This document shows positions 1 through 64,000 of a stretch of DNA of 64,000 nt, piece by piece. Origin of the DNA: Bacteroidetes bacterium HGW-Bacteroidetes-7. Lineage in GTDB: Bacteria > Bacteroidota > Bacteroidia > Bacteroidales > UBA932. Under the pieces are notes generated by a model, which was not told where the DNA came from, did no database searches, and was given only the letters and a program-made list of their open reading frames with translations. Numbering within the stretch: the stretch's first letter is position 1; each line of letters begins with the position of its first letter. The DNA is taken from contig PHDA01000013.1 of NCBI GenBank assembly GCA_002842465.1, forward strand, positions 3,375 to 67,374. The letters run 5' to 3'. Made by a program: the position numbers and the translations under genes.

Positions 1-35
1 AGTAATAAGGCACCAGCTTAATTAAACTAATTTTT

Positions 36-1871
36 ATGCAACACAAAGTTATTGATACCAAAGAAGTTGTTATCAGATTTACAGGCGACTCAGGGGACGG
101 TATGCAGCTGACAGGCAGCCTCTTTGCAGATGCTTCGGCACTTTATGGGAACGAAGTCTCAACATTTCCGGATTTCCCGGCTGAGATAAGAGCCCCACAA
201 GGTACCGTTTCGGGTGTTTCAGGTTTTCAGGTTAACATCGGAAGCGGCGAAATTCGCACTCCGGGTGATTTCTGTGATGTACTTGTAGCAATGAATCCTG
301 CAGCTCTAAAAGCTAATGCCAAATGGGCAAAGCCAACAGCAAGCATAATTCTTGATTCTGATACCTTTGATGAAAAGGGGATCAAGAAGGCAGGTTTTAA
401 AACAGATGATCCTATCACCGAACTTAAACTGGAAGACAAGCACATAATTTTTGCCCCAATTACTACGCTCACAAAAGAGAGTCTAAAGGATAGCGGACTT
501 GATCCAAAATCAATAATCCGAAGTAAGAATATCTTTACTCTCGGGATCTGTTACTATATGTTTAACAGACCTATGGATTCAACAGAGGAGTATCTTGATA
601 AAAAGTTCCGCAAAAAACCAGAGGTAGCTGCAGCTAATAAAAAGGCTCTAAGAGATGGTTTTAACTATGCGGGAAATGTACACGCAATTCCAAATACATA
701 TAAAATTCAGCCGGCTAAGCTGGAAAAAGGTATTTACAGAAATATTAACGGTAATCAGGCTACGGCTTGGGGTCTTTTAGCAGCTTCCGAAAAATCGGGA
801 ATTCCACTCTTCTGCGGATCATACCCGATTACTCCGGCTACCAGCATTCTTGAAGAGCTTGCCTTAAGGAAAGATCTTAACGTTAAAACTCTTCAGTGTG
901 AAGATGAAATTGCAGGTATTTGTACCTCAATTGGTGCAGCTTACGCAGGCAACCTTGCAGTAACAACCACTTCAGGCCCTGGTCTCTCTTTAAAGTCCGA
1001 GGCACTTGGTCTGGCTGTTATGACAGAGCTTCCAATCGTTGTAGTTAATGTTCAGAGGGGCGGCCCTTCAACTGGTATTCCAACTAAAACTGAGCAGACA
1101 GACCTTAACCAGGCTCTTTACGGCAGAAACGGTGAGTGCCCGATTGCAATCATTGCAGCTCACTCTCCATCTCATTGCTTTGAAGCTGCATTCTACTCGG
1201 CAAAATATGCTCTTGAGCACATGATGCCGGTATTACTTCTTACTGAGGGCTTCCTGGGTAACGGATCTGAGCCATGGAAAATTCCTTCAATGAAGGATTT
1301 CCCTGAAATTAAAGCACCGGTTATTACAGAATCAGAAGAGAAACCATTCTGGCCATTTAAGCGTGATAGCGAAAAATTGGCAAGAAGATGGGCTTTACCG
1401 GGAACTCCGGGTCTTGAGCACAGAGTAGGCGGTCTTGAAAAAAACAATGACGGAACCGTATCTTCAGACCCTTTGGTACATGAAAGAATGGTAGGCGAAA
1501 GGGCAGAGAAAGTTGCAAGACTGGCAAACTACATTCCTGACCTAGAGGTTATCGGAGATAGTAAAGGTGAGGTTCTGGTTGTTGGATGGGGTGGTACATA
1601 CGGACACCTTTATACTGCAGTAAAAGAGCTTCATAGCGAAGGAAAAAGCGTAAGTCTTGCTCACTTTGATTACATTTTCCCTCTACCTAAAAACACTGCC
1701 GATGTCTTCTCACAATTTAAGAAGATTATTGTTTGCGAACTAAATAGCGGACAATTCGCTAATTACCTGAGAACACAACATCAGCAGTTCCAGTATCATC
1801 AGAAAAATAAGGTACAAGGGCAACCGTTTATTGTAAAAGAGATTGTTGACGCAGTTAACGCTATACTATAA
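36..1871 (+). CDS. korA: 2-oxoacid (2-oxoglutarate):ferredoxin oxidoreductase, alpha subunit (fused gamma-alpha type, 611 aa)
   Basis: Long ORF. N-terminus VIRFTGDSGDGMQLTG and the central GSYPITPAT / TTTSGPGLSLK motifs are typical of KorA/OorA-type 2-oxoacid:acceptor oxidoreductases. It is followed 18 nt later by the TPP-binding beta subunit. Confidence 0.88.
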   Translation: MQHKVIDTKEVVIRFTGDSGDGMQLTGSLFADASALYGNEVSTFPDFPAEIRAPQGTVSGVSGFQVNIGSGEIRTPGDFCDVLVAMNPAALKANAKWAKPTASIILDSDTFDEKGIKKAGFKTDDPITELKLEDKHIIFAPITTLTKESLKDSGLDPKSIIRSKNIFTLGICYYMFNRPMDSTEEYLDKKFRKKPEVAAANKKALRDGFNYAGNVHAIPNTYKIQPAKLEKGIYRNINGNQATAWGLLAASEKSGIPLFCGSYPITPATSILEELALRKDLNVKTLQCEDEIAGICTSIGAAYAGNLAVTTTSGPGLSLKSEALGLAVMTELPIVVVNVQRGGPSTGIPTKTEQTDLNQALYGRNGECPIAIIAAHSPSHCFEAAFYSAKYALEHMMPVLLLTEGFLGNGSEPWKIPSMKDFPEIKAPVITESEEKPFWPFKRDSEKLARRWALPGTPGLEHRVGGLEKNNDGTVSSDPLVHERMVGERAEKVARLANYIPDLEVIGDSKGEVLVVGWGGTYGHLYTAVKELHSEGKSVSLAHFDYIFPLPKNTADVFSQFKKIIVCELNSGQFANYLRTQHQQFQYHQKNKVQGQPFIVKEIVDAVNAIL

Positions 1872-1889
1872 CATCAAATCAGAAATTTT

Positions 1890-2912
1890 ATGGAAATTAA
1901 ATATACACCACAGGATTTTAAGAGCAATCAAGAGGTAAAATGGTGCCCCGGATGCGGAGACCACGCAATTCTTGCAAGTGTTCAGAGAGCAATGCCGGAG
2001 ATATGCGAATCGCTTAACTATACAAAAGAGAGATTTGTGTTTGTATCAGGTATCGGTTGTTCATCGCGTTTTCCTTACTATATGGATTCTTACGGTTTCC
2101 ATGGTATTCACGGTCGCGCATCTGCTATAGCAACAGGAGTAAAGGTAGCTAACCCTACATTGACTGTATGGCAGGTAACCGGTGACGGTGATGCACTTGC
2201 CATCGGAGGAAACCACTTTATCCATGCCATCAGAAAAAACATTGACATTAACATTCTTCTTTTCAATAATCAGATTTACGGTCTTACAAAGGGTCAGTAT
2301 TCTCCCACCTCAAAACTGGGCATGATTACCAAAACCTCTCCATACGGAACCGTTGAACACCCATTTAATCCGGGAGCTCTTGTTCTTGGTTCAAGAGGGA
2401 CGTTCTTTGCAAGAAGCATAGATGTTGAGCTTAAGCTCACACAAGACATTATGGTTCAAAGTGCTAAACACGATGGAACCGCCGTTACCGAAATTCTTGT
2501 AAACTGCGTGATTTTTAACGATAAAACACACGCTCAGGTTTCAGATAAAGAGTCCCGTGCAGACAGAACAATAGTTCTTAAACACGGTGAGCCTATGATA
2601 TATGGTAAAGACAAAGACAGAGGCCTTGTGCTTGACGGTAACAAGATCAGATCAGTTATAATAGGGGAAAAAGGTATAACTGAAAAAGATCTGCTGGTAC
2701 ACGATGCCGAAGAGGAGAATCCGGGAATTCACTCTATGCTTATAGATATGATGTATCCGGAACTGCCTGTTGCCCTTGGAGTGATTCGCGCCGTTAAAGA
2801 TAAAACCTATGACGACAATGTTCGCGATCAGGTTATAGATGCAAGAGAGCATGCTCAAATCCACAACATGGATGAACTTTTGCACAGCGGTGCAATCTGG
2901 GAGGTTAAATAG
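1890..2912 (+). CDS. korB: 2-oxoacid:ferredoxin oxidoreductase, beta (TPP-binding) subunit
   Basis: WCPGCGDHAIL motif, the GIGCSSRF motif and GDGDALAIGGNH (TPP-binding GDG) are characteristic of KorB. Tightly linked to korA. Confidence 0.9.
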   Translation: MEIKYTPQDFKSNQEVKWCPGCGDHAILASVQRAMPEICESLNYTKERFVFVSGIGCSSRFPYYMDSYGFHGIHGRASAIATGVKVANPTLTVWQVTGDGDALAIGGNHFIHAIRKNIDINILLFNNQIYGLTKGQYSPTSKLGMITKTSPYGTVEHPFNPGALVLGSRGTFFARSIDVELKLTQDIMVQSAKHDGTAVTEILVNCVIFNDKTHAQVSDKESRADRTIVLKHGEPMIYGKDKDRGLVLDGNKIRSVIIGEKGITEKDLLVHDAEEENPGIHSMLIDMMYPELPVALGVIRAVKDKTYDDNVRDQVIDAREHAQIHNMDELLHSGAIWEVK

Positions 2913-2948
2913 AGAACTAACATACCAAACATTAAAAACAAAGAAATA

Positions 2949-4286
2949 ATGAAAGTTGCAGACATTATGGCTTCTCTCGAGAAGAAGCATGGTAACGAGA
3001 AAGAATTTTTACAAGCAGTTCATGAAGTGTTGGAGTCAATTGAAGAAATTTACAACCAGCATCCTGAATTTCAAAAAGCGAAAATTATTGAAAGGCTAAT
3101 TGAGCCGGACCGTATTTTCACATTCAGGGTAACATGGCAGGATGACAAGGGAGAGGTTCACTCAAACCTTGGTTACAGGGTTCAATTCAGTAACGCCATT
3201 GGCCCATACAAAGGCGGCTTCCGTTTCCATCCTTCAGTTAATCTTTCGATTTTAAAATTCCTCGGTTTTGAGCAGATGTTTAAAAATGCTCTAACCACAC
3301 TACCTATGGGTGGTGGCAAAGGAGGCTCTGACTTTGATCCTAAAGGCAAATCAGATGCTGAAATTATGCGTTTTTGCCAATCATTTATAACAGAACTGTG
3401 GCGTCACCTCGGTCCTGACACAGACGTTCCTGCAGGCGATATTGGAGTTGGTGCACGTGAAATCGGGTTTATGTACGGCTGGTTTAAAAAACTTGCTCGC
3501 GAAAACACCGGCGTTCTTACAGGAAAAGGTTCAACCTGGGGAGGTTCACTTATTCGTCCTGAAGCAACAGGTTATGGTGGAGTTTACTTTGTAACACATA
3601 TGCTTGCTACCAAAGGAATGGATATCAAAGGTAAAACAGTTTCAGTTTCAGGTTTCGGCAATGTTGCATGGGGAGCTGCTCAAAAAGCCACCGAACTTGG
3701 AGCAAAGGTTGTTGCGCTTTCTGGTCCTGACGGAATGATACATGATGAAGCAGGTATGACTGCAGAGAAAATTGATTACATGCTTGAGCTACGCGCATCA
3801 AATAATGACGTGGTTGCACCTTATGCTGATAAATTCCCCGGATCGAAATTCTATCCTGGTAAAAAGGCTTGGGCAGTTAAGGTTGACATTGCACTACCGT
3901 GCGCTTTCCAGAACGAACTTAACGGTGAAGACGCAAAAGAACTAATCAAAAACGGAGTTATTTGCGTAGGAGAGCTTTCAAACATGGGCTGTACCCCTGA
4001 GGCGATTGCAGAGCTTCAGAAAGCTAAAGTTCTTTATGCTCCTGGTAAAGCAGCAAATGCAGGTGGTGTGGCTGTTTCTGGTCTTGAGATGACACAGAAT
4101 GCAATGCACATAAGTTGGACATCAGAAGAGGTTGATAACAAACTTAAGCAGATAATGGAGAACATCCACCAGCAATGTGTTAAATACGGAACACAAAAAG
4201 ATGGCTTTATCAATTATGTAAACGGTGCAAATATCGCCGGATTCATGAAGGTTGCAAGAGCCACACTTGAGCAAGGCCTTTGCTAG
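2949..4286 (+). CDS. gdhA: NAD(P)-dependent glutamate dehydrogenase
   Basis: 445 aa. Contains the Glu/Leu/Phe/Val dehydrogenase active-site block LPMGGGKGGSDFDPKGKS and the dinucleotide fold VSVSGFGNVAWGAA. Confidence 0.93.
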   Translation: MKVADIMASLEKKHGNEKEFLQAVHEVLESIEEIYNQHPEFQKAKIIERLIEPDRIFTFRVTWQDDKGEVHSNLGYRVQFSNAIGPYKGGFRFHPSVNLSILKFLGFEQMFKNALTTLPMGGGKGGSDFDPKGKSDAEIMRFCQSFITELWRHLGPDTDVPAGDIGVGAREIGFMYGWFKKLARENTGVLTGKGSTWGGSLIRPEATGYGGVYFVTHMLATKGMDIKGKTVSVSGFGNVAWGAAQKATELGAKVVALSGPDGMIHDEAGMTAEKIDYMLELRASNNDVVAPYADKFPGSKFYPGKKAWAVKVDIALPCAFQNELNGEDAKELIKNGVICVGELSNMGCTPEAIAELQKAKVLYAPGKAANAGGVAVSGLEMTQNAMHISWTSEEVDNKLKQIMENIHQQCVKYGTQKDGFINYVNGANIAGFMKVARATLEQGLC

Positions 4287-4347
4287 AAATTAATACTGAT
4301 TTCAGAAATAGAAAAGTTTTTCCAAAAATATTCTGAAACTTATTCAG

Positions 4348-4381
4348 GTAGCCACATTTGTTAATGTGGCTACTTTTTTTT
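4348..4381 (+). terminator. Rho-independent terminator after gdhA
   Basis: Perfect 10-bp stem GTAGCCACAT / ATGTGGCTAC with a 6-nt loop, followed by T8. Confidence 0.75.
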
Positions 4382-4518
4382 ATTGCAAAAATGAATTGTC
4401 TTATATTTTGAAATAATTACACTATATTCGGTAATGATTTATAATATAAATTTCTCCCCTCGGAGTAAAATATTTATTATTTGATGAATAAAATATTTAT
4501 TTTGAATTAAATTTTTGT

Positions 4519-4526
4519 TAAATTTG
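4519..4526 (+). promoter_or_regulatory. Candidate Bacteroides-type -7 box (TAAATTTG) upstream of susC-like gene
   Basis: Matches TAnnTTTG. It lies 111 nt upstream of the ATG in a very AT-rich 350-bp intergenic region. There is no well-spaced -33 TTTG, so support is weak. Confidence 0.25.
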
Positions 4527-4636
4527 TTAGGTCTATGTTTTTAGACTAAATATTTAAAGCCAATAAAATGCTTATGAGAATAAACCAAAATACTTAAAAA
4601 ACTAACTAACTTATTTACTAACCAAAACTTTTTTAC

Positions 4637-7600
4637 ATGAAAAAATTTAAACTAATCTTAACAGGTCTGTTACTTGTTTTGACTGTTGGTATTATCAACG
4701 CTCAAAATATTCAGGTAACAGGAACTGTTACTGATGCCAACACAGGGGAGCCTGTTATGTTTGCATCAGTTATGCTGAAAGGTACAGTTGTAGGGGCAGC
4801 AACAGATGAGGGTGGAAAATTCACCATAAGCTCTCCGGCAAACGGAATCCTGGTTTTCAGTTTTATTGGCTACACAACTGTAGAAGTGCCCGTAAATGGA
4901 CGCACAACAGTTAATGTATCAATGAGGCCAGATGCCGTTTATCTGGAGGATGTGCTCGTAGTTGCCTACGGTACAACAAGAAAAGAATCATTTACTGGTT
5001 CTGCCGAGGTTCTCAAATCTGAGAAAATCGAAAAGAGAACTGTTTCCAATGTAACTAAAGCTGTTGAAGGTTTAGCAACCGGAGTACTTGTTACATCAGG
5101 AACAGGTCAGCCGGGTGAAGGTTCAAGTATTATTATCAGAGGTTATGGTTCGATCAATGCATCAAACACTCCTCTATATGTAGTTGACGGAATTCCTTAC
5201 AATGGTAGTATTGCAGCTATTAACCCTGCAGATATTGAATCAATGACCATCCTAAAGGATGCATCAGCAGGAGCACTTTATGGTGCCCGTGGTGCAAATG
5301 GTGTAATCATGATTAATACCAAAAGGGGTGCAAAAGATGGCGAAAGAGTAAAAGTTAACTTCAGAAGCGTATGGGGAGTCTCTTCACAGGCTATCCCTTC
5401 TTATGACCTTCTTGATGCAAAGGGCTGGATAGAATACCAGTATCAGGCATTTAAAAATGAAGAGACCATTATGAAAGGTGTTAACCCTGCTGTTGCAGGT
5501 CAGACTGCTATTCAGATGATGCTAACAGGACCAAGTAAAGTGTTTGGTCTTAACCAGCAATATAACCCATATAACTATCCTCTTGCTGACCTTATCGATA
5601 CTCAGACCGGTAAAATCAGAAGCGATGCAACTCTTCGCTATAATGACAACTGGATGAAAGAGGTAACAGCCAGCAACCCAATCAGGCAAGACCACGTGCT
5701 TACAGTTACCGGAGGTAACGATAAAGCCAAGTACATGGGTTCTGTTGGTTTCCTTGATGAAAAAGGTATTCTTATGACCACCGGTTTCAAGCGTTACTCC
5801 GGAAGGGCAAACGTAGAGGCCAAACCTGTTGAATGGCTTAAATTTGGCTTAGGTACCAACTTCGCCCAAACAACAAGTAACTTCCTTAGTGCTACAGGTT
5901 CTGCAACTTCAAACGTATGGTACTCTTGTATGTTAATGGCTCCTATCTATCCGATTTATGAGCTTGACGCAAACAATCAGCCTATTCTTGATGCCAACGG
6001 CAAGAAGAAATTTGACTACGGTCAAAACCGTGCCTCAGGAGCACAACAAAACTACAATAGTATTGCAACTCTTTATGATGACAAGTTTAAAGCTGTCAAT
6101 TCAAGTGTAAGCGGTAGAACATTCTTTGAACTTCTGGATTTCAAAACAGGTCCGATTGCAGGTCTTAAGTTATCTGTAAACCTCGGTTTTGACTTTATAA
6201 ACCAGGAGCAGCACAACTATGAAAATCCTTACTTTGGTAATGCTGCAGGTTCACAGGGTCGTGCTTACAAATACAGCCGCAACACTTTGTCTTCAACTTT
6301 CAACCAACTAATTACCTATAAGAGGACAATTGCTGACAAGCATAATCTTGACTTCCTTGTTGGTCACGAAAACTATCAGTATAAATTCAACTACCTTATG
6401 GGAGCAAAATCAGGTTTCCCTTTTGGTGGTCTATACGAATTGAATGCAGCAGCTACAGTTATCACAGCAGGTTCATACGAGGATAATTACACGATTGAGT
6501 CGTACCTTTCAAGGTTGAACTACAATTTTGATGACAAGTACTACCTTTCAGGTTCATTCCGTCGTGACGGATCTTCACGTTTCCACACTTCTAACCGTTG
6601 GGGTGACTTCTGGTCAGTGGGTGGTAACTGGAGAATAAGCCAGGAGTCATTCATGCAGAGCCTGTCATGGGTTAGAAACATGAACATAAGAGCCAGCTTT
6701 GGTGTTCAGGGTAATGATGCTGTTGGAGGATATTATCCATACCAGGCACTTTACGACCTTGGATTCCCGAATGCAGGTATGAACGGTGCTGTTGTTGCTT
6801 CTATTGCAAACAACGATCTTAAATGGGAGAAAAACGAAAACCTAAACATTGGTTTTGACGCCAGAATTTTTGACAGAGTTTCCATCTCTGCTGAATGGTA
6901 CAAAAGAGTGACAAAGGATATGCTTATGGCCTATCCTCTTGCTATGTCAACCGGTTTCCTCTCTTATCAAAAAAATATTGGAAGCATGCAAAACACCGGA
7001 GTCGAAGTTACTATAGGTGTTGATATGGTTACAAGTAAAGATCTCAGATGGTCACTAACACTAATGGGTTCTACTGTTCAGAATAAGATTCTCAACCTGG
7101 CTGACAAACCTGAAATTACAGCAGGTAACTATATTACCAAAGAGGGTGAGGTTCTTAACTCGTTCTATCTTCCAAAATCTGCTGGTGTTGATCCTGCTAC
7201 AGGATACCAGCTTTACTGGGTATGGGATACTGCTGCAGATGGTACACGCAGTGAGGAGTACATTACTGCCGACAGAGCAAAAGCAGCTGCTTCAAGAGTT
7301 ATCGCAGGTAATCGTATGCCTGACCTGTTTGGTTCAATCAACAATGATTTCAAACTGTTTCAAAGTATAGATTTAAGCATTCTTACTACCTACTCAATCG
7401 GAGGTAAGATTCTTGACGGTCTTTATGCTAACTTGCTTGACCCACTTTATCAAGGTAACTCACTGTCTGCACACTTATCAAGAGCTTGGAGCAAGCCGGG
7501 AGATATCACTGATACTCCTATTGCTCAACTTGGTGCAAACACAACCACTTCTACCCGTAACCTGATTAATGCTTCATACTTTACAATTAAGAATGTAACT

Positions 7601-7795
7601 TTAGGTTATTCTTTACCAAAAACCTGGATGAAGAAAATCGGTATTGAAAATGTAAGAATATCTGCAATTGCAGATAATATTGCAATGTTCACACACCTAA
7701 AGGGTATGAATCCACAGTTTAACTTCTCAGGAGGTACTGACTATGTTTACACACCTACTCGCTCTATTTCACTAGGTTTGGATATAACTTTTTAA
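4637..7795 (+). CDS. SusC/RagA-family TonB-dependent outer-membrane transporter (no STN/anti-sigma signalling domain)
   Basis: 1052 aa. Signal peptide, then a carboxypeptidase-regulatory-like domain (IQVTGTVTDANTGEPVMFASVMLKGT), a plug region (LKDASAGALYGARGANGVIMINTKRG) and a C-terminal beta-barrel ending in F. Followed by SusD. Confidence 0.93.
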   Translation: MKKFKLILTGLLLVLTVGIINAQNIQVTGTVTDANTGEPVMFASVMLKGTVVGAATDEGGKFTISSPANGILVFSFIGYTTVEVPVNGRTTVNVSMRPDAVYLEDVLVVAYGTTRKESFTGSAEVLKSEKIEKRTVSNVTKAVEGLATGVLVTSGTGQPGEGSSIIIRGYGSINASNTPLYVVDGIPYNGSIAAINPADIESMTILKDASAGALYGARGANGVIMINTKRGAKDGERVKVNFRSVWGVSSQAIPSYDLLDAKGWIEYQYQAFKNEETIMKGVNPAVAGQTAIQMMLTGPSKVFGLNQQYNPYNYPLADLIDTQTGKIRSDATLRYNDNWMKEVTASNPIRQDHVLTVTGGNDKAKYMGSVGFLDEKGILMTTGFKRYSGRANVEAKPVEWLKFGLGTNFAQTTSNFLSATGSATSNVWYSCMLMAPIYPIYELDANNQPILDANGKKKFDYGQNRASGAQQNYNSIATLYDDKFKAVNSSVSGRTFFELLDFKTGPIAGLKLSVNLGFDFINQEQHNYENPYFGNAAGSQGRAYKYSRNTLSSTFNQLITYKRTIADKHNLDFLVGHENYQYKFNYLMGAKSGFPFGGLYELNAAATVITAGSYEDNYTIESYLSRLNYNFDDKYYLSGSFRRDGSSRFHTSNRWGDFWSVGGNWRISQESFMQSLSWVRNMNIRASFGVQGNDAVGGYYPYQALYDLGFPNAGMNGAVVASIANNDLKWEKNENLNIGFDARIFDRVSISAEWYKRVTKDMLMAYPLAMSTGFLSYQKNIGSMQNTGVEVTIGVDMVTSKDLRWSLTLMGSTVQNKILNLADKPEITAGNYITKEGEVLNSFYLPKSAGVDPATGYQLYWVWDTAADGTRSEEYITADRAKAAASRVIAGNRMPDLFGSINNDFKLFQSIDLSILTTYSIGGKILDGLYANLLDPLYQGNSLSAHLSRAWSKPGDITDTPIAQLGANTTTSTRNLINASYFTIKNVTLGYSLPKTWMKKIGIENVRISAIADNIAMFTHLKGMNPQFNFSGGTDYVYTPTRSISLGLDITF

Positions 7796-7819
7796 TTAAA
7801 TAATAAGAATATACTTAAT

Positions 7820-9394
7820 ATGAAAAAAATATTTACACTATTTGCAGTAGCACTTCTCGTATTGAGCTCTTGTGAAAAGGAGTATCTTGATACGACCCCT
7901 ACTGACTCAGTTTCCGGGCAATTGATCTTCAGCAATACCGAAAGTGCAATGGTTGCTATGAACGGTATTTACAGAGCTCTTTATTTGCCGAACAGTACCT
8001 GGTTTGGAACTACAGGTAACGTACAGCAGAATTTTGGTATTGTTTCGCACAACATGGTTGCAGACCTTATGGGTGAAGACTATGTACAAGCGGAGCAAGG
8101 AAACGGATGGTTCTATTTTGACTACAGATATGATGTTAGATCAAGATATGCCAGTGCATCATGGAGATGCTATGGTCTGTGGAACTTCTACTACAAGGTA
8201 ATTACAAACGCAAACTATGTAATTGCATCTAAAGATTTGATTCAGGGTGACCCTAATAAAGTTAAGAGTATAATCGGACAGGCTCTTACCCTGCGTGCCT
8301 ACTCTTATTACTATCTGACTCTCTTCTTCCAGCACACTTATAAGGGTAATGAAAACACTCCCGGAGTTCCTCTTTATACTGAGCCAACTTTAGTAGGTGC
8401 TCCAAGGGGTACACTTAAAGATGTGTACGATCTTATTACGGCTGACCTTACAGAGGCAACAACTTTGTTGAAGGCCGCTAAAGATGCAGGTTTAACCAGA
8501 ACTCATAAATCTCACATTGACTACAACGTTGCAAAAGCTATACAGGCTAAGGTATTCCTTACAATGGAAAACTGGACAGGTGCAGCTGATGCAGCAAAAG
8601 AGGCAAGAACAGGTTATACGCTTCTTTCTGGAAGTTCATTATACACAGGATTTAACGATCTTGTTCTCTCTTCTGTAATGTGGGGAGGTCAGGTTATTGC
8701 TACTGAAGCAGTTTCAGGTGGTTGGGGTACATTCTTCTGCCATGTGGATCCGGGTAGCACTCCTGCAGTGATTACAGCAAACGGTTACGGTGTAACATCA
8801 AGAAAATGTATTAGTTCATGGTTATATAACCAGATACCTACAACTGACCTTAGAAGACCTTGGTGGAATGGAGTCGTTCCTGTCCAGGCAAGTTCGGGCC
8901 CAAATAAGAACTATGCTCAGTTTAAGTACAAATACAAAAACATCAGTGATTACACAGGTGACTATATTTTCTTAAGAGCAGAAGAGATGCTTCTTATCGA
9001 AGCTGAAGCAAGAGTAAGACTTACTCAATATGATGCAGCAAGAACACTTCTTCTTGAGCTGGGAGCAGTTCGTGACCCTCAAATGGCTGCAAGAATTGCC
9101 GGAAGGACAAATTCAGCTGTTTACAACACCAATACAACCGGTGCGCTTACTACACTTATGGATGAGGTTTTATTCCAGCGTCGTATAGAGCTTTGGGGTG
9201 AAGCAGGTCGTCTGTTTGACCTAAAGAGACTTGGTCTTGGCTTTGACAGGGATTTTGCCGGAACAAATCACTCACAGCTTCTTAAAACAATCTCTACAGC
9301 AGCTAAATCTAAAGAGTTTGTACTACCTATACCTCAGCAAGAATTTGACGGTAATGAGAATATGGATATCGAAACCGATCAGAATCCTCTATAA
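7820..9394 (+). CDS. SusD/RagB-family nutrient-binding outer-membrane lipoprotein
   Basis: Lipobox LVLSSC. 524 aa, immediately after SusC. C-terminal SusD-like block FLRAEEMLLIEAEA ... QRRIELWGEAGRLFDLKR. Confidence 0.9.
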   Translation: MKKIFTLFAVALLVLSSCEKEYLDTTPTDSVSGQLIFSNTESAMVAMNGIYRALYLPNSTWFGTTGNVQQNFGIVSHNMVADLMGEDYVQAEQGNGWFYFDYRYDVRSRYASASWRCYGLWNFYYKVITNANYVIASKDLIQGDPNKVKSIIGQALTLRAYSYYYLTLFFQHTYKGNENTPGVPLYTEPTLVGAPRGTLKDVYDLITADLTEATTLLKAAKDAGLTRTHKSHIDYNVAKAIQAKVFLTMENWTGAADAAKEARTGYTLLSGSSLYTGFNDLVLSSVMWGGQVIATEAVSGGWGTFFCHVDPGSTPAVITANGYGVTSRKCISSWLYNQIPTTDLRRPWWNGVVPVQASSGPNKNYAQFKYKYKNISDYTGDYIFLRAEEMLLIEAEARVRLTQYDAARTLLLELGAVRDPQMAARIAGRTNSAVYNTNTTGALTTLMDEVLFQRRIELWGEAGRLFDLKRLGLGFDRDFAGTNHSQLLKTISTAAKSKEFVLPIPQQEFDGNENMDIETDQNPL

Positions 9395-9417
9395 TGATTA
9401 ATTAATAAATTAAGTCT

Positions 9418-10206
9418 ATGAAAAATTTAAAATATATAATATCATTGGTGTTATTGTTCGGTTTATTTTCGTGTAACCAGGACGCCATAATGCCATACAT
9501 CGAAAAAAGCGATATCGGAGCCGTAGATGCCGCTTTCTCATCAACCGTTGCAATTTATGATCTGAAACAGGCTGACAACGGCAAGATTCAGGTACTTATT
9601 TACAGAGGCAACACAAAAGGTGCGGCAACTGTTCCTATCAAAATTACAGGAACAGGTATCACACAGCTTACCCTTGCCAGCAATACTGTAACATTCAATG
9701 ATGGTGAAGGGAAAGCCTATGTAACGTTAAATTATAACTTTGCTTCAATTCCTCTTGCAACCAAGTACATTGTTACTCTAACTATTGATGATGCTACAAT
9801 GATTTCAAAATCAAAAGTGTCAGCCATCAGAGTAGAGGCACAACTGCCGTTGAACTATGCAAGTTTTGGAACCGGCACATTTGAGTCAGAATTTTTTGAT
9901 GGTGAGACATGGAGTCAGCCGGTACAAAAGGCTAACGTTTCAACAACTCTTGACTACTATAAACTTCCAGGTTGTTACTATGCCGGTTATGACATTGTTT
10001 TCAGAGTTAGTAACGGAGTTCTACTAGCTGATCAGCAAAACATTGGATATCTGTACAGCCCATCATATGGTTATGTTTTTTTAAGTCCTCAAACTAACAC
10101 CATAAGTGGCAAGAGACACACATTTAACAGCCGTTTTGTTTTGCCTCAAGCAGTTCCTCCTGTGGCTTTTACAGGTACATTTAACGAGACGTTTATAATG
10201 CCATAA
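9418..10206 (+). CDS. SusD-adjacent lipoprotein of unknown function (262 aa)
   Basis: Signal peptide plus lipobox (LFGLFSC). It starts 23 nt after SusD and is followed by a strong terminator. I recognise no catalytic motif. Confidence 0.7.
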   Translation: MKNLKYIISLVLLFGLFSCNQDAIMPYIEKSDIGAVDAAFSSTVAIYDLKQADNGKIQVLIYRGNTKGAATVPIKITGTGITQLTLASNTVTFNDGEGKAYVTLNYNFASIPLATKYIVTLTIDDATMISKSKVSAIRVEAQLPLNYASFGTGTFESEFFDGETWSQPVQKANVSTTLDYYKLPGCYYAGYDIVFRVSNGVLLADQQNIGYLYSPSYGYVFLSPQTNTISGKRHTFNSRFVLPQAVPPVAFTGTFNETFIMP

Positions 10207-10218
10207 TTTTAGAATAAT

Positions 10219-10250
10219 GGGTGCACTCATTTGGGTGCACTCTTTTTTTT
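10219..10250 (+). terminator. Rho-independent terminator built from duplicated GGGTGCACTC
   Basis: GGGTGCACTC-attt-GGGTGCACTC. The self-complementary GTGCAC cores pair to give a roughly 10-bp stem including G.U pairs, followed by T8. Confidence 0.7.
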
Positions 10251-10375
10251 AATAATTCAATTATAATTAACCGGGATGTTCCAAAATTCAAATTTGACTA
10301 CAGAAATAACACTTATGATTAAGCGTTATAACTATTAGGGAGTATTTATTTTTTTAAAATTAATTCTTTAAACAT

Positions 10376-11164
10376 ATGAAATATTTATTATATTTATTGC
10401 TTATTAGTACTGTGCCATTTACATTTTCATGCAATAGCCATGAAATGGAAGAACCAATTAATAACACTTCAGTTATATTGATAACTAAGTCTGGAGGAAC
10501 AATCGGGAGCGTAGTTGATGGAGGTAGTGGAGGAGGAGGTCAAGGATCTGCTAGTGGAAATTTCACATATCCAACAGGTTGGTGTTTGTTTAATAGTGGT
10601 GATTTTGAGTGCAAAGTAGATTGGGTAAATGGCGTTCCCAGCGTATCTACTTTCACTCTTTTTAATATTTTTCCTTCAATGCAAGAGCTAAAGGTTGATA
10701 GCAAAAATGCATATTTCTCAATTCCGGAAGAAGAAATATCAGTAAATATTACTTACACAATTAAACCAATTAAACGTAAAGACTCTACTTTCACATTTCC
10801 TCCATATCAAGGTGTTTTTGCTTTTAAAATTAACATACCAAATGCTAGAGTTATTACTCCAGGTAGTTTAAACTATCCACCAATCCCAACAATTCACAGG
10901 TCTTATAATGTTGTGTCTCTTGATAGATATTACAACATCTCGTTTATTACTGACACTACTGATAATTCTATAATTGCATCAAATGTTAATTTAATGTCAC
11001 ATTCATTTGAAGATGAACCTTCTATTTCATATACGTACAACATTTCAGCCGATCAAGTAACTTTTGAAATAGCAGGAATTGTTATTGTACCATTTTTGTT
11101 GCCAAATGGATCGATTCGTTTAACAGACCTCATATTTGATGATTCGTTTACTGTTCAATTATAA
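10376..11164 (+). CDS. Orphan lipoprotein (262 aa), visibly more AT-rich than neighbours
   Basis: Signal peptide plus lipobox (FTFSC) and a Gly-rich linker GGSGGGGQGSASG. I recognise no family. It sits alone between two terminators. Confidence 0.6.
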   Translation: MKYLLYLLLISTVPFTFSCNSHEMEEPINNTSVILITKSGGTIGSVVDGGSGGGGQGSASGNFTYPTGWCLFNSGDFECKVDWVNGVPSVSTFTLFNIFPSMQELKVDSKNAYFSIPEEEISVNITYTIKPIKRKDSTFTFPPYQGVFAFKINIPNARVITPGSLNYPPIPTIHRSYNVVSLDRYYNISFITDTTDNSIIASNVNLMSHSFEDEPSISYTYNISADQVTFEIAGIVIVPFLLPNGSIRLTDLIFDDSFTVQL

Positions 11165-11288
11165 TTCTGTTGATTTCATTCTTTATATGAACTCTAGTCA
11201 AATTTGGAAAACCTATAAAATTCTTAATATTCAAAATTAGTTTTAATTGGCGTTTGTTATACCAAACTTAAACAACAATTGAATCTTG

Positions 11289-11323
11289 GAGTGCACTCTT
11301 TATCTGAAGTGCACTCTTTTTTT
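11289..11323 (+). terminator. Rho-independent terminator, second GTGCACTC-type hairpin
   Basis: GAGTGCACT / AGTGCACTC give a 9-bp stem with a 10-nt loop, followed by T7. Confidence 0.7.
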
Positions 11324-11347
11324 ATAGTAACCATCAATAAAAATTTG

Positions 11348-11355
11348 TAATTTTG
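11348..11355 (+). promoter_or_regulatory. Candidate -7 box TAATTTTG for the TlpA-like gene
   Basis: TAnnTTTG match 23 nt upstream of the ATG at 11378, directly after a terminator. Confidence 0.4.
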
Positions 11356-11377
11356 ATAGTTAGCTTAGATAAAATTT

Positions 11378-12544
11378 ATGAAAAAGATGAATGAAAATAA
11401 TAGATTATATCAAATTACCGGGTACATGCTAATCGCTTTGGTTTTTATAACAACCAGCCTACTCTTAATAAGTTGTTCTGAAAGAGAAAAAGGGTATGTT
11501 ATAAATGGTGCAATTTCCGGAGCAGAAGATTTATCCGGTATGATGTATTTAAGGCAGCAGGAATTTGGAGGTACACCTATTGATTCAGCTTTGCTGGTAA
11601 ATGGGAAGTTCACATTTAAAGGTAAGGTAGAAGACCCTGACCAATATATTATTTATAACCCAAATCTACCAAACAGAATTTCAATTTTTATTGAAAACAC
11701 CAAATATAAAATTACAGCACCCTCTTATAACCTTAATGATGCAGTTATTGAAGGAGGGAAGTCTCAGACCCTAATAAGCCTTGCAGAAAAAAAGAGCAAA
11801 GAGGTGATTGAAAAATTGAATCTGAATTCAATTATGGCAGATTTCTCAAATTCTCAGGCTCCAAAGGAGGTGAAAGATAGTATCTTGGCCATATTTAACC
11901 TTGCAAATGCTACAATGAAGAGCTACTATGACTCATTATTAAAAGAGAATAGGGACACTTGGTTTTACCTCCATTATACAAAATTATCTGCTCAGGGAGA
12001 AAACCTGGATACCCTTAAGAAAAGGTATGCCCAACTAAAGTCCAATGAAAGATTTATTAATAGTAATCATCTTAAAGAGATAGAAGATGTGCTAAATAAA
12101 CGAGAGTCACTCCAGCCCGGAAAAATTGCTAATAATTTTACACTCAAAGATATGAGCGGTACAAATGTCTCGTTTTATGATGTAACCGCCGAATCAGATT
12201 TTACAATTCTTATTTTCTGGACTGAATGGAGTCTTGAGAGTATAAGTTTCGCAAGGGAAATTAAAGAGATTGCAGATTTAACAAAAAGTAAACAAATAAA
12301 AATTGTAGGTGTTATACTTTCAGGAGCAGAGCAAAGCGAGAGTATGAACGATATGAGAATAGAGACTATAAAGAAAGAGGGATTGAATTTTTTAAATCTA
12401 AATGATATAAGAGAGAATCCGGTAGCATCTCTTTACAATATCAGCCTTATTCCAAGAGCTTTTTTGATTGACAAAAAAAATGTCATAATTTTAAACAATT
12501 TAACAGTTAACGATTTAAAATTGTTTGTTGAGAACAAGCAATAA
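11378..12544 (+). CDS. DUF4369-like N-domain + TlpA/ResA-like thioredoxin-fold lipoprotein with CxxC replaced by SxxS
   Basis: Lipobox LLLISC. The N-domain YVINGAISG...GKFTFKGKVEDP is DUF4369-like. The C-terminal thioredoxin fold reads NFTLKDMSGTNVSFYD...ILIFWTEWSLESISFAREI...SLIPRAFLID. The position of the usual FWASWCGPC is FWTEWSLES. Confidence 0.8.
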   Translation: MKKMNENNRLYQITGYMLIALVFITTSLLLISCSEREKGYVINGAISGAEDLSGMMYLRQQEFGGTPIDSALLVNGKFTFKGKVEDPDQYIIYNPNLPNRISIFIENTKYKITAPSYNLNDAVIEGGKSQTLISLAEKKSKEVIEKLNLNSIMADFSNSQAPKEVKDSILAIFNLANATMKSYYDSLLKENRDTWFYLHYTKLSAQGENLDTLKKRYAQLKSNERFINSNHLKEIEDVLNKRESLQPGKIANNFTLKDMSGTNVSFYDVTAESDFTILIFWTEWSLESISFAREIKEIADLTKSKQIKIVGVILSGAEQSESMNDMRIETIKKEGLNFLNLNDIRENPVASLYNISLIPRAFLIDKKNVIILNNLTVNDLKLFVENKQ

Positions 12545-12567
12545 AGATTTTTGCTCTTTTATTTTGT

Positions 12568-12575
12568 TAATTTTG
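12568..12575 (+). promoter_or_regulatory. Candidate -7 box TAATTTTG upstream of first M64-like gene
   Basis: TAnnTTTG match 95 nt upstream of the ATG at 12670. It shares the same TAATTTTGAT core as the box at 11348. Confidence 0.3.
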
Positions 12576-12593
12576 ATGATTGCTTTTATGGGT

Positions 12594-12635
12594 ATTTTAC
12601 CATGTTGATTTTTTATTTTACCATGTTGATTTTTT
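12594..12635 (+). repeat. Perfect 21-bp tandem direct repeat x2 (ATTTTACCATGTTGATTTTTT)
   Basis: Read directly: 12594-12614 is identical to 12615-12635. It ends 34 nt before the ATG at 12670. Confidence 0.95.
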
Positions 12636-12669
12636 TACAATTTTGCTATTATCAGATTTTTTAAATTTT

Positions 12670-14553
12670 ATGAAAAGATTTATTTACCACATATTTATAA
12701 TAATTTTAGCAGTATTTGTTACAATTTCTTGTAAAAAAGATCCCCCTGCTATTCTTGAACTCTCATTAGATGAGGTCGCAATTGCAAATATTGATGGAAC
12801 ATCAAAAATTCAGGTAACTGCAAATGGTAAATGGACTGCAAGTATCTCTTCAACATGGTGTACTATAACTCCATCTAGTGGAGATGGCAATGGTGAGATA
12901 ACAATTACAGCTGTCAATAATTTTACCAGTTCAGACAGGATTGTGAATATGGTTGTCACTTCCAGAGAACTTAAAAAAACAGTAAGGATTAATCAATCAT
13001 ATTCCAGACTTGATGTATCTGCCATTGAGCTTCTTTTCCCAAAAGATCCAGGTTCAAAAACTGTATTTGTGGATGCAAATACAAGTTGGACAGTAGAGAT
13101 ACCTTCGTCAGTAAACTGGATAACGGTTTCGCCAATGAGTGGTACAACCAGTGGTAATGTGACTATCACCCTTGCTCAAAATGTTGGTGTTATGCGAAGT
13201 GCCGATATACTGTTTAAGTACGGAGAAGAGCAAAAATCGCTTAAGATCAATCAGGAGCGAAGTATTAACCAAGATCCGGCTGCCCCTTTACTCAAATCTC
13301 CTGTTAACAACCTCTCAGATGCAAACAGACTTCCAACATTCCGATGGGGTACTGCAAAAGATCCTGAAGGAGATTTGGTAACATATAAACTCGAATATAC
13401 CAAGAATCAATCCAGCTGGACTAACACTGTTACATTATCTGATAGTGTTTATAATCTCTCATATTACCTTGACGCAAACCAAACCTATTACTGGAGAATC
13501 TCAGCAGTGGATGCCTATGGTGGGGCAGGGGTATCAGAGGTTTATACATTTACAACCGGCACCAAAACCAGCTATCTTGACGGACAGTATAAAATAGCTC
13601 AAAATTTCAGCAAAGGAGCAAGGCCATCAGAGATTTTGTTTATTGGCGATGGTTATATCTCTGAAGACTACGAAGAGGGCGGTATCTTTGACCGGGATAT
13701 GAATAACGGGATTGAATATTTCTTTGAAATAGAGCCATATAAAAGCTACAGAGAGTATTTTACTGTTTATAAACAAGCAGGATACTCAAGAGACAGAGGT
13801 GTAAAACAGACTGATAAAAACGTACTGAAATTCACAAAATTTGGTGTTGACTTTTTAGGAGGCTCATCACTCAATGCAGATACCGATGAGGTATTCAAAT
13901 ACGCCAAAATGATTCCGGGAGTCGATGATTTCAAATTACGAGACATGCTAATTGTTCTTGTTGTAAATCAAGACAGATATGCCGGAACCTGCTGGATATG
14001 GACCGATGGCAAAGCTATTGCAATTTGCCCGGTAAGTACATCAACAGCGGCCGGACAACATTTCAGAAATCTTATATATCATGAGGCCGGTGGACATGGT
14101 TACGGCAGATTGGCAGACGAGTACACTATTACTGCAAATGCAGGAAAAACTATAAATGACGAATATAAATCAAAGTATAATACATTTAAGAACGCCGGAT
14201 TTTATCCAAATGTCGATCTGACAGGTGATGTTACAGCCGTTAAATGGAAACACTTCATTAGCGCACCCGGATATACCAGGGTTGGCACTGTCGAGGGAGG
14301 ATTTTACTTTCCGTTGGGTGTTTGGAGGCCTGAACAATCCAGTTGTATGCAGTATAATGAGGCTTACTACAACGCACCTTCAAGAGAGAAGATGGTTCAA
14401 CGAATACTTTCAATTGCACAGGAGCCATTTTCACTGGAAGCGTTCATGCTAAAAGATGTGCAGAAAGCACCATCGCAATCTGTCTTATTGCAAACAAAGA
14501 GTGTAAACCCACTCACTTTCGTACCACTTGCACCGCCTGTAATGATGAAATAG
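12670..14553 (+). CDS. Surface lipoprotein: 2x BACON-like + FN3-like + peptidase M64 (IgA-peptidase)-like metalloprotease domain, copy 1
   Basis: The ATG at 12670 gives MKRFIYHIFIIILAVFVTISC, a lipobox. The upstream TTG extension merely translates the 21-bp repeat. BACON-like units: KWTASISSTWCTITPSSGDGNGEITITA and SWTVEIPSSVNWITVSPMSGTTSGNVTITL. M64-like blocks: EILFIGDGYISEDY, VLVVNQDRYAGTCW and HEAGGHGYGRLADEY. Confidence 0.8.
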   Translation: MKRFIYHIFIIILAVFVTISCKKDPPAILELSLDEVAIANIDGTSKIQVTANGKWTASISSTWCTITPSSGDGNGEITITAVNNFTSSDRIVNMVVTSRELKKTVRINQSYSRLDVSAIELLFPKDPGSKTVFVDANTSWTVEIPSSVNWITVSPMSGTTSGNVTITLAQNVGVMRSADILFKYGEEQKSLKINQERSINQDPAAPLLKSPVNNLSDANRLPTFRWGTAKDPEGDLVTYKLEYTKNQSSWTNTVTLSDSVYNLSYYLDANQTYYWRISAVDAYGGAGVSEVYTFTTGTKTSYLDGQYKIAQNFSKGARPSEILFIGDGYISEDYEEGGIFDRDMNNGIEYFFEIEPYKSYREYFTVYKQAGYSRDRGVKQTDKNVLKFTKFGVDFLGGSSLNADTDEVFKYAKMIPGVDDFKLRDMLIVLVVNQDRYAGTCWIWTDGKAIAICPVSTSTAAGQHFRNLIYHEAGGHGYGRLADEYTITANAGKTINDEYKSKYNTFKNAGFYPNVDLTGDVTAVKWKHFISAPGYTRVGTVEGGFYFPLGVWRPEQSSCMQYNEAYYNAPSREKMVQRILSIAQEPFSLEAFMLKDVQKAPSQSVLLQTKSVNPLTFVPLAPPVMMK

Positions 14554-14577
14554 GCAGGTACGTAACATAAAAAAACG

Positions 14578-14585
14578 TATCTTTG
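14578..14585 (+). promoter_or_regulatory. Candidate -7 box TATCTTTG for second M64-like gene
   Basis: TAnnTTTG match 23 nt upstream of the ATG at 14608. Confidence 0.4.
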
Positions 14586-14607
14586 GTATGCTTAAAACTA
14601 ACCATTT

Positions 14608-16509
14608 ATGTTAAAATCAATACTTTTCAATAAAATCTATTTTTATAAAATATTTTTAATAATAACAGTTTTAATAACTTTTGGATGTCAAAAAGAACCG
14701 GAGCCCGAGTTAATTCTCTCACAGTCAAATTTAGCTGTTCTTAATACTTCAGGCACTAATAATGTTTCTTTCACTTGTAATGGAAAGTGGACAGCTGTCT
14801 CTTCTGAAACATGGATTACTGTCGCACCGGCGTTTGGTACAGGTAATGGAGAACTTACCTTAACTTTTTCTGGGAATACATCATCAAGTGAAAGAAGCGG
14901 GAATATAATTATAACATCTGGTATTCTCACAAAAACACTAAAAGTTACTCAGAGCCGTACTATTCTTGAAACAGATAATTCAACGCTCTCTTTTCCTAAG
15001 GAGAGCTCTTCTCTAAAATTAAATATTGTATCAAACACAAGCTGGCAAATTGTTGTACCACAGGGTACTGACTGGATGTCAGTTAGTCCTCTAAGTGGTT
15101 CGCAAAATATGGAGGTTAATATCACCGTTAATGCAAATGTCGGAGCACTTAGAGGTGTAGATATTGCAATTAAATATGGAGAGACAGAAAAAAATGTATC
15201 CATAAGCCAGCAGAGAGGCATTAATAACGCGCCTGAAGCACCAAAGCTAAAGTCTCCGGTTAATAACACTCAGGATGTAACAAGATTGCCTGCGTTCAGA
15301 TGGTCAACATCAAAAGATGCAGATGGTGACGCAATTACTTACACATTAGATATTTCAAAAGGTAGTGGTAATTGGACAAACTTACCACCGTTACAAGATA
15401 CTCTGCAATACCTCTCCTCTTTTCTTGATGCAAATAGTGTTTATAATTGGAGAGTCAAAGCTACCGACACTATGGGCGAATCAACATATTCGCAACCATC
15501 TACATTCACTACAGGAAATAAGATAAGCTATTTTGACGGAGAGTATAAGGTTGCTATGGAGAATACTTCAGGGGCACTGCCATCAGAGATTCTTTTTGTT
15601 GGAGATGGCTATACAGCAGAGGATTATGTTGTTGGAGGAAAGTTTGATCAAGAGGTTGAAGAGGGTATTAATTACTTGTTTAATACAGAGCCATACAAAT
15701 CATACAAACAGTATTTCAAGGTTTATAAGCAAGCAGGTTATTCGAGAGATCAGGGAGTAACACAAACAGATAAAAACATTGTAAAAAACACGAAGTTCAG
15801 TGTAACATTTGGGGGTGGCTCATCAATGAACTCCAACAGCGATGCTGTTTTTGCAAGTGCAAAGCTTATTCCGGGAGTTGATGATATAAAATTGCGCGAT
15901 TTACTGATTGTTTTACTGGTAAATGAAAACAGGTATGCCGGCACTTGCTGGACATGGTCAGATGGAAAGACCATTGCCATAACTCCAATTAGCAGAAATT
16001 CAAACCCAAGTTACCATTACAAAGGGGTGTTGCTGCATGAAGCAGGAGGACACGGATTCGGCAGATTAGCAGATGAGTATATAAGTTCGGCAAATGCCGG
16101 GAAGACCATAACTGCTGAAGATATTCAAAGCCTTAAAGCTCGGTTTAGCAAAAATCATTCAGCTAACGTTGATCTAACCTCTGATACTACTCTGGTAAGA
16201 TGGAAGCACTTTCTTAGAAGAGCCGGATACGATAGGGTAGGTACGTACGAAGGTGGTTACTACTATACTTATGGAGTATGGAGGCCTGAGCTTACAAGCT
16301 GTATGATCAATAACATTGCTTACTTTAACGCAGCTTCAAGAGAGGCAATTGTTAAAAGAGTGTTGGCCAAGGCAGGTGAACAGTATTTGCTGGATAACTT
16401 CCTGGCGAAAGATGTCATTAAAGAGCCATCGCAGGCAGCAGTTCTTCAAACCAAGAGTTTCAACCCACTTACCTTCGTCCCATTGGCACCACCGGTGTAC
16501 GTGAAATAG
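14608..16509 (+). CDS. Surface lipoprotein: 2x BACON-like + FN3-like + peptidase M64-like domain, copy 2 (tandem paralog)
   Basis: Lipobox ITFGC. Same architecture as copy 1 and collinear with it, roughly 60 percent identical by eye in the catalytic half. Shared blocks: EILFVGDGYTAEDY, LLVNENRYAGTCW, HEAGGHGFGRLADEY, and the shared C-terminus NPLTFVPLAPPV. Confidence 0.8.
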   Translation: MLKSILFNKIYFYKIFLIITVLITFGCQKEPEPELILSQSNLAVLNTSGTNNVSFTCNGKWTAVSSETWITVAPAFGTGNGELTLTFSGNTSSSERSGNIIITSGILTKTLKVTQSRTILETDNSTLSFPKESSSLKLNIVSNTSWQIVVPQGTDWMSVSPLSGSQNMEVNITVNANVGALRGVDIAIKYGETEKNVSISQQRGINNAPEAPKLKSPVNNTQDVTRLPAFRWSTSKDADGDAITYTLDISKGSGNWTNLPPLQDTLQYLSSFLDANSVYNWRVKATDTMGESTYSQPSTFTTGNKISYFDGEYKVAMENTSGALPSEILFVGDGYTAEDYVVGGKFDQEVEEGINYLFNTEPYKSYKQYFKVYKQAGYSRDQGVTQTDKNIVKNTKFSVTFGGGSSMNSNSDAVFASAKLIPGVDDIKLRDLLIVLLVNENRYAGTCWTWSDGKTIAITPISRNSNPSYHYKGVLLHEAGGHGFGRLADEYISSANAGKTITAEDIQSLKARFSKNHSANVDLTSDTTLVRWKHFLRRAGYDRVGTYEGGYYYTYGVWRPELTSCMINNIAYFNAASREAIVKRVLAKAGEQYLLDNFLAKDVIKEPSQAAVLQTKSFNPLTFVPLAPPVYVK

Positions 16510-16537
16510 AGAATATCAAAACAACATAAAATTCATT

Positions 16538-16569
16538 AAAAAAGCCTGCTTATAGAAGCAGGCTTTTTT
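16538..16569. terminator. Bidirectional terminator between convergent M64-like gene and rpoC
   Basis: AAAAAGCCTGCTT-ata-gAAGCAGGCTTTTTT. The stem is flanked by an A-run and a T-run, so it can terminate transcription from both directions. Confidence 0.75.
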
Positions 16570-16601
16570 AAATTATATCAGTTAACAAAACCGAATTGAG
16601 A

Positions 16602-19600
16602 TTATTCCTCTTTTTTGCTTTTGAAAACTCTTTGATAATCGTCTCTTGATGTTACAATTATCTTTTCAAACTCTCTTGTACCGGTTCCGGCAGGGATAAG
16701 GTGTCCGCAGATTACATTCTCTTTTAGACCCTCTAGAGTGTCAGTTTTGCCGAATGTTGCTGCTTCACTAAGTACCTTGGTAGTCTCCTGGAACGATGCG
16801 GCCGACATAAAGCTGTTGGTACGCAAAGCTGCTCTGGTTATACCCTGAAGTATCTGGTTTGAGGTGGCAGGAACGGCATCTCGTGCCACAACTGTCTTGA
16901 GATCTCTTCTTTTTAGAGTAGAGTTCTCTTCGCGCAGTTTTCTTACCGTGATAATCATACCAGCCTTAAGCTCAAGTGAATCACCTGCATCAAGAATAAC
17001 TTTTTTATCATAAATGTTATCATTCTCTAGCATGAACTCCCATCTGTCAACAAGTTGTTCCGGAAGGAATCTGGTATCGCCCGGATCTACGATCTGAAGC
17101 TTACGCATCATCTGTCTTACAATAATCTCAAAGTGCTTGTCGTTGATCTTCACACCCTGCATTCTATAAACCTCCTGAACCTCGTTCACAATGTACTCCT
17201 GAACCCTGGTAGGGCCTTGAATAGCAAGTATATCGGTAGGTGAAATAGCTCCTTCTGATAGCGCCATACCTGCTCTTATGTAGTCGTTCTCCTGAACAAG
17301 TATCTGTTTTGAAAGCGGAACAAGGTAGCGTTTCTCTTCGCCGGTTTTAGATTTAATAATAATCTCGCGATTACCCCTTTTGATTTTGCCCATTAAAACC
17401 TCACCGTTTATCTCGGAAACAGTAGCAGGATTTGAAGGATTTCTTGCCTCAAAAAGTTCGGTAACCCTTGGCAGACCTCCCGTGATGTCACCGGATTTAC
17501 CGATTGCTCTTGGGATTTTTACCAGGATATCACCCGATTTAACCTTTTTACCATTTTCAACCATGATGTGGGCTCCCACCGGCAAGTTATACTGCCTTAG
17601 TTCGAGCTTGTTTTCATCAAGAATACGGATTGTAGGGTTCTTTGATTTATCGCGTGATTCAATAACAACCTTCTCTTTGTGAAGAGAATACTCGTCAGCT
17701 GCCTCTTCGCGGAATGTAACACCTTCGATAAGATTGTCAAATACAATTTTACCACCGGTTTCAGCAATCGTGATAGCGTTATAAGCATCCCATTCGCAAA
17801 TCTTGTCACCTTTTTTAACGGTATCATTATTTTTGAAGTATAGAGTTGCACCGTAAGGAACGTTGTGAGTAGAAAGTACGATTCCGGTATTGATATCCAC
17901 AATTTTCATCTCAGCTGTACGGCCGATTACAATTTCGGATTTCTCTCCATTCTCAAACTCTTTCAAGAGTGTTCTTAACTCTTCAAACTCAATCTTACCA
18001 TCATATCTTGCTACGATCTCATTTTCAGAAGCAATGTTTGATGCAGTACCACCGACGTGGAATGTACGGAGAGTAAGCTGAGTACCCGGCTCACCAATTG
18101 ACTGAGCAGCAATTACACCCACAACCTCTCCAATTTCAACCATCCTGCCGTTGGAAAGGTTTCTTCCGTAGCATTTGCTGCAGACTCCCTTCTTAGATTC
18201 GCAGGTTAACACCGAACGAATTTCAACATGTTCAATTGGTAATGATTCAATAAGAGTTGCAATCTCTTCGGTAATCTCCTCACCTGTATCGATAATTTTC
18301 TCCCCTGTTAGTGGATTGTAAATATCGTGAACAGTAGTCCTACCAAGGATTCTGTCGTAAAGTGATTCAACTATCTCGTCTTTATTCTTAATTGCTGTTG
18401 CAACAAGACCCCTTAATGTTCCGCAATCGTCCTCGTTAATGATGACATCATGCGATACATCCACAAGCCTTCTTGTAAGGTAACCGGCATCTGCTGTTTT
18501 AAGAGCGGTATCGGCAAGACCCTTTCTGGCACCGTGTGTAGAGATAAAGTACTCAAGAACCGATAGACCTTCTTTAAAGTTTGAAAGAATCGGGTTCTCG
18601 ATAATCTCTGCTGAGCTGGCTCCGGATTTCTGAGGCTTTGCCATCAGACCCCTCATTCCTGAGAGCTGACGTATCTGTTCCTTTGAACCCCTCGCACCTG
18701 AGTGAAGCATCATATAAACAGGATTGAAACCATCTCTGTCTGTTGCTATCCTCTTCTCAACTATGTTTGTCAGCTTAGAGTTGGTTGATGTCCAGATATC
18801 AATAATCTGATTATACCTCTCGTTGTTGGTTATAAGACCATTATTGTACGAGAACATAATATTCTCAACCTGCTTGTAACCATCTTCAATGAGACTTACC
18901 TTCTCTTCCGGAATAATCACATCTTCAAGGTTGAACGAAAGTCCCCCCTTGTAAGCCATCTGGAATCCAATCTCTTTAATATCATCAAGGAACTGAGCTG
19001 TTTTGGCAACTCCCGCAACCTTTAGTACATTACCGATAATGTCCCTTAAAGATTTTTTCGTTAGGATCTCATTAATGTAACCTACTTCTGGAGGAACAAC
19101 CTGATTGAACAGAATTCTACCTACAGTAGTATTTACAAGTGAGTAGCCTTTTGAATGATCAGTAAAGTCATTTGGTAATCTTACATCAATTTCGGCATGC
19201 AGAGCAACTCTTCCCTCGTTGTATCCGATAATTACCTCTTCGGGACCATAGAATTTAATTCCATGACCTTTAGCCTTTTGACGAGCTTTAGTTATGTAAT
19301 AGAGTCCGAGCACCATGTCCTGAGAAGGAACAGTGATAGGAGCTCCGTTGGCAGGATTCAGAATGTTGTGAGAGCCCAGCATTAATAGCTGTGCTTCAAG
19401 AATAGCAGCATTTCCCAATGGAAGGTGAACAGCCATCTGGTCACCGTCAAAGTCAGCGTTGAACGCTGTACAAGAGAGCGGGTGCAGCTGGATAGCTTTT
19501 CCTTCAATAAGTTTTGGCTGGAATGCTTGAATACCAAGACGGTGAAGAGTAGGGGCACGGTTAAGCATAACCGGGTGTCCTTTCATCACGTTCTCGAGTA

Positions 19601-20867
19601 TGTCCCAGATAACAGGATCTTTTCTGTCAACAATTTTTTTGGCAGACTTAACAGTCTTCACTATTCCTCTTTCAATAAGCTTGCGGATAACAAACGGCTT
19701 GAAGAGCTCGGCTGCCATATCTTTAGGAATACCACATTCGTGCATTTTAAGCTCAGGACCTACAACAATTACCGAACGAGCAGAGTAGTCAACCCTCTTA
19801 CCCAAAAGGTTTTGACGGAAACGACCCTGTTTTCCTTTAAGACTGTCTGACAGTGACTTAAGTGTGCGGTTTGCCTCGGTTTTTACGGCGTTTGACTTTC
19901 TTGAGTTATCGAACAGAGAGTCAACTGCCTCCTGCAGCATTCGTTTTTCATTTCGCAAAATTACCTCAGGAGCCTTGATCTCGATAAGTCTCTTTAGGCG
20001 GTTATTCCTTATGATTACCCTGCGGTAGAGGTCATTAAGGTCAGATGTTGCAAACCTTCCTCCGTCTAACGGAACCAAGGGGCGCAACTCCGGTGGAATA
20101 ACCGGAACTACCTTAAGAATCATCCATTCAGGCTTGTTTATCTCTTTAGACTCACGGAATGCTTCAACTACACTCAGTCTCTTTAGAGCCTCTGCCTTTC
20201 TCTGCTGAGAGGTTTCGGTCTCTGTTTTGTTTCTGAGATCGTATGAAAGCTGGTCAAGATCAATCCTGCTCAGCATTTTATAAATCGCTTCGGCACCCAT
20301 TCCGGCAATAAACTTATTAGGATCATTGTCGTCAAGCATTTGGTTTTCTCTTGGGAGAGAATCCAGAATATTTAAATATTCATCCTCTGTCAGGAAGTCA
20401 TGCTCCTTTACTCCGTCAACGGCTTTAGCGCCTGCCTGAATAACAATATATCTTTCATAATATACAATTGCTTCAAGTTTTTTTGATGGAATACCTAACA
20501 GATAACCAATCTTGTTTGGTGTGCTGCGGAAATACCAGATATGAGCCACAGGTACCGTGAGTGAGATGTGTCCCATTCTCTCTCTTCTTACCTTTTTCTC
20601 TGTCACCTCTACACCGCAACGGTCGCATATTATGCCTCTGTAGCGAATTCTTTTATACTTACCACAATGACATTCATAGTCTTTGTAAGGACCAAAGATC
20701 CTTTCGCAGAAGAGTCCGTCTCTTTCCGGTTTGTATGTTCTGTAGTTGACAGTTTCTGGCTTTAGTACTTCGCCGGAAGATCTCTCGAGGATCTCTTCGG
20801 GTGAGGCCAGACTTATGGTAATCTGATTGAAATTACTTTTTACCTTTATCTCTTTCTTTAAAGACAT
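16602..20867 (-). CDS. rpoC: DNA-directed RNA polymerase subunit beta'
   Basis: Unmistakable RpoC: zinc motif [20 protein letters not shown] and [12 protein letters not shown]. The listed ORF begins at a TTG at 20882. The ATG at 20867 ([13 protein letters not shown]...) matches typical Bacteroidetes N-termini. Confidence 0.97.
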
Positions 20868-20906
20868 ATTATTCTGTTTCAAAGATTTGCAAATACTATT
20901 ATCAAA

Positions 20907-23900
20907 TTACTCCAGGTTTATGCTGAGTCCAAGACCACGAAGTTCGTGAAGCAACACATTAAGAGACTCAGGGATGCCGGGTTGCGGCATTGGATCTCCT
21001 TTAACTATTGCTTCGTAGGCACGAGACCTTCCAACTACATCATCTGATTTAATTGTTAGAATCTCCTGAAGAATATTGGCAGCACCAAATGCCTCAAGTG
21101 CCCAAACCTCCATCTCACCAAATCTCTGTCCTCCAAACTGAGCTTTACCTCCCAGAGGCTGTTGGGTTATGAGTGAGTAAGGTCCTATAGAACGGGCGTG
21201 CATCTTGTCGTCAACCATGTGACCGAGTTTTAGCATATATATTATACCAACTGTAGCCGGTTGATCAAACAGGTCACCTGTTCCGCCGTCACGAAGATAT
21301 GTTTTACCATATTTTGGAACTCCGGCGTTATCGGTATGCTGACATATTTCATCAAGGGTTGCTCCGTCAAAAATTGGAGTGCTAAAGCGTTGTTTTAGCT
21401 CTTTACCTGCCCATCCGAGAACAGTTTCATATATCTGACCCAGGTTCATACGAGATGGTACACCAAGAGGATTCAGTACTATATCTACTATAGAACCATC
21501 TTCAAGGAATGGCATATCTTCGTCTCTTACAACTTTGGCAACAATACCTTTGTTACCGTGACGACCCGCCATCTTGTCACCAACTCTAATCTTACGCTTC
21601 TTGGCAATGTAAACCTTAGCAAGCTGCATTATGCCTGTTGGTAGCTCATCACCGATTGTCAGATTGTATTTTATTCTCTTAAGTTCTGCATCAAACTCCT
21701 TATGAGCAATTAGATAATTGTTAATAAGCAGTTTAATTAGGTTATTGGTATTCTTATCTGTTGTCCATTTGGTAGGATTGATATTTTCATAATCAACCTT
21801 TTCCAGTACTTCATATTTGAAATCAATTCCCTTTTCAACAATCACAACACCATAAAGGTCAGATACCCCCTGAGAAACTTTGTTTGTCAGAAGTGCGAAG
21901 AGTCTTTCCAGGAAGTTAAGTCTAAGCTGACCTGCTTTTCTGGCAAAATTCTCTTCGGCATGTTGAATCTGGTTTTTGGAAACAGATTTGCCCTTTTTAT
22001 TGTTCTCCTTTGCAACTCTTGAGAACAACCTTTTGTCAATGATTGTTCCTCTGAGTGAAGGGGATGCTTTAAGTGAGGCATCTTTTACATCACCGGCCTT
22101 GTCACCGAAGATTGCTCTTAAAAGCTTCTCTTCAGGAGAAGGATCGCTCTCTCCTTTAGGTGTGATTTTACCAATAAGAATGTCACCTGGTTCGATGTTG
22201 GCGCCTATTCTTATGATACCATTCTCGTCAAGATCTTTAGTGGCCTCTTCACTTACGTTAGGAATATCAGCTGTAAGCTCTTCCATTCCTCTCTTAGTGT
22301 CACGAACCTCCATGGTGTATTCATCAACGTGAATTGATGTGAATACATCTTCTCTAAGTAGTCTCTCAGAAATCACAATAGCATCCTCAAAGTTGTAGCC
22401 TTTCCAAGGCATAAATGCAACCTTAAGATTTCGCCCCAATGCCAGTTCACCCTTCTCTGTTCCGTAACCTTCAGTAAGAATCTTGCCTTCGGTAACCTTT
22501 TCACCCTTTCTTACAATTGGGTTAAGAGTAATTGATGTATTCTGGTTGGTTTTTCTGTATAGTGGTAATTTATATACTGTAATTTCAGGGTCGAAGCTTA
22601 CAAAACGCTCGTTTTCGGTCATCTCATACTTAATATGAATCTCCCTTGCGTCAACGTAAACAACTTCACCTTTACCTCTTGCAGTTATCTGAGTCCTTGA
22701 ATCCTGAACAACAGGACCCTCAAGACCGGTGCCTACAATCGGAGCCTCAGGCCTGATAAGCGGAACTGCCTGGCGCATCATATTTGAACCCATCAAAGCA
22801 CGGTTTGCGTCATCATGCTCAAGGAAAGGAATCAGTGAAGCTGCAATTGAAGCAATTTGATTTGGAGCAACATCCACAAGGTGAACGTCTTCTTTGCCTA
22901 CAACAGGATAGTCTGCTTCGAAACGACACTTGATCCTTTCGTCAGTCATCATTCCATTTTCGTCAATATGAACGTTTGCCTGAGCAACCATCTTCTCCTC
23001 TTCCTCCTCGGCGCTCATATAAACGATTCCCTTAAGGGTCATATCAACTTTGCCCTCTTCTACCTTTCTGTAAGGAGTTTCGATGAATCCAAGTTCGTTA
23101 ATCCTGGCGTAAACACACAGTGAAGATATCAGACCGATGTTTGGACCCTCAGGTGTCTCGATTGGGCAGAGACGGCCGTAGTGAGTATAGTGAACGTCAC
23201 GAACCTCAAAACCGGCTCTGTCTCGTGAGAGACCTCCTGGACCCAATGCCGAAAGACGACGCTTGTGAGTCATCTCAGCCAATGGGTTTGTCTGATCCAT
23301 GAATTGAGAAAGCTGACTTGTTCCAAAGAATGAATTAATTACCGAAGAGAGTGTCTTGGCATTAATCAGGTCAATAGGGGTAAACACCTCATTGTCCCTT
23401 ACATTCATCCTCTCACGAATAGTTCTTGCCATTCTTGAAAGACCAACACTGAATTGATTTGCAAGTTGCTCACCAACTGTTCTGATACGACGGTTACTAA
23501 GGTGGTCAATATCGTCAACAATTGCCTTAGAGTTAATAAGCTGAATAAGGTAACGAATAATCTCGATAATATCCTGTTTTGTAAGAACTCTTGTTTCCTC
23601 AGGTATATTTATGTTGAGTTTATGGTTAAGCCTGTATCTTCCAACCTCTCCAAGGTCGTATCTCTTATCTGAGAAGAAGAGCTTGTCAATTACATCCCTT
23701 GCAGTAGCCTCATCTGGTGGTTCTGAGTTACGTAACTGGCGGTAAGTGTAAAAGACAGCCTCTTTTTCGGAGTTACACTGGTCTTTTTGTAACGTATTAT
23801 GTATAATAGCGAAGTCATTGAAGTTTGCATCTTCTTTGTGAACAAGTATTGTACTTACCTCTGATTCCAGAATAAGATCAATATGGTGCTCTTCGATGAT

Positions 23901-24725
23901 GGTCTCTCTATCAATAACTATTTCGTTTCTTTCAATGTATACAACCTCTCCTGTGTCCTCATCAACGAAATCTTCGTTCCATGTTTTGAGAACCCTGGCG
24001 GCAAGTTTATTGCCAACACATTTTTTGAGACTGCTTTTGTTGACCTTGATCTCATTTGCAAGGCCGAATATATCAAGGATGTCCTTATCACTCTCGTATC
24101 CTATTGCTCTAAGGAGAGTGGTAACGGGTAACTTTTTCTTTCTGTCGATATATGCATACATCACATTGTTGATGTCTGTTGCAAACTCGATCCAGGACCC
24201 TTTGAAAGGGATTATTCTTGCAGAATATAACTTTGTTCCGTTTGCGTGCAGACTCTGTCCGAAAAATACTCCCGGAGATCGGTGCAGCTGAGAAACAACA
24301 ATTCTTTCAGATCCGTTTATTACAAATGTACCCCTTGGTGTCATGTACGGAATTGTTCCCAGATATACATCCTGTATAACTGTGTCAAAATCCTCATGTT
24401 CAGGGTCTGTGCAATAAAGTTTTAATTTTGCTTTGAGAGGAACGCTGTATGTTAAACCTCTGTCAAGACACTCCTCGATTGTGTAACGAGGTGGGTCGAT
24501 AAAGTAGTCTATGAATTCAAGGACAAAATTGTTACGGGTGTCCGTAATTGGGAATATTTCCTGGAAAACCTTGTAAAGTCCTTCGTTTTCACGATTTTCT
24601 GGTGTCGTCTCAAGCTGGAAGAAGTCTTTGAAAGACTTCAGCTGTACCTCTAAAAAATCCGGATAATCAAGAAGGGATTTAGAAGTAGCGAATGTAATTC
24701 GCTGATTAATTGTTTTTTGCGACAT
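20907..24725 (-). CDS. rpoB: DNA-directed RNA polymerase subunit beta
   Basis: 1272 aa with canonical RpoB blocks: [41 protein letters not shown]. Confidence 0.98.
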
Positions 24726-24767
24726 TGTATTCGGGTTAGTTGAAAATATATTAAAATAACGACAAAA

Positions 24768-24798
24768 AGGTTTAGAGCCTTTTAATGACTCTAAACCT
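24768..24798 (-). terminator. Stem-loop plus short U-tract between rplL and rpoB (probable partial terminator/attenuator)
   Basis: On the - strand: AGGTTTAGAG-11 nt-CTCTAAACCT followed by TTTTG. The position matches the known rplL-rpoB attenuator of other bacteria. Confidence 0.5.
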
Positions 24799-24829
24799 GA
24801 TGGTGTTCCCCGATCAACGGGTTGTGGAG

Positions 24830-25204
24830 TTATTTAATTTCAACTTCTCCGCCCGCCTCTTCTATTTGCGATTTAACTTGTTCTGCTTCGGCTTTAGAAA
24901 CTTTTTCCTTGATAGCTTTAGGAGCAGCGTCCACTAAATCTTTAGCCTCTTTAAGACCAAGACCTGTAAGCTCTTTAACAACTTTTACTATCTGGAGTTT
25001 AGCTTGTCCTGCTGATATAAGAACTACATCAAACTGAGTTTGCTCAACTTCGGCAGCTGCACCGGCAGCGGCAGGAGCAGCAATAGCAACAGCTGCAGCA
25101 GCTGGTTCAATTCCATACTCGTCTTTAAGAATTTTTGCTAATTCTTGAACCTCTTTAACAGACAGGTTTACTAATTCTTCTGCAAATTTTTTGATATCTG
25201 CCAT
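24830..25204 (-). CDS. rplL: 50S ribosomal protein L7/L12
   Basis: 124 aa with an Ala-rich hinge ([17 protein letters not shown]) and the C-terminal LKEAKDLVD block. Confidence 0.97.
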
Positions 25205-25237
25205 GATTATATTTGTTTTTAAAATGATTAATTTCTG

Positions 25238-25762
25238 TTACTCTTTTTCTGAAAGGGTCTTTACAATTCCTGCAATCTTACCGCCACCGCTTGATGTAAG
25301 GGCAGAGATAACATTTTGTACAGGTGATTGAAGTAGACCAATTATGTCACCGATGAGTTCATCGCGAGACTTAATTGAAATCAGTGCTTCAAGTTGGTTC
25401 TCACCAACATATGCGCACTCTTGTACCAGCGCTCCCTTAAGAACAGGTTTCCCATGCTCTTTACCGAACTCTTTAATAAGTTTGGCAGGGATGTTCACTA
25501 CTTCTGTGAACATAACTGCTGTAGGGCCTTCCAGTATTGGAAACAGAGCCTCTGAGTCTGTTAGTGCTGTCTTCTCAAGAGCCTTACGAAGTAAAGTATT
25601 CTTTACAACCATAAGTTTGATCTCTTTCTCGAAGCATGCACGACGCAGCTTTGCAGTTTTTTCGGCATTTAGCCCTGATATATCTGCAATGTAGAAATTT
25701 GGAGTTTTCTCCAACTGTGCCGCCAGACTTTCAATAATTTGTGTTTTTTCGTCTTTTTTCAT
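25238..25762 (-). CDS. rplJ: 50S ribosomal protein L10
   Basis: 174 aa, located between rplA and rplL, with L10-like sequence. Confidence 0.93.
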   Translation of the reverse strand: MKKDEKTQIIESLAAQLEKTPNFYIADISGLNAEKTAKLRRACFEKEIKLMVVKNTLLRKALEKTALTDSEALFPILEGPTAVMFTEVVNIPAKLIKEFGKEHGKPVLKGALVQECAYVGENQLEALISIKSRDELIGDIIGLLQSPVQNVISALTSSGGGKIAGIVKTLSEKE

Positions 25763-25777
25763 AAAATAGTAGTTATT

Positions 25778-26479
25778 TTATTCAGCAGCACTAAAAGTCT
25801 TGCTATCTACATTAATACCCGGACTCATAGTAGATGAAAGGAATATGCTCTTAACGTAGGTACCTTTTAGCGCCTGAGGTTTCAGTTTAATAACTGTATT
25901 CAGGAATTCAAGTGCGTTCTCAGTGAGTTGCTCAGGAGAGAATGACGCTTTACCTATAGAAGAGTGAACTATACCTTGTTTATCTACTTTAAAATCGATC
26001 TTACCGGCTTTAACCTCATTAACAGCCTTACCAACCTCCATTGTAACAGTACCTGTTTTTGGATTAGGCATCAGACCTCTTGGACCGAGGATACGGCCAA
26101 TAGCACCAATTTTTGCCATAACGGATGGAGTACAGATGATAACATCTATATCTGTCCAGCCATTTTTGATCTTCTCGATGTATTCATCAAGTCCAACAAA
26201 TTCTGCTCCGGCAGCTGTAGCCTCGGCCTCTTTATCGGGAGTACACAGTACCAGTACACGGACTGTTTTACCTGTTCCATGCGGAAGAGTCACAACGCCG
26301 CGCACCATCTGGTTCGCTTTACGAGGGTCAACTCCAAGACGAACAGCAAGATCAACAGAGGAATCAAACTTTGTAAAAGAGATCTCTTTTACCAGCTTGC
26401 AAGCCTCTGAAAGTTTATACTGCTTATCAGGATCAACCTTAGCGTATACTATTTTTTGATTTTTTGTTAGCTTACTCAT
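25778..26479 (-). CDS. rplA: 50S ribosomal protein L1
   Basis: 233 aa with the blocks [15 protein letters not shown] and [14 protein letters not shown]. Confidence 0.96.
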
Positions 26480-26495
26480 TATCGCAGGATTTAAT

Positions 26496-26942
26496 CTAAT
26501 TTACATCATCAGGGAAATTCCCTGACACAGTTATACCCATACTTCTTGCAGTTCCAGCCACCATTGTCATTGCTGACTTAAGTGTGAATGCATTCATATC
26601 AGGCATTTTATCTGTTGCAATTGCGCGGATTTGTTCCCAATTCACAGAGCCTACTTTTTTACGGTTAGGTTCTGCTGAACCTGACTGTAACTTCGCAGCC
26701 TCTTTTAACTGGACGGCCACTGGTGGTTGCTTTACGATAAAAGTAAATGACTTATCGCTGTAAACGGTGATAATAACCGGTAATATCTTACCGGCCCTAT
26801 CCTGGGTGCGAGCATTAAACTGCTTGCAAAAATCCATTATGTTTACACCCTTTGAACCAAGTGCCGGGCCTACCGGAGGTGAGGGATTGGCTGCTCCGCC
26901 TTTGATCTGCAATTTTATGAGAGCGGCAATTTCTTTAGCCAT
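26496..26942 (-). CDS. rplK: 50S ribosomal protein L11
   Basis: 148 aa with [22 protein letters not shown], the L11 signature. Confidence 0.97.
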
Positions 26943-26955
26943 AATGATTATTTAT

Positions 26956-27510
26956 TTATTCTTTAATTACTTGAACAAAATTCAACTCCAGGAGTGTCTT
27001 CCTTCCAAAAATTTTAACCATTACCTTGAGCTTCTTCTTGTCTTCAAGAATCTCCTCAACCGCTCCATCAAAACCGTTGAACGGACCATCGATTACCTTT
27101 ACAGGCTCACCGATGATAAATGGTGTAATGTTCTCCTCCTCCATGTCAGCCAACTCATCAACACGGCCAAGGATTCTGTTCACCTCCGACTGGCGGAGTG
27201 GAACCGGCTCTTTGTCTTTACCCGATTTTTCTGTGAGAAAACCTGAAACATGAGGAAGATTACGGATAAGATGCTGTATCTCTCCGGTCAAGGCTGCCTC
27301 AATAAGGATGTATCCGGGGTAGAAAATCCTCTCCATACTGACTTTTTTACCATTTTTAACCTGGTAAATCTTTTCAGTAGGGATAAGAACCTGGGAAACA
27401 AAGTCATCGAGGCCCAATCTCTTGATCTCGTTTTCTATGTATTCTTTGGCTTTCTTTTCCTTGCCGCCGGCTGCCCTTACGACATACCACTTTTTGGAAA
27501 TTTCACTCAT
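26956..27510 (-). CDS. nusG: Transcription termination/antitermination factor NusG
   Basis: KWYVVRAAGGKEKK NGN domain and a KOW motif (GEPVKVIDGPFNGFDGAVEEI). Located between secE and rplK. Confidence 0.96.
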   Translation of the reverse strand: MSEISKKWYVVRAAGGKEKKAKEYIENEIKRLGLDDFVSQVLIPTEKIYQVKNGKKVSMERIFYPGYILIEAALTGEIQHLIRNLPHVSGFLTEKSGKDKEPVPLRQSEVNRILGRVDELADMEEENITPFIIGEPVKVIDGPFNGFDGAVEEILEDKKKLKVMVKIFGRKTLLELNFVQVIKE

Positions 27511-27516
27511 AAAAAT

Positions 27517-27711
27517 TTAGTACAACATGTTGTAAATAAAAGTCATAATGTTTCTGAACCCAAAGTCCATTGCAAAAATGACCAAAGCGAAAATCAGAGA
27601 GGCAATCATTACTACGATTGCCGAATTCTGAAGCTGAGACCAAGTTGGCCAGCTCACCTTTTTTACTAACTCAGTGTACGATTCCTGGAAGTACAATCTA
27701 ATCTTGTTCAT
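27517..27711 (-). CDS. secE: Preprotein translocase subunit SecE
   Basis: 64 aa, single TM helix, containing the VSWPTW motif. Conserved position upstream of nusG. Confidence 0.9.
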   Translation of the reverse strand: MNKIRLYFQESYTELVKKVSWPTWSQLQNSAIVVMIASLIFALVIFAMDFGFRNIMTFIYNMLY

Positions 27712-27794
27712 CTTTATATGATTGCGGTCTTTAACATTGGAAGCTGTTGTTCTGACCGGTTACTATTAACTCCGACACGTAACTGTCGTTGTTG

Positions 27795-27865
27795 CAGGGG
27801 CAGAGAGATTCGAACTCCCATCAACGGTTTTGGAGACCGCTATTCTACCCTTGAACTATGCCCCT
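27795..27865 (-). tRNA. tRNA-Trp (anticodon CCA)
   Basis: Folded by hand into a 71-nt cloverleaf: acceptor AGGGGCA/TGCCCCT, anticodon loop CTCCAAA, T-loop TTCGAAT. CCA is not encoded. Confidence 0.9.
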
Positions 27866-27878
27866 TTATAATTATAAC

Positions 27879-27907
27879 AGGTTAGTCACCTTTTGGGTGA
27901 CTAACCT
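27879..27907 (-). other. Perfect 12-bp stem-loop between tuf and tRNA-Trp (processing site or weak terminator)
   Basis: AGGTTAGTCACC-5 nt-GGTGACTAACCT. No clean U-tract follows on the - strand. Confidence 0.5.
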
Positions 27908-27922
27908 GATCTATTAATCTGA

Positions 27923-29110
27923 TTAGTCGACGATCTCAGTTACCTGACCGGCACCAACTGTACGTCCACCTTCGCGGATAGCGAAACGAAGACCTTGGTT
28001 GATAGCAACAGGGTAGATCAATTCAACAGTAATTGTAACGTTATCACCCGGCATTACCATCTCTGTTCCTTCAGGAAGCATAATCTCTCCTGTGATATCC
28101 AGTGTACGGATAAAGAACTGAGGACGGTATCTGTTGTGGAATGGAGTGTGACGTCCACCTTCATCTTTCTTAAGAACGTAGATCTCAGCTTTGAACTTGG
28201 TGTGAGGAGTAATTGTGTTTGGTTTTGCAATTACCTGACCACGCTTGATCTCTTTCTTGTCGATACCACGAAGAAGAAGACCTACGTTATCACCTGCTTC
28301 ACCTCTGTCAAGAATCTTACGGAACATCTCAACTCCTGTACAAGTAGATTTCTTTGGCTCTTCACCAAGACCGATAATCTGAACCTCTTCTCCGGTTTTG
28401 ATAACACCTGTCTCGATACGACCTGTAGCTACTGTTCCACGACCTGTGATTGAGAATACATCCTCAACAGGCATAAGGAAAGGTTTTTCATTTTCACGAG
28501 GAGGAATTGGAATGTACTCGTCAACATATTTCATAAGTTCTACAACTTTATCTTCCCACTGAGGGTCACCGTTAAGTGCACCTAGAGCAGAACCGCGAAC
28601 AACAGGAGCGTTATCGCCGTCAAATTTGTAGAAGCTAAGAAGTTCACGAACCTCCATTTCAACGAGGTCAATCATCTCAGGATCATCAACAATGTCAACT
28701 TTATTAAGGAATACCACAATCTTAGGTACGTTCACCTGACGTGCAAGCAGGATGTGCTCGCGTGTCTGAGGCATAGGACCATCAGTTGCAGCAACCACAA
28801 GAATAGCACCGTCCATCTGAGCAGCACCAGTAACCATGTTTTTAACGTAGTCGGCGTGACCAGGGCAGTCAACGTGAGCATAGTGACGATTTTCTGTCTG
28901 ATACTCTACGTGAGCAGTGTTAATAGTAATACCACGCTCTTTTTCTTCAGGAGCGTTATCGATAGAGTCAAATGAACGAATTTCAGATAGACCCTTTCTT
29001 GCCAGTACCATAGTGATAGCCGCAGTCAAAGTAGTTTTACCATGGTCAACGTGACCGATGGTTCCGACGTTTACGTGTGGCTTGTCCCTTTTATAAGTTT
29101 CTTTTGCCAT
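27923..29110 (-). CDS. tuf: Elongation factor Tu
   Basis: 395 aa with [22 protein letters not shown] and the rest of the canonical EF-Tu sequence. Confidence 0.99.
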
Positions 29111-29157
29111 AATGATTGAATTTTTAAATATAATTTAACTTTTTTACACACTTGTAG

Positions 29158-29229
29158 AGCCGGTGACGGGAATTGAACCCGTGACCTCTTCCTTACCAAG
29201 GAAGCGCTCTACCTCTGAGCTACACTGGC
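29158..29229 (-). tRNA. tRNA-Thr (anticodon GGT)
   Basis: 72-nt cloverleaf folded by hand. Anticodon stem CTTCC/GGAAG, loop TTGGTAA, T-loop TTCAATT. The acceptor stem has one A4.C69 mismatch. Confidence 0.88.
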
Positions 29230-29238
29230 TTACTATAG

Positions 29239-29311
29239 AGCGGAAGACGAGGTTCGAACTCGCGACCCTCAGCTTGGAAGGCTGATGCTCTACCAACTGA
29301 GCTACTTCCGC
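29239..29311 (-). tRNA. tRNA-Gly (anticodon TCC)
   Basis: 73-nt cloverleaf: acceptor GCGGAAG/CTTCCGC, anticodon loop CTTCCAA, T-loop TTCGAAC. Confidence 0.9.
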
Positions 29312-29326
29312 GATAAATAATAAAAG

Positions 29327-29409
29327 TGGGGAGAGCAGGATTCGAACCTACGAAGGCGTACGCCAGCAGATTTACAGTCTGCCCCAGTTGGCCACTTTGG
29401 TATCTCCCC
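29327..29409 (-). tRNA. tRNA-Tyr (anticodon GTA), long variable arm
   Basis: 83 nt: acceptor GGGGAGA/TCTCCCC, anticodon loop CTGTAAA, class II variable arm, T-loop TTCGAAT. Confidence 0.9.
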
Positions 29410-29439
29410 ATAATGAATAATTTCAAAAAACTTTTTTCG

Positions 29440-29513
29440 AGCCGATGGAGGGATTCGAACCCCCGACCAGCTGATTACAAATCAGCTGCTCTGGCCAACT
29501 GAGCTACATCGGC
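29440..29513 (-). tRNA. tRNA-Thr (anticodon TGT)
   Basis: 74 nt: acceptor GCCGATG/CATCGGC, anticodon loop TTTGTAA, T-loop TTCGAAT. Confidence 0.9.
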
Positions 29514-29549
29514 GTTATGTCAATATTCCCCTCCGCGTTTTGGGGACTG

Positions 29550-29557
29550 CAAAGATA
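29550..29557 (-). promoter_or_regulatory. Bacteroides-type promoter of the tRNA-tuf operon (-7 TATCTTTG; -33 TTTG ending at 29577)
   Basis: TAnnTTTG lies 37 nt upstream of the first tRNA. A TTTG sits 19 nt further upstream, inside the consensus 19-21 nt spacing. Confidence 0.6.
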
Positions 29558-29610
29558 TATGTTTTTGATTAAACTCCAAAAATTTTTAAGTAAAAAGTGA
29601 GACTATGGAA

Positions 29611-31008
29611 TTATACAAAAACCAATAATCCTACTCTGTAAGCAAAAAATCCTGCAATCCAGGCAACTGCAATAGTGCTAAATATTGAAATCAGTGCCCA
29701 TTTCCAGGTCCCGGTCTCCTTCTTTATAGTATATGCAGTAGCAACACAAGGCATATATAAAAGTGCGAAAATCATGAAAGAGAGTGCATTTGCCTTATTA
29801 AAGACCTCCTCTTCTTTTATTCTGGCCATAAGAGAGGTGTTTATCTTCTCATCTGATGCGGATTCCTCCTCTGCCTGATAAACTACACCAAGGGTGCTAA
29901 TAATAAATTCTTTGGCAGTAATGCCGGTTACAAGACTTACGCTCATCTTCCAGTCAAAACCAAGCGGTTTGAGCGCAGGCTCAACAATTTTGCCAAAATG
30001 TTCCAGATAAGAAACCCGTTGTTCATCTGGATTGGTTTTATCTTTTAACGGGAAATAGTCCAGTGCCCATACGATTATTACCGCAAGAAGAACAACAGTA
30101 CCAATTTTTTTCACATATTGCCAGGCTGCATCCCACATATGTTCTACAGAGTAGGCAAATGAAGGTCTCCTGTATCTTGGAAGTGGAATCGAGAAATCTT
30201 TGATTCCAAAGTTGAAGAAAATTTTTCTGAATAATATGGCCATTGCAATTCCTACCAGAATTCCACCGAAATATAGCAGACTAAGTGCTAAAACCTGATT
30301 GTCGGGGAAGAAAATTCCGGAGAAGAGTAAAAATGTGGGGATTCTTGCACTGCAGGGAATGTATGGAATCATGAGCATGGTAAGAATCCTGTCGGATTTT
30401 CTCTTTATAGTTCTGGTAGCCATTATTGCCGGAACATTGCAACCGAATCCCATAAGCAGAGGAATAAATGAACTGCCATGCAGCCCAATCCTATGCATAT
30501 ATCTGTCCATTATTGTAGCTGCCCTTGATATATATTCAGTCTCCTGCAATAGTGAAAGGAAAAAGAAGAGAATAAGAATATTTGGAAGAAAGGCCAGCAC
30601 GCTTCCCACACCCATTATGACACCCTGACTCAAAAAATCGGCAAACCAACCCTGAGTCATGTTATCTCTGATTAACGTGGCACCCAGATCCATAAGGTGT
30701 TCAATGCCTGCCTGAGGATAAGCTCCAAGTCGGAATGTGAAGAAGAATATGAGCCAGATAATAAAAATAAACGACAAGAGACCCCAAACAGGGTGCGTTA
30801 GATAAAAATCAAGTCTGGAGGTTTGTTCTTCGCTATATTCTTTTAATTTTCTGAGTTTATTATTGTGATTATGTCTTTTGTGATCTCCTTTGTGATCTCT
30901 TCTTTGCTCTCCTTTTCCGTGGTGGCCCCTTTTGGGATTCTCCCTCTCACTATTATATGCTAAATGGTCAAAGACCATTTTTGGGTTTTTATTTTTTTCG
31001 TGCGACAT
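29611..31008 (-). CDS. FeoB-like ferrous-iron transporter membrane domain only (no GTPase domain); His/Lys/Arg-rich N-tail
   Basis: FeoB gate motifs GFGCNVPAIMATRTI and YMPCVATAYTIKKETG, and the DFYLTHPVWG boundary motif. There is no GxxxxGK(S/T) P-loop. The first ATG overlaps the dxs stop by 20 nt. An alternative ATG at 30978 avoids that overlap. Confidence 0.8.
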   Translation of the reverse strand: MSHEKNKNPKMVFDHLAYNSERENPKRGHHGKGEQRRDHKGDHKRHNHNNKLRKLKEYSEEQTSRLDFYLTHPVWGLLSFIFIIWLIFFFTFRLGAYPQAGIEHLMDLGATLIRDNMTQGWFADFLSQGVIMGVGSVLAFLPNILILFFFLSLLQETEYISRAATIMDRYMHRIGLHGSSFIPLLMGFGCNVPAIMATRTIKRKSDRILTMLMIPYIPCSARIPTFLLFSGIFFPDNQVLALSLLYFGGILVGIAMAILFRKIFFNFGIKDFSIPLPRYRRPSFAYSVEHMWDAAWQYVKKIGTVVLLAVIIVWALDYFPLKDKTNPDEQRVSYLEHFGKIVEPALKPLGFDWKMSVSLVTGITAKEFIISTLGVVYQAEEESASDEKINTSLMARIKEEEVFNKANALSFMIFALLYMPCVATAYTIKKETGTWKWALISIFSTIAVAWIAGFFAYRVGLLVFV

Positions 31009-32857
31009 CTATTATAGTATTATATATGCCGTTTATATCATATCCGCATTCGCCGATAAGCTCTTCAACGGTCCCTTGTTCGATAAATCTGTCCGGAACT
31101 CCAAGTCCAACTACCTTAACATTAAGGGAATTAGTGGCAACGTATTCTGAAACGGCAGAGTAGAGGCCTCCTGAAACAGAGCCATCTTCTACAGTTATAA
31201 TGGTTTTGCAATTTGTTGCTGCAGAATCAATTGCAAAGGTATCTATTGGTTTAATAAAACGCATATTGTAATGCATTATGTTAATACCACTCTCCTTTGC
31301 CTTTTCAGCCGCTCTAATTACGTTATTGCCAACAGGTCCTATTGATAAAACTGCAACTTCACTGCCATCCTGCAAGAGCTGTGCTTTGCCCGGCTCGATT
31401 TTTTTATAATTACCCTTCCATTCAAGTCCTTCGCCGTAACCTCTTGGGTATCTTATTGCTGTTGCACCATATTCAGGAAACTGTACTGAGTATAATATGT
31501 CTTTAAGTTCAACCTCGTTTAGAGGTGAAAAAATTGTCAGATTTGGTATACATCTCAGGTATGCCAAATCAAAAACCCCATGATGTGTTGCTCCATCTTC
31601 ACCCACAATTCCTCCTCTGTCGAGGCAAAATATTACCTTAAGATTCTGGATGGCAACATCATGGATTACGTTGTCATATGCTCTTTGCATAAAGCTGGAG
31701 TAGATATTGCAGTAGGGTAGAAGACCCTCTGTGGCCAGACCGGCCGAAAATGTTACTGCATGCTGCTCTGCTATTCCTACATCAAAGGCCCTGTGAGGCA
31801 TCTCCTTCATAAGTATGTTCATTGAACATCCGCTGGGCATTGCAGGTGTAATGCCTACAATCTTTTCGTTTTCCCTTGCCAGAGAAAGCAGCGTCTCTCC
31901 AAAAACATCCTGGTATCTTGACCTTTTTTCATCAGGAGATGATATCCTTTTTCCGGTATTTTTATCGAAAGTACCCGGTGCATGCCATACAATCTGGTCA
32001 TTTTCGGCTGGCATATACCCTTTGCCTTTCTTTGTTATAATATGAAGAAGCTTAGGACCTGGAATATTCTTAATATGCCCTAATGTCTTGATAAGCTTGG
32101 GCAGGTCATTTCCGTCAACCACCCCAAAATAGCGGAATCCCAGAGATTCAAAGAGAGAGCCTGAACGGAAAAATGCAACTTTTGTACTGAATGAAAACCT
32201 TTGGAAAAGCGACCTCAATTTTCTAGAACCTATTATGTTCCAGATTCTGTTTTTGGTTTCGTTATAAATTTGAGATGTGGTAATTTTTAAAAGGTGGTTA
32301 TGCAGTGCTCCTACATTGGGGTCAATAGATATCTGATTATCATTGAGTATCACAAGTATATCGGATTGCTTTGCTCCGGCGTTGTTGAGCCCTTCAAAAG
32401 CAAGACCTCCGGTAAGCGCACCATCACCTATTACCGCTACTACTTTATTATTATTGTTGTTAAGCTCAGATGCAACAACCATTCCTAAGGCGGCAGAAAT
32501 TGAGGTAGATGAATGGCCTACACCAAATGCATCGTACTTGCTTTCGCTCATTTTTGGAAAACCGCTGAGTCCTTTATATTTTCTATTGTTAATGAATTGG
32601 TCTCTTCTTCCGGTTAAAATTTTGTGGGCGTAGGCCTGATGGCCTACATCCCACACAATTTTATCATTAGGAGTGTTGTATAAATAATGGAGTGCGACAG
32701 TAAGTTCAACTGTGCCCAGACTGGCACCTATATGACCCGGATTTTGTGAACAGCATGATATTATGTGCTCCCGAATTTCGGCACATAATTTCTGTAGCTC
32801 CTCTTTTTCCAGGCCCTTTATATCATCGGGTGAATTGATCTTACTTAATAGCTCCAT
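30989..32857 (-). CDS. dxs: 1-deoxy-D-xylulose-5-phosphate synthase
   Basis: 622 aa with GHIGASLG, GHQAYAHKILTGRR and GDGALTGGLAFEGLNNAG (TPP binding). Confidence 0.96.
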   Translation of the reverse strand: MELLSKINSPDDIKGLEKEELQKLCAEIREHIISCCSQNPGHIGASLGTVELTVALHYLYNTPNDKIVWDVGHQAYAHKILTGRRDQFINNRKYKGLSGFPKMSESKYDAFGVGHSSTSISAALGMVVASELNNNNNKVVAVIGDGALTGGLAFEGLNNAGAKQSDILVILNDNQISIDPNVGALHNHLLKITTSQIYNETKNRIWNIIGSRKLRSLFQRFSFSTKVAFFRSGSLFESLGFRYFGVVDGNDLPKLIKTLGHIKNIPGPKLLHIITKKGKGYMPAENDQIVWHAPGTFDKNTGKRISSPDEKRSRYQDVFGETLLSLARENEKIVGITPAMPSGCSMNILMKEMPHRAFDVGIAEQHAVTFSAGLATEGLLPYCNIYSSFMQRAYDNVIHDVAIQNLKVIFCLDRGGIVGEDGATHHGVFDLAYLRCIPNLTIFSPLNEVELKDILYSVQFPEYGATAIRYPRGYGEGLEWKGNYKKIEPGKAQLLQDGSEVAVLSIGPVGNNVIRAAEKAKESGINIMHYNMRFIKPIDTFAIDSAATNCKTIITVEDGSVSGGLYSAVSEYVATNSLNVKVVGLGVPDRFIEQGTVEELIGECGYDINGIYNTIIDVARKK

Positions 32858-32889
32858 AGGTCATTATAACAACTAACTAACACAAGAGT

Positions 32890-34254
32890 TTATTTTTTTA
32901 TGTTAGGTAATTGAAGTCCGTATCCTTTTTTCTTATCCTCAATTTTTACCATAAATGCAAGAAGTATTGCAAATGAACACATTCCGGCAAAAATCATCAT
33001 TGGTAAAGTATAGTCGTATTTGTTTACCTCAATTCCGTTAAGTACATGTGTCCCAATGATGCAATACTTATCCAGTACATAACCAATAAGTACAGGCATT
33101 CCCCACAAACCGATATTTTGTATAAAGAAGGTGAGGGCATAAGTTGTACCCAGTTGCCTTTCAGGCATAATTTTAGCCAGTGAAGGCCACATTGCAGATG
33201 GAACCATAGAGAATGCAACACCAAGAAGGATCATCAGAATTACGGCAGCAATCCAGTGATCAATAAACGGCATTGCAAACAACGTGTGTATAATAACAAT
33301 CATAAAAGATCCAATGATCATAAGGTCGGCACCGTGTCCGATTTTGTCATAGATTCTTCCGAACAATGGTGTAAGGATAATTGCTCCGAATGGAAGCATG
33401 CCAGGAATTGTGCCGGCAAGTTTAGGATCTACGGAGAATTTATTTACCATAAGATCGGTTGCATACTTGATAAAAGGGAATGCAGCAGAATAGAAAACTA
33501 CGCAAAGCAGGGCAATAAGCCAGAAACCTTTATTTGTAAGAATTGACTTAACATCTTTCATATTGAAAGACTCTTCTGCCTCATTCTCGAGCTTCATCTG
33601 GTTGTCAAGCTTTTTGTCGTAAAAAGCATACACCATGAATGAAAGGCTACCTGCAATCATTAGCGCAAGACCAAAAAATACAGAAGGAGAAACACTCTGA
33701 AACTTAGCTGCAATCATAGGTGAGAAGATAAGAGCTGCAGCGGAACCCATACGGGCAATCGATAGTTGCATACCCATTGCAAGTGCAAGCTCTTTGCCTT
33801 TAAACCATTTAACTATTGCCTTACTGACTGTTATACCCGCAACTTCGGCTCCAACACCGAATATTCCAAATCCGACAACAACCCAAACAACCTGTGCCTT
33901 AAGCCCAAATATCGAAGCTGCTTGAATAAGATCAGGGGATGAAATTGCCCAGTACTTGATGGTAAGACCAACAACCATGAAGAGACAAGAGGTTATACCG
34001 CTGAAACGGATACCCATTCTGTCTAGCATAATACCTCCGATAATAAGTAGTCCGAGGAATACATTAAAGAGAGAGTATGAGCTGCTGAACCATCCGTATT
34101 CAGTACTTGTCCACTGATTATGCTGCTCGAGCATCGTTTTCAACGGAGAGAAAATGTCAGATGCCAGATAAGCTGCAAACATAGTCAGCGCCACCAGCAA
34201 CAGCATTGACCAGCGCATAACGGCTGAATCTTTGAGATTGGTAGTTTTTTTCAT
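32890..34254 (-). CDS. MFS transporter (substrate unknown)
   Basis: 454 aa with about 12 predicted hydrophobic helices and an MFS loop motif (MLDRMGIRFSG). Confidence 0.75.
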   Translation of the reverse strand: MKKTTNLKDSAVMRWSMLLLVALTMFAAYLASDIFSPLKTMLEQHNQWTSTEYGWFSSSYSLFNVFLGLLIIGGIMLDRMGIRFSGITSCLFMVVGLTIKYWAISSPDLIQAASIFGLKAQVVWVVVGFGIFGVGAEVAGITVSKAIVKWFKGKELALAMGMQLSIARMGSAAALIFSPMIAAKFQSVSPSVFFGLALMIAGSLSFMVYAFYDKKLDNQMKLENEAEESFNMKDVKSILTNKGFWLIALLCVVFYSAAFPFIKYATDLMVNKFSVDPKLAGTIPGMLPFGAIILTPLFGRIYDKIGHGADLMIIGSFMIVIIHTLFAMPFIDHWIAAVILMILLGVAFSMVPSAMWPSLAKIMPERQLGTTYALTFFIQNIGLWGMPVLIGYVLDKYCIIGTHVLNGIEVNKYDYTLPMMIFAGMCSFAILLAFMVKIEDKKKGYGLQLPNIKK

Positions 34255-34296
34255 AAAAAAAGTTAATGATTAGTGTGTATTGATAATTGAAAGAAT

Positions 34297-35568
34297 TTAC
34301 TCTTCACTTCTGATTATAGTCTGACTTCTGTCCGGCCCCAGTGAGATAATCTTGATTGGAACTCCAACCTCTTTCTCAATAAATCGCACATAATTCATGA
34401 ATTCAAACGGAAGGTCCTCCTCTTTTGTGACCTTTGTCAAATCTCGCTTCCATCCCTTAAATTCTTTATATACAGGCTCAATCTGAGCAAAAGTATCGTA
34501 AGGAAAAGATTCGGTTAGTTCTCCGTTTACCTTATATTTAACGGCAATCTTAACAGTGTCGAAAGCGTCAAGAACATCGGCTTTCATCATTATTAGATTG
34601 TCCACACCATTTATCATAACTGCATATTTCAAAGCAATCATATCAAGCCATCCGGTTCTTCTTGGTCTGCCCGTTGTTGCTCCGAACTCTGCGCCAACTT
34701 CTCTGAGCTTTTCTCCGGTTTCGTCAAAAAGTTCTGTAGGAAACGGTCCGCTGCCTACTCTGGTACAATATGCTTTGAAAATACCTGAAACCTTGCCAAT
34801 GTGCTTTGGGGCAACTCCTAGTCCAATGCAAGCACCTGCGGTGGTTGTAGTAGAGGAGGTCACAAAGGGATAAGAGCCAAAATCCACATCCAATAGCGAA
34901 CCCTGAGCACCTTCTGCTAAAACCCTTTTTGCATCATTTAGAATATTGTTTATAAGGTACTCTCCATCAACAAGATTAAAACTCTTTAAGTACTCAATAG
35001 CACCCATCCACGCAGATTCGTTCTCTTCGATATTGTATTTGTAATCGAACTGCTTAAGAAAAGATATGTGCTTGTTTTTAAGGTTTTGGAATCTTTCGGC
35101 AAAGTTATCAGAAAGAATATCACCCACTCTCAGTCCGTTACGACCGGTCTTGTCCATATAGGTGGGGCCGATGCCCTTTAGGGTGGAGCCGATTTTTGAA
35201 GCTCCTTTTGCCTGTTCTGATGCAGCATCAATGATTTTGTGACTTGGCAGAATAAGGTGTGCCTTTTTCGAGATAATAATTCTCTCTTTGACAGGCACCC
35301 CAATCTCTTCTAGCTTTTTACACTCGTCATAAAAGGACAATGGGTCTATAACAACACCGTTTCCAATAATATTTTGTGTGTTTTTTCTAAATATTCCGGA
35401 GGGGATGGTATGCAGTACAAATTTCTTATCCTCAAACTGAAGCGAGTGCCCGGCGTTTGGACCTCCCTGGAATCTGGCTATAACAGGATAGCCATTTGCT
35501 AAAACATCGACAATTTTTCCCTTCCCTTCATCTCCCCATTGGAGACCCAGTACTACATCAACTTTCAT
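34297..35568 (-). CDS. purA: Adenylosuccinate synthase
   Basis: QWGDEGKGKIVD P-loop, GIGPTY, and TTGRPRRTGWLD. Confidence 0.97.
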   Translation of the reverse strand: MKVDVVLGLQWGDEGKGKIVDVLANGYPVIARFQGGPNAGHSLQFEDKKFVLHTIPSGIFRKNTQNIIGNGVVIDPLSFYDECKKLEEIGVPVKERIIISKKAHLILPSHKIIDAASEQAKGASKIGSTLKGIGPTYMDKTGRNGLRVGDILSDNFAERFQNLKNKHISFLKQFDYKYNIEENESAWMGAIEYLKSFNLVDGEYLINNILNDAKRVLAEGAQGSLLDVDFGSYPFVTSSTTTTAGACIGLGVAPKHIGKVSGIFKAYCTRVGSGPFPTELFDETGEKLREVGAEFGATTGRPRRTGWLDMIALKYAVMINGVDNLIMMKADVLDAFDTVKIAVKYKVNGELTESFPYDTFAQIEPVYKEFKGWKRDLTKVTKEEDLPFEFMNYVRFIEKEVGVPIKIISLGPDRSQTIIRSEE

Positions 35569-35585
35569 ATCAAAAATTATAATTA

Positions 35586-36038
35586 TTAAAATGGCAGATC
35601 ATCCGCTTCGGGCATATCTGCATTGTTATTATTGCCGGCGTTAATGATATCTTCTGCCTTTATAGAAGATGCAGCCTGCTCTCTGTCGGGACCTCTTTTG
35701 TCATCACCGGCTCTGTCAAGAAGAACAATGCTATCGGCAAAAATTTCGGTCGCATATTTTTTTTCACCTGTATTTTTATCGTTCCAGCTGTTTGTTCTGA
35801 TGCGGCCTTCGATATAGAGTTTAGACCCTTTGTGAATATATTTTTCGGCCAAATCTGAAAGAGATCGCCAACACACTATGTTGTGCCATTCAGTCTGCTC
35901 CTGAAGGTCTCCTGATTTGGTCTTGAATTTCTCTGATGTTGCCAGAGGAAACCTGGCTACTGATGAATTGTTTGCAAGGTGCCGTATGTCCGGATCCTTT
36001 CCAACATTACCAATTAACATTACCTTATTTAACGACAT
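35586..36038 (-). CDS. ssb: Single-stranded DNA-binding protein
   Basis: OB-fold N-terminus (NKVMLIGNVGKDP...TEWHNIV) and an acidic C-terminal tip DDLPF. Confidence 0.93.
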   Translation of the reverse strand: MSLNKVMLIGNVGKDPDIRHLANNSSVARFPLATSEKFKTKSGDLQEQTEWHNIVCWRSLSDLAEKYIHKGSKLYIEGRIRTNSWNDKNTGEKKYATEIFADSIVLLDRAGDDKRGPDREQAASSIKAEDIINAGNNNNADMPEADDLPF

Positions 36039-36060
36039 AATGTACCCTTTTTAGTTCTGA

Positions 36061-36068
36061 CAAAGATA
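36061..36068 (-). promoter_or_regulatory. Candidate -7 box TATCTTTG for ssb-purA
   Basis: TAnnTTTG match 23 nt upstream of the ssb ATG. Confidence 0.45.
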
Positions 36069-36075
36069 AAAAAAA

Positions 36076-36825
36076 TTAGCAATTTCCACCCACCATTTTC
36101 AGGGCTTTAAGGTCAGGTTGGATGCCCGTAAAAATTCTGAACGAAGGTACCGCCTGAGAAACAAGCCACTCCCTACCTGAAATGTATTCGATACATTTAT
36201 TTGTATTCAGGTTAGGATTTTTATAGTTTGCCTCAAAAATTATAAGATGGCTAAAATCAATAGTTTGCGCATTTATCAAAGGTACATCTATTGTGTAAAC
36301 AAGTAAGTTGCTGATTTTTAGTAAGTCTGAGATATGGTCCTCAGGTTGGTAACTTACATCAAATTGTTGTGCCAGCTCAGCCGCTTTTTCAACAGTACGG
36401 TTAACAACCGTTACCTCCATACCCAAATCTTTTAATGCCAGAACAGCAGCCCGGGCCGCTCCACCGGCACCTGCAACCACAGCTTTACCCGATTTTAAAC
36501 CTCTGGCAATCAGTGGGTCTTTAACGCCATAATAATCTGTATTATAGCTTGTTAATTCGCCTTCATTATTAAGTATGAGATTTGTGACACCTGTTTTTTT
36601 TGAAATTTCATCATGGAAATCACAAAAATTCATAAAACTCTCTTTGAATGGAGAGGTTATGTTCGCTCCTCTGTAGCCTTCTGATAGAAATATGTCAAGT
36701 GCTTTAGCGGCATCATCACTTTCAATCAGCCCGTATGTCCAGTCTGTATCAGGGTAGGCTGCTCTGAAAAGAGAGGGACTCAAGCTCTTTGATACATTAT
36801 TGCCTATAAGTGCGAATTTTTGCAT
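36076..36825 (-). CDS. aroE: Shikimate dehydrogenase
   Basis: FALIGNNVSKSLSP, GANITSPFK and GAGGAARA motifs. The listed ORF starts at a TTG (36870) that overlaps the upstream gene. The ATG at 36825 (MQKFALIG) fits. Confidence 0.88.
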   Translation of the reverse strand: MQKFALIGNNVSKSLSPSLFRAAYPDTDWTYGLIESDDAAKALDIFLSEGYRGANITSPFKESFMNFCDFHDEISKKTGVTNLILNNEGELTSYNTDYYGVKDPLIARGLKSGKAVVAGAGGAARAAVLALKDLGMEVTVVNRTVEKAAELAQQFDVSYQPEDHISDLLKISNLLVYTIDVPLINAQTIDFSHLIIFEANYKNPNLNTNKCIEYISGREWLVSQAVPSFRIFTGIQPDLKALKMVGGNC

Positions 36826-36832
36826 TGTAAAG

Positions 36833-37630
36833 TCAGGTATTCTTAAATCCTCTTTGTCTGAGAGCCTCAAAACAGATTATTGCAGCGGATACGGAAACAT
36901 TCAAAGAGTCAAGTTTGCCACTCATAGGTATTTTTATTCTGTGATGGGCTCTCTCCCTCCAATATGCTGTCAACCCTTCGGCCTCAGTGCCCAGTACCAA
37001 TGCCATAGGGCCTGAGAGATCGGTTTTATGGTACCATTCGGCTGCCTGAAGTTCTGCGGTGTAAATTTTTATGTTATTTGCCACAATCCAGTCGTGAGCT
37101 TGTTGCGATGTGCAGGCAAAGACATTGCGTGAAAATATCCCACCAATGCTTGATCTTATAACATTAGGGTTGTAAATATCTGTATGTGGGTCGCAAATTA
37201 TCACCGCGTCTGCATTGGCGGCATCGGCTGTTCTTATAATAGCCCCAAGATTACCGGGCTTCTCGACACTTTCAAGTATCAAAACCAAAGGATTTTTGCC
37301 TGGCTTAAACTGCGAGAGCATTAACTCTCTCTGCCTCATGACTGCAATTACGCCCTCGGTTCCCTCTCTGTATGCAACTTTGGAGTAAAGCTCTTTGTTG
37401 ATAGAGTAGTAGCGGGGAGCCTGAATGGTTATAAGATTTTTTTCGTCAAATATTTCAGGACAGAAGTAAACCTCTTCACATTCAAATCCTGCATCAAGTG
37501 CATTTGAAATCTCCCTTTTGCCTTCGACTGTAAACAGACCCCTCTCTCTTCTCTCTCTTGATTTTTCTCCAAGAAGGATGAGGTCTTTTATTTTAGGATT
37601 TTTGAATGAAGAGAGCTGATCTATATACAT
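36833..37630 (-). CDS. TrmH/SpoU-family RNA 2'-O-methyltransferase
   Basis: SpoU motifs: LESVEKPGNLGAIIRTA, LVLGTEAEGL and IPMSGKLDSLNVSVSAAI. Confidence 0.85.
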   Translation of the reverse strand: MYIDQLSSFKNPKIKDLILLGEKSRERRERGLFTVEGKREISNALDAGFECEEVYFCPEIFDEKNLITIQAPRYYSINKELYSKVAYREGTEGVIAVMRQRELMLSQFKPGKNPLVLILESVEKPGNLGAIIRTADAANADAVIICDPHTDIYNPNVIRSSIGGIFSRNVFACTSQQAHDWIVANNIKIYTAELQAAEWYHKTDLSGPMALVLGTEAEGLTAYWRERAHHRIKIPMSGKLDSLNVSVSAAIICFEALRQRGFKNT

Positions 37631-37639
37631 TACTGATAA

Positions 37640-39193
37640 TTATTCTCCTTGTTCTTCTGACTCCTGGTTTTCCTGCTTGCTACCCTTTTCAGGACGCATT
37701 TGAGGGAAAAAGAGCACATCCTGAATGGAGTGAGTGTCTGTCAGGAACATTGTAAGGCGGTCGATGCCAATACCCATTCCTGAAGTAGGAGGCATACCGT
37801 ATTCAAGTGCTCTTACAAAATCCATATCTATAAACATTGCCTCATCGTCACCCTTATCTTTAAGTTTAACCTGCTCGCGGAATCTCTCAAGCTGATCAAC
37901 AGGGTCATTAAGCTCACTGTATGCATTTGCAAGCTCTTTTCCGTTTACGAACAGTTCGAATCTCTCTGTAAGCGCAGGATTTGAGCGGTGTCTCTTGGTA
38001 AGTGGCGAGGTCTCAACAGGATAGTCGGTTATAAAGGTTGGCTGAATGAGGTGATGTTCACAATATTCACCAAAAATTGCATCAATCAATTTACCTATAC
38101 CCATTGTGTTGTTAACCGGAACATTAAGCTTTTGACAAACAGCTCTTAAGTCATCTTCGCCCATTCCTGCTACATCAACCCCGGCATACTCTTTAATAGC
38201 ATCCAACATTGGCAGTCTTCTGTATGGAGCCTCAAACTCAATCTCTTTATCTGACAACTTAAGCAACGTTTTATTATGCAGAGCAAGGGCAACCTTTTCT
38301 ATCATCTGCTCAACAAACTCCATCATCCAGAAATAGTCCTTGTAGGCAACATATATCTCAAGAACTGTGAATTCAGGATTGTGTGTTCTGTCCATGCCCT
38401 CGTTTCTAAAATCTTTGGCAAACTCATATACTCCCGTAAAACCACCTACGATAAGCCTTTTAAGGTACAGTTCGTTGGCAATTCTCAAATAGAGAGGCAT
38501 ATCCAGAGCGTTATGATGGGTAATGAACGGTCTTGCAGTTGCTCCTCCCGGAATTGGCTGAAGAATAGGGGTCTCAACCTCTAGATAGCCGTGGTTGTTG
38601 AAGAACTCACGCATTGTATTCATTATTTTAGTGCGCTTAATGAATACATCTCTTACCTGAGGATTTACAATCATATCTACGTATCTCATCCTGTAACGCT
38701 GCTCAGGATCTGTAAAAGCGTCGTACTTCTGACCCTCCTTCTCCTTAACAATTGGAAGCACCCTGAGCGATTTGCTCAGAACCTTTAGCTCCCTCGCGTG
38801 AACAGAAAGCTCTCCGGCATTTGTGATAAAAGCATAACCCTTAATGCCAATAATGTCGCCAATATCAAGCAGTTTTTTGAAAACCGTGTTATACATGGCT
38901 TTATCTTCACCGGGGCAAATGTCGTCTCTCTTTATATAAACCTGAATTCTGCCTGTTTCGTCCTGAATTTCCATAAATGAGGCGGCACCCATAATCCTGC
39001 GGGTCATGATTCTTCCCGCCAGCGAGATCTCCTGCAGATTCTTCTCGTCTGCATTATATTTGTCTTTGATTTCCTGAGTGGTAATGTTAACATCATACGC
39101 CTCCGCAGGGTAAGGTTCAATGCCAATTTCCCTCATTGCTGACAGCGATTCTCTTCTAATAATTTCCTGTTCGTTGTACTCAGTAAATTCCAT
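37640..39193 (-). CDS. lysS: Lysine--tRNA ligase (class II)
   Basis: FRNEG and GMGIGIDRL class II motifs. The N-terminus [17 protein letters not shown] resembles Bacteroidetes LysS. The listed TTG start at 39220 lies inside the predicted -7 box. Confidence 0.95.
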
Positions 39194-39217
39194 TATTATA
39201 AACATTTTGATAAGGTA

Positions 39218-39225
39218 CAAAAGTA
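39218..39225 (-). promoter_or_regulatory. Candidate -7 box TACTTTTG for lysS
   Basis: TAnnTTTG match 25 nt upstream of the ATG at 39193. Confidence 0.45.
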
Positions 39226-39257
39226 ATTTTTTTTATCTATATCCCGAAATTAATCGC

Positions 39258-39265
39258 TAACTTTG
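39258..39265 (+). promoter_or_regulatory. Candidate -7 box TAACTTTG for recJ (very short leader)
   Basis: TAnnTTTG ends 7 nt before the recJ ATG at 39273. Confidence 0.4.
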
Positions 39266-39272
39266 CGAAGAT

Positions 39273-41009
39273 ATGGCCATAGATAAAAAGTGGATAGTAA
39301 GAGAGCCGGGCAACCCGGCACTGGTAAGACAACTTGCTTCGGAGCTTGGAATAGACCAGACTCTTGCAAACCTTTTAGTACAAAGAAACATAAAGTCACA
39401 ATCTGAGGCCAGGGCATTTTTAAAGCCCCAGCTTGACCAATTGCACGATCCATTTTTGATGAAAGATATGGACAAGGCTGTGGCAAGACTCTCAACGGCA
39501 CTTGAATCAAAAGAGAAAATTCTAATATACGGTGATTATGATGTAGACGGTACCACAGCCGTCTCTCTTGTTTACTCTTTCCTGAGAAAGTATGGCGAGG
39601 ATAATCTTGAGTACTATATTCCAAACAGATATACAGAAGGTTACGGGATATCATACAAAGGTATTGACTGGGCAAGTGAAAACGGATTCACCTTGATAAT
39701 TGCACTTGACTGCGGCATAAAATCTGTAGAAAAGGTTAATTATGCAAAGGATAGAGGTATTGACTTTATAATTTGTGACCACCATCTGCCTGACGAATTT
39801 CTACCCGATGCATCAGCAGTTTTGGACCCTAAAAGAACAGACTGCTCTTATCCCTTTGACGACCTGTCGGGTTGTGGTGTAGGATTTAAGTTTATGCAGG
39901 CATTTGCCTCCACAAAAAGCATCCCCTTTGAAAGTCTTTTGCCATTGCTAGATCTTTTGGTTGTAAGCATAGCATCTGACCTTGTATCTATTACGGGCGA
40001 AAACAGGGTGTTGGCAAACTTCGGTCTTAAACAGCTGAATCAATCACCTCGAAAAGGTCTGTTGTCAATAATCAAACTTGCAGGGCTGGAAAAACACATG
40101 ATTACAATTGATGATATTGTATTCAAGATAGGCCCCAGAATTAATGCTGCAGGAAGGATGGAATCGGGTAAAACCGCTGTTGATCTGTTAACCTCCCGCA
40201 ACGACAACGATGCAAGGATTATAGGAGATACAATCAATACACACAATAACGACAGGAAAAACGAAGACAGAAAAATTACACTTGAGGCCAGTGAAATGGC
40301 AGCAGCAGTTTCTGACTTTGCAAACAAAAAATCAACAGTTGTATATAACCCTGACTGGCATAAAGGTGTACTTGGAATTGTTGCATCACGCCTTGTTGAA
40401 AACTATTACAAACCAACAATAGTACTATGCCGTTCAAACGGCTTTATTACAGGCTCAGCTCGAAGCATCCCGGGATTTGACCTCTATGATGCTATCGAAA
40501 ATTGTTCTGATCTTCTTGAAAATTTCGGAGGACACATGTATGCAGCAGGCCTAACCCTTACGGAGGAGAATTTTGAACCATTCAGCCAAAAGTTTGAGAA
40601 GTTTGTTGCATCAAAAATTACTGCTGAAATACTCACTCCTGTTATTAATATTGATACATACCTTGATTTCAAGCAGATTACTCCAAGATTCTTCAATGTT
40701 TTAAAGCAGTTTCAACCCTTCGGTCCCGGAAATCTCTCACCTGTATTTATATCGGAAAGGGTTTATGATAACGGAAACGGAAGAAAAGTGGGTTCAGAAT
40801 CGGGACACCTTAAACTGGAGTTAATTCAGGAAGATGACTTCCATAGACATATCTCAGCAATAGCCTTCAACAGGTCTGAACATTTCGAGCACCTTAAAAC
40901 AGGAAATCCGGTAGATATCTGTTATTCAATTGCAGAAAATTACTACAGAGGCATTGCCAACCTGCAGTTAAGAGTGAGAGATTTTAAGCTTATTGAAGAC
41001 CCTATCTAG
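39273..41009 (+). CDS. recJ: Single-stranded-DNA-specific exonuclease RecJ
   Basis: DHH motifs (IYGDYDVDGTT, DCG, ICDHHLP) and the DHHA1 block GGHMYAAG. Confidence 0.95.
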   Translation: MAIDKKWIVREPGNPALVRQLASELGIDQTLANLLVQRNIKSQSEARAFLKPQLDQLHDPFLMKDMDKAVARLSTALESKEKILIYGDYDVDGTTAVSLVYSFLRKYGEDNLEYYIPNRYTEGYGISYKGIDWASENGFTLIIALDCGIKSVEKVNYAKDRGIDFIICDHHLPDEFLPDASAVLDPKRTDCSYPFDDLSGCGVGFKFMQAFASTKSIPFESLLPLLDLLVVSIASDLVSITGENRVLANFGLKQLNQSPRKGLLSIIKLAGLEKHMITIDDIVFKIGPRINAAGRMESGKTAVDLLTSRNDNDARIIGDTINTHNNDRKNEDRKITLEASEMAAAVSDFANKKSTVVYNPDWHKGVLGIVASRLVENYYKPTIVLCRSNGFITGSARSIPGFDLYDAIENCSDLLENFGGHMYAAGLTLTEENFEPFSQKFEKFVASKITAEILTPVINIDTYLDFKQITPRFFNVLKQFQPFGPGNLSPVFISERVYDNGNGRKVGSESGHLKLELIQEDDFHRHISAIAFNRSEHFEHLKTGNPVDICYSIAENYYRGIANLQLRVRDFKLIEDPI

Positions 41010-41015
41010 TTAATA

Positions 41016-41534
41016 CTAAATCAGAGTTATAATTTTTCCAACAACCTCGCTTATTGTGAGGTTATCTACATCTACAACCGCTTTTGAAACATCAAGATAG
41101 CCCGCCTCTCTAACCGAAAGCATATCAGATATCTTTTCTGACATCTGCTCAGTAGTAAGGTTTTTCATTAAAGGCCTGTTTTTATGGCTTTTAGCGATTC
41201 TGCTCTGCAATGTCATTTCATTTGCTTTGAGATAGATGCAGAATGTTTTTTCTTTAATTAGTTTCCTGTTTTTTTCAGAAACAAGAGCGCCTCCTCCTAG
41301 TGAGAGGATGTGATGTTGATCTTTATTGTCTGAGATGAAATGTTCAAGAGCCTCCTCTTCTATTTTTCTGAATTCGTCTTCTCCCTTTGTTGCAAAAATG
41401 GTCTCAATTGTCTGAGAACATTTGTGTTCAATAATTTTATCAAGATCGGTATACTTGCAATATAAAAACAATGATAGTCTTTCGGCAATTGTACTCTTAC
41501 CTACACCCATAAAACCTGTAAGGGCAATTATCAT
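41016..41534 (-). CDS. aroK: Shikimate kinase
   Basis: 172 aa with P-loop GFMGVGKST and the LSLGGGAL motif. Confidence 0.9.
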   Translation of the reverse strand: MIIALTGFMGVGKSTIAERLSLFLYCKYTDLDKIIEHKCSQTIETIFATKGEDEFRKIEEEALEHFISDNKDQHHILSLGGGALVSEKNRKLIKEKTFCIYLKANEMTLQSRIAKSHKNRPLMKNLTTEQMSEKISDMLSVREAGYLDVSKAVVDVDNLTISEVVGKIITLI

Positions 41535-41543
41535 AATTTTTTG

Positions 41544-44237
41544 TTAAAATAGGGTAGGCGATGAGTCTTTTTGAGGAGGGGTATCAGTTTGGTTGTCTGT
41601 TGAATCTGACTCAATTTCTTCTTCAGTATTTAAAAGATCAGATCCATTAGCTACAATCTCAATGTTAATCTCCTTTTGAAGAGGTTCAATAAATGCAACG
41701 GTTCCAACTTCGAATGTAGTAATTCTCTTTCCCTTTGCTCTAAAACTCTTACATGCAATAAATTCTTCTGCGTCAATTACTTCAGGCAAACGTTTAAGGT
41801 GTTTGCCAGTAAAATTAACCTCAATGCGAGGATATTTGTCGGAAGAGATGGCAACCAGATATGAACCTGGAGAGTCACCTATAAAAAGCTGCACTGTATT
41901 GTCATTTGGTTCGAAGCAGAATCTTTTGAGATAGAACGACGACTGCTCTCCATCAAAGTACACTGCAGTATAAATCTTATGATAATCAAGTTTTTCTATT
42001 GAAAAAATATCTCCCTGATATCTGTTGCTCAAATCAAAATTTGTAGTGTAGTATTCACCGTTTTTGCAAATCACCAAAATGTGGTCATCTGCCAAAAACT
42101 CTCCCAGAAATTGTCCCCTGGAATCTGTATTAAGTCTGTTAATGTCAAGGTCGAACCATATCGATTGCCCACCGAATTGTGAGATACCCTTAGACTTAAG
42201 CTGTATTTTATGAATTGGATTTTTGCTAAGGATATTACCCATAGAACCTCTGCCCTTTATAGCAAGCGCAGCAAAATCGAATTCAAAGATGAGTTTTTTA
42301 AGCTTTGGACGAGGTTTGAGGAATATCTTAAGAACTTCAGCCTCACCGTTTGGATTCGAGGTAAACCAAAGAATCTGGCTTCCCTCCTTACCCTGAGAAA
42401 TGTCGTACTCCTTATCTCTTGTTACACCGGTAACAGCAAATCTCTTTACAAAAACCTCCCCTCCCTTGCCATTACGGTAAACAGCGTTGTATATTGTTCT
42501 CTCATCATTTCTGACAAACACCCCAACATGAATAATATCTCTGCCCACAAATTGTTTTTCAGCAATTCTGGAAACAGAGTATTTACCATTTTTAAGGAAA
42601 ACTATAATGTCATCAATATCTGAACATTCGCATACAAACTCTGCATTTTCGTCTCTTTTGAGCTCCATTCCCACAAAACCCTCTGTACGGTTTACGTATA
42701 ATTTTGCATTAGCGGCAACAACTTTGGTTGCATGAATGGTTTCGAAACTGCATAGCTCTGTTTTTCTGGTGTATGCAGCCCCATATTTTTTCTTAAGCTG
42801 AGAATAATACTTGATTGTATATTGAGTAAGATGCTCAAGATTGTAATTAACCTCTTCCATCTCAGCCTCAATTTTTAAAATGGCATCCTCAAGTTGCTTG
42901 ACGTCAAACATAGATATTTTCCTAACAGGCTTTTCAACCAGCTTAAGGACATCTTCACGTGTTACTTCACGCTTGAGACTCTTCTCATATTTTTTAAGCT
43001 CTTCTTCGACAGTTGCAAGTTGATCTTCCCAGCTCTTAGCATCCTTCTCAAGCAAACGGTACACCCTCTCTTCAAAGAATATTTTCTCCAGAGAGGTGTA
43101 GTGCCAGCTGTCATTCAACTCCGCAAGGCGAATATCAAGTTCCATCTTGAGAAGCGATCTTGTTTTGTCGGTATTGTGCCGGAGTATAACATCAACCCCA
43201 ATGAAATGAGGATTATTCTCTACGATTACACAGGCATTAGGGGAGATTGAAGTTTCGCACTCGGTAAAAGCATAAAGGGCATCTATCGTTTTATCAGGAG
43301 AGACGTCGTTGTGAAGATGAACAACAATCTCTGCTCCATCAGAAGTATTGTCGTCAACTTTGCGGATTTTAATCTTTCCCTTGTCATTTGCCTTAAGGAT
43401 AGATTCAATAAGTTTAGTTGTTGTAAGACCGAAAGGTAATTCGGTAATGACAAGTGTTTTTTTATCTACCTTGGAAATTCTAGCTCTGACTTTTACAGCG
43501 CCACCTCTCAACCCTTGATTGTATTTACTGCAGTCTGCAAGTCCCCCGGTAGGAAAATCAGGATAGAGTTCGAAGTCCTCTCCTTTAAGATAGGCAATAG
43601 ATGCGTCAATAAGTTCGTTAAAGTTATGAGGAAGTATTTTAGAGGCAAGTCCTACGGCAATACCCTCTACTCCCATTGCGAGCAGAAGAGGAAACTTTGA
43701 CGGGAGGCTCACAGGTTCCTGGTTCCTTCCATCGTATGACTTCATCCATCCTGTAGTCTTGGGATTAAAAAGTACTTCGTTTGCAAATTTTGTCAGACGA
43801 GCCTCAATATAACGTGGTGCCGCAGCACTGTCACCCGTGAGAGTGTTACCCCAGTTACCCTGACAGTCAACCAATAGATCTTTTTGACCGATCTGAACAA
43901 GAGCGTCACCTATCGAGGCATCTCCATGCGGGTGGAACTGCATGGTATGACCAATAATGTTGGCAACCTTGTTGTACCTGCCATCATCCATTCTTTTCAT
44001 AGAATGGAGTATCCTCCTCTGAACAGGCTTAAGACCATCATCAATATGGGGAACAGCTCTTTCGAGAATTACATATGAGGCATAATCGAGGAACCACTCT
44101 TTGTACATCCCGGTTATCTTGTACCTTTTGTCTCCCTCGTTTATGAGTTTATCATACTTACTGCTCTCGGCCGTATCTTCAGAAATTTCCAAAGGTTCTT
44201 CCGCCTCGAAATCGAAATCAAGATCTGGGTTGCTCAT
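41544..44237 (-). CDS. parC: Type IIA topoisomerase subunit A, ParC-like (topoisomerase IV)
   Basis: The RRILHSM and HPHGD blocks, together with the rest of the sequence, fit a GyrA/ParC family protein (the catalytic Tyr was not mapped by eye). I saw no GyrA box (QRRGGKG-like) in the C-terminal domain, which favours ParC. 897 aa. Confidence 0.78.
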   Translation of the reverse strand: MSNPDLDFDFEAEEPLEISEDTAESSKYDKLINEGDKRYKITGMYKEWFLDYASYVILERAVPHIDDGLKPVQRRILHSMKRMDDGRYNKVANIIGHTMQFHPHGDASIGDALVQIGQKDLLVDCQGNWGNTLTGDSAAAPRYIEARLTKFANEVLFNPKTTGWMKSYDGRNQEPVSLPSKFPLLLAMGVEGIAVGLASKILPHNFNELIDASIAYLKGEDFELYPDFPTGGLADCSKYNQGLRGGAVKVRARISKVDKKTLVITELPFGLTTTKLIESILKANDKGKIKIRKVDDNTSDGAEIVVHLHNDVSPDKTIDALYAFTECETSISPNACVIVENNPHFIGVDVILRHNTDKTRSLLKMELDIRLAELNDSWHYTSLEKIFFEERVYRLLEKDAKSWEDQLATVEEELKKYEKSLKREVTREDVLKLVEKPVRKISMFDVKQLEDAILKIEAEMEEVNYNLEHLTQYTIKYYSQLKKKYGAAYTRKTELCSFETIHATKVVAANAKLYVNRTEGFVGMELKRDENAEFVCECSDIDDIIVFLKNGKYSVSRIAEKQFVGRDIIHVGVFVRNDERTIYNAVYRNGKGGEVFVKRFAVTGVTRDKEYDISQGKEGSQILWFTSNPNGEAEVLKIFLKPRPKLKKLIFEFDFAALAIKGRGSMGNILSKNPIHKIQLKSKGISQFGGQSIWFDLDINRLNTDSRGQFLGEFLADDHILVICKNGEYYTTNFDLSNRYQGDIFSIEKLDYHKIYTAVYFDGEQSSFYLKRFCFEPNDNTVQLFIGDSPGSYLVAISSDKYPRIEVNFTGKHLKRLPEVIDAEEFIACKSFRAKGKRITTFEVGTVAFIEPLQKEINIEIVANGSDLLNTEEEIESDSTDNQTDTPPQKDSSPTLF

Positions 44238-44259
44238 TTTTTAATAAAAAAAAATCTAT

Positions 44260-45168
44260 CTAGTCCTGGATGTACCCGAATTGTCTGAGTTTTCTGTCGT
44301 CTTCGCGCCAATCGGGATTTACTTTTACAAATATCTGTAAAAATACCCTTTTTTCAAAAAAGGTTTCCATATCTTTTCTGGCAAGTGTTCCAACTCTTTT
44401 TAGCGCCTCACCACCCTTGCCAATTAAAATTCCCTTCTGGGAATCTCTTGTAACATAGATAATTGCTTCTATATGATAGATGTCATCAGACTCTTTAAAG
44501 TTTTCAATAACAACTTCGGTACAGTAAGGGACCTCTTTCGAATAATTTAAAAGAATCTTTTCACGAATTATCTCACTGGCAAAAAACCTGAGATTTCTGT
44601 CAGTAAAGATATCCTTTTCGTACCAAGCCGGATTTTCAGGAATAATTTCCAGAATTCTGTTGAAAAGCGCATCAAGGTTAAATTTTTCCTGCGCAGAGAT
44701 TGGAAAAATCTCGGCATTTGGTAAAAGTTCTCTCCATGTGGAGTGAATTTCTTCCAATTCAACCTGATTGCTTAGATCAATTTTATTGATTACAAGAAGA
44801 ACCGGAATTGAGGTGTCTTTTAATCGGTTAACAAAGTCCAGGTTTTTCGTGCTTTTTTCAACCACATCGGTAACATAAAGTATAACATCGGCGTCCGAAA
44901 ATGCAGAACGTACAAAACTCATCATACTCTCCTGCAATTTGTAGTTAGGACGTAAAATACCCGGAGTATCAGAATAGACAATCTGATAATCTTCACCGTT
45001 TACAATTCCCATTATGCGGTGTCTGGTTGTTTGAGCTTTGGCTGTAACAATTGACAGTCTTTCGCCAACCAGCGCATTCATAAGCGTAGATTTGCCAACA
45101 TTTGGGTTTCCCACAATGTTGACAAATCCTGACTTGTGATTTTTTTTAGTTTCCTGAGAACTAATCAT
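44260..45168 (-). CDS. era: GTPase Era
   Basis: G1 GNPNVGKST, G3 DTPG, G4 NKID, and a C-terminal KH domain. The ATG at 45168 is preferred over the GTG at 45174. Confidence 0.93.
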   Translation of the reverse strand: MISSQETKKNHKSGFVNIVGNPNVGKSTLMNALVGERLSIVTAKAQTTRHRIMGIVNGEDYQIVYSDTPGILRPNYKLQESMMSFVRSAFSDADVILYVTDVVEKSTKNLDFVNRLKDTSIPVLLVINKIDLSNQVELEEIHSTWRELLPNAEIFPISAQEKFNLDALFNRILEIIPENPAWYEKDIFTDRNLRFFASEIIREKILLNYSKEVPYCTEVVIENFKESDDIYHIEAIIYVTRDSQKGILIGKGGEALKRVGTLARKDMETFFEKRVFLQIFVKVNPDWREDDRKLRQFGYIQD

Positions 45169-47155
45169 AGGCACCCATCTTTAGCAGAGATACCTCTACA
45201 TCGGTAAGAAAACGCCATTGTCCTCTTTTAAGGTTCTTTTTGGTAAGTCCTGCAAAAAAGACTCTGTCAAGTTTCTTAACCTTATATCCAAGATGTTCGA
45301 ATATTCTTCTCACAATCCTGTTTTTACCCGAGTGAATCTCAAGACCAACCTGACTATTCTCCCCATCTACATAGGAAAGAGCGTCTGCGTGAGCCTCTCC
45401 GTCTTCAAGGTTAATACCCTTAAGAATCATATCAAAATCTGATCCGGATAGATTTTTATCGAGATGAACATGGTATATTTTCTTTTGCATGTTTGACGGA
45501 TGAGTCAGCTTTTCTGCCATATCTCCATCATTTGTCAGCAATAATACACCTGTAGTAGATTTGTCAAGACGGCCAACCGGGAATACCCTCTGGCTGCATT
45601 TACCCTCAATCAGGTCCATAACGGTTTTATCTGCATTAGGATCAGACATTGTGGTTACAAAGTCTTTAGGTTTATTCATAACAATATAAACCTTCTCTTC
45701 TCCTTTAAGCCTCTCTCCGTTAAATCTTATATCGTCGTTATATGAAACTTTTATTCCAAGTTGAGTTACAATTTCACCGTTTATAGAGACCAAACCTGCC
45801 TCAATATATTCATCTGCCTCTCTTCTTGAGCATACGCCGGAATTGGCAATAAATTTATTTAGTCTTACGTTTCCTGTATCAGGTTTATATTCCTTTGGTG
45901 AAGTTTTGCTCTTTCTGACTCTCATTTTTGGAGTACGATCGCTCACAAATGAGTCCTCGTCAAAAAATGATTTATGTTGACCTTCTACGTAAGGTTTGCG
46001 CTCAGTTTCAAAAGGCTTTTGTTCTCCTTCGAAAGGTTTTTGCTCTCCTTCAAAAGGTTTACGTCCTCTTACAAACGGTCTGCGCTCGCCATCAAAAGGT
46101 TTACGTTCTCTGTCATATGGTTTACGCTCACCATCAAATGGTTTGCGATCTCTGTCGTATGGTTTACGCTCTCCATCGAATGGCTTACGGTCCCTGTTGT
46201 AAGGTCTGCGCTCACCATCAAACGGTTTACGCTCTCTGTCGTAAGGTTTACGCTCACCATCAAATGGTTTACGTTCTCTGTCAAATGGTTTGCGATCTCT
46301 GTCGAACGGTTTGCGAGCTCCATCAAACGGTTTACGTTCTCTGTCGTAAGGTTTACGCTCACCATCAAATGGTTTACGCTCTCTGTCAAATGGTTTACGT
46401 TCTCTATCGTAAGGTTTACGCTCACCATCAAATGGTTTACGTTCTCTATCGTAAGGTTTGCGCTCTCCATCAAATGGTTTGCGATCCCTGTTGTACGGTT
46501 TACGCTCTCCATCAAACGGTTTACGTTCTCTGTCGTAAGGTTTACGCTCTCCATCAAATGGTTTACGTTCTCTGTCAAATGGTTTACGAGCTCCATCAAA
46601 TGGTTTACGTTCTCTATCGTAAGGTCTGCGCTCACCATCAAATGGTTTACGTTCTCTATCGTAAGGTTTACGTTCTCCATCAAACGGTTTACGTTCTCTG
46701 TCAAATGGTTTACGCTCACCATCAAATGGTTTACGATCCCTGTTGTACGGTTTACGCTCTCTATCAAACGGTTTGCGATCTCTGTTGTATGGTTTACGCT
46801 CTCCATCAAACGGTTTACGCTCCCTATCATACGGTTTACGCTCTCCATCAAACGGTTTGCGTTCCCTGTCATACGGTTTACGCTCACCATCAAACGGCTT
46901 GCGCTCCCTGTTGTACGGTTTACGCTCTCCATCAAACGGTTTGCGTTCCCTGTCATATGGTTTACGCTCACCATCAAACGGCTTGCGCTCCCTGTCAGAC
47001 GGCTTCGCATCTCTGCGGGTGCGGTCATAGGGTTTGCGATCACGATCAGACGGTTTCGCATCTCTGCGTGTGCGGTCCGAGGGTTTACGATCGCTAGTTT
47101 TCGTTCTTCCGGTAGCTCTTGCTCCGGCACGACTTGTAGATTGATTGTTTCTCAT
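45161..47155 (-). CDS. rluB: RluB/RsuA-family rRNA pseudouridine synthase (S4 + catalytic domain, about 235 aa) with a roughly 430-aa N-terminal heptad-repeat extension
   Basis: The C-terminal part has the S4 domain (VRLNKFIANSGVCSRREADEYI) and the catalytic motif GRLDKSTTGVLLLTNDGD. Residues 22-391 are (E/D)RKP(F/Y)(D/N)(G/R) heptads. Confidence 0.9.
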   Translation of the reverse strand: MRNNQSTSRAGARATGRTKTSDRKPSDRTRRDAKPSDRDRKPYDRTRRDAKPSDRERKPFDGERKPYDRERKPFDGERKPYNRERKPFDGERKPYDRERKPFDGERKPYDRERKPFDGERKPYNRDRKPFDRERKPYNRDRKPFDGERKPFDRERKPFDGERKPYDRERKPFDGERRPYDRERKPFDGARKPFDRERKPFDGERKPYDRERKPFDGERKPYNRDRKPFDGERKPYDRERKPFDGERKPYDRERKPFDRERKPFDGERKPYDRERKPFDGARKPFDRDRKPFDRERKPFDGERKPYDRERKPFDGERRPYNRDRKPFDGERKPYDRDRKPFDGERKPYDRERKPFDGERRPFVRGRKPFEGEQKPFEGEQKPFETERKPYVEGQHKSFFDEDSFVSDRTPKMRVRKSKTSPKEYKPDTGNVRLNKFIANSGVCSRREADEYIEAGLVSINGEIVTQLGIKVSYNDDIRFNGERLKGEEKVYIVMNKPKDFVTTMSDPNADKTVMDLIEGKCSQRVFPVGRLDKSTTGVLLLTNDGDMAEKLTHPSNMQKKIYHVHLDKNLSGSDFDMILKGINLEDGEAHADALSYVDGENSQVGLEIHSGKNRIVRRIFEHLGYKVKKLDRVFFAGLTKKNLKRGQWRFLTDVEVSLLKMGAYD
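45983..47092 (-). repeat. 21-bp (heptad) coding tandem repeat array: 48 uninterrupted units plus degenerate flanking units
   Basis: Counted from the translation: 48 consecutive 7-aa units run from residue 56 to 391 (45983-46990). Degenerate DRKPSDR / TRRDAKPSDR units extend up to 47092. All six frames are open across the array. Confidence 0.95.
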
Positions 47156-47173
47156 TTATATTTTATTCGGGTG

Positions 47174-47181
47174 CAAAGTTA
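47174..47181 (-). promoter_or_regulatory. Candidate -7 box TAACTTTG for rluB-era-parC-aroK
   Basis: TAnnTTTG match 19 nt upstream of the rluB ATG. Confidence 0.45.
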
Positions 47182-47238
47182 TGTTAATAACATATATTTT
47201 CCTACTTTTACAGACTCATTAGATGTAATTTGTATCAA

Positions 47239-48519
47239 ATGTCACGCCTGGTAAGAATAATTTCAAAATTTGCAGGGTACAATCCTTTATTGAAGGAAAA
47301 TTTTAATGTATCTATCAAATCAATCAAAAGCAGCAAGCTTAGATCATCATTAACAATTATGATTATTGCAATCGGAATAACCTCCTTGGTAGGTATTCTT
47401 ACTGCAACAGATTCAATTAAGGCCCTTCTAAACGAAAATTTCGGGAAAATGGGGGCCAATTCATTTGCAATTCGTTCGAACTTTACCGACACACAAACTA
47501 CAAACCGTAAGGCCCGTGTATTAAACCGCCGAAATATCCGTTACAGTCAGGCTAGGGATTTTGCCGATAATTTCGAAATTCCTTCAATAGTAACCATATC
47601 TGCAACTGCAATTAATAATGCTACTATTAAATATGGCTCTGCAAAAACCAATCCAGTAATTAGGGTAATAGCTACGGATGAAAAAAATGCTGGATATGTG
47701 GGGGCAAAAATGGCAAAAGGGAGAAACTTAAATTTCAGGGATATTGAATCTGCCTCTTTTACCGCTGTGATAGGCTCCGGCGTAGCAACCTCTCTTTTTA
47801 AAGGGTCTGACGATCCTATAGGAAAGGTTATTTCGGTAGGAGCGGTAAGATATGAAGTTATTGGCGTTTTGGAAAAGCAGGGTCAAACTTTTGGAGGAGG
47901 TGTAGATAATCAGGTTTGGATACCGGTTTCAAACGCCAGATCAATTTTCCTTTCGGATAATTCGTTTTTTGTAATAGGTATTATTCCGGAACTGGGAGTT
48001 GATCAGAATAAGGCGATGGAGGCGGCAGAACAACTTTTCAGATCTATAAGAAGGTTAAGCCCCATTGATCAGTCTGACTTTAGAGTTACCAAGTCTGACG
48101 CCATGATGGAAGACATAATGAATATTATGAATTATGTTACAATTGCGGCGTTTTTAATAGGTGCCATAACATTGCTTGGTGCTGCCGTTGGTCTGATGAA
48201 CATAATGCTGGTATCTGTTAAAGAGAGGACTCGTGAAATTGGTACAAGAAAGGCACTGGGCGCAAATTCCGCTACTATAAAACAGCAGTTTCTTTTTGAG
48301 TCAATTGTAATTGGCCAACTTGGAGGGGCATTTGGAATTCTACTGGGAGTTTTGGTGGGTAACCTTACAGCAGTGCTAATGAAAAGCCCGTTTATTATTC
48401 CATGGTTCTGGATGTTTGCCGGAGTAATGGTTTGCCTGATTGTAAGTATTGCTTCGGGATATATTCCTGCAGTAAGAGCCTCAAAACTAGATCCGATTGA
48501 GGCGTTAAGATACGAGTAA
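47239..48519 (+). CDS. MacB/FtsX-family ABC transporter permease (no adjacent ATPase)
   Basis: N-terminal TM (KLRSSLTIMIIAIGITSLVG), a MacB-like periplasmic domain, and an FtsX C-terminal 3-TM block (ERTREIGTRKALGA). The ATG at 47239 is preferred over the TTG at 47230. Confidence 0.85.
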   Translation: MSRLVRIISKFAGYNPLLKENFNVSIKSIKSSKLRSSLTIMIIAIGITSLVGILTATDSIKALLNENFGKMGANSFAIRSNFTDTQTTNRKARVLNRRNIRYSQARDFADNFEIPSIVTISATAINNATIKYGSAKTNPVIRVIATDEKNAGYVGAKMAKGRNLNFRDIESASFTAVIGSGVATSLFKGSDDPIGKVISVGAVRYEVIGVLEKQGQTFGGGVDNQVWIPVSNARSIFLSDNSFFVIGIIPELGVDQNKAMEAAEQLFRSIRRLSPIDQSDFRVTKSDAMMEDIMNIMNYVTIAAFLIGAITLLGAAVGLMNIMLVSVKERTREIGTRKALGANSATIKQQFLFESIVIGQLGGAFGILLGVLVGNLTAVLMKSPFIIPWFWMFAGVMVCLIVSIASGYIPAVRASKLDPIEALRYE

Positions 48520-48538
48520 CTATCTATTCGAGAAGTTA

Positions 48539-49306
48539 CTACTTCAGTTTGAATATATATGTGATTGTACCCTCCTGAACAGCAGGGGCATTTGCACTTA
48601 GATTGAATTTTGCCTTTAATGCTGCTTTTCTTGCAGCCTCCCATAGGGTTCTGTCCTGCACAGTTGTGCCTGTAGACCCGGAGGTGGCGCTGATAACTGT
48701 TCCGTATTGATCGACAGATATCTTTACCACTACAGTTCCCGATTTATTGACAGCATATTCCGGTTCAGGGAGCGAACCCATTACACTTCTTCCGGCCAAT
48801 CTTGCCTGAGGTACACCATCAACAGATCCAACGCGGGTATTTCCATCGGCATGTCCCGGAGTAAGGTCTCTGCCGGCTTCACGGGCAACCTGAGGTGCTG
48901 TGGAATCTGCATTTGATGCAGATGGGAACAGAGCCCTTTTATCAATTACCGGCCTAGGAGGTTCATATTGTTCGACATCACCTTTGTCACCGGCAGTGGC
49001 CTCGGCACCCCTGTTGGCTCCAGTACCTGTTATTGGAGACTGGGATCTTTGGACAAGCCTTATATCCTCGTTGGGATTTGGGTTTTCAACTCTTGGTTCG
49101 TTCCCCGAACTCACCTGAATAGGTTTAGGGGGTTGAAGTTCAAAGTCAACCTCAATTCCTGTCTCTGCAGGGGGAGGATAAACTACCTTAAAGCCCGTTG
49201 TAAAGAAGAGAGAGACAAGCAGAATATGAAATCCTGATGCCATGTAAACGCCAATGAATTTAGCGCGTTTCTCCGCTTTGGTAGGTTTAAAAGGTAGCTT
49301 TGCCAT
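48539..49306 (-). CDS. tonB: TonB-family energy transducer
   Basis: N-terminal TM anchor, Pro-rich spacer (YPPPAETGIEVDFELQPPKP) and a C-terminal TonB domain (GTVVVKISVDQYGTV). Located downstream of exbBD. Confidence 0.85.
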   Translation of the reverse strand: MAKLPFKPTKAEKRAKFIGVYMASGFHILLVSLFFTTGFKVVYPPPAETGIEVDFELQPPKPIQVSSGNEPRVENPNPNEDIRLVQRSQSPITGTGANRGAEATAGDKGDVEQYEPPRPVIDKRALFPSASNADSTAPQVAREAGRDLTPGHADGNTRVGSVDGVPQARLAGRSVMGSLPEPEYAVNKSGTVVVKISVDQYGTVISATSGSTGTTVQDRTLWEAARKAALKAKFNLSANAPAVQEGTITYIFKLK

Positions 49307-49320
49307 TATTATTAATTGTA

Positions 49321-49734
49321 CTATTCAGGTGCAGTAGCAAGAATTATTCTGTACTGATTTCGCTTTGCAATGTTCATTATGTTAACAACTTGCTCCATTG
49401 GTACGGTTTTGTCAACATGAAGAGACAAGGTTGGCTCATCTTCTTCCTGAAGTTCGCCTTGAATAAGCCTTTCAATATCACTTAAAGGTACAGGCGTGTT
49501 TCTGCCGTTAATATGATATGAGAAGGTATTAGTTTGCAGGTAGTGTTTAATTGAGACGCTAACCATTGTTTTTGCAGCAACCTGATTTGTGCTCTTTGGT
49601 AAGAGTAATTTCAGGGCATTAGGGTTAACCAGTGTAGATGTCACCAGGAAGAAGACAAGCAAAAGAAATACTATGTCTGTCATTGATGACATACTAAACG
49701 ATGGGTTAACCTTTGCACGACGCTTTATTGCCAT
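49321..49734 (-). CDS. exbD: Biopolymer transport protein ExbD/TolR
   Basis: 137 aa with the typical N-terminus (MTDIVFLLLVFFLV) and a single TM helix. Confidence 0.9.
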   Translation of the reverse strand: MAIKRRAKVNPSFSMSSMTDIVFLLLVFFLVTSTLVNPNALKLLLPKSTNQVAAKTMVSVSIKHYLQTNTFSYHINGRNTPVPLSDIERLIQGELQEEDEPTLSLHVDKTVPMEQVVNIMNIAKRNQYRIILATAPE

Positions 49735-49746
49735 AACTTATATCTT

Positions 49747-50451
49747 TTATTTGCCCGCAGGTTCGTGAAGAAGATCCATGAATTCGATGGTATTGCTCTC
49801 CATCTTGTAAACTATATCGTCAATTCTGGCAGTGAGATAGTTGTACCCAAAATAGGCTAAAATACCAACTATCAGACCAGCAACGGTTGTAACCATAGCT
49901 GTATAGATACCTCCTGAAAGAAGTGTAATATCTACGTTACTTCCAGCCTGTGACATATTGTAAAAAGCCTGAATCATACCTATCACAGTACCAAGGAAAC
50001 CTAACATAGGAGCACCCCCGGCAATTGTAGCCAACATTGGAAGACCCTTTTCAAGGCGAGAAACCTCAACATTACCCATATTCTCGACAGCAGTCTGGAT
50101 GTCGTTTAAAGGGCGACCAATGCGCTCGACACCCTTTTCAATAAGGCGGGCGATAGGCGTCTCCTGCGACTGGCATAGACTAATAGCTGCTTTAATTTTT
50201 CCTTCGTGAATGTAATCATGAATATTTCTCATGAAGTTTTCATCTGTCTTAGAGGCATTTCTGATTGCCCACCATCTTTCACCAAAAATGTAAAGTGTAA
50301 GTATAGAGAGTAAAAGCAGAGGAATCATAATCCATCCGCCTTTGAAGGCCATCTCTATAAGGGAAAACGACAGTGTCTCCTTTACCGGAGGAATCTGAGC
50401 AATAGCCTCGGCAGCGTCCTGCCCAAAAGCCATAAGAAAATGAGTGATCAT
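49747..50451 (-). CDS. exbB: MotA/TolQ/ExbB proton-channel protein
   Basis: 234 aa, 3 TM helices, with the conserved LATIAGGAPMLGFLGTVIGMI block. Confidence 0.9.
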   Translation of the reverse strand: MITHFLMAFGQDAAEAIAQIPPVKETLSFSLIEMAFKGGWIMIPLLLLSILTLYIFGERWWAIRNASKTDENFMRNIHDYIHEGKIKAAISLCQSQETPIARLIEKGVERIGRPLNDIQTAVENMGNVEVSRLEKGLPMLATIAGGAPMLGFLGTVIGMIQAFYNMSQAGSNVDITLLSGGIYTAMVTTVAGLIVGILAYFGYNYLTARIDDIVYKMESNTIEFMDLLHEPAGK

Positions 50452-50503
50452 AATGTTTAAAGGTTGTATTACTTATTATTTATCTCTTAATTGTGTCAAT
50501 CTG

Positions 50504-50511
50504 CAAAAATA
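50504..50511 (-). promoter_or_regulatory. Candidate -7 box TATTTTTG for exbB-exbD-tonB
   Basis: TAnnTTTG match 53 nt upstream of the exbB ATG. Confidence 0.4.
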
Positions 50512-50529
50512 CAATAATTGAGCCACACC

Positions 50530-51159
50530 TCAAAGTATAATTAATTGAGAATTCAGTTTCCCGGCTGTTGAAATCATTCCGGCGGCAACATCACTTGCCT
50601 TTATTCCTTTGTATTTTTTTAAGGGACCTACAAACAGCCAACTCACAGCCTTGAAGATGAATGTACCGACCTGCTCACCAAAACGAAACTCATCTCTTTT
50701 ACCCAAAAGAAGCGATGGCCTTACTATCTGCAGGTTTCCACTGAATGCCTCTCTTACAGATTGCTCCATTTTGCCTTTGGTGCTGAGGTAGAAGTTTGAA
50801 GAGGTGCTCTTTGCTCCAATTGAAGAGATAACCGAAACAACAGGAATTTTAAGTCTTTCGGCAAGGTGTGCAATCTTTAGCGGAATATCATGATCTGTGT
50901 GGAAAAAACTCTCTTTAGTTCCGGCTTTTTTTATGGTAGTCCCGATGCATATAAAATAGACATCTGCAACAAGGTTCTCTGCAAAAAAATCAATAGTACT
51001 AAAGTCCGCCAAAGTCAAGACTTTGAGTTTAGGGTTTGAGATTCCCGGATCTCTTCTTACCACTGATGTAACAGAGGTAAAAATCTCATTTGTTAAAAGC
51101 TGTTTGACCACCTCTTTTCCTACAAGGCCGGTAGCTCCGAACACAACTGCCCTTTTCAT
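50530..51159 (-). CDS. NAD(P)H-binding atypical SDR-like oxidoreductase
   Basis: N-terminal Rossmann motif VFGATGLVGKEV. 209 aa. Confidence 0.7.
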   Translation of the reverse strand: MKRAVVFGATGLVGKEVVKQLLTNEIFTSVTSVVRRDPGISNPKLKVLTLADFSTIDFFAENLVADVYFICIGTTIKKAGTKESFFHTDHDIPLKIAHLAERLKIPVVSVISSIGAKSTSSNFYLSTKGKMEQSVREAFSGNLQIVRPSLLLGKRDEFRFGEQVGTFIFKAVSWLFVGPLKKYKGIKASDVAAGMISTAGKLNSQLIIL

Positions 51160-51190
51160 GATTTCATAATGTTAATATCTGACTTAAAGG

Positions 51191-51226
51191 TAAATAAAAA
51201 TCCGACAGAGTGTACTCTGCCGGATT
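51191..51226 (-). terminator. Rho-independent terminator after GIN-domain lipoprotein gene
   Basis: On the - strand, AATCCGGCAGAG-4 nt-CTCTGTCGGATT forms a 12-bp stem with one G.U pair, followed by TTTTATTT. Confidence 0.7.
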
Positions 51227-51263
51227 GGTTTTATGTATATATTTAATTTTGAGGAGATTCTGA

Positions 51264-51983
51264 CTAGCGCGTTTTATTTACTATAGAACCACCTGAAAGA
51301 TTGCTGGTTATGAATGGATTGCCTTTAAAAAAGACTTTGCTTCCCCCTGAACCGTTTACATGAAGGTTTTGCTTTGCATAAATTTCGGCATAACCTCCTC
51401 CGGATACAGTAATATCACAATCCAGTGACTCAAGGTAGTTAAACCAGGTTTTGCTTCCGCCGGATGAATTTATATTCAGATAATCGGCAAATCCCGCTAG
51501 GTCAGCTTTTGAACCACCTGAAAGAGATACGTCAAGTGAAATCAAGTCAACATCGCCAAACAGGTCTCCACCTCCGCTCACATGAATATCCAATTTGTTT
51601 CCAACCCAAAGGTTATCAAAAACAATTGACCCTCCACCACTTGATGAAACATTATCAAGGTAATCTGTTGACACATAAACCCTGACAACTGCACCCCAGC
51701 CAAATATTATACCTCTTCTGCAGTAGACTCTCAAAGTGCTACCAATAACTTCAACCTCGATATACTGGTGAAGGTTCTCTTTGGCCTCGATAACAACCTC
51801 CTGAGAATTATCTTGTGTGACAATCAGTTCAAAACCGCTTGATACTGCAATATTGTCAAATGTCCTTACCGGCCTCTCATATGCAACTGTGTTACCGTAA
51901 GGGAAAACTGTTTCAAATTTAAGGCAAGAACCAAGAGACAAAACAGCTAATAGAGAAATGATAGAAAAACGTATAAACCTCAT
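51264..51983 (-). CDS. DUF2807 / head-GIN-domain lipoprotein (beta-helix-like SGGG repeats)
   Basis: Lipobox SLGSC with repeated S(S/G)GG(S/D) turns every 20-25 residues. Confidence 0.7.
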   Translation of the reverse strand: MRFIRFSIISLLAVLSLGSCLKFETVFPYGNTVAYERPVRTFDNIAVSSGFELIVTQDNSQEVVIEAKENLHQYIEVEVIGSTLRVYCRRGIIFGWGAVVRVYVSTDYLDNVSSSGGGSIVFDNLWVGNKLDIHVSGGGDLFGDVDLISLDVSLSGGSKADLAGFADYLNINSSGGSKTWFNYLESLDCDITVSGGGYAEIYAKQNLHVNGSGGSKVFFKGNPFITSNLSGGSIVNKTR

Positions 51984-52048
51984 ATTTTGATAAAATTTTA
52001 CACATTAGACGAAAAAGTGTGCCAAAATGTTGCAAACAATTATAAAAA

Positions 52049-52744
52049 TTATCCATGTTTTGCAATCTCTGCAAGCATTGTCTTGTTTACCAATATGATA
52101 TCTTTTTCTGAAAGTTTGATTAAACCCTCTTTTTCGAATGTTTTTAAAAGTTTTATCCCGTTTTCGGTAGAGATTCCGGCAAATTCTGAAACATCTTTCC
52201 TTGTAAGAAGCGTGAAAATATCCGGATGGTCGTTTTTGAGTTGGTTCAGATAAAGAAGAGTTGATGCCATTCTCCCGTTCATCTGCTTGTAAAGAACTGA
52301 TCCTAATGTTTCGTAAAGATTTGCATTATGAAGGCAGTATCTTTTTACAATATTCATTGTGAAAGCTGCATTTGTCTTCATTACAGATGCGATAGCCTCT
52401 TTTTCTATTAGAAAGCAGTGGCTGTCTGTAATTGATGTAACAGAATACTGAAAAATACTTGCCGAAAATACAGATGAGAGTCCGATAAATTCTCCCGGAC
52501 CAATTATTCTGAGATTGTGGCTTTTATTACCAGGACCCTCAACGTACTGCTTTGACAATCCGTTTATGACAAAGAGCACATAAGAGGCAAATACACCCTG
52601 TTTGGTTATACCGTCTCCTTTGCGAAAAAGTACCTGAGTCTTACTGTTTCTTATTAAAGTAAGTTCGTCCTGAGAGAGCATCTGAAAACAGGGGGCACTA
52701 ATCTCACATACATACTGACTGTCGTTTTCCAGGATTGTTTTCAT
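52049..52744 (-). CDS. Crp/Fnr-family transcriptional regulator
   Basis: cNMP-binding-like beta-roll followed by a C-terminal HTH (RKDVSEFAGISTENGIKLLKTFEKEGLI). The start at the 52744 ATG (MKTILEND) is preferred because a -7 box lies inside the longer ORF. Confidence 0.85.
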   Translation of the reverse strand: MKTILENDSQYVCEISAPCFQMLSQDELTLIRNSKTQVLFRKGDGITKQGVFASYVLFVINGLSKQYVEGPGNKSHNLRIIGPGEFIGLSSVFSASIFQYSVTSITDSHCFLIEKEAIASVMKTNAAFTMNIVKRYCLHNANLYETLGSVLYKQMNGRMASTLLYLNQLKNDHPDIFTLLTRKDVSEFAGISTENGIKLLKTFEKEGLIKLSEKDIILVNKTMLAEIAKHG

Positions 52745-52769
52745 AATAAATTGAATATTCAGGTTAATG

Positions 52770-52777
52770 CAAAGATA
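52770..52777 (-). promoter_or_regulatory. Candidate -7 box TATCTTTG for the Crp/Fnr gene
   Basis: TAnnTTTG match 26 nt upstream of the ATG at 52744. Confidence 0.45.
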
Positions 52778-52880
52778 AACTATTTGATTCAGATGCAGAG
52801 CAGCTTTTTGTATGATGTAAATCATGTTTTAATATGATGCGTTAGTATTGTAAATGCTTTGTAATTAATAAAATAGAGCG

Positions 52881-52888
52881 TAATTTTG
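52881..52888 (+). promoter_or_regulatory. Candidate -7 box TAATTTTG for thioredoxin-like/trxB pair
   Basis: TAnnTTTG match 41 nt upstream of the ATG at 52929, divergent from the Crp/Fnr gene. Confidence 0.45.
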
Positions 52889-52928
52889 TGCCATGATTTT
52901 ATATTATTAATCTTTTAAAAATTAAGCA

Positions 52929-53282
52929 ATGTTATACACAAATTTAAAACACATAGAATCGGCAGCCGATCACTCAACAATACTAAAGGAAAACGAAAAT
53001 GTAATGGTAATATGCGGAAGAATGGGCCCAATGTGCATTCCTGTATATGAAATTGCAGAGGAGCTTGAGGGGGAGTATAAGCATGTTAAGTTTTATGATC
53101 TGGAATTTGATAATCCGGAATCACACGTAATTAGAAATCTACCTGAAGTAAGAGGATTTATGGGTATTCCATTTACAATTTACTACAAGAACGGAAAAGT
53201 TGTTAAGGCAACATCAAGTATCCAGACCAGAGAACAGGTAACCGCAATTCTTAATGCAGAATTCGGGAAGCCTTCAAATTAA
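52929..53282 (+). CDS. Thioredoxin-fold protein with non-canonical active site (C-x6-C, GPMC instead of CGPC)
   Basis: 117 aa. It aligns by eye to thioredoxin (VMVICGRMGPMCIPVYEIAEELEGEY against [27 protein letters not shown]). The cis-Pro region GIPFTIYYKNGK is present. The nucleophilic Cys position is not Cys. Confidence 0.7.
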   Translation: MLYTNLKHIESAADHSTILKENENVMVICGRMGPMCIPVYEIAEELEGEYKHVKFYDLEFDNPESHVIRNLPEVRGFMGIPFTIYYKNGKVVKATSSIQTREQVTAILNAEFGKPSN

Positions 53283-53289
53283 TTTTGTG

Positions 53290-54237
53290 ATGGAAGCAAC
53301 AATACATTACGATACTATCGTTATTGGTGCAGGACCTGCCGGCTTAACAGCCGGCATTTACCTCTCCAGAGCCCGTCTAAAAACTCTTATAATTAGTGAG
53401 GGAGTTGTTGGAGGGCAGATGGTGCTGACTCACGAGATTGCCAACTATCCCGGTGTTGAAAGCATCAGTGGATATCAGCTGGCAAACATCATGAAAAAGC
53501 AGGCAAAATCATTTGGTTGTGAAATAAAATCAAATGTTAAAATTGACAAAATTGAACTTGAAGGCGATATTAAGCAGGTGGTGTTATCTGATGGCAAAGA
53601 GTACACAGCCGACTCAATAATTCTAACATCCGGAGGCCGTTCCAGAACACTTGGAGTAACAGGGGAAGATAAATTCAAAGGGAGAGGTATCTCGTATTGC
53701 GCCACTTGTGACGGAGATTTCTTTACCGACAAAGAGATAGTTGTTGTAGGTGGAGGCAATTCAGCTCTGGAAGAGGCTGTTTCGCTTACAAAATACGCTA
53801 CCAAAGTTACCATAGTTCATCAGTTTGACCATTTTCAGGCATTTGAACACGCAGTACAGGAGGCAAAAAGCAACCCGAAGATTCAATTTAAGATGGAATC
53901 TATGGTTACAGCATTTTATGGTGAGGAGAAGCTGGAAAGCGTTGATATAAAAAACCTGAAAACAGGCGAAACTGAGAATTTCAAAACTGACGGAACATTT
54001 ATATTTATCGGATATGTGCCCAATACCGAATTTTTAAAAGGAAAAGTTGAGATGAATCAGTGGGGAGAGATTATTACAGGTAGTGATATGTCAACAAACA
54101 TACCTGGCGTTTATGCAGGAGGTGACAGTGTTACAAAACGATACAGACAGGTAACTACAGCTGTTGGTGACGGTACAATTGCGGCATTAGCTGCCTCGAG
54201 TTATCTTCATAACAGAAGAATCGCAAAACTTACATAG
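53290..54237 (+). CDS. trxB: Thioredoxin-reductase-like flavoprotein (CATC redox centre; NADPH-specificity arginines absent)
   Basis: FAD motif VIGAGPAGLTAG, redox-active YCATCDG and dinucleotide motif GGGNSALEEA. The HRRxxxR block reads HQFDHFQ. The ATG at 53290 (MEATIHYDTIVIG) is preferred over 53254. Confidence 0.85.
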   Translation: MEATIHYDTIVIGAGPAGLTAGIYLSRARLKTLIISEGVVGGQMVLTHEIANYPGVESISGYQLANIMKKQAKSFGCEIKSNVKIDKIELEGDIKQVVLSDGKEYTADSIILTSGGRSRTLGVTGEDKFKGRGISYCATCDGDFFTDKEIVVVGGGNSALEEAVSLTKYATKVTIVHQFDHFQAFEHAVQEAKSNPKIQFKMESMVTAFYGEEKLESVDIKNLKTGETENFKTDGTFIFIGYVPNTEFLKGKVEMNQWGEIITGSDMSTNIPGVYAGGDSVTKRYRQVTTAVGDGTIAALAASSYLHNRRIAKLT

Positions 54238-54316
54238 ACCAAATACAGTTTAGGGAAATCTGTTTTGTTTTATTGGCATGGAAGTGTTAAATTTATAACC
54301 TGAAAGAACTTCTTAA

Positions 54317-55768
54317 ATGACAAAAACAGGCAATTTTATTATAAGAACAATAGTTCTGCTGGCCGTATTATATACACCTGCAGAGCTGTTTGCATTTAAA
54401 GATCAATCAGAACCGAGCGACACCGTTAAAATTCCTGAGGCTGCTCTATTTCTAAGCGAGTATGTCTCAATACCATCAATATCGGGAAATGAGAATGAAG
54501 CAGCATATTTTTTTGCTAAAAAATGCGAGGAGGCAGGGCTGCATGTCCATTTTATATCTGATGATCCGGGATCGGTAAATTTTGCTGCCTCGTTATACCC
54601 TCTATCCAGCGGAAAGCCCAACATTATTTTTCAGAACCACATTGATGTAGTTCCTGCAGGTGACACCTCATTTTGGAGGTTTCCCCCTTTTGAAGGAAGA
54701 ATTGCAGAAGGAAGAGTGTGGGGTAGAGGAGCCCTTGATAACAAAGGCCTTGCTGTTGTACAGTTTTTTGCCATCAAGAGCATACTGGATATGGCCAAAG
54801 AGACAGAGTTGCCATACAATGTAACCCTTTTAAGTGTTTCAGGAGAGGAGACAAGCAGCTCTACCGGTGCAATGATAGTAGCTAAGAATTTTAAAGAGGT
54901 CTTTAACCCGGCTGTTGTTATCGGAGAGGGCGGATCCGGTATGGAAAATTTAAGTATTGCCCCAAAAGTAAAGCAGATATTTGGAATCTCGATTGCAGAG
55001 AAAGAGCATTTGTGGCTTAAACTTACGTGGAGAACCGAAAATGCAGGTCACACCTCAATTGCAGAGGAAAATAACTCAACATTACTATTTGTAAACGGCC
55101 TCAGCAAGCTTTTAAATACCCCTATGCCAATTATAATTACTCCGGAAAGTGAGTTAATGATGAAATCACTAGGGAGAGAGGTTGGAGGTATTGTGGGAAA
55201 GGTTATGAACAACCCTGACGGAAAAATTTTTCAGAAATTTGTGAAGAAGTATGCCGTTGAGAATCCTGAACTTGGAGATTTGTTCACAAATAAAATTACA
55301 CTTTCGGGAGTTTCATCAAATAACCAAAGCATGAACCAGAATTCATCAGAGGTGAATGCCTATCTTGACTGCCGATTACTTCCCGGTGTAACTGCCGACG
55401 AGATGATTAGTTACATCTGTTCATTAATAAATGATCCTGAAATGACTGTTTCTGTAATAAGTTTGGGTAAAGGCGGAGGTAAAGGTACAATGCCGGAATT
55501 TTTCTTCGATAAAATTTCAGATGCAATTAAATATGAATTCCAGGGGGCATCCGTAATCCCTATGCTCTTCCCGGCTTCGGCAGACAATGTATATTTTCGA
55601 CAAGAGGGTGTTCCTGTTTATGGACTAAACCCATTTATTGTTGATTATGAGCAAATAAACGCCATCCATAATTACAATGAATTTATTGATATTGAAGACC
55701 TTGTAAGGGGAATAAGCGTCTACTCTTTTCTATTAAAAGACCTTCTGACAACTTCTGAAGAGGACTAA
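54317..55768 (+). CDS. Secreted M20-family metallopeptidase/dipeptidase
   Basis: Signal peptide, then NHIDVVPAGD...W..PPF and GRGALDNKG motifs typical of M20 peptidases. Confidence 0.8.
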   Translation: MTKTGNFIIRTIVLLAVLYTPAELFAFKDQSEPSDTVKIPEAALFLSEYVSIPSISGNENEAAYFFAKKCEEAGLHVHFISDDPGSVNFAASLYPLSSGKPNIIFQNHIDVVPAGDTSFWRFPPFEGRIAEGRVWGRGALDNKGLAVVQFFAIKSILDMAKETELPYNVTLLSVSGEETSSSTGAMIVAKNFKEVFNPAVVIGEGGSGMENLSIAPKVKQIFGISIAEKEHLWLKLTWRTENAGHTSIAEENNSTLLFVNGLSKLLNTPMPIIITPESELMMKSLGREVGGIVGKVMNNPDGKIFQKFVKKYAVENPELGDLFTNKITLSGVSSNNQSMNQNSSEVNAYLDCRLLPGVTADEMISYICSLINDPEMTVSVISLGKGGGKGTMPEFFFDKISDAIKYEFQGASVIPMLFPASADNVYFRQEGVPVYGLNPFIVDYEQINAIHNYNEFIDIEDLVRGISVYSFLLKDLLTTSEED

Positions 55769-55792
55769 GACTTTTTAACCGTCACCCTCTTC

Positions 55793-56203
55793 TTAATCAA
55801 GTTCATTCTTCTTAATCAGGTAGTATCCGCTGGCCAGCGAAAAGATTAATGCTGCAAGCCCAAGATTAGCAAGCCCGTCAGCATCATTAAAGTCATAAGC
55901 TATGAGCTTTCTGCCTATGGCTATCAATCCAATAAGCATAATGTTTAAAACTTTAATAGCGTGTTTCTGAACATAAACGCTAAAAGTATCAATCAACTCA
56001 ATAGCAATCAGTATGTTAAAGAATACAGGCAGAACCTCTTTCAGGAGTGCATTTGAAATAAAGAGGCGACCATCTACGCTAGGCCCGAGTATCCCTTTAA
56101 TAAACTGATACAAAAGCTCAATAATCTCTACAATAATGTAGCAAGCAAGAACAACAACCAGAAATGTGAAGACAATTTTTTCGAATCTTTTAAGCAGGTT
56201 CAT
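55793..56203 (-). CDS. PsiE-like small integral membrane protein
   Basis: 136 aa with 4 TM helices. Size and topology match the phosphate-starvation-inducible PsiE family. This is a weak assignment. Confidence 0.5.
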   Translation of the reverse strand: MNLLKRFEKIVFTFLVVVLACYIIVEIIELLYQFIKGILGPSVDGRLFISNALLKEVLPVFFNILIAIELIDTFSVYVQKHAIKVLNIMLIGLIAIGRKLIAYDFNDADGLANLGLAALIFSLASGYYLIKKNELD

Positions 56204-56232
56204 AGCTTTATGAGTTAAAGGCAGTAATGATA

Positions 56233-56262
56233 TAAAAAATGCCGGACTGTTATTTGTCCGGC
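56233..56262 (-). terminator. Rho-independent terminator after porin gene
   Basis: On the - strand, GCCGGAC-8 nt-GTCCGGC followed by ATTTTTT. Confidence 0.65.
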
Positions 56263-56300
56263 AAGTTAATAAAAATCAGGAAAAAATCCTGTAAAAATCG

Positions 56301-57449
56301 CTAAAAGCTGTACAACACCATGAACTGCGCTCTGTTTGCATTGCCTTTGACATCATTTGTATTAATTCTTGTACCATGGATATACTCCCATGCCATTGTC
56401 AGGTTCTTATATGCGTTCCAGAAAAGAGATGCAGAGAAGTAGCTACCTTTAAAGAAATCGTTATCTTTAGTAATATATAAACCATCATTTTTTTCAAGAC
56501 CTGCCAGAGAGAATGTGCTTGAGGCATATACAGATTTTGAAAAATCAAGTTTAGCACCCAGTGAGATACCATACATAGGCATAGTGCTTAAGGCGTTTAC
56601 AGCTACCGGAAGCAGATCCATATTTTGAGCAGCAAGATCGTTAATATATCTTGCAATACCCTTACCATAAATACCTTGTGAATAAAGAGTAAGCCCCTTA
56701 GCAGGTTTGAAAGTACCACTTAGTTGAACACCAAGGCCTGTTTCAGTTTCAATATCGCTGCTCGATGTGACACCATACTGCAGACTTCTGACTGCACCGG
56801 TTAGTTTTATGTGCCCTTTTGTACCCTTATACTGAATGTAAACCGGCAGATCAGGTACTCTCTGATTAATTGCCTTAAATCCTGTTGCAGTTGTAATCTT
56901 AATTTTTGGTAATTCCAAAGCGACACCCATTGTCCATCCTTTGCCCAGGTTGCCCACGTAACCAATCAGAGGCGTGCGAAAGAAGGTACGGGAGTTAACA
57001 TTTTGGATGTCAATTGTTGGAGCATTTGCAGGAATATCGGTCATAAAGCTCCACGTTTGACCAAAAATAAAACCTTTGAAAGAGACGTAGGCATGTCTTA
57101 TCCTGAAAGTTTCATTTGCACCTCTGAAGTCAGATTCAAGGTACATATCTATGTTGCCTAACTTCTCGGTTTTCTGAGTAATTTTTATGCTAAATCTTGA
57201 GGCTGATGCGTCAATGCTGTTTCTTGACATAAGATCCCAGTTATTTGGGGCAGACATTGTTGAGTTTATGAATTCATAATTCATAATTGTACCGCTAAAG
57301 TCCTGAAAAGCAACAGCTCTGATTGTTCCTCCAATTTTTGCTGTGGTTTTACCGCTTTCTAAAAGCAGTGGAGATTTTTCTGACGTTTGAGAGAGTAACA
57401 GAGACAATGGCAGAATTACAAGAATCGAAGTTAATAGTATTCGTTTCAT
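56301..57449 (-). CDS. Outer-membrane beta-barrel porin (DcaP-like)
   Basis: Signal peptide, alternating beta-strand pattern, the RIRHAYVSFKGFIFGQTWSFMTD block and a C-terminal F. Confidence 0.6.
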   Translation of the reverse strand: MKRILLTSILVILPLSLLLSQTSEKSPLLLESGKTTAKIGGTIRAVAFQDFSGTIMNYEFINSTMSAPNNWDLMSRNSIDASASRFSIKITQKTEKLGNIDMYLESDFRGANETFRIRHAYVSFKGFIFGQTWSFMTDIPANAPTIDIQNVNSRTFFRTPLIGYVGNLGKGWTMGVALELPKIKITTATGFKAINQRVPDLPVYIQYKGTKGHIKLTGAVRSLQYGVTSSSDIETETGLGVQLSGTFKPAKGLTLYSQGIYGKGIARYINDLAAQNMDLLPVAVNALSTMPMYGISLGAKLDFSKSVYASSTFSLAGLEKNDGLYITKDNDFFKGSYFSASLFWNAYKNLTMAWEYIHGTRINTNDVKGNANRAQFMVLYSF

Positions 57450-57497
57450 AGTCTTAAAATTAGGTTATTGATAATATAGTTTAGGCTGATTGTTTAA

Positions 57498-57505
57498 CAA
57501 AAGTA
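57498..57505 (-). promoter_or_regulatory. Candidate -7 box TACTTTTG for porin gene
   Basis: TAnnTTTG match 49 nt upstream of the ATG at 57449. Confidence 0.35.
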
Positions 57506-57579
57506 AACGCTTTTACTATAATATCAAATACTAATTGAATTTTTTTACTCCATTAAGATTAAATTTCTGATAAAAGGGG

Positions 57580-58233
57580 CTATTCCTTAAGATAATCGGT
57601 AAACAGAATGCCGTTAAGGTGGTCAATTTCGTGCTGGAAAATTATTGCCGTGAATCCCTCAACCATCTCTCTGTGAAATGACATATCAGGTCTGTTGTAC
57701 TCCAGCAGAATTGCATAGGACCTTGATTTTGGATCACCTCTGCGGTCAGGAACAGAGAGGCAACCCTCTCTTCTCTCTTGCTTTAACTGGGAGTACTGTA
57801 TAATTTTTGGGTTAAGATAGGCTTCAAAAGGTTCGCCAAGTTTATCAAACCTCTGCACCCAAATAACTCTTTTAAGAACACCAACCTGTGGAGCTGCTAT
57901 TCCAACTCCAAGCGATGCAGTGTCATTCACTGTAATATACATTCTCTTGATGAGGGTATTTAAATGAATGTCAGTGGTATCAATGTTTACTTCTGCACTT
58001 TGAGATCTTAATAAAAGAGAGTCAGAGTGAGAGTCAGTTTTGAACACTCTCATTGGAGATTTTGAATCGGTTGACAAAATTAGGTCAATTTCAGCTTCAG
58101 AAAATAAAGATTCAGATGCCTGAGATTGTGTTGAGGTAAGAAGTGTGCCGCAACCAGACACCACCAACATAGCAGCAAAAGCAAATATGCAAATTCTTCC
58201 GGCAATTCTATTTTTCAAACCTGACTTTTTCAT
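57580..58233 (-). CDS. def: Peptide deformylase with N-terminal lipoprotein-type signal peptide (217-aa ORF; core PDF begins near Met61)
   Basis: All three PDF motifs are present: GIAAPQVG, EGCLS and QHEIDHL. The N-terminus MKKSGLKNRIAGRICIFAFAAMLVVSGC has a charged n-region, a hydrophobic h-region and a lipobox. Confidence 0.85.
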   Translation of the reverse strand: MKKSGLKNRIAGRICIFAFAAMLVVSGCGTLLTSTQSQASESLFSEAEIDLILSTDSKSPMRVFKTDSHSDSLLLRSQSAEVNIDTTDIHLNTLIKRMYITVNDTASLGVGIAAPQVGVLKRVIWVQRFDKLGEPFEAYLNPKIIQYSQLKQERREGCLSVPDRRGDPKSRSYAILLEYNRPDMSFHREMVEGFTAIIFQHEIDHLNGILFTDYLKE

Positions 58234-58250
58234 ATTGTTTTATGTTAGCG

Positions 58251-58305
58251 TGTGATTAACATCTAGTTCACATGTTTTTTAAAATAGTTATGATGTGATT
58301 AACAT
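58251..58305 (-). promoter_or_regulatory. Two exact 12-bp direct repeats (TGTGATTAACAT on + strand) in the tsaC-def intergenic region
   Basis: 58251-58262 is identical to 58294-58305, 43 bp apart, within an 87-bp spacer just upstream of the def ATG. Confidence 0.4.
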
Positions 58306-58320
58306 GTGTTTATCGTATAG

Positions 58321-59280
58321 TTATCTGGTTTTATCTGAATACTGATATGCTGCCTTGGTGAGCCTGTCCATAATGGCCTTTCCGATTCCTGATTCGGGGA
58401 CAGGTTGTGAGACAATAAAATCTATCTCGTTGTCATCTTCCATTCTGTGCAGAGCTCCAAAGAGGTTAACAGCCGCATCTTTCAGGTCAGAATTTTTTGA
58501 AAGGAAATCTACCTTTTTAAAACCTTCAGGAAACTGACCGTTAAAAGAGAGGTAGCCGGCCTTTGATGTATTAGAGGGGTTGTTTGAGCCGCCCTCAATA
58601 AATATTGGTTTTAAGGGGCTGTAGTGAGATTTTAAGAGTCCGGGAGAGGCCGGGGCATGTTCTGCCACCTTTGATAGTGAAGCCGGTAAAACCTTTAGCA
58701 GATCTGCAGCTGTGATGAATCCCTCTCTTAATATTATAAAACCTTCATTGTCAAGTGTTATTACGGTGGACTCTATTCCAACCGAAGCAGGGCCTCCATC
58801 CAGAACACAATCAACCTCAGGAAGCTGTTTTTTTACATGCTCTGCCCTGGTTGGGCTAATTCTGCCGAATTTGTTTGCACTTGGAGCCGATATCGGGCAA
58901 CCGGAAAGCTTGATTAACTCAAGGGCTATGTTGTTGTTGGGCATTCTGATTCCAACTGTTGGAAGGCCGGAAGTTACAATGTCAGGGACAATATCACTTT
59001 TAGGCAATACAATTGTCAGCGGACCAGGCCAGAATTTTTGAGCAAGAGCATAAACTCTTGGGTCTTCTGATTTTGTAAGTCTTTTAATATCTGCAATATC
59101 TGCAATGTGAACAATGAGGGGGTCAAAAGAGGGGCGCTCCTTTACGGTAAAAATTTTTGCAACAGCTATGGGGTCAAGGGCGTTTGCACCAAGGCCGTAA
59201 ACAGTTTCGGTAGGGAAGGCTACTAAACCTCCGTTTTTAATAACTTCGGATGCCTCTCGTATAGATTTTGAATTGATCAT
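58321..59280 (-). CDS. tsaC: L-threonylcarbamoyladenylate synthase (Sua5/YwlC type, with Sua5 C-domain)
   Basis: YrdC-domain motifs (GGLVAFPTETVYGLGANA, SAPSANKFG) plus a C-terminal Sua5 domain. 319 aa. Confidence 0.9.
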   Translation of the reverse strand: MINSKSIREASEVIKNGGLVAFPTETVYGLGANALDPIAVAKIFTVKERPSFDPLIVHIADIADIKRLTKSEDPRVYALAQKFWPGPLTIVLPKSDIVPDIVTSGLPTVGIRMPNNNIALELIKLSGCPISAPSANKFGRISPTRAEHVKKQLPEVDCVLDGGPASVGIESTVITLDNEGFIILREGFITAADLLKVLPASLSKVAEHAPASPGLLKSHYSPLKPIFIEGGSNNPSNTSKAGYLSFNGQFPEGFKKVDFLSKNSDLKDAAVNLFGALHRMEDDNEIDFIVSQPVPESGIGKAIMDRLTKAAYQYSDKTR

Positions 59281-59305
59281 CAGTTTTGGAGCATAGAATT
59301 CCCGG

Positions 59306-59313
59306 CAAATTTA
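59306..59313 (-). promoter_or_regulatory. Candidate -7 box TAAATTTG for tsaC
   Basis: TAnnTTTG match 26 nt upstream of the ATG at 59280. Confidence 0.4.
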
Positions 59314-59347
59314 GACTATTATTTCTTACAATGAAACGTAAGCGTTC

Positions 59348-59959
59348 TTACAGCGAAATGCGAATGTTGGTGTCCAGTTCAATTTCGACCCACTCACTGA
59401 TTTTTACAAGGCCAAAAAATTCAACAGGAGGCTCAAGTCCAAAATCTCTGATTGTAAGTCTTATTCTGGCTTTAACATTGTATTTGTCACTACCTGCCGA
59501 CTCCAGAGTCAATGGAAACATATAAGTTTTAGTTTTACCTGCAATTGTTATGTTTCCGTTTGCATTTATTGTTTGAGCAGGTGTGCTTGTCGTGGTGGCC
59601 GGAATCTCCAAATAATTGAGTTTGAGGTATATGTTTGGATTATCTTTCTCATTGACCAGCTTTAGGAATCCACTGTACGCAAGTGGGTCTCTCGATTTAA
59701 AATTCTTTACAGGGATTGCCACTAAATCGGCCAGAGCAGTGATACGCCCTCCGTTTTTGCTGAAAGTTCCCTTGTAGCTGTTTACGGGAATTCCGCTTTC
59801 GTTAATGGTAAGCTTAAATTCGTTGATATTAGTAGAACCGTAAACGGTTATTATGCTGTTATCAAGAAAGTTTGCGTTAAACCTCTGTTGCGAATATAGT
59901 GCTGACTGCATAGCCAACATTAAAATTATTAAAATGAATAGTGTGGTTGTATTTTTCAT
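59348..59959 (-). CDS. Divergent YceI-like secreted protein
   Basis: Signal peptide and a YceI-like pattern (ITVYGSTNINEF, KSRDPL, NGNITIAGKTKTY, RDFGLEPP), more degenerate than the copy at 61345. Confidence 0.55.
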   Translation of the reverse strand: MKNTTTLFILIILMLAMQSALYSQQRFNANFLDNSIITVYGSTNINEFKLTINESGIPVNSYKGTFSKNGGRITALADLVAIPVKNFKSRDPLAYSGFLKLVNEKDNPNIYLKLNYLEIPATTTSTPAQTINANGNITIAGKTKTYMFPLTLESAGSDKYNVKARIRLTIRDFGLEPPVEFFGLVKISEWVEIELDTNIRISL

Positions 59960-59965
59960 TTGTAA

Positions 59966-60001
59966 CTAAAAATAAAACCGGCAAGGGTTACTTACCGGTT
60001 T
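59966..60001 (-). terminator. Rho-independent terminator after OMP gene
   Basis: On the - strand, AAACCGGTAAG-5 nt-CTTGCCGGTTT forms an 11-bp stem with one G.U pair, followed by TATTTTT. Confidence 0.65.
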
Positions 60002-60020
60002 AAATTTATCAATAATACAA

Positions 60021-61301
60021 TTAAAAACCAATAACAGCTTCGAATACGATACCGTTGAATTTACCACCGTTACGTATGTCTGTAGGCACGAAACCATTAT
60101 ATTTCTGACTTACATATTCTGCTTTGGCAAGAATGTTTTTGGTAATGAACCATCCACCACTCACAGCAACTCTGTTGATATCAACATCTGATGCTGCCAT
60201 TTTTGCACTTACAGTGTTGTAACGACCACCAATCCAGAAATTTTTAGTTGAACCGAATCTGTAAAGAAGATCTGTAGCAAACTGGTTTGCACTTCTCTCA
60301 GACTGCTCTGTTCTGTTTCTCCCTTTTGCGCTCTCAAGGGTAGTAAACCACTCAAGACCTCCGAATTGAACGAACAGATTTCCAACAACTGTACTTAGTT
60401 TGTCAGAAAAGCCAGGGTTAAAACGGCCAGAAGTAAATGTAGAGGTTGTGATTGCGTTGTCCATAACCCCAAAGTAGTGAGATCCTGCACGGTCACCATT
60501 AAACAATGTATTTGAAACAGAGCCCGCAGTATGGTATCCCGAAACTGTTGCACGAAGACGAAGATTTTCCATCAACTGGCCATCGTAACCAAATTTACCT
60601 ATAAATGCAGGGTGGTGTTTACCGTCGCTTGCTCCCGGTACAGGAGTGGCTTTAATAACATCACCTTTAATTTTACCATTTGTTACAGAGGCTACACCCA
60701 GAAACCCTTTATGCTGAAATATGACTTCTGCTCCGATTTCGGTTGTAAAGGCATCCATAATGTAGTTTTCTATAAACGGATTGTAGATTGAGTTACCGTT
60801 ATCCGATCTACGGAAGTGAGAATCACCGTAGTTTATCTCCATGTGACCAACCTTAATGGTGGTGAATTTCATAATGTTGTCAATAGCGTCGCTCTTAAGG
60901 AACGGAAGTTTGTCAAACTGAATGTAACCACCTTTTACCCATGTCTCGTTGTGGTGTCTTGATGACAAATAGAGTGTCATGTTAAGAGTAACACCATCTG
61001 CAAGGTAGGCGTCAAAGTAGAGATTGGCATACGCGGTGTTGAACCCCGGTACCATTTCAACAGGTTTGTTAAGATTTGTTGTTCCAGACATGTTAGGCGA
61101 AGCTGTGTTACTTTGACTAAGTGCCTGAAATCCTTGAGTAAAGCTTCCTCCAATATTGAGTTTAACTTTTTCAAAAGGTTTTGTTGTACCCTTAGGTGTT
61201 TCAAAAACATTTATACCGCGCTGGTCATACGGTCGTTGCTGAGCAAAAAGTACTCCTCCCATGAGGAAAAGCGCCGTCAGCATAATTAGATTCTTTTTCA
61301 T
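60021..61301 (-). CDS. Outer-membrane beta-barrel protein (porin-like), unknown substrate
   Basis: Signal peptide (LFAQQ cleavage-like), amphipathic beta-strand periodicity and a C-terminal ...AVIGF. Confidence 0.55.
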   Translation of the reverse strand: MKKNLIMLTALFLMGGVLFAQQRPYDQRGINVFETPKGTTKPFEKVKLNIGGSFTQGFQALSQSNTASPNMSGTTNLNKPVEMVPGFNTAYANLYFDAYLADGVTLNMTLYLSSRHHNETWVKGGYIQFDKLPFLKSDAIDNIMKFTTIKVGHMEINYGDSHFRRSDNGNSIYNPFIENYIMDAFTTEIGAEVIFQHKGFLGVASVTNGKIKGDVIKATPVPGASDGKHHPAFIGKFGYDGQLMENLRLRATVSGYHTAGSVSNTLFNGDRAGSHYFGVMDNAITTSTFTSGRFNPGFSDKLSTVVGNLFVQFGGLEWFTTLESAKGRNRTEQSERSANQFATDLLYRFGSTKNFWIGGRYNTVSAKMAASDVDINRVAVSGGWFITKNILAKAEYVSQKYNGFVPTDIRNGGKFNGIVFEAVIGF

Positions 61302-61344
61302 TTTTTGTTAATAGTTGGTTATTTTAATAGTGCTAATTATATTA

Positions 61345-61947
61345 TTAATAGATAGCTACGAGATTTTGTGCAGGTACATTGACCTCAATCTTAATTGTTA
61401 CAGCATCACCGGTCTTTAACATACCTAAAAGAGCAGTTGGGGCTTTCATACTAAAGTCACTCAACTTAAGCGGAACTGTTCCGCTAACCTGGTATCCATT
61501 GCCGGTTTTTTGGCCAACTGACTTAAAACTCACTTTTTTTGTAACTCCCGCAACTGTCAGATTACCTGTAAGTGTAACCTGTATGTCATTATTGTTGCCG
61601 ATAATGGCTGTTGAGGGTTCGGTAAGTGTAAAGGCGATGGTTGGATTTTTACTTGAATTCAGAGTCTCATATGTCTTTTTATCCATCAGTCTGTCACCGC
61701 TTTTAATGTTCTGTACGGGAAATTTTACGTTTAAAGTCTGAATTACATTAGATCCGCTAACAATAAACTCTCCCTTTAGCTGTTCAACTTTGGTGTTCCA
61801 GTCGTGAAGGTTTGAAGTACCGTTAATTGTGATGGTTGATGTAAAAGTGGTTGCTTTCTGACTCTGCGAGAAGAGAGTGTTTGCTGAGAGGAGGATTACC
61901 CCTGTCAATGCAAGCATAAAAAGCTTTTTGATTTTTAACTTATACAT
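61345..61947 (-). CDS. YceI-family (polyisoprenoid/lipid-binding-like) periplasmic protein
   Basis: Signal peptide. TINGTSNLHDW, NIKSGDRLMDKK, GNLTVAGVTKKV and LSDFSMKAP match the YceI pattern. Confidence 0.75.
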   Translation of the reverse strand: MYKLKIKKLFMLALTGVILLSANTLFSQSQKATTFTSTITINGTSNLHDWNTKVEQLKGEFIVSGSNVIQTLNVKFPVQNIKSGDRLMDKKTYETLNSSKNPTIAFTLTEPSTAIIGNNNDIQVTLTGNLTVAGVTKKVSFKSVGQKTGNGYQVSGTVPLKLSDFSMKAPTALLGMLKTGDAVTIKIEVNVPAQNLVAIY

Positions 61948-61977
61948 GGCTGTTCTTTAATTTTTAAATTGGTTTTT

Positions 61978-62403
61978 TTAATTTTTTAAATTATTCTTAG
62001 TTGCTTTATCTGAAATTATTTGCGCCAGGCTCTTTTTAGCTAACAGTTCGGTATAGTTTTGCCTAAACTCAATCCAATAGTCCCTTGAAACGCAGTCACA
62101 AGCCTGGTCGCAAAAATTTTTATTCTCTATGCACTCAACCACTGTTATTGGTTCGAATGCTGTATATACGTCAAGAACAGAAATCTCCTCTGCAGCTCTG
62201 GTGAGCCTGTACCCACTTCCTCTTCCTCTTGCGTTGGCAATAATCCCCTTTAGTTTTAGGGACGATATAATGCTGTCGAGGTACTTTACAGAGATATTCT
62301 GTTTTAGGGCAATATCCTTTTGAAGCACTCCGTTAGGGTCATCAGAATTCGCAATTTCTATTACTGTCCTGAGACCATACCTGATTTTTGTGTTTAACTT
62401 CAT
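61978..62403 (-). CDS. Rrf2-family transcriptional regulator with C-terminal Cys cluster
   Basis: N-terminal wHTH (TKIRYGLRTVIEIA...) and the Cys cluster ECIENKNFCDQACDC, a candidate Fe-S ligand set. Confidence 0.85.
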   Translation of the reverse strand: MKLNTKIRYGLRTVIEIANSDDPNGVLQKDIALKQNISVKYLDSIISSLKLKGIIANARGRGSGYRLTRAAEEISVLDVYTAFEPITVVECIENKNFCDQACDCVSRDYWIEFRQNYTELLAKKSLAQIISDKATKNNLKN

Positions 62404-62426
62404 AATTACACTGCTTAAATTTTATG

Positions 62427-62434
62427 CAAAGATA
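62427..62434 (-). promoter_or_regulatory. Candidate -7 box TATCTTTG for the Rrf2-YceI-OMP-YceI cluster
   Basis: TAnnTTTG match 24 nt upstream of the Rrf2 ATG. Confidence 0.45.
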
Positions 62435-62577
62435 AATAAAAAAATTATAAATCCTATAAGATTAGTAGTATGAGAGAGAAAATATGTTCAAAAGGAAAAT
62501 AAACGAAAGGGAAATCAAAATTCAGACAAACTTTGTTAAGTAAGTCTAAATGAGATTAAAAGAGTAGTATTTTGGGG

Positions 62578-63798
62578 TTAATCCCTTAGAAGCCCACTTA
62601 CAAATCCTGTAGTCCAGGCGCATTGAAGATTGTATCCGCCGGTGATTGCATCAATATCAAGAAGCTCTCCGGCAAAGTACAAGTTCTTTACAGCCTTGCT
62701 TTCAAGGGTCTTTATATTTACACTGTCAAGACTGATGCCTCCGCAGGTAACGAACTCATCTTTGTAGGATGACTTGCCATTTACCCAATATGAGTCGGCA
62801 GTTAGAATTGTGGTAATTTTGGTGACTCCTTTGCTTCCGATATCACCCCAGCGGACATTACTCTGAAATTCACACTTTGAAACCAGGTGGTTCCAGAGCC
62901 TTGCCGGAACATCAAAAGGTCTTACAGAATTGAGAAGTTTGCCTGGAGATGTTTTGATAATTTCTTTAATGTGCTCTTTAACAGATTCTTCATTGCTGAT
63001 ATCTATCCAGTTTACAGAAATTGTGAAGTTATAGCCCTTCTCATTCATTATCCGGGCGCCAAAAGAGGAGAGTTTTAAAATTGCAGGGCCGCTCATACCC
63101 CAGTGGGTAATTAGAAGAGCACCCTGTGCCTTAATTTTTGTACCCGGCAGGCTGACTGTGGTCTTTTCGGCTACTATTCCCATTAACGACGTGATTTCGT
63201 CTGTAGGTAAATTCAATGAAAAGAGCGAAGGGACAGGCTCTTCAATTTTGTGTCCCAACTTCTCTAGCCACTCAAGACCTCTTTTTTTTGGGCTACCCCC
63301 TGTAGTGACAATAACCTTGTCAAAGGTTTCCGGGTTTAGCTCCGGATTAACAAATGACAATACAAGTGAGCCGGAGGTTTGCGGGTTTATCTCGGCAACT
63401 CCCGCTTGTGTCTTTATTTTAATATTGAGTCTGTAACACTCACGGTGTAAACAGTCGATAATAGATTCAGAGTTTTGAGATTCGGGAAAGAGACATCCAT
63501 CATCTTGCATTACAAGCGGAACCCCTCTGGATTCAAACCACTCTATTGTCTTATTGTTCCCAAACTCCTGAAGCAACCTCTTCATTGCTCTGCCACCTCT
63601 GGGATATGCAGCAGAAAACTCATTTAGCGATTCGCAGCCATTTGTCAGGTTACACCTGCCTCCTCCTGATATTCTCACTTTAGCGAGGGTTACGGGGGCC
63701 TTCTCAAATATTGTAACTGATGAGCCAAAATGGTTTTCTGCAGCTGTTATTGCCGCAAAGAAACCCGATGCTCCTCCACCTATTATTGCAATTTTCAT
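62578..63798 (-). CDS. HI0933/BaiN-like NAD(P)/FAD-dependent oxidoreductase
   Basis: N-terminal IIGGGASGFFAA FAD fold, a GGGRCNLTN motif and the C-terminal FAGELLDIDAITGGYNLQ block typical of the HI0933 family. Confidence 0.85.
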   Translation of the reverse strand: MKIAIIGGGASGFFAAITAAENHFGSSVTIFEKAPVTLAKVRISGGGRCNLTNGCESLNEFSAAYPRGGRAMKRLLQEFGNNKTIEWFESRGVPLVMQDDGCLFPESQNSESIIDCLHRECYRLNIKIKTQAGVAEINPQTSGSLVLSFVNPELNPETFDKVIVTTGGSPKKRGLEWLEKLGHKIEEPVPSLFSLNLPTDEITSLMGIVAEKTTVSLPGTKIKAQGALLITHWGMSGPAILKLSSFGARIMNEKGYNFTISVNWIDISNEESVKEHIKEIIKTSPGKLLNSVRPFDVPARLWNHLVSKCEFQSNVRWGDIGSKGVTKITTILTADSYWVNGKSSYKDEFVTCGGISLDSVNIKTLESKAVKNLYFAGELLDIDAITGGYNLQCAWTTGFVSGLLRD

Positions 63799-63802
63799 GT
63801 GA

Positions 63803-64000
63803 TTATAATGGCCAGAAATATAAAATAAGCGGTACTGCTATTATGACTACCAAAATCGATACCGGTAGCCCCATTCGTATGTAGTCGCCAAAGCGATAGC
63901 CTCCCGGACCCATAACCAGTGTGTTTGACTGGTGGCCGATTGGGGTGAGGAAAGAGGCTGAAGCACCTATGGCAACTGTCATCAAAAACGGATCAGGGGA
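63803..64000 (-). CDS. C-terminal part of an SLC13/DASS-type permease (5' end beyond window)
   Basis: ASASFLTPIGHQSNTLVMGPGGYRFGDY is the conserved C-terminal hairpin of DASS/citrate-transporter-like permeases. The ORF is open to the window edge. Confidence 0.6.
   Translation of the reverse strand, partial: SPDPFLMTVAIGASASFLTPIGHQSNTLVMGPGGYRFGDYIRMGLPVSILVVIIAVPLILYFWPL

Follow-up and report, generated by a model that had tools for sequence, protein, structure and literature searches.

A SusCD-linked gene set with M64-like lipoproteins as a candidate peptide-scavenging locus in a groundwater Bacteroidales genome

RagAB of Porphyromonas gingivalis is a proven oligopeptide importer of the SusCD type (bioRxiv 10.1101/755678). 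BT4244 of B. thetaiotaomicron, a mucinase with BACON, CBM32, and M60-like domains, belongs to a mucin O-glycan PUL (PMC3267712). BF3526, the only characterized M64 protein of Bacteroides, trims the N-termini of pre-digested peptides and leaves intact IgA uncut, and BF3526 and other canonical M64 proteins reportedly lie outside PULs (PMC12402451). In M49 dipeptidyl peptidase III, catalysis is supported by a six-residue HEXXGH zinc site, and active variants of five and six residues occur side by side (PMC5805324, PMC9820243). The locus described here, from the groundwater MAG HGW-Bacteroidetes-7 (Bacteroidales), combines a SusC-SusD pair with two M64-like lipoproteins and is best read, with moderate confidence, as a locus of the SusCD/RagAB type that scavenges peptides or proteins.

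Layout and boundaries of the locus

In the window, the whole 64,000-nucleotide stretch of DNA that was analyzed, positions 4637-16509 hold seven co-directional ORFs in the order SusC, SusD, g3, g4, g5, g6, and g7. The ORF check bore out the order and coordinates of the original prediction, and only the start of g6 moved, most likely to the ATG at 12670 from the TTG at 12580 that opens the ORF. The features are as follows.

36-1871, + strand: 2-oxoacid:acceptor (ferredoxin) oxidoreductase, alpha subunit (Pfam, NCBIfam)
1890-2912, + strand: 2-oxoacid:acceptor (ferredoxin) oxidoreductase, beta subunit (Pfam, NCBIfam)
2949-4286, + strand: gdhA, glutamate dehydrogenase (Pfam, NCBIfam)
4346-4375, + strand: terminator-like hairpin 3' of gdhA, 13-bp stem followed by a T run
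4519-4526, + strand: candidate Bacteroidetes -7 promoter box TAAATTTG, a match to the consensus TAnnTTTG only
4637-7795, + strand: g1, SusC/RagA-family TonB-dependent transporter, 1052 aa (TIGR04056, TIGR04057, Pfam)
7820-9394, + strand: g2, SusD/RagB-family lipoprotein, 524 aa, Cys18, tail EKEY (Pfam SusD-like_3, SusD_RagB)
9418-10206, + strand: g3, 262-aa lipoprotein with two beta-sandwich domains (AF2 model, Foldseek, hhalign)
10219-10250, + strand: intrinsic-terminator-like hairpin directly 3' of g3, GGGTGCACTC-loop-GGGTGCACTC followed by T8
10376-11164, + strand: g4, 262-aa lipoprotein with a Gly-rich linker
11288-11326, + strand: repeat of the terminator hairpin of g3, 3' of g4, marking where the g4 insertion ends on the right
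11378-12544, + strand: g5, DUF4369 and thioredoxin-fold (TlpA/ResA-like) lipoprotein, 388 aa (Pfam)
12670-14553, + strand: g6, BACON-BACON-FN3-M64-like lipoprotein, 627 aa, zinc motif HEAGGHGYGRLADEY at 14080-14124
14608-16509, + strand: g7, BACON-BACON-FN3-M64-like lipoprotein, 633 aa, zinc motif HEAGGHGFGRLADEY at 16036-16080
16536-16571, no strand assigned: hairpin of 16 base pairs with a T-rich tail, between the convergent g7 and rpoC

The upstream flank (36-4286) gave NCBIfam matches to TIGR03710 (624 bits) and PRK14030 (858 bits), and rpoC and rpoB form the other flank. Glutamate dehydrogenase and the two oxidoreductase subunits are enzymes of amino-acid catabolism. The hairpin at 4346-4375 sets gdhA apart from the SusC unit, and the hairpin at 16536-16571 bounds the locus on its downstream side. 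The spacer upstream of SusC that holds the candidate -7 box is 350 bp long with a GC content of 21%. Similar boxes, likewise consensus matches only, lie upstream of g5 (11348), g6 (12568), and g7 (14578).

The Pfam scan detected no GH, PL, HTCS, or ECF genes within the locus, as had been claimed, and none adjoining it in the flanks; no CAZyme domain was found in any of the seven proteins by Pfam or NCBIfam. A possible, if unlikely, alternative is that the locus acts on glycans or glycopeptides, with CAZymes that either went unrecognized (g3, g4, or g5) or have their genes elsewhere, and that the M64-like proteins strip only the peptide of glycoconjugates. Half of all susC/D loci lack CAZymes, for which remote or novel CAZymes are one proposed cause (PMC6499787), whereas the domain scans of the seven proteins argue against this alternative. 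The acidic tails after the lipobox are all present as originally quoted for the five downstream proteins (C-NQD in g3, C-NSHEMEE in g4, C-SEREKG in g5, C-KKDPP in g6, and C-QKEPEPE in g7), and SusD has C-EKEY. The tails match the lipoprotein export signal C-X-K-(D/E)2-X only in part, with K at +3 and D/E at +4, followed by prolines and a net charge of about 0.

The SusCD pair and the accessory lipoproteins

In NCBIfam, g1 scored 760 bits with TIGR04056 (cut-off 368) and carried the TIGR04057 signature. Its N-terminus is a carboxypeptidase-regulatory-like domain (CarbopepD_reg_2) followed by Plug, and Pfam gave no STN match, in agreement with the original prediction. The closest solved sequences were the SusC homologue 8aa4 (401 bits) and, second-best and over the full length, P. 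gingivalis RagA (6sli; 369 bits). For g2, the top match in the PDB sequence search was 3snx (E 2e-31), and RagB was not detectably matched. The nearest solved relatives of g2 are labeled 'putative carbohydrate-binding' SusD-like proteins, which favors the glycan alternative.

No Pfam or NCBIfam family was assigned to g3, which has 18 homologues only. Its AF2 model (pLDDT 85.6) best matched BACOVA_03430, BACOVA_00267, BACOVA_03559, and BT3507 ('auxiliary nutrient binding protein') in Foldseek, together with Calx-beta, and its whole-chain TM-scores against the PUL lipoproteins were low (0.34-0.38). Comparison by hhalign with Calx-beta lipoproteins that occupy the same slot elsewhere gave a probability of 93.8% (E 1.7e-7). 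This slot, directly after SusD, is the usual place of surface binding proteins. By its model, g3 resembles the 'auxiliary nutrient-binding' lipoproteins of PULs. This likeness to lipoproteins annotated as carbohydrate- or nutrient-binding would also fit a glycan locus, although the PDB names are structural-genomics labels, not assays.

The terminator hairpin 3' of g3 is kept in the related loci L001 and L003, with variation in the loop. Because it is conserved, the peptidase genes need not share a transcript with SusCD. This corrects the original treatment of the seven genes as one locus, as the terminator sets SusC-SusD-g3 apart from the genes that follow. Together with the -7-like boxes before g5, g6, and g7, it would be consistent with inherited synteny in which SusC-SusD-g3 form one unit, and g5 and the M64-like genes are independent and parked between gdhA and rpoBC without functional coupling. 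We regard this explanation as improbable for reasons that emerge from the neighborhoods of relatives.

Among 5.8 billion proteins, g4, to which no Pfam or NCBIfam family was assigned, matched two, namely itself and one 43%-identical protein encoded in a locus of the same type (L077) next to an IS3 transposase. The match to itself is a protein of HGW-Bacteroidetes-7, with 100% identity over 91% of the length of g4. It is carried on a low-GC insertion of approximately 1 kb. L001, which is 90-98% identical, is without g4, and the left half of its g3-g5 spacer aligns after g3 and the right half after g4. The protein first described as an orphan is therefore a near-orphan, and its gene is a strain-specific accessory insertion outside the locus core.

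Pfam assigned DUF4369 (61.9 bits), AhpC-TSA (36.6), and Thioredoxin_8 (33.6) to g5. At the CxxC position, g5 has WSLES (12227-12241), which aligns with WCKPC of ResA (4nmu), and the cis-Pro loop is retained as LIPRAF (12446-12463). Both cysteines were missing from all ten locus-linked orthologues, which share the pattern W[SN]xE[SA], and WC[GP][PS]C was retained in all four unlinked paralogues. The replacement of both cysteines, fixed in the linked orthologues with a conserved Glu, excludes redox chemistry for g5, as the original description of a redox-dead protein had proposed.

The M64-like lipoproteins and their neighborhoods in relatives

Pfam identified two BACON domains, an FN3/Ig-like domain, and Peptidase_M64 (49.3 and 77.7 bits; cut-off 26) in g6 and g7, which are 52% identical to each other; g6 orthologues in L001-L004 showed 59-92% identity. 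The PDB sequence search matched these proteins to BF3526 and BACOVA_00663 with E values of 3e-9 and 2e-7; for g7, the entries 4df9/9qdi were matched at E 3e-9. In the AF2 model of g7 (pLDDT 90), the zinc motif lies within helix 471-484, and ranks 1-13 of the Foldseek search were all BF3526/BACOVA_00663 (best E 7e-18). These results establish a peptidase (M64) fold for g6 and g7, not a glycan-active family, as originally proposed. What the earlier reader had missed is that the zinc motif is HEAGGH, a six-residue HExxGH, and not the M64 hallmark HExxH. HExxGH was present in 118 of 120 homologues and 142 of 143 cluster representatives, indicating a large distinct clade. The longer pattern carried by the clade is HExxGH-x2-G-x3-D-E-Y.

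The putative catalytic residues are strongly constrained, with H477, E478, G481, H482, D489, E490, and Y491 invariant in 31 diverse sequences. The catalytic domain has only Cys447 and Cys565, so that a Cys3 structural zinc site of the BF3526 type is impossible. This loss, the extra residue in the zinc helix, and the deviation from the family hallmark HEXXHXXXGXXD (PMC12402451) would be expected if the M64-like domains were pseudo-enzymes that now serve as surface binding proteins, and g5 and perhaps g3 also look like repurposed binding modules. We consider this very improbable, since a dead enzyme would not usually keep His, Glu, His, Asp, and Glu-Tyr invariant over hundreds of 50%-identity clusters, as is seen here, and HEXXGH binds zinc and supports catalysis in M49 (PMC5805324, PMC9820243). 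The HExxGH site of g6 and g7 is a putative catalytic site, and the two lipoproteins are predicted to be surface-exposed.

In 78 loci, the most frequent neighbors of the M64-like gene were SusD (40 loci) and SusC (39 loci). SusCD lay within 8 kb of it in 31 of the 53 informative loci, defined as those with at least 6 kb of sequence upstream of the M64-like gene, and the linked loci comprised at least five architectures in several Bacteroidales families. The adjacency is therefore conserved and not due to chance, as the original prediction required. SusCD was absent from the other 22 informative loci (~40%), where the M64-like gene stands in housekeeping contexts. These unlinked loci, and the gdhA...rpoC frame common to many loci from related Bacteroidales, are in line with inherited synteny. 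On the other hand, the linkage persists under different flanks (L029, L033-L036, L038, L042, L048, and L059), and the linked SusCD belong to at least three lineages (25-55% identity); in L012 and L013, two of these lineages stand on either side of the peptidase. Canonical M64 proteins are reported to occur outside PULs (PMC12402451), so that the SusCD linkage is specific to the HExxGH clade.

The order verified by Pfam in Odoribacter (L035) is ECF sigma, FecR, SusC with STN, SusD, a lipoprotein, and the M64-like gene, indicating that the peptidase is cargo of a classically regulated Sus-like system; Butyricimonas and Proteiniphilum have loci with the same gene sizes and order. This also argues against mere synteny. 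In L011, L020, L021, and L025, an S8 subtilase with a T9SS sorting domain and a PorV-like gene lie between SusD and the M64-like gene, which strengthens the proteolytic theme; the extra enzyme is not a glycosidase, contrary to the expectation for a glycan locus. Among the inserted genes of related loci scanned by Pfam, no CAZyme was found except in L041, where HTCS and GH97 lie just downstream and support the glycan alternative. GdhA was near the locus in 18 of the 78 loci, and it remained close where its orientation was inverted (L034 and L039) or rpoC was missing (L036, L038, and L059). Thus, the linkage to gdhA and the oxidoreductase outlasts inversions and loss of the rpoC flank, which favors peptide scavenging. 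The synteny with gdhA and rpoBC may reflect simple inheritance.

The original prediction named host mucin-type glycoproteins or IgA as plausible substrates, to be attacked by surface endopeptidases with import of glycopeptides by SusCD. An IgA protease was the founding member of the M64 family, mucin binding was the first prediction for BACON, and some relatives live in animal guts. However, HGW-Bacteroidetes-7 comes from groundwater, and the relatives, many of them from groundwater, bioreactors, and biofilms, also include some from termite and animal guts. BACON is now regarded as a spacer (PMC11216935), and IgA recognition by ThomasA needs domains that are absent in g6 and g7 (PMC12402451). 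As BF3526 trims pre-digested peptides and spares IgA (PMC12402451), the host-glycoprotein idea is unsupported, and we consider it exceedingly improbable.

Proposed peptide scavenging and comparison with described systems

Environmental protein, and not host IgA or mucin, is the most likely source of the peptides that the recurring gene set would scavenge. One to three lipid-anchored zinc metallopeptidases of the M64-like clade, with their two BACON domains and FN3 as spacers, would cut or trim extracellular polypeptides, and the SusC barrel and SusD lid would take oligopeptides across the outer membrane, like RagAB. The two-domain g3 may be an accessory ligand-binding protein, and g5, with its cis-Pro groove, may bind ligands in one sub-clade. 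Glutamate dehydrogenase and the 2-oxoacid:ferredoxin oxidoreductase would pass imported amino acids to fermentation. Points that count against scavenging are the terminator after g3, the missing Cys3 zinc site, the unlinked loci, HTCS and GH97 in L041, the solved relatives of SusD, the partial export signal, and the possibly inherited synteny.

Like RagAB, the locus has a SusC/RagA barrel and a SusD/RagB lid and no CAZymes; P. gingivalis lives on protease-generated peptides, and only one solved sequence is closer to g1 than RagA. In contrast, the rag locus has no linked peptidase lipoproteins, and g2 lacks a detectable RagB match. With BT4244 the locus shares a BACON-led lipoprotein zinc metallopeptidase in a Sus-like locus, and such fusions act on mucin glycoproteins (PMC3267712), which would suit a glycan locus. 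BT4244 is, however, an M60-like HEXXH gluzincin, whereas g6 and g7 are M64-like with HExxGH and have no CBM32, the locus has no glycosidases, and the habitat is not a host.

BF3526 and BACOVA_00663 (PDB 9QDI, 4DF9, and 3P1V) are the best sequence and fold matches to g6 and g7, with a beta-sandwich preceding the M64 catalytic domain and the second His, the Asp ligand, and Glu-Tyr in the same register. The HEAGGH motif has one residue more than HEFGH of BF3526, and the structural zinc site of BF3526 is of the Glu-Cys3 type. The HExxGH clade also adds two BACON domains and a lipobox and is SusCD-linked, whereas BF3526 homologues are reported outside PULs (PMC12402451). M49 has the same His-Glu-x-x-Gly-His and provides a precedent for catalysis with such a motif (PMC5805324, PMC9820243). 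Its fold and family are unrelated and M49 is cytosolic, so that the resemblance is one of motif only. The third zinc ligand of M49 lies in an EEXR(K)AE(D) motif.

Lipoproteins of the DUF1735/DUF4361 type (BT3507, 4QNI; BACOVA_03559, 4DQA; PMC11216935) are the best structural matches of the g3 model, and they share with it an Ig-like N-terminal spacer, a C-terminal beta-sandwich, and a gene directly after SusD; g3 differs in matching neither Pfam family and in its low whole-chain TM-scores. The TlpA/ResA-type thiol-disulfide oxidoreductase lipoproteins with DUF4369 have the same two domains, fold, and cis-Pro loop as g5, in which both active-site cysteines are replaced. The b' domain of protein disulfide isomerase, which is redox-inactive and binds peptides, may be the nearest functional analogy to g5.

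Gene content of the locus and its flanks

The original prediction of a seven-gene locus was borne out, and all of the co-directional ORFs were found at the predicted positions within 4637-16509.

Genes and terminator-like hairpins of the locus
4346-4375, terminator-like hairpin after gdhA
4637-7795 (+), g1, SusC/RagA transporter (TIGR04056, carboxypeptidase-regulatory-like and Plug domains)
7820-9394 (+), g2, SusD-family lipoprotein (Pfam)
9418-10206 (+), g3, 262-aa lipoprotein, no Pfam or NCBIfam match
10219-10250, terminator-like hairpin after g3, conserved in the related loci L001 and L003
10376-11164 (+), g4, 262-aa lipoprotein, no Pfam or NCBIfam match
11378-12544 (+), g5, DUF4369 and AhpC-TSA/Thioredoxin_8 (Pfam)
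12670 (most likely start)-14553 (+), g6, two BACON, FN3/Ig-like and Peptidase_M64 (Pfam)
14608-16509 (+), g7, two BACON, FN3/Ig-like and Peptidase_M64 (Pfam)
16536-16571, terminator-like hairpin after g7

The product of g1 belongs to the SusC/RagA family (TIGR04056, 760 bits, cut-off 368; TIGR04057 signature, 64 bits; Plug, 72.5 bits), and that of g2, which starts 24 bp 3′ of the SusC end and has the lipobox LSSC at Cys18, to the SusD/RagB family (SusD-like_3, 58.3 bits; SusD_RagB, 49.8 bits). As had been claimed, Pfam detected no STN domain in SusC and no regulator in the flanks. The features of a trans-envelope signalling SusC, STN and an adjacent ECF sigma/anti-sigma pair, were thus absent from g1 and its flanks, unlike in the related locus L035, which has STN, ECF sigma, and FecR. 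Pfam and NCBIfam likewise revealed no CAZyme, HTCS, or ECF-sigma gene in the seven proteins or flanks, in agreement with the original prediction, and the locus falls outside the canonical PUL definition, in which a SusCD pair is accompanied by one or more CAZymes (GH, PL, or CE). NCBIfam held no model for g2, g3, g4, or g6.

The locus is preceded by genes for a 2-oxoacid:acceptor oxidoreductase (alpha and beta subunits) and glutamate dehydrogenase (gdhA) and followed, in convergent orientation, by rpoC and rpoB. The latter are the two downstream genes of more than 1200 aa that had been considered as HTCS, which was ruled out. Elsewhere in the window, a 664-aa pseudouridine synthase (45161-47155, minus strand) has its S4 and PseudoU_synth_2 domains in the C-terminal 240 aa. 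The remaining N-terminal part, about 420 aa long, is probably a charged tail of low complexity; the region contains four long ORFs overlapping in different frames and has a strong AT skew (-0.27).

Candidate Bacteroidetes -7-like boxes (TAnnTTTG) were located 5′ of SusC, g5, g6, and g7, with four in 0.74 kb of spacer versus 0.5 per kb window-wide. These boxes and the terminator after g3 weaken the case for strict co-transcription. SusC-SusD-g3 is probably the main unit, and the genes 3′ of g3 may be read through or have their own promoters. Neither riboswitches nor sRNAs were detected when positions 1-25000 were scanned against Rfam, and a sigma-70 promoter scan was uninformative (49 sites versus 39.6 expected, with a consensus that is wrong for Bacteroidetes).

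Among the lipoprotein genes, g4 is a recent insertion of about 1 kb and not a core component, because it is absent from L001, the other proteins of which are 79-98% identical to those of the window; because its cassette (10251-11287) lies in a low-GC stretch bracketed by two copies of the g3-terminator hairpin, 10219-10250 and 11288-11326 (GAGTGCACTC...GTGCACTC, then a T run); and because the left half of the L001 g3-g5 spacer aligns after g3 and the right half after g4. Only two matches to g4 were obtained, a protein named for the MAG HGW-Bacteroidetes-7 (100% identity over 91% of g4) and a 43%-identical protein in L077, a locus of the same type, where it is positioned after g5 beside an IS3 transposase.

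Metallopeptidases and accessory lipoproteins

The products of g6 and g7, which share 52% identity, matched Peptidase_M64 (PF09471) with 49.3 and 77.7 bits, respectively, against a Pfam cut-off of 26. The solved sequences closest to their peptidase domains were the M64 proteins BF3526 of B. fragilis (4DF9/9QDI, E 3e-9) and BACOVA_00663 (3P1V). When the AlphaFold model of g7 (pLDDT 90) was compared with the PDB by Foldseek, ranks 1-13 were all BF3526 or BACOVA_00663 (best E 7e-18, to BF3526), with an alignment of about 400 columns across the FN3 and catalytic domains. By these comparisons, the proteins fall in M64 and not in a glycan-active family, the outcome on which the original prediction depended. 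Each protein has two N-terminal BACON stretches (PF13004/PF19190; 54.6-62.2 bits for the whole protein), and the lipoboxes lie at Cys21 and Cys27.

The zinc site departs from that of the family, which is reported to keep HEXXHXXXGXXD throughout (PMC12402451). Where BF3526 reads HEFGH-SFGGLA-D-EY, with H311, E312, H315, and D322 as the catalytic set (PMC12402451), g6 and g7 read HEAGGH-G[YF]G-RLA-D-EY, with one more residue between the Glu and the second His. In the HMMER alignment, BF3526 has a gap of one residue opposite this motif, after the Phe and before the Gly; from the second His onwards to Asp-Glu-Tyr, the spacing in BF3526 and g6/g7 is identical. The altered motif, HExxGH, was present in 118/120 homologues and, among the best 150 matches of an exhaustive search, in 142/143 newly returned representatives. 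That search yielded 3118 cluster representatives (E <= 1e-3), 779 of them at E <= 1e-30, and the M64-like clade comprises at least several hundred 50%-identity clusters. Being near-universal in relatives, the motif cannot be dismissed as a local defect. When 31 sequences with identities as low as 34% were aligned, H477, E478, G481, H482, D489, E490, and Y491 were invariant. The catalytic domain of g7 contains only Cys447 and Cys565, of which C565 alone is invariant and after which no Cys follows; a structural zinc site of the Glu-Cys3 type, as in BF3526 and ThomasA (an IgA-recognising M64 protein), is therefore not possible in g7.

The loss of the family's HExxH hallmark could mean that the M64-like domains of g6 and g7 are pseudo-enzymes. 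In the unrelated family M49 (DPP III), however, HEXXGH is the norm for the zinc site and active pentapeptide variants also exist (PMC5805324, PMC9820243), so that HExxGH is compatible with catalysis. The invariance of the motif speaks for catalytic activity, still putative, of g6 and g7, and we consider pseudo-enzymes very improbable. The variant was not found in the supplements of the M64 paper (PMC12402451).

M64-like genes occurred in one to three tandem copies (L001 6083-11899; L002, L003, L004, L006, and L055). L001-L004 have conserved a gene of the g6 type as well as one of the g7 type. The duplication is therefore old, and the retention of each paralogue suggests different specificities. 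The JGI scaffold of the window's own genome (L078) has 10 N inside g6 at about 5453-5463 (window position about 12897). This run is an assembly artefact that led public gene calls to cut g6 into 80-aa and 425-aa products; g6 is intact in the window, and its interpretation as a pseudogene was rejected. In the g5-g6 spacer, a perfect 21-bp tandem duplication (TATTTTACCATGTTGATTTTT twice, 12593-12634) lies 36-77 nt 5′ of the g6 start and allows the g6 ORF to run back to TTG at 12580. Among the 78 loci it is unique to the window genome (L078), and slippage or a role as an operator could account for it.

The claim that g5 is a redox-dead thioredoxin-fold protein was upheld. Its fold was recognised by Pfam (AhpC-TSA, 36.6 bits; Thioredoxin_8, 33.6 bits), and alignment to ResA showed that the cis-Pro loop is kept and that SLES replaces CxxC (WSLES opposite WCKPC). 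It therefore resembles TlpA/ResA thiol-disulfide oxidoreductases in fold and lacks their active site. All ten locus-linked orthologues, down to 29% identity, had W[SN]xE[SA], versus WC[GP][PS]C in 4/4 paralogues unlinked to the locus (L019, L039, and two in L075), indicating that the Cys loss is old, fixed, and limited to the locus-linked lineage, with the Glu conserved. This pattern points to a new, non-redox role. The b′ domain of PDI provides an analogue for peptide binding by a thioredoxin fold, and we suggest that the groove of g5 may bind unfolded peptide.

For g3, only 18 homologues were found among 5.8 billion proteins, and PDB sequence searches with g3 and g4 gave only chance-level matches. 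The g3 model (pLDDT 85.6) comprised two beta-sandwich domains, and its best structural matches in the PDB were the Bacteroides PUL lipoproteins BACOVA_03430, BACOVA_00267, BACOVA_03559, and BT3507 ('auxiliary nutrient binding protein'), with Calx-beta domains also among the matches. BACOVA_03559 and BT3507 have been listed as DUF1735-type spacer-plus-binding-domain proteins (PMC11216935). Profile-profile comparison linked the g3 family to Calx-beta lipoproteins of the equivalent slot in other loci (93.8% probability, E 1.7e-7), and a post-SusD beta-sandwich lipoprotein is thus a conserved core part.

The acidic lipobox tails reported earlier were all present. As defined by experiment, the lipoprotein export signal reads C-X-K-(D/E)2-X and is negatively charged overall (PMC5080379). 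The tails of g7 (QKEPEPE) and SusD (EKEY) came nearest to it; g6 (KKDPP) and g3 (NQDA) have one acidic residue, and g5 (SEREKG) carries no net charge. Across the M64-like proteins, Lys occupied +3 in 72% and Asp/Glu +4 in 73% of the tails; prolines came next, and the net charge was about 0. The proposed likeness to the export signal is accordingly partial, and surface exposure of the lipoproteins is plausible; periplasm-facing trimming by the M64-like proteins would also fit BF3526-like chemistry.

Recurrence of the gene neighbourhood in relatives

A scan with one genome per GTDB species gave 477 confirmed relatives, from which 76 loci were kept; all records except two with generic titles were named Bacteroidota, chiefly Bacteroidales. 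Two approaches, tblastn with the window proteins and unbiased all-against-all clustering of 887 ORFs, agreed. Across 78 loci, the most frequent neighbour families of the M64-like gene were SusD (40/78) and SusC (39/78), followed by rpoC (21), gdhA (18), g3 (15), g5 (13), an uncharacterised secreted protein of about 225 aa (12), and a Calx-beta lipoprotein (10). When only informative loci were considered (a full-length M64-like gene with at least 6 kb of upstream sequence, n=53), SusC and SusD both lay within 8 kb of the M64-like gene in 31, and in 27 of these SusCD was upstream on the same strand.

Architectures of the related loci
Oxidoreductase-gdhA-SusC-SusD-g3-g5-M64 (one to three copies)-rpoC: window, L001, L003, L005, L007-L009, L077
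SusC-SusD-M64-M64: L002, L004
SusC-SusD-g3-M64: L010, L032-L034, L059
SusC-SusD-Calx lipoprotein-225-aa protein-M64: L027, L031, L036, L038, L042, L048
The same Calx/225-aa order with an inserted S8 subtilase (T9SS sorting domain) and a PorV-like gene (Pfam): L011, L020, L021, L025
Divergent SusCD: L013, L017, L030
ECF sigma-FecR-SusC (STN)-SusD-lipoprotein-M64 (Pfam-verified): L035, Odoribacter sp. AF15-53

Loci with gene sizes and order as in L035 were also seen in Butyricimonas and Proteiniphilum. The secreted protein of about 225 aa recurs in 12 loci, where its gene separates that of the Calx-beta lipoprotein from the M64-like gene (among them L011 5655-6323, L027 2132-2806, and L036 7980-8669); it bears the N-terminal motif NPTTTWPYLYNDF, has neither a lipobox nor a Pfam match, and is an uncharacterised partner of the system. 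Two SusCD lineages, whose SusC proteins are about 39% and 55% identical to that of the window, flank one M64-like gene in L012 (2601-15125) and L013 (5071-15404), and the simpler loci may derive from an ancestor with two transporters through differential loss.

In about 40% of the informative loci, the M64-like gene stood alone amid housekeeping genes; the SusCD linkage is therefore frequent but not obligatory. These solitary genes would suit an inherited adjacency without functional coupling, whereas the linkage recurs in 31 of the 53 informative loci and in several gene orders, and we regard mere adjacency as quite unlikely. The gdhA/oxidoreductase neighbourhood was kept despite inversion (L034, L039) and without rpoC (L036, L038, L059). 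Linkage to gdhA and the 2-oxoacid:ferredoxin oxidoreductase fits amino-acid fermentation, and it could also be inherited synteny.

Substrate, function, and comparison with known systems

HGW-Bacteroidetes-7 is presumably one of the Horonobe deep-groundwater MAGs. Its nearest species representative was a Rikenellaceae MAG (L001), and relatives occurred both in groundwater, bioreactors, and biofilms and in the guts of termites, birds, and ruminants. Host IgA and mucin had been proposed as substrates, and membership in M64, the family of ThomasA, together with the gut-derived relatives, would suit this version. However, BF3526 leaves intact IgA uncut and acts by N-terminal trimming of proteins that have already been digested, and IgA recognition by ThomasA relies on enzyme-specific features (PMC12402451). 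BACON domains, proposed as mucin-glycan binders, are now read as spacers (PMC11216935). Because of these data and the habitat, the idea is without support in this organism, and we consider a host-glycoprotein function extremely unlikely; detrital or necromass protein would be a more natural substrate.

An unrecognised glycan or glycopeptide system was also considered. In a Cryptobacteroides MAG (L041 11917-21491), SusC-SusD-M64-like is followed by a 510-aa lipoprotein, HTCS, GH97, and a BACON-LRR protein, so that a true PUL may lie next door or the locus itself may serve both glycans and peptides; this GH97 was the sole glycosidase found near any member. With peptidase domains and no CAZyme in the window locus, a glycan system appears unlikely. 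On balance, we lean towards peptide scavenging, in which the M64-like metallopeptidases and non-catalytic binding lipoproteins would serve a RagAB-like SusCD importer. The M64 assignment and the conserved SusCD linkage of the original prediction are thereby retained, but its host-glycoprotein substrate is not. Among solved sequences, g1 scored 369 bits with RagA, of the P. gingivalis oligopeptide importer RagAB, and 401 bits with a glycan-type SusC homologue, and g2 had no match to RagB at E <= 1e-3.

A broader joint reading is a minority possibility. In it, the HExxGH M64-like clade, the Calx-beta/DUF1735-like lipoprotein, and the Cys-free thioredoxin-fold lipoprotein would form a dedicated, widespread, unnamed Bacteroidales 'peptide utilisation locus', with the redox-dead fold as a surface peptide binder and the M64 site remodelled for its own specificity, feeding glutamate-family fermentation outside hosts, where protein is limiting, for example in deep groundwater. 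The thioredoxin-fold lipoprotein would then be the peptide counterpart of SusE/F, which bind glycans.

About half of susC/D loci are without a CAZyme, their substrates being mostly unknown, and CAZyme-free susC/D loci with peptidases are already a known class (PMC6499787). SusCD-type peptide import has been proven for RagAB (bioRxiv 10.1101/755678), and BT4244 is a BACON-metallopeptidase lipoprotein within a PUL (PMC3267712). In the literature searched, we found no established term 'peptide/protein utilization locus' and no description of an M64 zinc site remodelled to HExxGH, of SusCD linkage in this clade, or of a locus-specific Cys-free thioredoxin-fold lipoprotein. To our knowledge, Sus-like peptide importers other than RagAB are barely characterised.

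The locus is a recurrent, well-delimited candidate with experimental handles. Versions with ECF-sigma/anti-sigma regulation occur in the cultured gut genera Odoribacter (isolate genome) and Butyricimonas (MAG only so far), making induction experiments straightforward. If confirmed, the system would mean that the Sus paradigm, in environmental Bacteroidales, covers proteins as well as glycans, and M64 would gain a new zinc-site variant. The only literature found linking M64 to PULs is the statement that BF3526 homologues, the canonical Bacteroides M64 proteins, are not in PULs (PMC12402451), in contrast to the HExxGH clade, which is SusCD-linked.

What the first reader, a model, noticed from the sequence alone, without database searches (positions are those of the whole stretch)
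45983..47092. RluB-type pseudouridine synthase carrying 48 uninterrupted heptad repeats (ERKPFDG/ERKPYDR), about 370 aa of charged low-complexity sequence
Seen in the sequence:
- Residues 56-391 of the 664-aa ORF are 48 consecutive 7-aa units with consensus (E/D)RKP(F/Y)(D/N)(G/R), mostly alternating ERKPFDG and ERKPYDR.
- They are preceded by degenerate DRKPSDR / TRRDAKPSDR units and followed by EQKPFEG variants. Only the last 235 aa form the S4 plus catalytic module.
- The DNA units differ mainly at synonymous sites. For example, Arg is CGT, CGC or AGA, and Pro is CCT, CCG or CCA. The peptide period is therefore under selection, and this is not a recent slippage artefact.

Established knowledge: RluB-family enzymes often have short basic tails.

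Inference: an array of this length and regularity is extraordinary. It forms a polyampholyte with aromatic residues at a fixed period, the kind of sequence expected to bind RNA or drive condensate-like self-association during ribosome assembly. It is also a likely VNTR locus and a risk for assembly errors.
Basis: partly seen in the sequence, partly recalled or inferred. Interest (0 to 1): 0.65.

Follow-up and report, generated by a model that had tools for sequence, protein, structure and literature searches.

The report
Giant charged-repeat tail on pseudouridine synthase
An rRNA-modifying enzyme of an uncultured groundwater Bacteroidales bacterium carries a real, translated, about 430-residue disordered tail made of 48 copies of a 7-residue charged motif; close relatives carry the same tail in varying length, and the same motif turns up on many other RNA-handling proteins, so it is probably an RNA-tethering appendage rather than a one-off oddity.

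Summary
A 664-aa ORF on the minus strand (45161..47155) has 48 in-register heptads, (E/D)RKP(F/Y)(D/N)(G/R), at residues 56-391. Four degenerate units precede them; a linker, an S4 domain and an RsuA-family pseudouridine synthase domain follow.

- **Selection:** variation between units is mostly synonymous (pN/pS 0.19, against 3.1 and 0.62 in the shifted frames).
- **Assembly:** the longest exact internal repeat is 44 nt, and four public contigs encode the identical protein, so mis-assembly is unlikely.
- **Start site:** a Bacteroidetes -7 box lies 19 nt upstream of the ATG. The N-terminal cap is conserved, so the array is translated.
- **Structure:** AlphaFold2 gives pLDDT below 50 and no secondary structure for residues 1-427.
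- **Not unique:** orthologues in other Bacteroidales MAGs carry the same heptads (658- and 674-aa proteins). Near-identical strains differ by whole units (440-608 aa), as in a VNTR. More distant relatives have other basic repeats.
- **Other carriers:** the same heptad decorates RlmL-like, RlmI-like, RsmB and SpoU methyltransferases, RRM proteins, KhpB, Rho and a DEAD-box helicase.
- **Family:** "RluB" is not established; neither the RluB nor the RluF equivalog cut-off is met.

Most likely it is a disordered, net-basic, multivalent RNA tether. A role in condensates is untested.

The parts
45161..47155 (-). Complete ORF, 664 aa: N-terminal cap, repeat array, linker, S4 domain and RsuA-family pseudouridine synthase domain.
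   Evidence: ORF listing; Pfam and NCBIfam scans; the identical protein is encoded on 4 public contigs.
47174..47181 (-). TAACTTTG, a match to the Bacteroidetes sigma-A -7 box TAnnTTTG, 19 nt upstream of the ATG.
   Evidence: Sequence read. It is the only TAnnTTTG on this strand between 45161 and 47300. The consensus itself is from my own knowledge of Bacteroidetes promoters.
47093..47155 (-). N-terminal cap, residues 1-21 (MRNNQSTSRAGARATGRTKTS).
   Evidence: The consensus MRNxxxSxRAGAGAxGR is kept in orthologues that carry different repeat types. 25 of 72 complete loci start with MRN.
46991..47092 (-). Degenerate leading units, residues 22-55 (DRKPSDR, TRRDAKPSDR, DRKPYDR, TRRDAKPSDR).
   Evidence: TRF period 51, 1.9 copies. 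155 of the first 165 nt are identical in the sister allele.
45983..46990 (-). 48 uninterrupted heptads, residues 56-391, with a basic period of two units (42 nt): ERKPFDG-ERKPYDR.
   Evidence: AlphaFold2 pLDDT is below 50 with no secondary structure. FCR 0.61, NCPR +0.09, 48 aromatic residues at an exact 7-residue spacing.
45872..45982 (-). Non-repetitive basic linker, residues 392-428, containing the first internal Met (Met411).
   Evidence: Met positions; a Met occurs within 30 aa of the S4 start in only 16 of 78 loci. pLDDT is below 50.
45728..45868 (-). S4 RNA-binding domain, residues 430-476.
   Evidence: Pfam PF01479, E = 8.8e-12. Folded in the AlphaFold2 model.
45293..45688 (-). Pseudouridine synthase catalytic domain, residues 490-621, with the catalytic Asp in GRLD (G528-D531, window 45563-45574).
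   Evidence: Pfam PF00849; TIGR00093 above its cut-off; G528, R529, L530 and D531 are invariant in a 35-sequence alignment; best solved relatives are 3dh3 (RluF) and 4lab (RluB).
44260..45174 (-). era (GTPase plus KH domain). It overlaps the synthase stop by 14 nt, so the two are probably co-transcribed and translationally coupled.
   Evidence: An Era homologue lies immediately downstream on the same strand in 80 of 80 related loci.

Best explanation
The gene encodes an RsuA-family rRNA pseudouridine synthase. Its folded S4 and catalytic module (residues 429-664) is preceded by a translated, intrinsically disordered N-terminal tail of about 430 residues.

The tail is a strong, well-mixed polyampholyte with a net positive charge of about +37. 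It has one Pro and one Phe/Tyr every seven residues.

Most likely mechanism (inferred): the tail is a multivalent, low-specificity RNA-contact arm. Arg/Lys and the regularly spaced aromatic residues make many weak contacts with nascent or misfolded rRNA. This keeps the enzyme concentrated on pre-ribosomal particles, and possibly in RNA-rich clusters. The S4 domain then positions the catalytic domain on its specific uridine.

The gene is co-transcribed with era, a ribosome-assembly GTPase.

Array length changes by unequal recombination or slippage of 21- and 42-nt units. Purifying selection preserves the peptide motif, and synonymous divergence keeps the DNA units dissimilar.

Shown here: the array exists, lies in frame, is under selection, is predicted to be disordered, has the stated charge and composition, varies in copy number, sits in a conserved operon, and recurs on RNA-acting proteins.

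Inferred: RNA binding, tethering, and any role in condensates.
For: **Translated and under selection**
- pN/pS is 0.19 in frame, against 3.1 and 0.62 out of frame.
- The N-terminal cap is conserved upstream of divergent arrays.
- The only -7 box on the strand lies 19 nt upstream of the annotated ATG. Met411 is poorly conserved.

**Disordered**
- AlphaFold2 with a 35-sequence alignment gives pLDDT below 50 and no secondary structure for residues 1-427, against a folded module at 429-664.
- Only 6 aliphatic residues occur in the 370 aa.

**Basic and multivalent**
- FCR 0.61, NCPR +0.10, pI 10, 83 Arg and 49 aromatic residues.

**Family-wide feature**
- All 72 complete related loci have a tail of 52-440 aa. 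It is net-positive in nearly all, even where the repeat unit is different, with periods of 10, 11, 13 or 14.

**Association with RNA proteins**
- The same heptad occurs on RlmL-like THUMP methyltransferases, an RlmI-like methyltransferase, RsmB, SpoU/RlmB-like enzymes, RRM proteins, KhpB/Jag, Rho, a fungal DEAD-box helicase and DUF3276 proteins. It can sit at either terminus.
- One such methyltransferase lies in a Bacteroidota-type gene neighbourhood.

**Operon**
- era follows the gene in 80 of 80 loci.

**Precedents from the literature**
- KKE/D tails of Cbf5, Nop56 and Nop58 concentrate snoRNPs near nascent rRNA (PMC11528048).
- IDRs of RhlE helicases promote RNA binding, unwinding and clustering (PMC11260450).
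- The IDR of Bacteroides thetaiotaomicron Rho drives phase separation (PMC10284900, PMC13269538).
- E. coli RluB co-purifies with stalled pre-50S particles (PMC11912913, PMC9848016).
Against: - There is no direct evidence of RNA binding or localisation for this or any related array.
- Copy number varies about two-fold among near-identical strains, from 440 to 664 aa. Gut and rumen relatives manage with 52-100 aa of aperiodic tail. Length itself may therefore be under weak selection.
- Very low charge segregation (kappa 0.02-0.04, below shuffled controls at 0.12-0.15) predicts an expanded coil with weak electrostatic self-attraction. Condensate formation would have to rely on RNA and on Arg-aromatic contacts.
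- Some carriers of similar repeats are not obviously RNA proteins: one with Big_9/Cadherin domains, one with fn3 and one Endonuclease I.
- The fusion partners may reflect convergent evolution rather than a shared module. The position-7 Arg uses a different codon family in the THUMP array.
Confidence: 0.55

Rival explanations
1. The tail is a tolerated repeat expansion with little or no length-dependent function. It is disordered, and a recombination-prone repeat drifts up and down in copy number. Selection only keeps the peptide soluble and harmless (charged, Pro-containing, non-aggregating). A short basic segment next to the S4 domain would do whatever functional work there is.
For: - Allele lengths of 440-664 aa occur among strains whose catalytic domains are 94-96% identical.
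- Interior units are gained and lost freely while the array edges stay collinear.
- Relatives carry quite different repeat units, or short aperiodic tails of 52-100 aa.
Against: - pN/pS of 0.19, with near-saturated synonymous divergence (pS about 0.7), shows long-term maintenance of the exact motif and not merely of composition.
- The same heptad recurs on many unrelated RNA-acting families.
- No related locus lacks a tail altogether.
Confidence: 0.22
2. The tail acts as a protein-protein docking or regulatory element rather than an RNA binder. Candidate roles are an entropic spacer or bristle, an autoinhibitory arm that covers the S4 or catalytic surface until it is displaced, or a multivalent platform for Era, ribosomal proteins or other assembly factors.
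For: - The operon and translational coupling with era are conserved.
- The conserved N-terminal cap resembles a short linear motif held at the end of a long spacer.
- Short autoinhibitory sequences control the phase separation of Bacteroides thetaiotaomicron Rho (PMC13269538).
Against: - The fusion partners share RNA as a substrate, not a common protein partner.
- The array occurs at either terminus and without the cap in other families.
- A net positive charge and Arg plus aromatic chemistry are typical of nucleic-acid contact.
Confidence: 0.15
3. The feature is an artefact. Either the array length is a mis-assembly, or the array is not translated and the real protein starts at Met411, downstream of it.
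For: - Contigs of related MAGs often break in these arrays.
- Logan k=31 contigs of runs holding this sequence fragment inside the array.
- Some database gene calls for orthologues are only 236-254 aa long.
- No long-read run could be found.
Against: - The longest exact repeat inside the array is 44 nt, far below read length and below the k=141 used for the contig.
- The identical 664-aa protein is encoded on 4 public contigs of different lengths.
- Contig pieces from independent groundwater runs match stretches of the array with 0 mismatches.
- The selection signal is specific to the annotated frame.
- The N-terminal cap is conserved and the -7 box lies upstream of the first ATG.
- A Met occurs within the 30 residues before the S4 start in only 16 of 78 loci.
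Confidence: 0.04

Closest known systems
E. coli RluB, RluF and RsuA (RsuA family of S4-domain rRNA pseudouridine synthases; PDB 4lab, 3dh3, 1ksk)
   Same: It has an S4 domain followed by a catalytic domain with the GRLD Asp motif. TIGR00093 scores above its cut-off. phmmer E-values are 2e-39 (RluF), 3e-30 (RluB) and 2e-25 (RsuA). E. coli RluB associates with pre-50S particles (PMC11912913, PMC9848016).
   Different: It is far below the equivalog cut-offs for both RluB (115 against 290 bits) and RluF (147 against 318), so the target uridine is unassigned. The E. coli enzymes have at most a short basic C-terminal tail (my own knowledge). Here the appendage is N-terminal, about 430 aa long and perfectly periodic.
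KKE/D lysine-rich disordered domains of the eukaryotic snoRNP proteins Cbf5 (the pseudouridine synthase), Nop56 and Nop58
   Same: They are charged, disordered, repetitive tails on rRNA-modifying machinery. Their electrostatics concentrate the enzyme near nascent rRNA (PMC11528048). This is the closest functional analogy.
   Different: The eukaryotic tails are C-terminal, Lys-rich and not strictly periodic, and they lack Pro or aromatic residues at fixed positions. There is no homology. A function for the bacterial array is only inferred.
Disordered C-terminal extensions of bacterial DEAD-box helicases (P. aeruginosa RhlE1 and RhlE2; E. coli DeaD/CsdA tail)
   Same: They are basic, low-complexity tails on RNA-remodelling enzymes involved in ribosome biogenesis and cold growth. 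They enhance RNA binding and unwinding and drive clustering (PMC11260450). From my own knowledge, DeaD carries FGGERREGGR-type repeats. These resemble the ERSFSRPRREGG units seen in more distant orthologues here.
   Different: Those tails are much shorter, with few repeats, and are attached to a helicase core. The heptad (E/D)RKP(F/Y)D(G/R) is not described for them.
Disordered insertion of Bacteroides thetaiotaomicron Rho
   Same: It is in the same phylum. A large IDR was acquired by a conserved RNA-binding enzyme, with phase separation and fitness effects demonstrated (PMC10284900, PMC13269538). A Rho homologue carrying ERKPYG/ERRPYDG units was recovered with the array as query (P0334).
   Different: It is a different host protein, and the published Rho IDR is not a long perfect heptad array. 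No experimental data exist for the synthase tail.

Membership tests
RsuA family of pseudouridine synthases (TIGR00093; S4 plus PseudoU_synth_2) | An N-terminal S4 RNA-binding domain adjacent to the catalytic domain. | tested here: met
   PF01479 at residues 430-476, E = 8.8e-12; folded in the AlphaFold2 model.
RsuA family of pseudouridine synthases (TIGR00093; S4 plus PseudoU_synth_2) | The catalytic domain scores above the curated family cut-off. | tested here: met
   TIGR00093 scores 139.8 bits against a cut-off of 109.3. PF00849 scores 70.1 against 26.8.
RsuA family of pseudouridine synthases (TIGR00093; S4 plus PseudoU_synth_2) | A catalytic aspartate in the conserved GRLD motif. | tested here: met
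   G528, R529, L530 and D531 are invariant across 35 aligned homologues and align with RluF GRLD in 3dh3.
RluB (23S rRNA pseudouridine-2605 synthase) equivalog | The NCBIfam NF007976 score reaches the equivalog cut-off of 290 bits. | tested here: not met
   The score is 115.3 bits. The JGI label '23S rRNA pseudouridine2605 synthase' on homologues is an automatic name.
RluB (23S rRNA pseudouridine-2605 synthase) equivalog | The enzyme modifies U2605 of 23S rRNA. | not testable with these tools
   This needs pseudouridine mapping in a mutant or in vitro.
RluF (23S rRNA pseudouridine-2604 synthase) equivalog | The NCBIfam NF007784 score reaches the equivalog cut-off of 318 bits. | tested here: not met
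   The score is 147.3 bits. It is the best of the equivalogs but far below the cut-off. The best PDB match is RluF 3dh3, at 138.6 bits.
Coiled coil or single alpha-helix (ER/K) 'heptad' domains | Helical propensity, with hydrophobic a/d positions (coiled coil) or Pro-free E/R/K runs (single alpha-helix). | tested here: not met
   There is one Pro in every heptad and only 4-6 aliphatic residues in the array. AlphaFold2 predicts no helix in residues 1-427.
Disordered basic RNA-tethering or condensate-promoting tails of RNA enzymes (KKE/D, RhlE/DeaD extensions, Rho IDR) | Predicted intrinsic disorder and low complexity. | tested here: met
   pLDDT is below 50 with no secondary structure for residues 1-427. 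FCR is 0.61.
Disordered basic RNA-tethering or condensate-promoting tails of RNA enzymes (KKE/D, RhlE/DeaD extensions, Rho IDR) | A net positive charge, attached to an RNA-modifying or RNA-remodelling core. | tested here: met
   Net charge is +37 and pI is 10.0. The tail is fused to an S4 plus synthase core. The same motif occurs on other RNA enzymes.
Disordered basic RNA-tethering or condensate-promoting tails of RNA enzymes (KKE/D, RhlE/DeaD extensions, Rho IDR) | Demonstrated RNA binding, phase separation or localisation that depends on the tail. | not testable with these tools
   This requires recombinant protein and in vivo imaging.
Coding VNTR (variable-number tandem repeat) | Near-identical alleles differ by whole repeat units, in frame. 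| tested here: met
   Alleles are 440, 460, 552, 580, 594, 601 and 608 aa, plus this one at 664 aa, and the cluster-8 alleles share the same catalytic-domain sequence. The unit-level alignment shows 48 against 36 units. Caveat: the alleles come from short-read assemblies.

The most novel reading that the evidence does not exclude
The (D/E)RKP(F/Y)D(G/R) heptad array may be a previously unnamed, portable or convergently evolved 'address label'. On this reading it targets functionally linked RNA enzymes to a common RNA-rich, nucleolus-like ribosome-biogenesis or transcription compartment in Bacteroidota and other bacteria. The enzymes would include rRNA pseudouridine synthases, the methyltransferases RlmL/K, RlmI, RsmB and RlmB, and also KhpB, Rho and RRM proteins. 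Copy number would tune partitioning, perhaps in relation to cold, nutrient-poor habitats such as groundwater.
Probability: 0.15. Interest if true: 0.85.

Novelty: new variant of a known kind. Interest (0 to 1): 0.55.

Why it matters
Disordered tails on bacterial RNA enzymes have only recently been shown to matter, for Rho, the RhlE helicases and RNase E. This family offers an unusually clean natural system:
- a single, strictly periodic motif;
- copy numbers from about 20 to more than 50 among close relatives, which amounts to a natural allelic series;
- the same motif on at least nine other families of nucleic-acid-acting proteins;
- cultured carriers (Aquirufa isolates) in which it can be tested.

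If the tail tethers the enzyme to nascent rRNA, it would be a bacterial counterpart of the KKE/D domains of eukaryotic snoRNPs.

There is also a practical point. These arrays break or shorten MAG assemblies and produce truncated gene calls of about 250 aa in databases.

Tried and rejected
- **Coiled coil or ER/K single alpha-helix reading of 'heptad'.** Rejected. There is a Pro in every unit, there are almost no aliphatic residues, and AlphaFold2 predicts no helix.
- **Mis-assembly.** Rejected as unlikely. The longest exact repeat is 44 nt, 4 contigs encode the identical protein, and independent runs match pieces of the array exactly. Read-level or long-read confirmation was not possible: only k=31 contigs were served and no Nanopore run was listed.
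- **Downstream start at Met411.** Rejected. There is no -7 box inside the gene, the Met is poorly conserved, and the selection signal is in frame.
- **A function at the DNA or RNA level, or in another frame.** Rejected. The long ORFs in the other frames (45928..47097 +, 45974..47254 +, 46069..47130 -) are by-products of a stop-free periodic sequence, and pN/pS is 3.1 and 0.62 in the two shifted frames of the coding strand.
- **A named repeat family.** Pfam and NCBIfam report nothing in residues 1-428. The PF13885, PF02095, PF08017 and PF12343 labels precomputed on some homologues are low-complexity cross-matches.
- **Literature.** Searches for the motif string and for descriptions of such arrays in pseudouridine synthases found nothing relevant.
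- **Recent block duplications.** Only one 3-unit near-identical run was found, so the array is a mosaic and not a fresh expansion.
- **Transfer of the module between gene families.** Unresolved. THUMP-array units lie 1-4 nt from window units, but their position-7 Arg uses CGR rather than AGR codons.
- **Metatranscriptome evidence.** Weak. One soil RNA run holds contigs from a related strain over part of the array and the catalytic region, at 90-98% identity.
Full report
**1. Observation**

The feature lies in a 664-aa ORF on the minus strand, 45161..47155. The finding's coordinates, 45983-47092, are exactly residues 22-391.

Parsing the translation in register gives 48 consecutive 7-residue units from residue 56 to residue 391, with no spacing error.
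- 44 units fit [DEA]R[KR]P[FY][DNV][GR]. The commonest are ERKPFDG (16), ERKPYDR (11), ERKPYNR (4) and DRKPFDG (4).
- The last four are degenerate: GRKPFEG, EQKPFEG, EQKPFET and ERKPYVE.
- Residues 22-55 hold four looser units, DRKPSDR / TRRDAKPSDR / DRKPYDR / TRRDAKPSDR.

Tandem Repeats Finder reports period 42, 23.2 copies, 82% matches and score 1028. This is the only large tandem repeat in the 64-kb window. Chance is not an issue.

**2. Selection and DNA-level structure**

Variation between units is concentrated at third codon positions. Summed column entropy is 1.48, 2.48 and 8.32 for codon positions 1, 2 and 3. There are 37 distinct DNA units but only 14 distinct peptides.

Nei-Gojobori estimates over all unit pairs give pS 0.71 and pN 0.13, a ratio of 0.19. 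The same calculation in the two shifted frames gives 3.1 and 0.62. The peptide in the annotated frame is therefore what selection preserves.

Arg codons are position-specific: CGT/CGC at position 2 and AGA/AGG at position 7. The G/R alternation at position 7 is a single A<->G change.

Same-phase units differ by about 4 of 21 nt and opposite-phase units by about 6. Only one run of three near-identical units, at an offset of four units, was found. The array is therefore an old mosaic with a two-unit period, not a fresh expansion.

**3. Is the array length real, and is it translated?**

Array length:
- The longest exact repeat inside the array is 44 nt. That is well below Illumina read lengths and below the k=141 of the MEGAHIT contig that carries it.
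- The identical 664-aa protein is encoded on four public contigs of different lengths.
- Logan k=31 contigs of groundwater metagenome runs match several stretches of the array with zero mismatches. As expected at k=31, they fragment inside it.
- No long-read run was listed, so the total length rests on assembly.

Translation start:
- The only TAnnTTTG motif on the coding strand between 45161 and 47300 is TAACTTTG, 19 nt upstream of the annotated ATG. TAnnTTTG is the Bacteroidetes -7 box, from my own knowledge.
- The first internal Met is residue 411. A Met occurs within the 30 residues before the S4 start in only 16 of 78 related loci.
- The N-terminal cap, MRNNQ..RAGAGASGR, is conserved in orthologues whose arrays differ.
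- A soil metatranscriptome holds contigs from a related strain over part of the array. This is weak evidence.

**4. The enzyme**

Pfam finds S4 at residues 430-476 and PseudoU_synth_2 at 490-621.

NCBIfam places the protein in the RsuA-type subfamily (TIGR00093, 139.8 bits against a cut-off of 109.3). No equivalog is reached: RluF scores 147 against 318, RluB 115 against 290 and RsuA 113 against 275.

The closest solved structures are RluF 3dh3 (138.6 bits), then RluB 4lab (108.9) and RsuA 1ksk (93.1).

The GRLD catalytic motif (D531) is invariant across 35 aligned homologues.

'RluB-type' is thus an automatic label. The family is certain; the target uridine is not.

**5. Physical character of the tail**

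Residues 22-391 have these properties:
- 132 K+R and 95 D+E, giving FCR 0.61, NCPR +0.10 and net charge +37, with pI 10.0.
- 49 aromatic residues, 52 Pro and only 6 aliphatic or Cys/Trp residues.
- Very well mixed charges. Kappa is 0.02-0.04, against 0.12-0.15 for shuffles.

AlphaFold2 with a 35-sequence alignment gives pLDDT below 50 and no secondary structure for residues 1-427, and a folded module at 429-664.

The word 'heptad' should not suggest a coiled coil. With a Pro in every unit, the tail is predicted to be an expanded disordered chain.

**6. Relatives**

A search with the catalytic part returned Bacteroidales proteins of mostly 350-476 aa that carry N-terminal arrays.

Eighty loci from species-representative genomes were fetched. 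Most come from uncultured Bacteroidales of groundwater, bioreactors, gut and rumen. In the 72 loci with a complete 5' end, the distance from the first Met to the S4 start ranges from 52 to 440 aa, with a median of 155. The window's value of about 430 is at the top of this range, but two loci match it:
- L004 (HGW-Bacteroidetes-5): extension 424 aa, protein 658 aa, 49 heptad-like units.
- L007: extension 440 aa, protein 674 aa, 52 heptad-like units.

Neither has Ns in the array, and their longest exact internal repeats are 74 and 116 nt. A chromosome-level MAG (OY762808.1, L010) has about 32 units.

More distant relatives carry other basic repeats, with periods of 10, 11, 13 or 14. Examples are ERRDSKPFDR, PSYRRGSSDDK and ERSFSRPRREGGN. 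Gut and rumen lineages carry short aperiodic basic tails. Almost all tails are net positive.

Era lies immediately downstream on the same strand in 80 of 80 loci. In the window the two ORFs overlap by 14 nt.

**7. Copy-number variation**

One 90%-identity cluster contains alleles of 440, 552, 580, 594, 594, 601 and 608 aa. The 552-608-aa alleles share the same catalytic-domain sequence and differ by whole heptads, often in the length of a DRKPFDR run. A separate allele of 460 aa (P0001) is 96% identical to the window protein in the catalytic part.

I aligned the window array (48 units) with a sister allele unit by unit. The sister allele is L082, with 36 units and 92% DNA identity in the 3' part of the gene. 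The first 13 or so units and the last 9 or so are collinear and near-identical. The interior has indels, mostly of pairs of units. This is VNTR behaviour. The caveat is that all alleles come from short-read assemblies.

The arrays are also a real assembly hazard. In six related loci the reading frame runs off the contig end; in five of them the contig ends inside a heptad array. Two more loci have runs of N in the tail. Some database entries are gene calls of only 236-254 aa.

**8. The same heptad on other proteins**

I searched the 5.8-billion-protein index with the array alone. I also searched 1.84 billion representatives, which gave 1211 hits at E <= 1e-3, 224 at E <= 1e-10 and 21 at E <= 1e-30. 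Besides pseudouridine synthases, these searches recovered:
- RlmL-like THUMP/UPF0020 methyltransferases, with the array at the C-terminus in some and the N-terminus in others.
- An RlmI-like SAM methyltransferase.
- RsmB (NusB plus Methyltr_RsmB-F domains).
- A SpoU/RlmB-like methylase.
- RRM proteins.
- KhpB/Jag (R3H plus KH domains).
- A Rho factor.
- DUF3276 proteins.
- A fungal DEAD-box helicase fragment.
- RsuA-family synthases with C-terminal arrays.
- The synthase of cultured Aquirufa isolates (631 aa).

Three hits have domains with no evident RNA link: a Big_9/Cadherin protein, an fn3 protein and an Endonuclease I. Several hits have no Pfam domain.

One THUMP methyltransferase lies in a Bacteroidota-type neighbourhood, with a SusC-like receptor and an ECF sigma factor. 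Its position-7 Arg codons (CGR) differ from those in the window (AGR). Independent origin is therefore as likely as transfer of the module.

**9. Interpretation**

Taken together, the evidence favours a translated, disordered, net-basic and multivalent arm that contacts RNA non-specifically. Such an arm would keep the enzyme on nascent or pre-ribosomal rRNA.

Closest analogies:
- The KKE/D domains of Cbf5, Nop56 and Nop58 (PMC11528048).
- The IDRs of RhlE helicases (PMC11260450).
- The IDR of Bacteroides thetaiotaomicron Rho (PMC10284900, PMC13269538).
- E. coli RluB is itself found on stalled pre-50S particles (PMC11912913, PMC9848016).

Whether the tail drives condensates is open. Well-mixed charges argue against electrostatic self-association. 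The 83 Arg and 49 aromatic 'stickers', together with RNA, could still support it. This last step is inference.

The main rival is a largely neutral, tolerated repeat, supported by the two-fold length variation among strains. Rivals 2 and 3 are a protein-docking role and an artefact. They are less likely, for the reasons given in their entries.

**10. Novelty and score**

I found no family model and no paper for this repeat. The single locus is not unique, because comparable arrays are common in its clade.

The wider pattern looks like a new variant of the known class of disordered tails on RNA enzymes, and it is experimentally tractable. That pattern is one strict heptad, a natural copy-number series, and recurrence on many RNA-acting families.

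Interest: 0.55.

Noticed in passing
P0163/L083 6001-7635, P0183, P0250, P0262, P0189, P0192, P0367, P0181, P0335, P0334, P0168, P0207 (found with window 45983-47092 as query): The same (D/E)RKP(F/Y)D(G/R/K) heptad array occurs at the N- or C-terminus of other nucleic-acid-acting families. These are RlmL-like THUMP methyltransferases, an RlmI-like methyltransferase, RsmB, SpoU/RlmB, RRM proteins, KhpB/Jag, Rho, DUF3276 proteins and a fungal DEAD-box helicase.
   Followed up: partly
window 47093-47155 (-), residues 1-21: The N-terminal cap MRNNQ..RAGAGASGR is conserved in orthologues whose repeat arrays are of different types. This suggests either a short linear motif or a constraint on translation initiation (the first codons are A-rich).
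   Followed up: partly
window 44260-45174 (-) and loci L002-L081: The era GTPase gene overlaps the synthase stop by 14 nt, and era follows the synthase gene on the same strand in 80 of 80 related loci. This is a conserved two-gene ribosome-biogenesis operon, followed by a parC/gyrA-like gene.
   Followed up: yes
L002, L005, L006, L009, L027, L029 (frame runs off the contig end); L020, L023 (runs of N): In five of these MAG loci (L002, L005, L006, L009, L027) the contig ends inside a heptad array. In L029 the frame also runs off the contig end, but no heptad cores were counted there. L020 and L023 have scaffold gaps in the tail. Several database entries for this gene are 236-254-aa truncated calls.
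   Followed up: partly
window 45928-47097 (+), 45974-47254 (+), 46069-47130 (-): Long ORFs (353-426 aa) lie in other frames across the array. They are by-products of a stop-free periodic sequence. pN/pS in the two shifted frames of the coding strand is 3.1 and 0.62, so these ORFs are not genes.
   Followed up: yes
loci L003-L021 compared with L026-L081: Long, strictly periodic arrays are found in MAGs from groundwater, freshwater, bioreactors and biofilms. Gut and rumen relatives have short aperiodic basic tails of 52-180 aa. This may reflect habitat or temperature, but it is confounded with phylogeny.
   Followed up: partly
window 27795-29513 (-): A cluster of five tRNA genes lies on the minus strand.
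   Followed up: no
window 48539-49306 (-): A 255-aa ORF with no Pfam match lies next to the ExbD and ExbB genes. By its position it may be a TonB-like component.
   Followed up: no
window 12593-12635: A perfect two-copy 21-nt tandem repeat (TATTTTACCATGTTGATTTTT) was not examined further.
   Followed up: no
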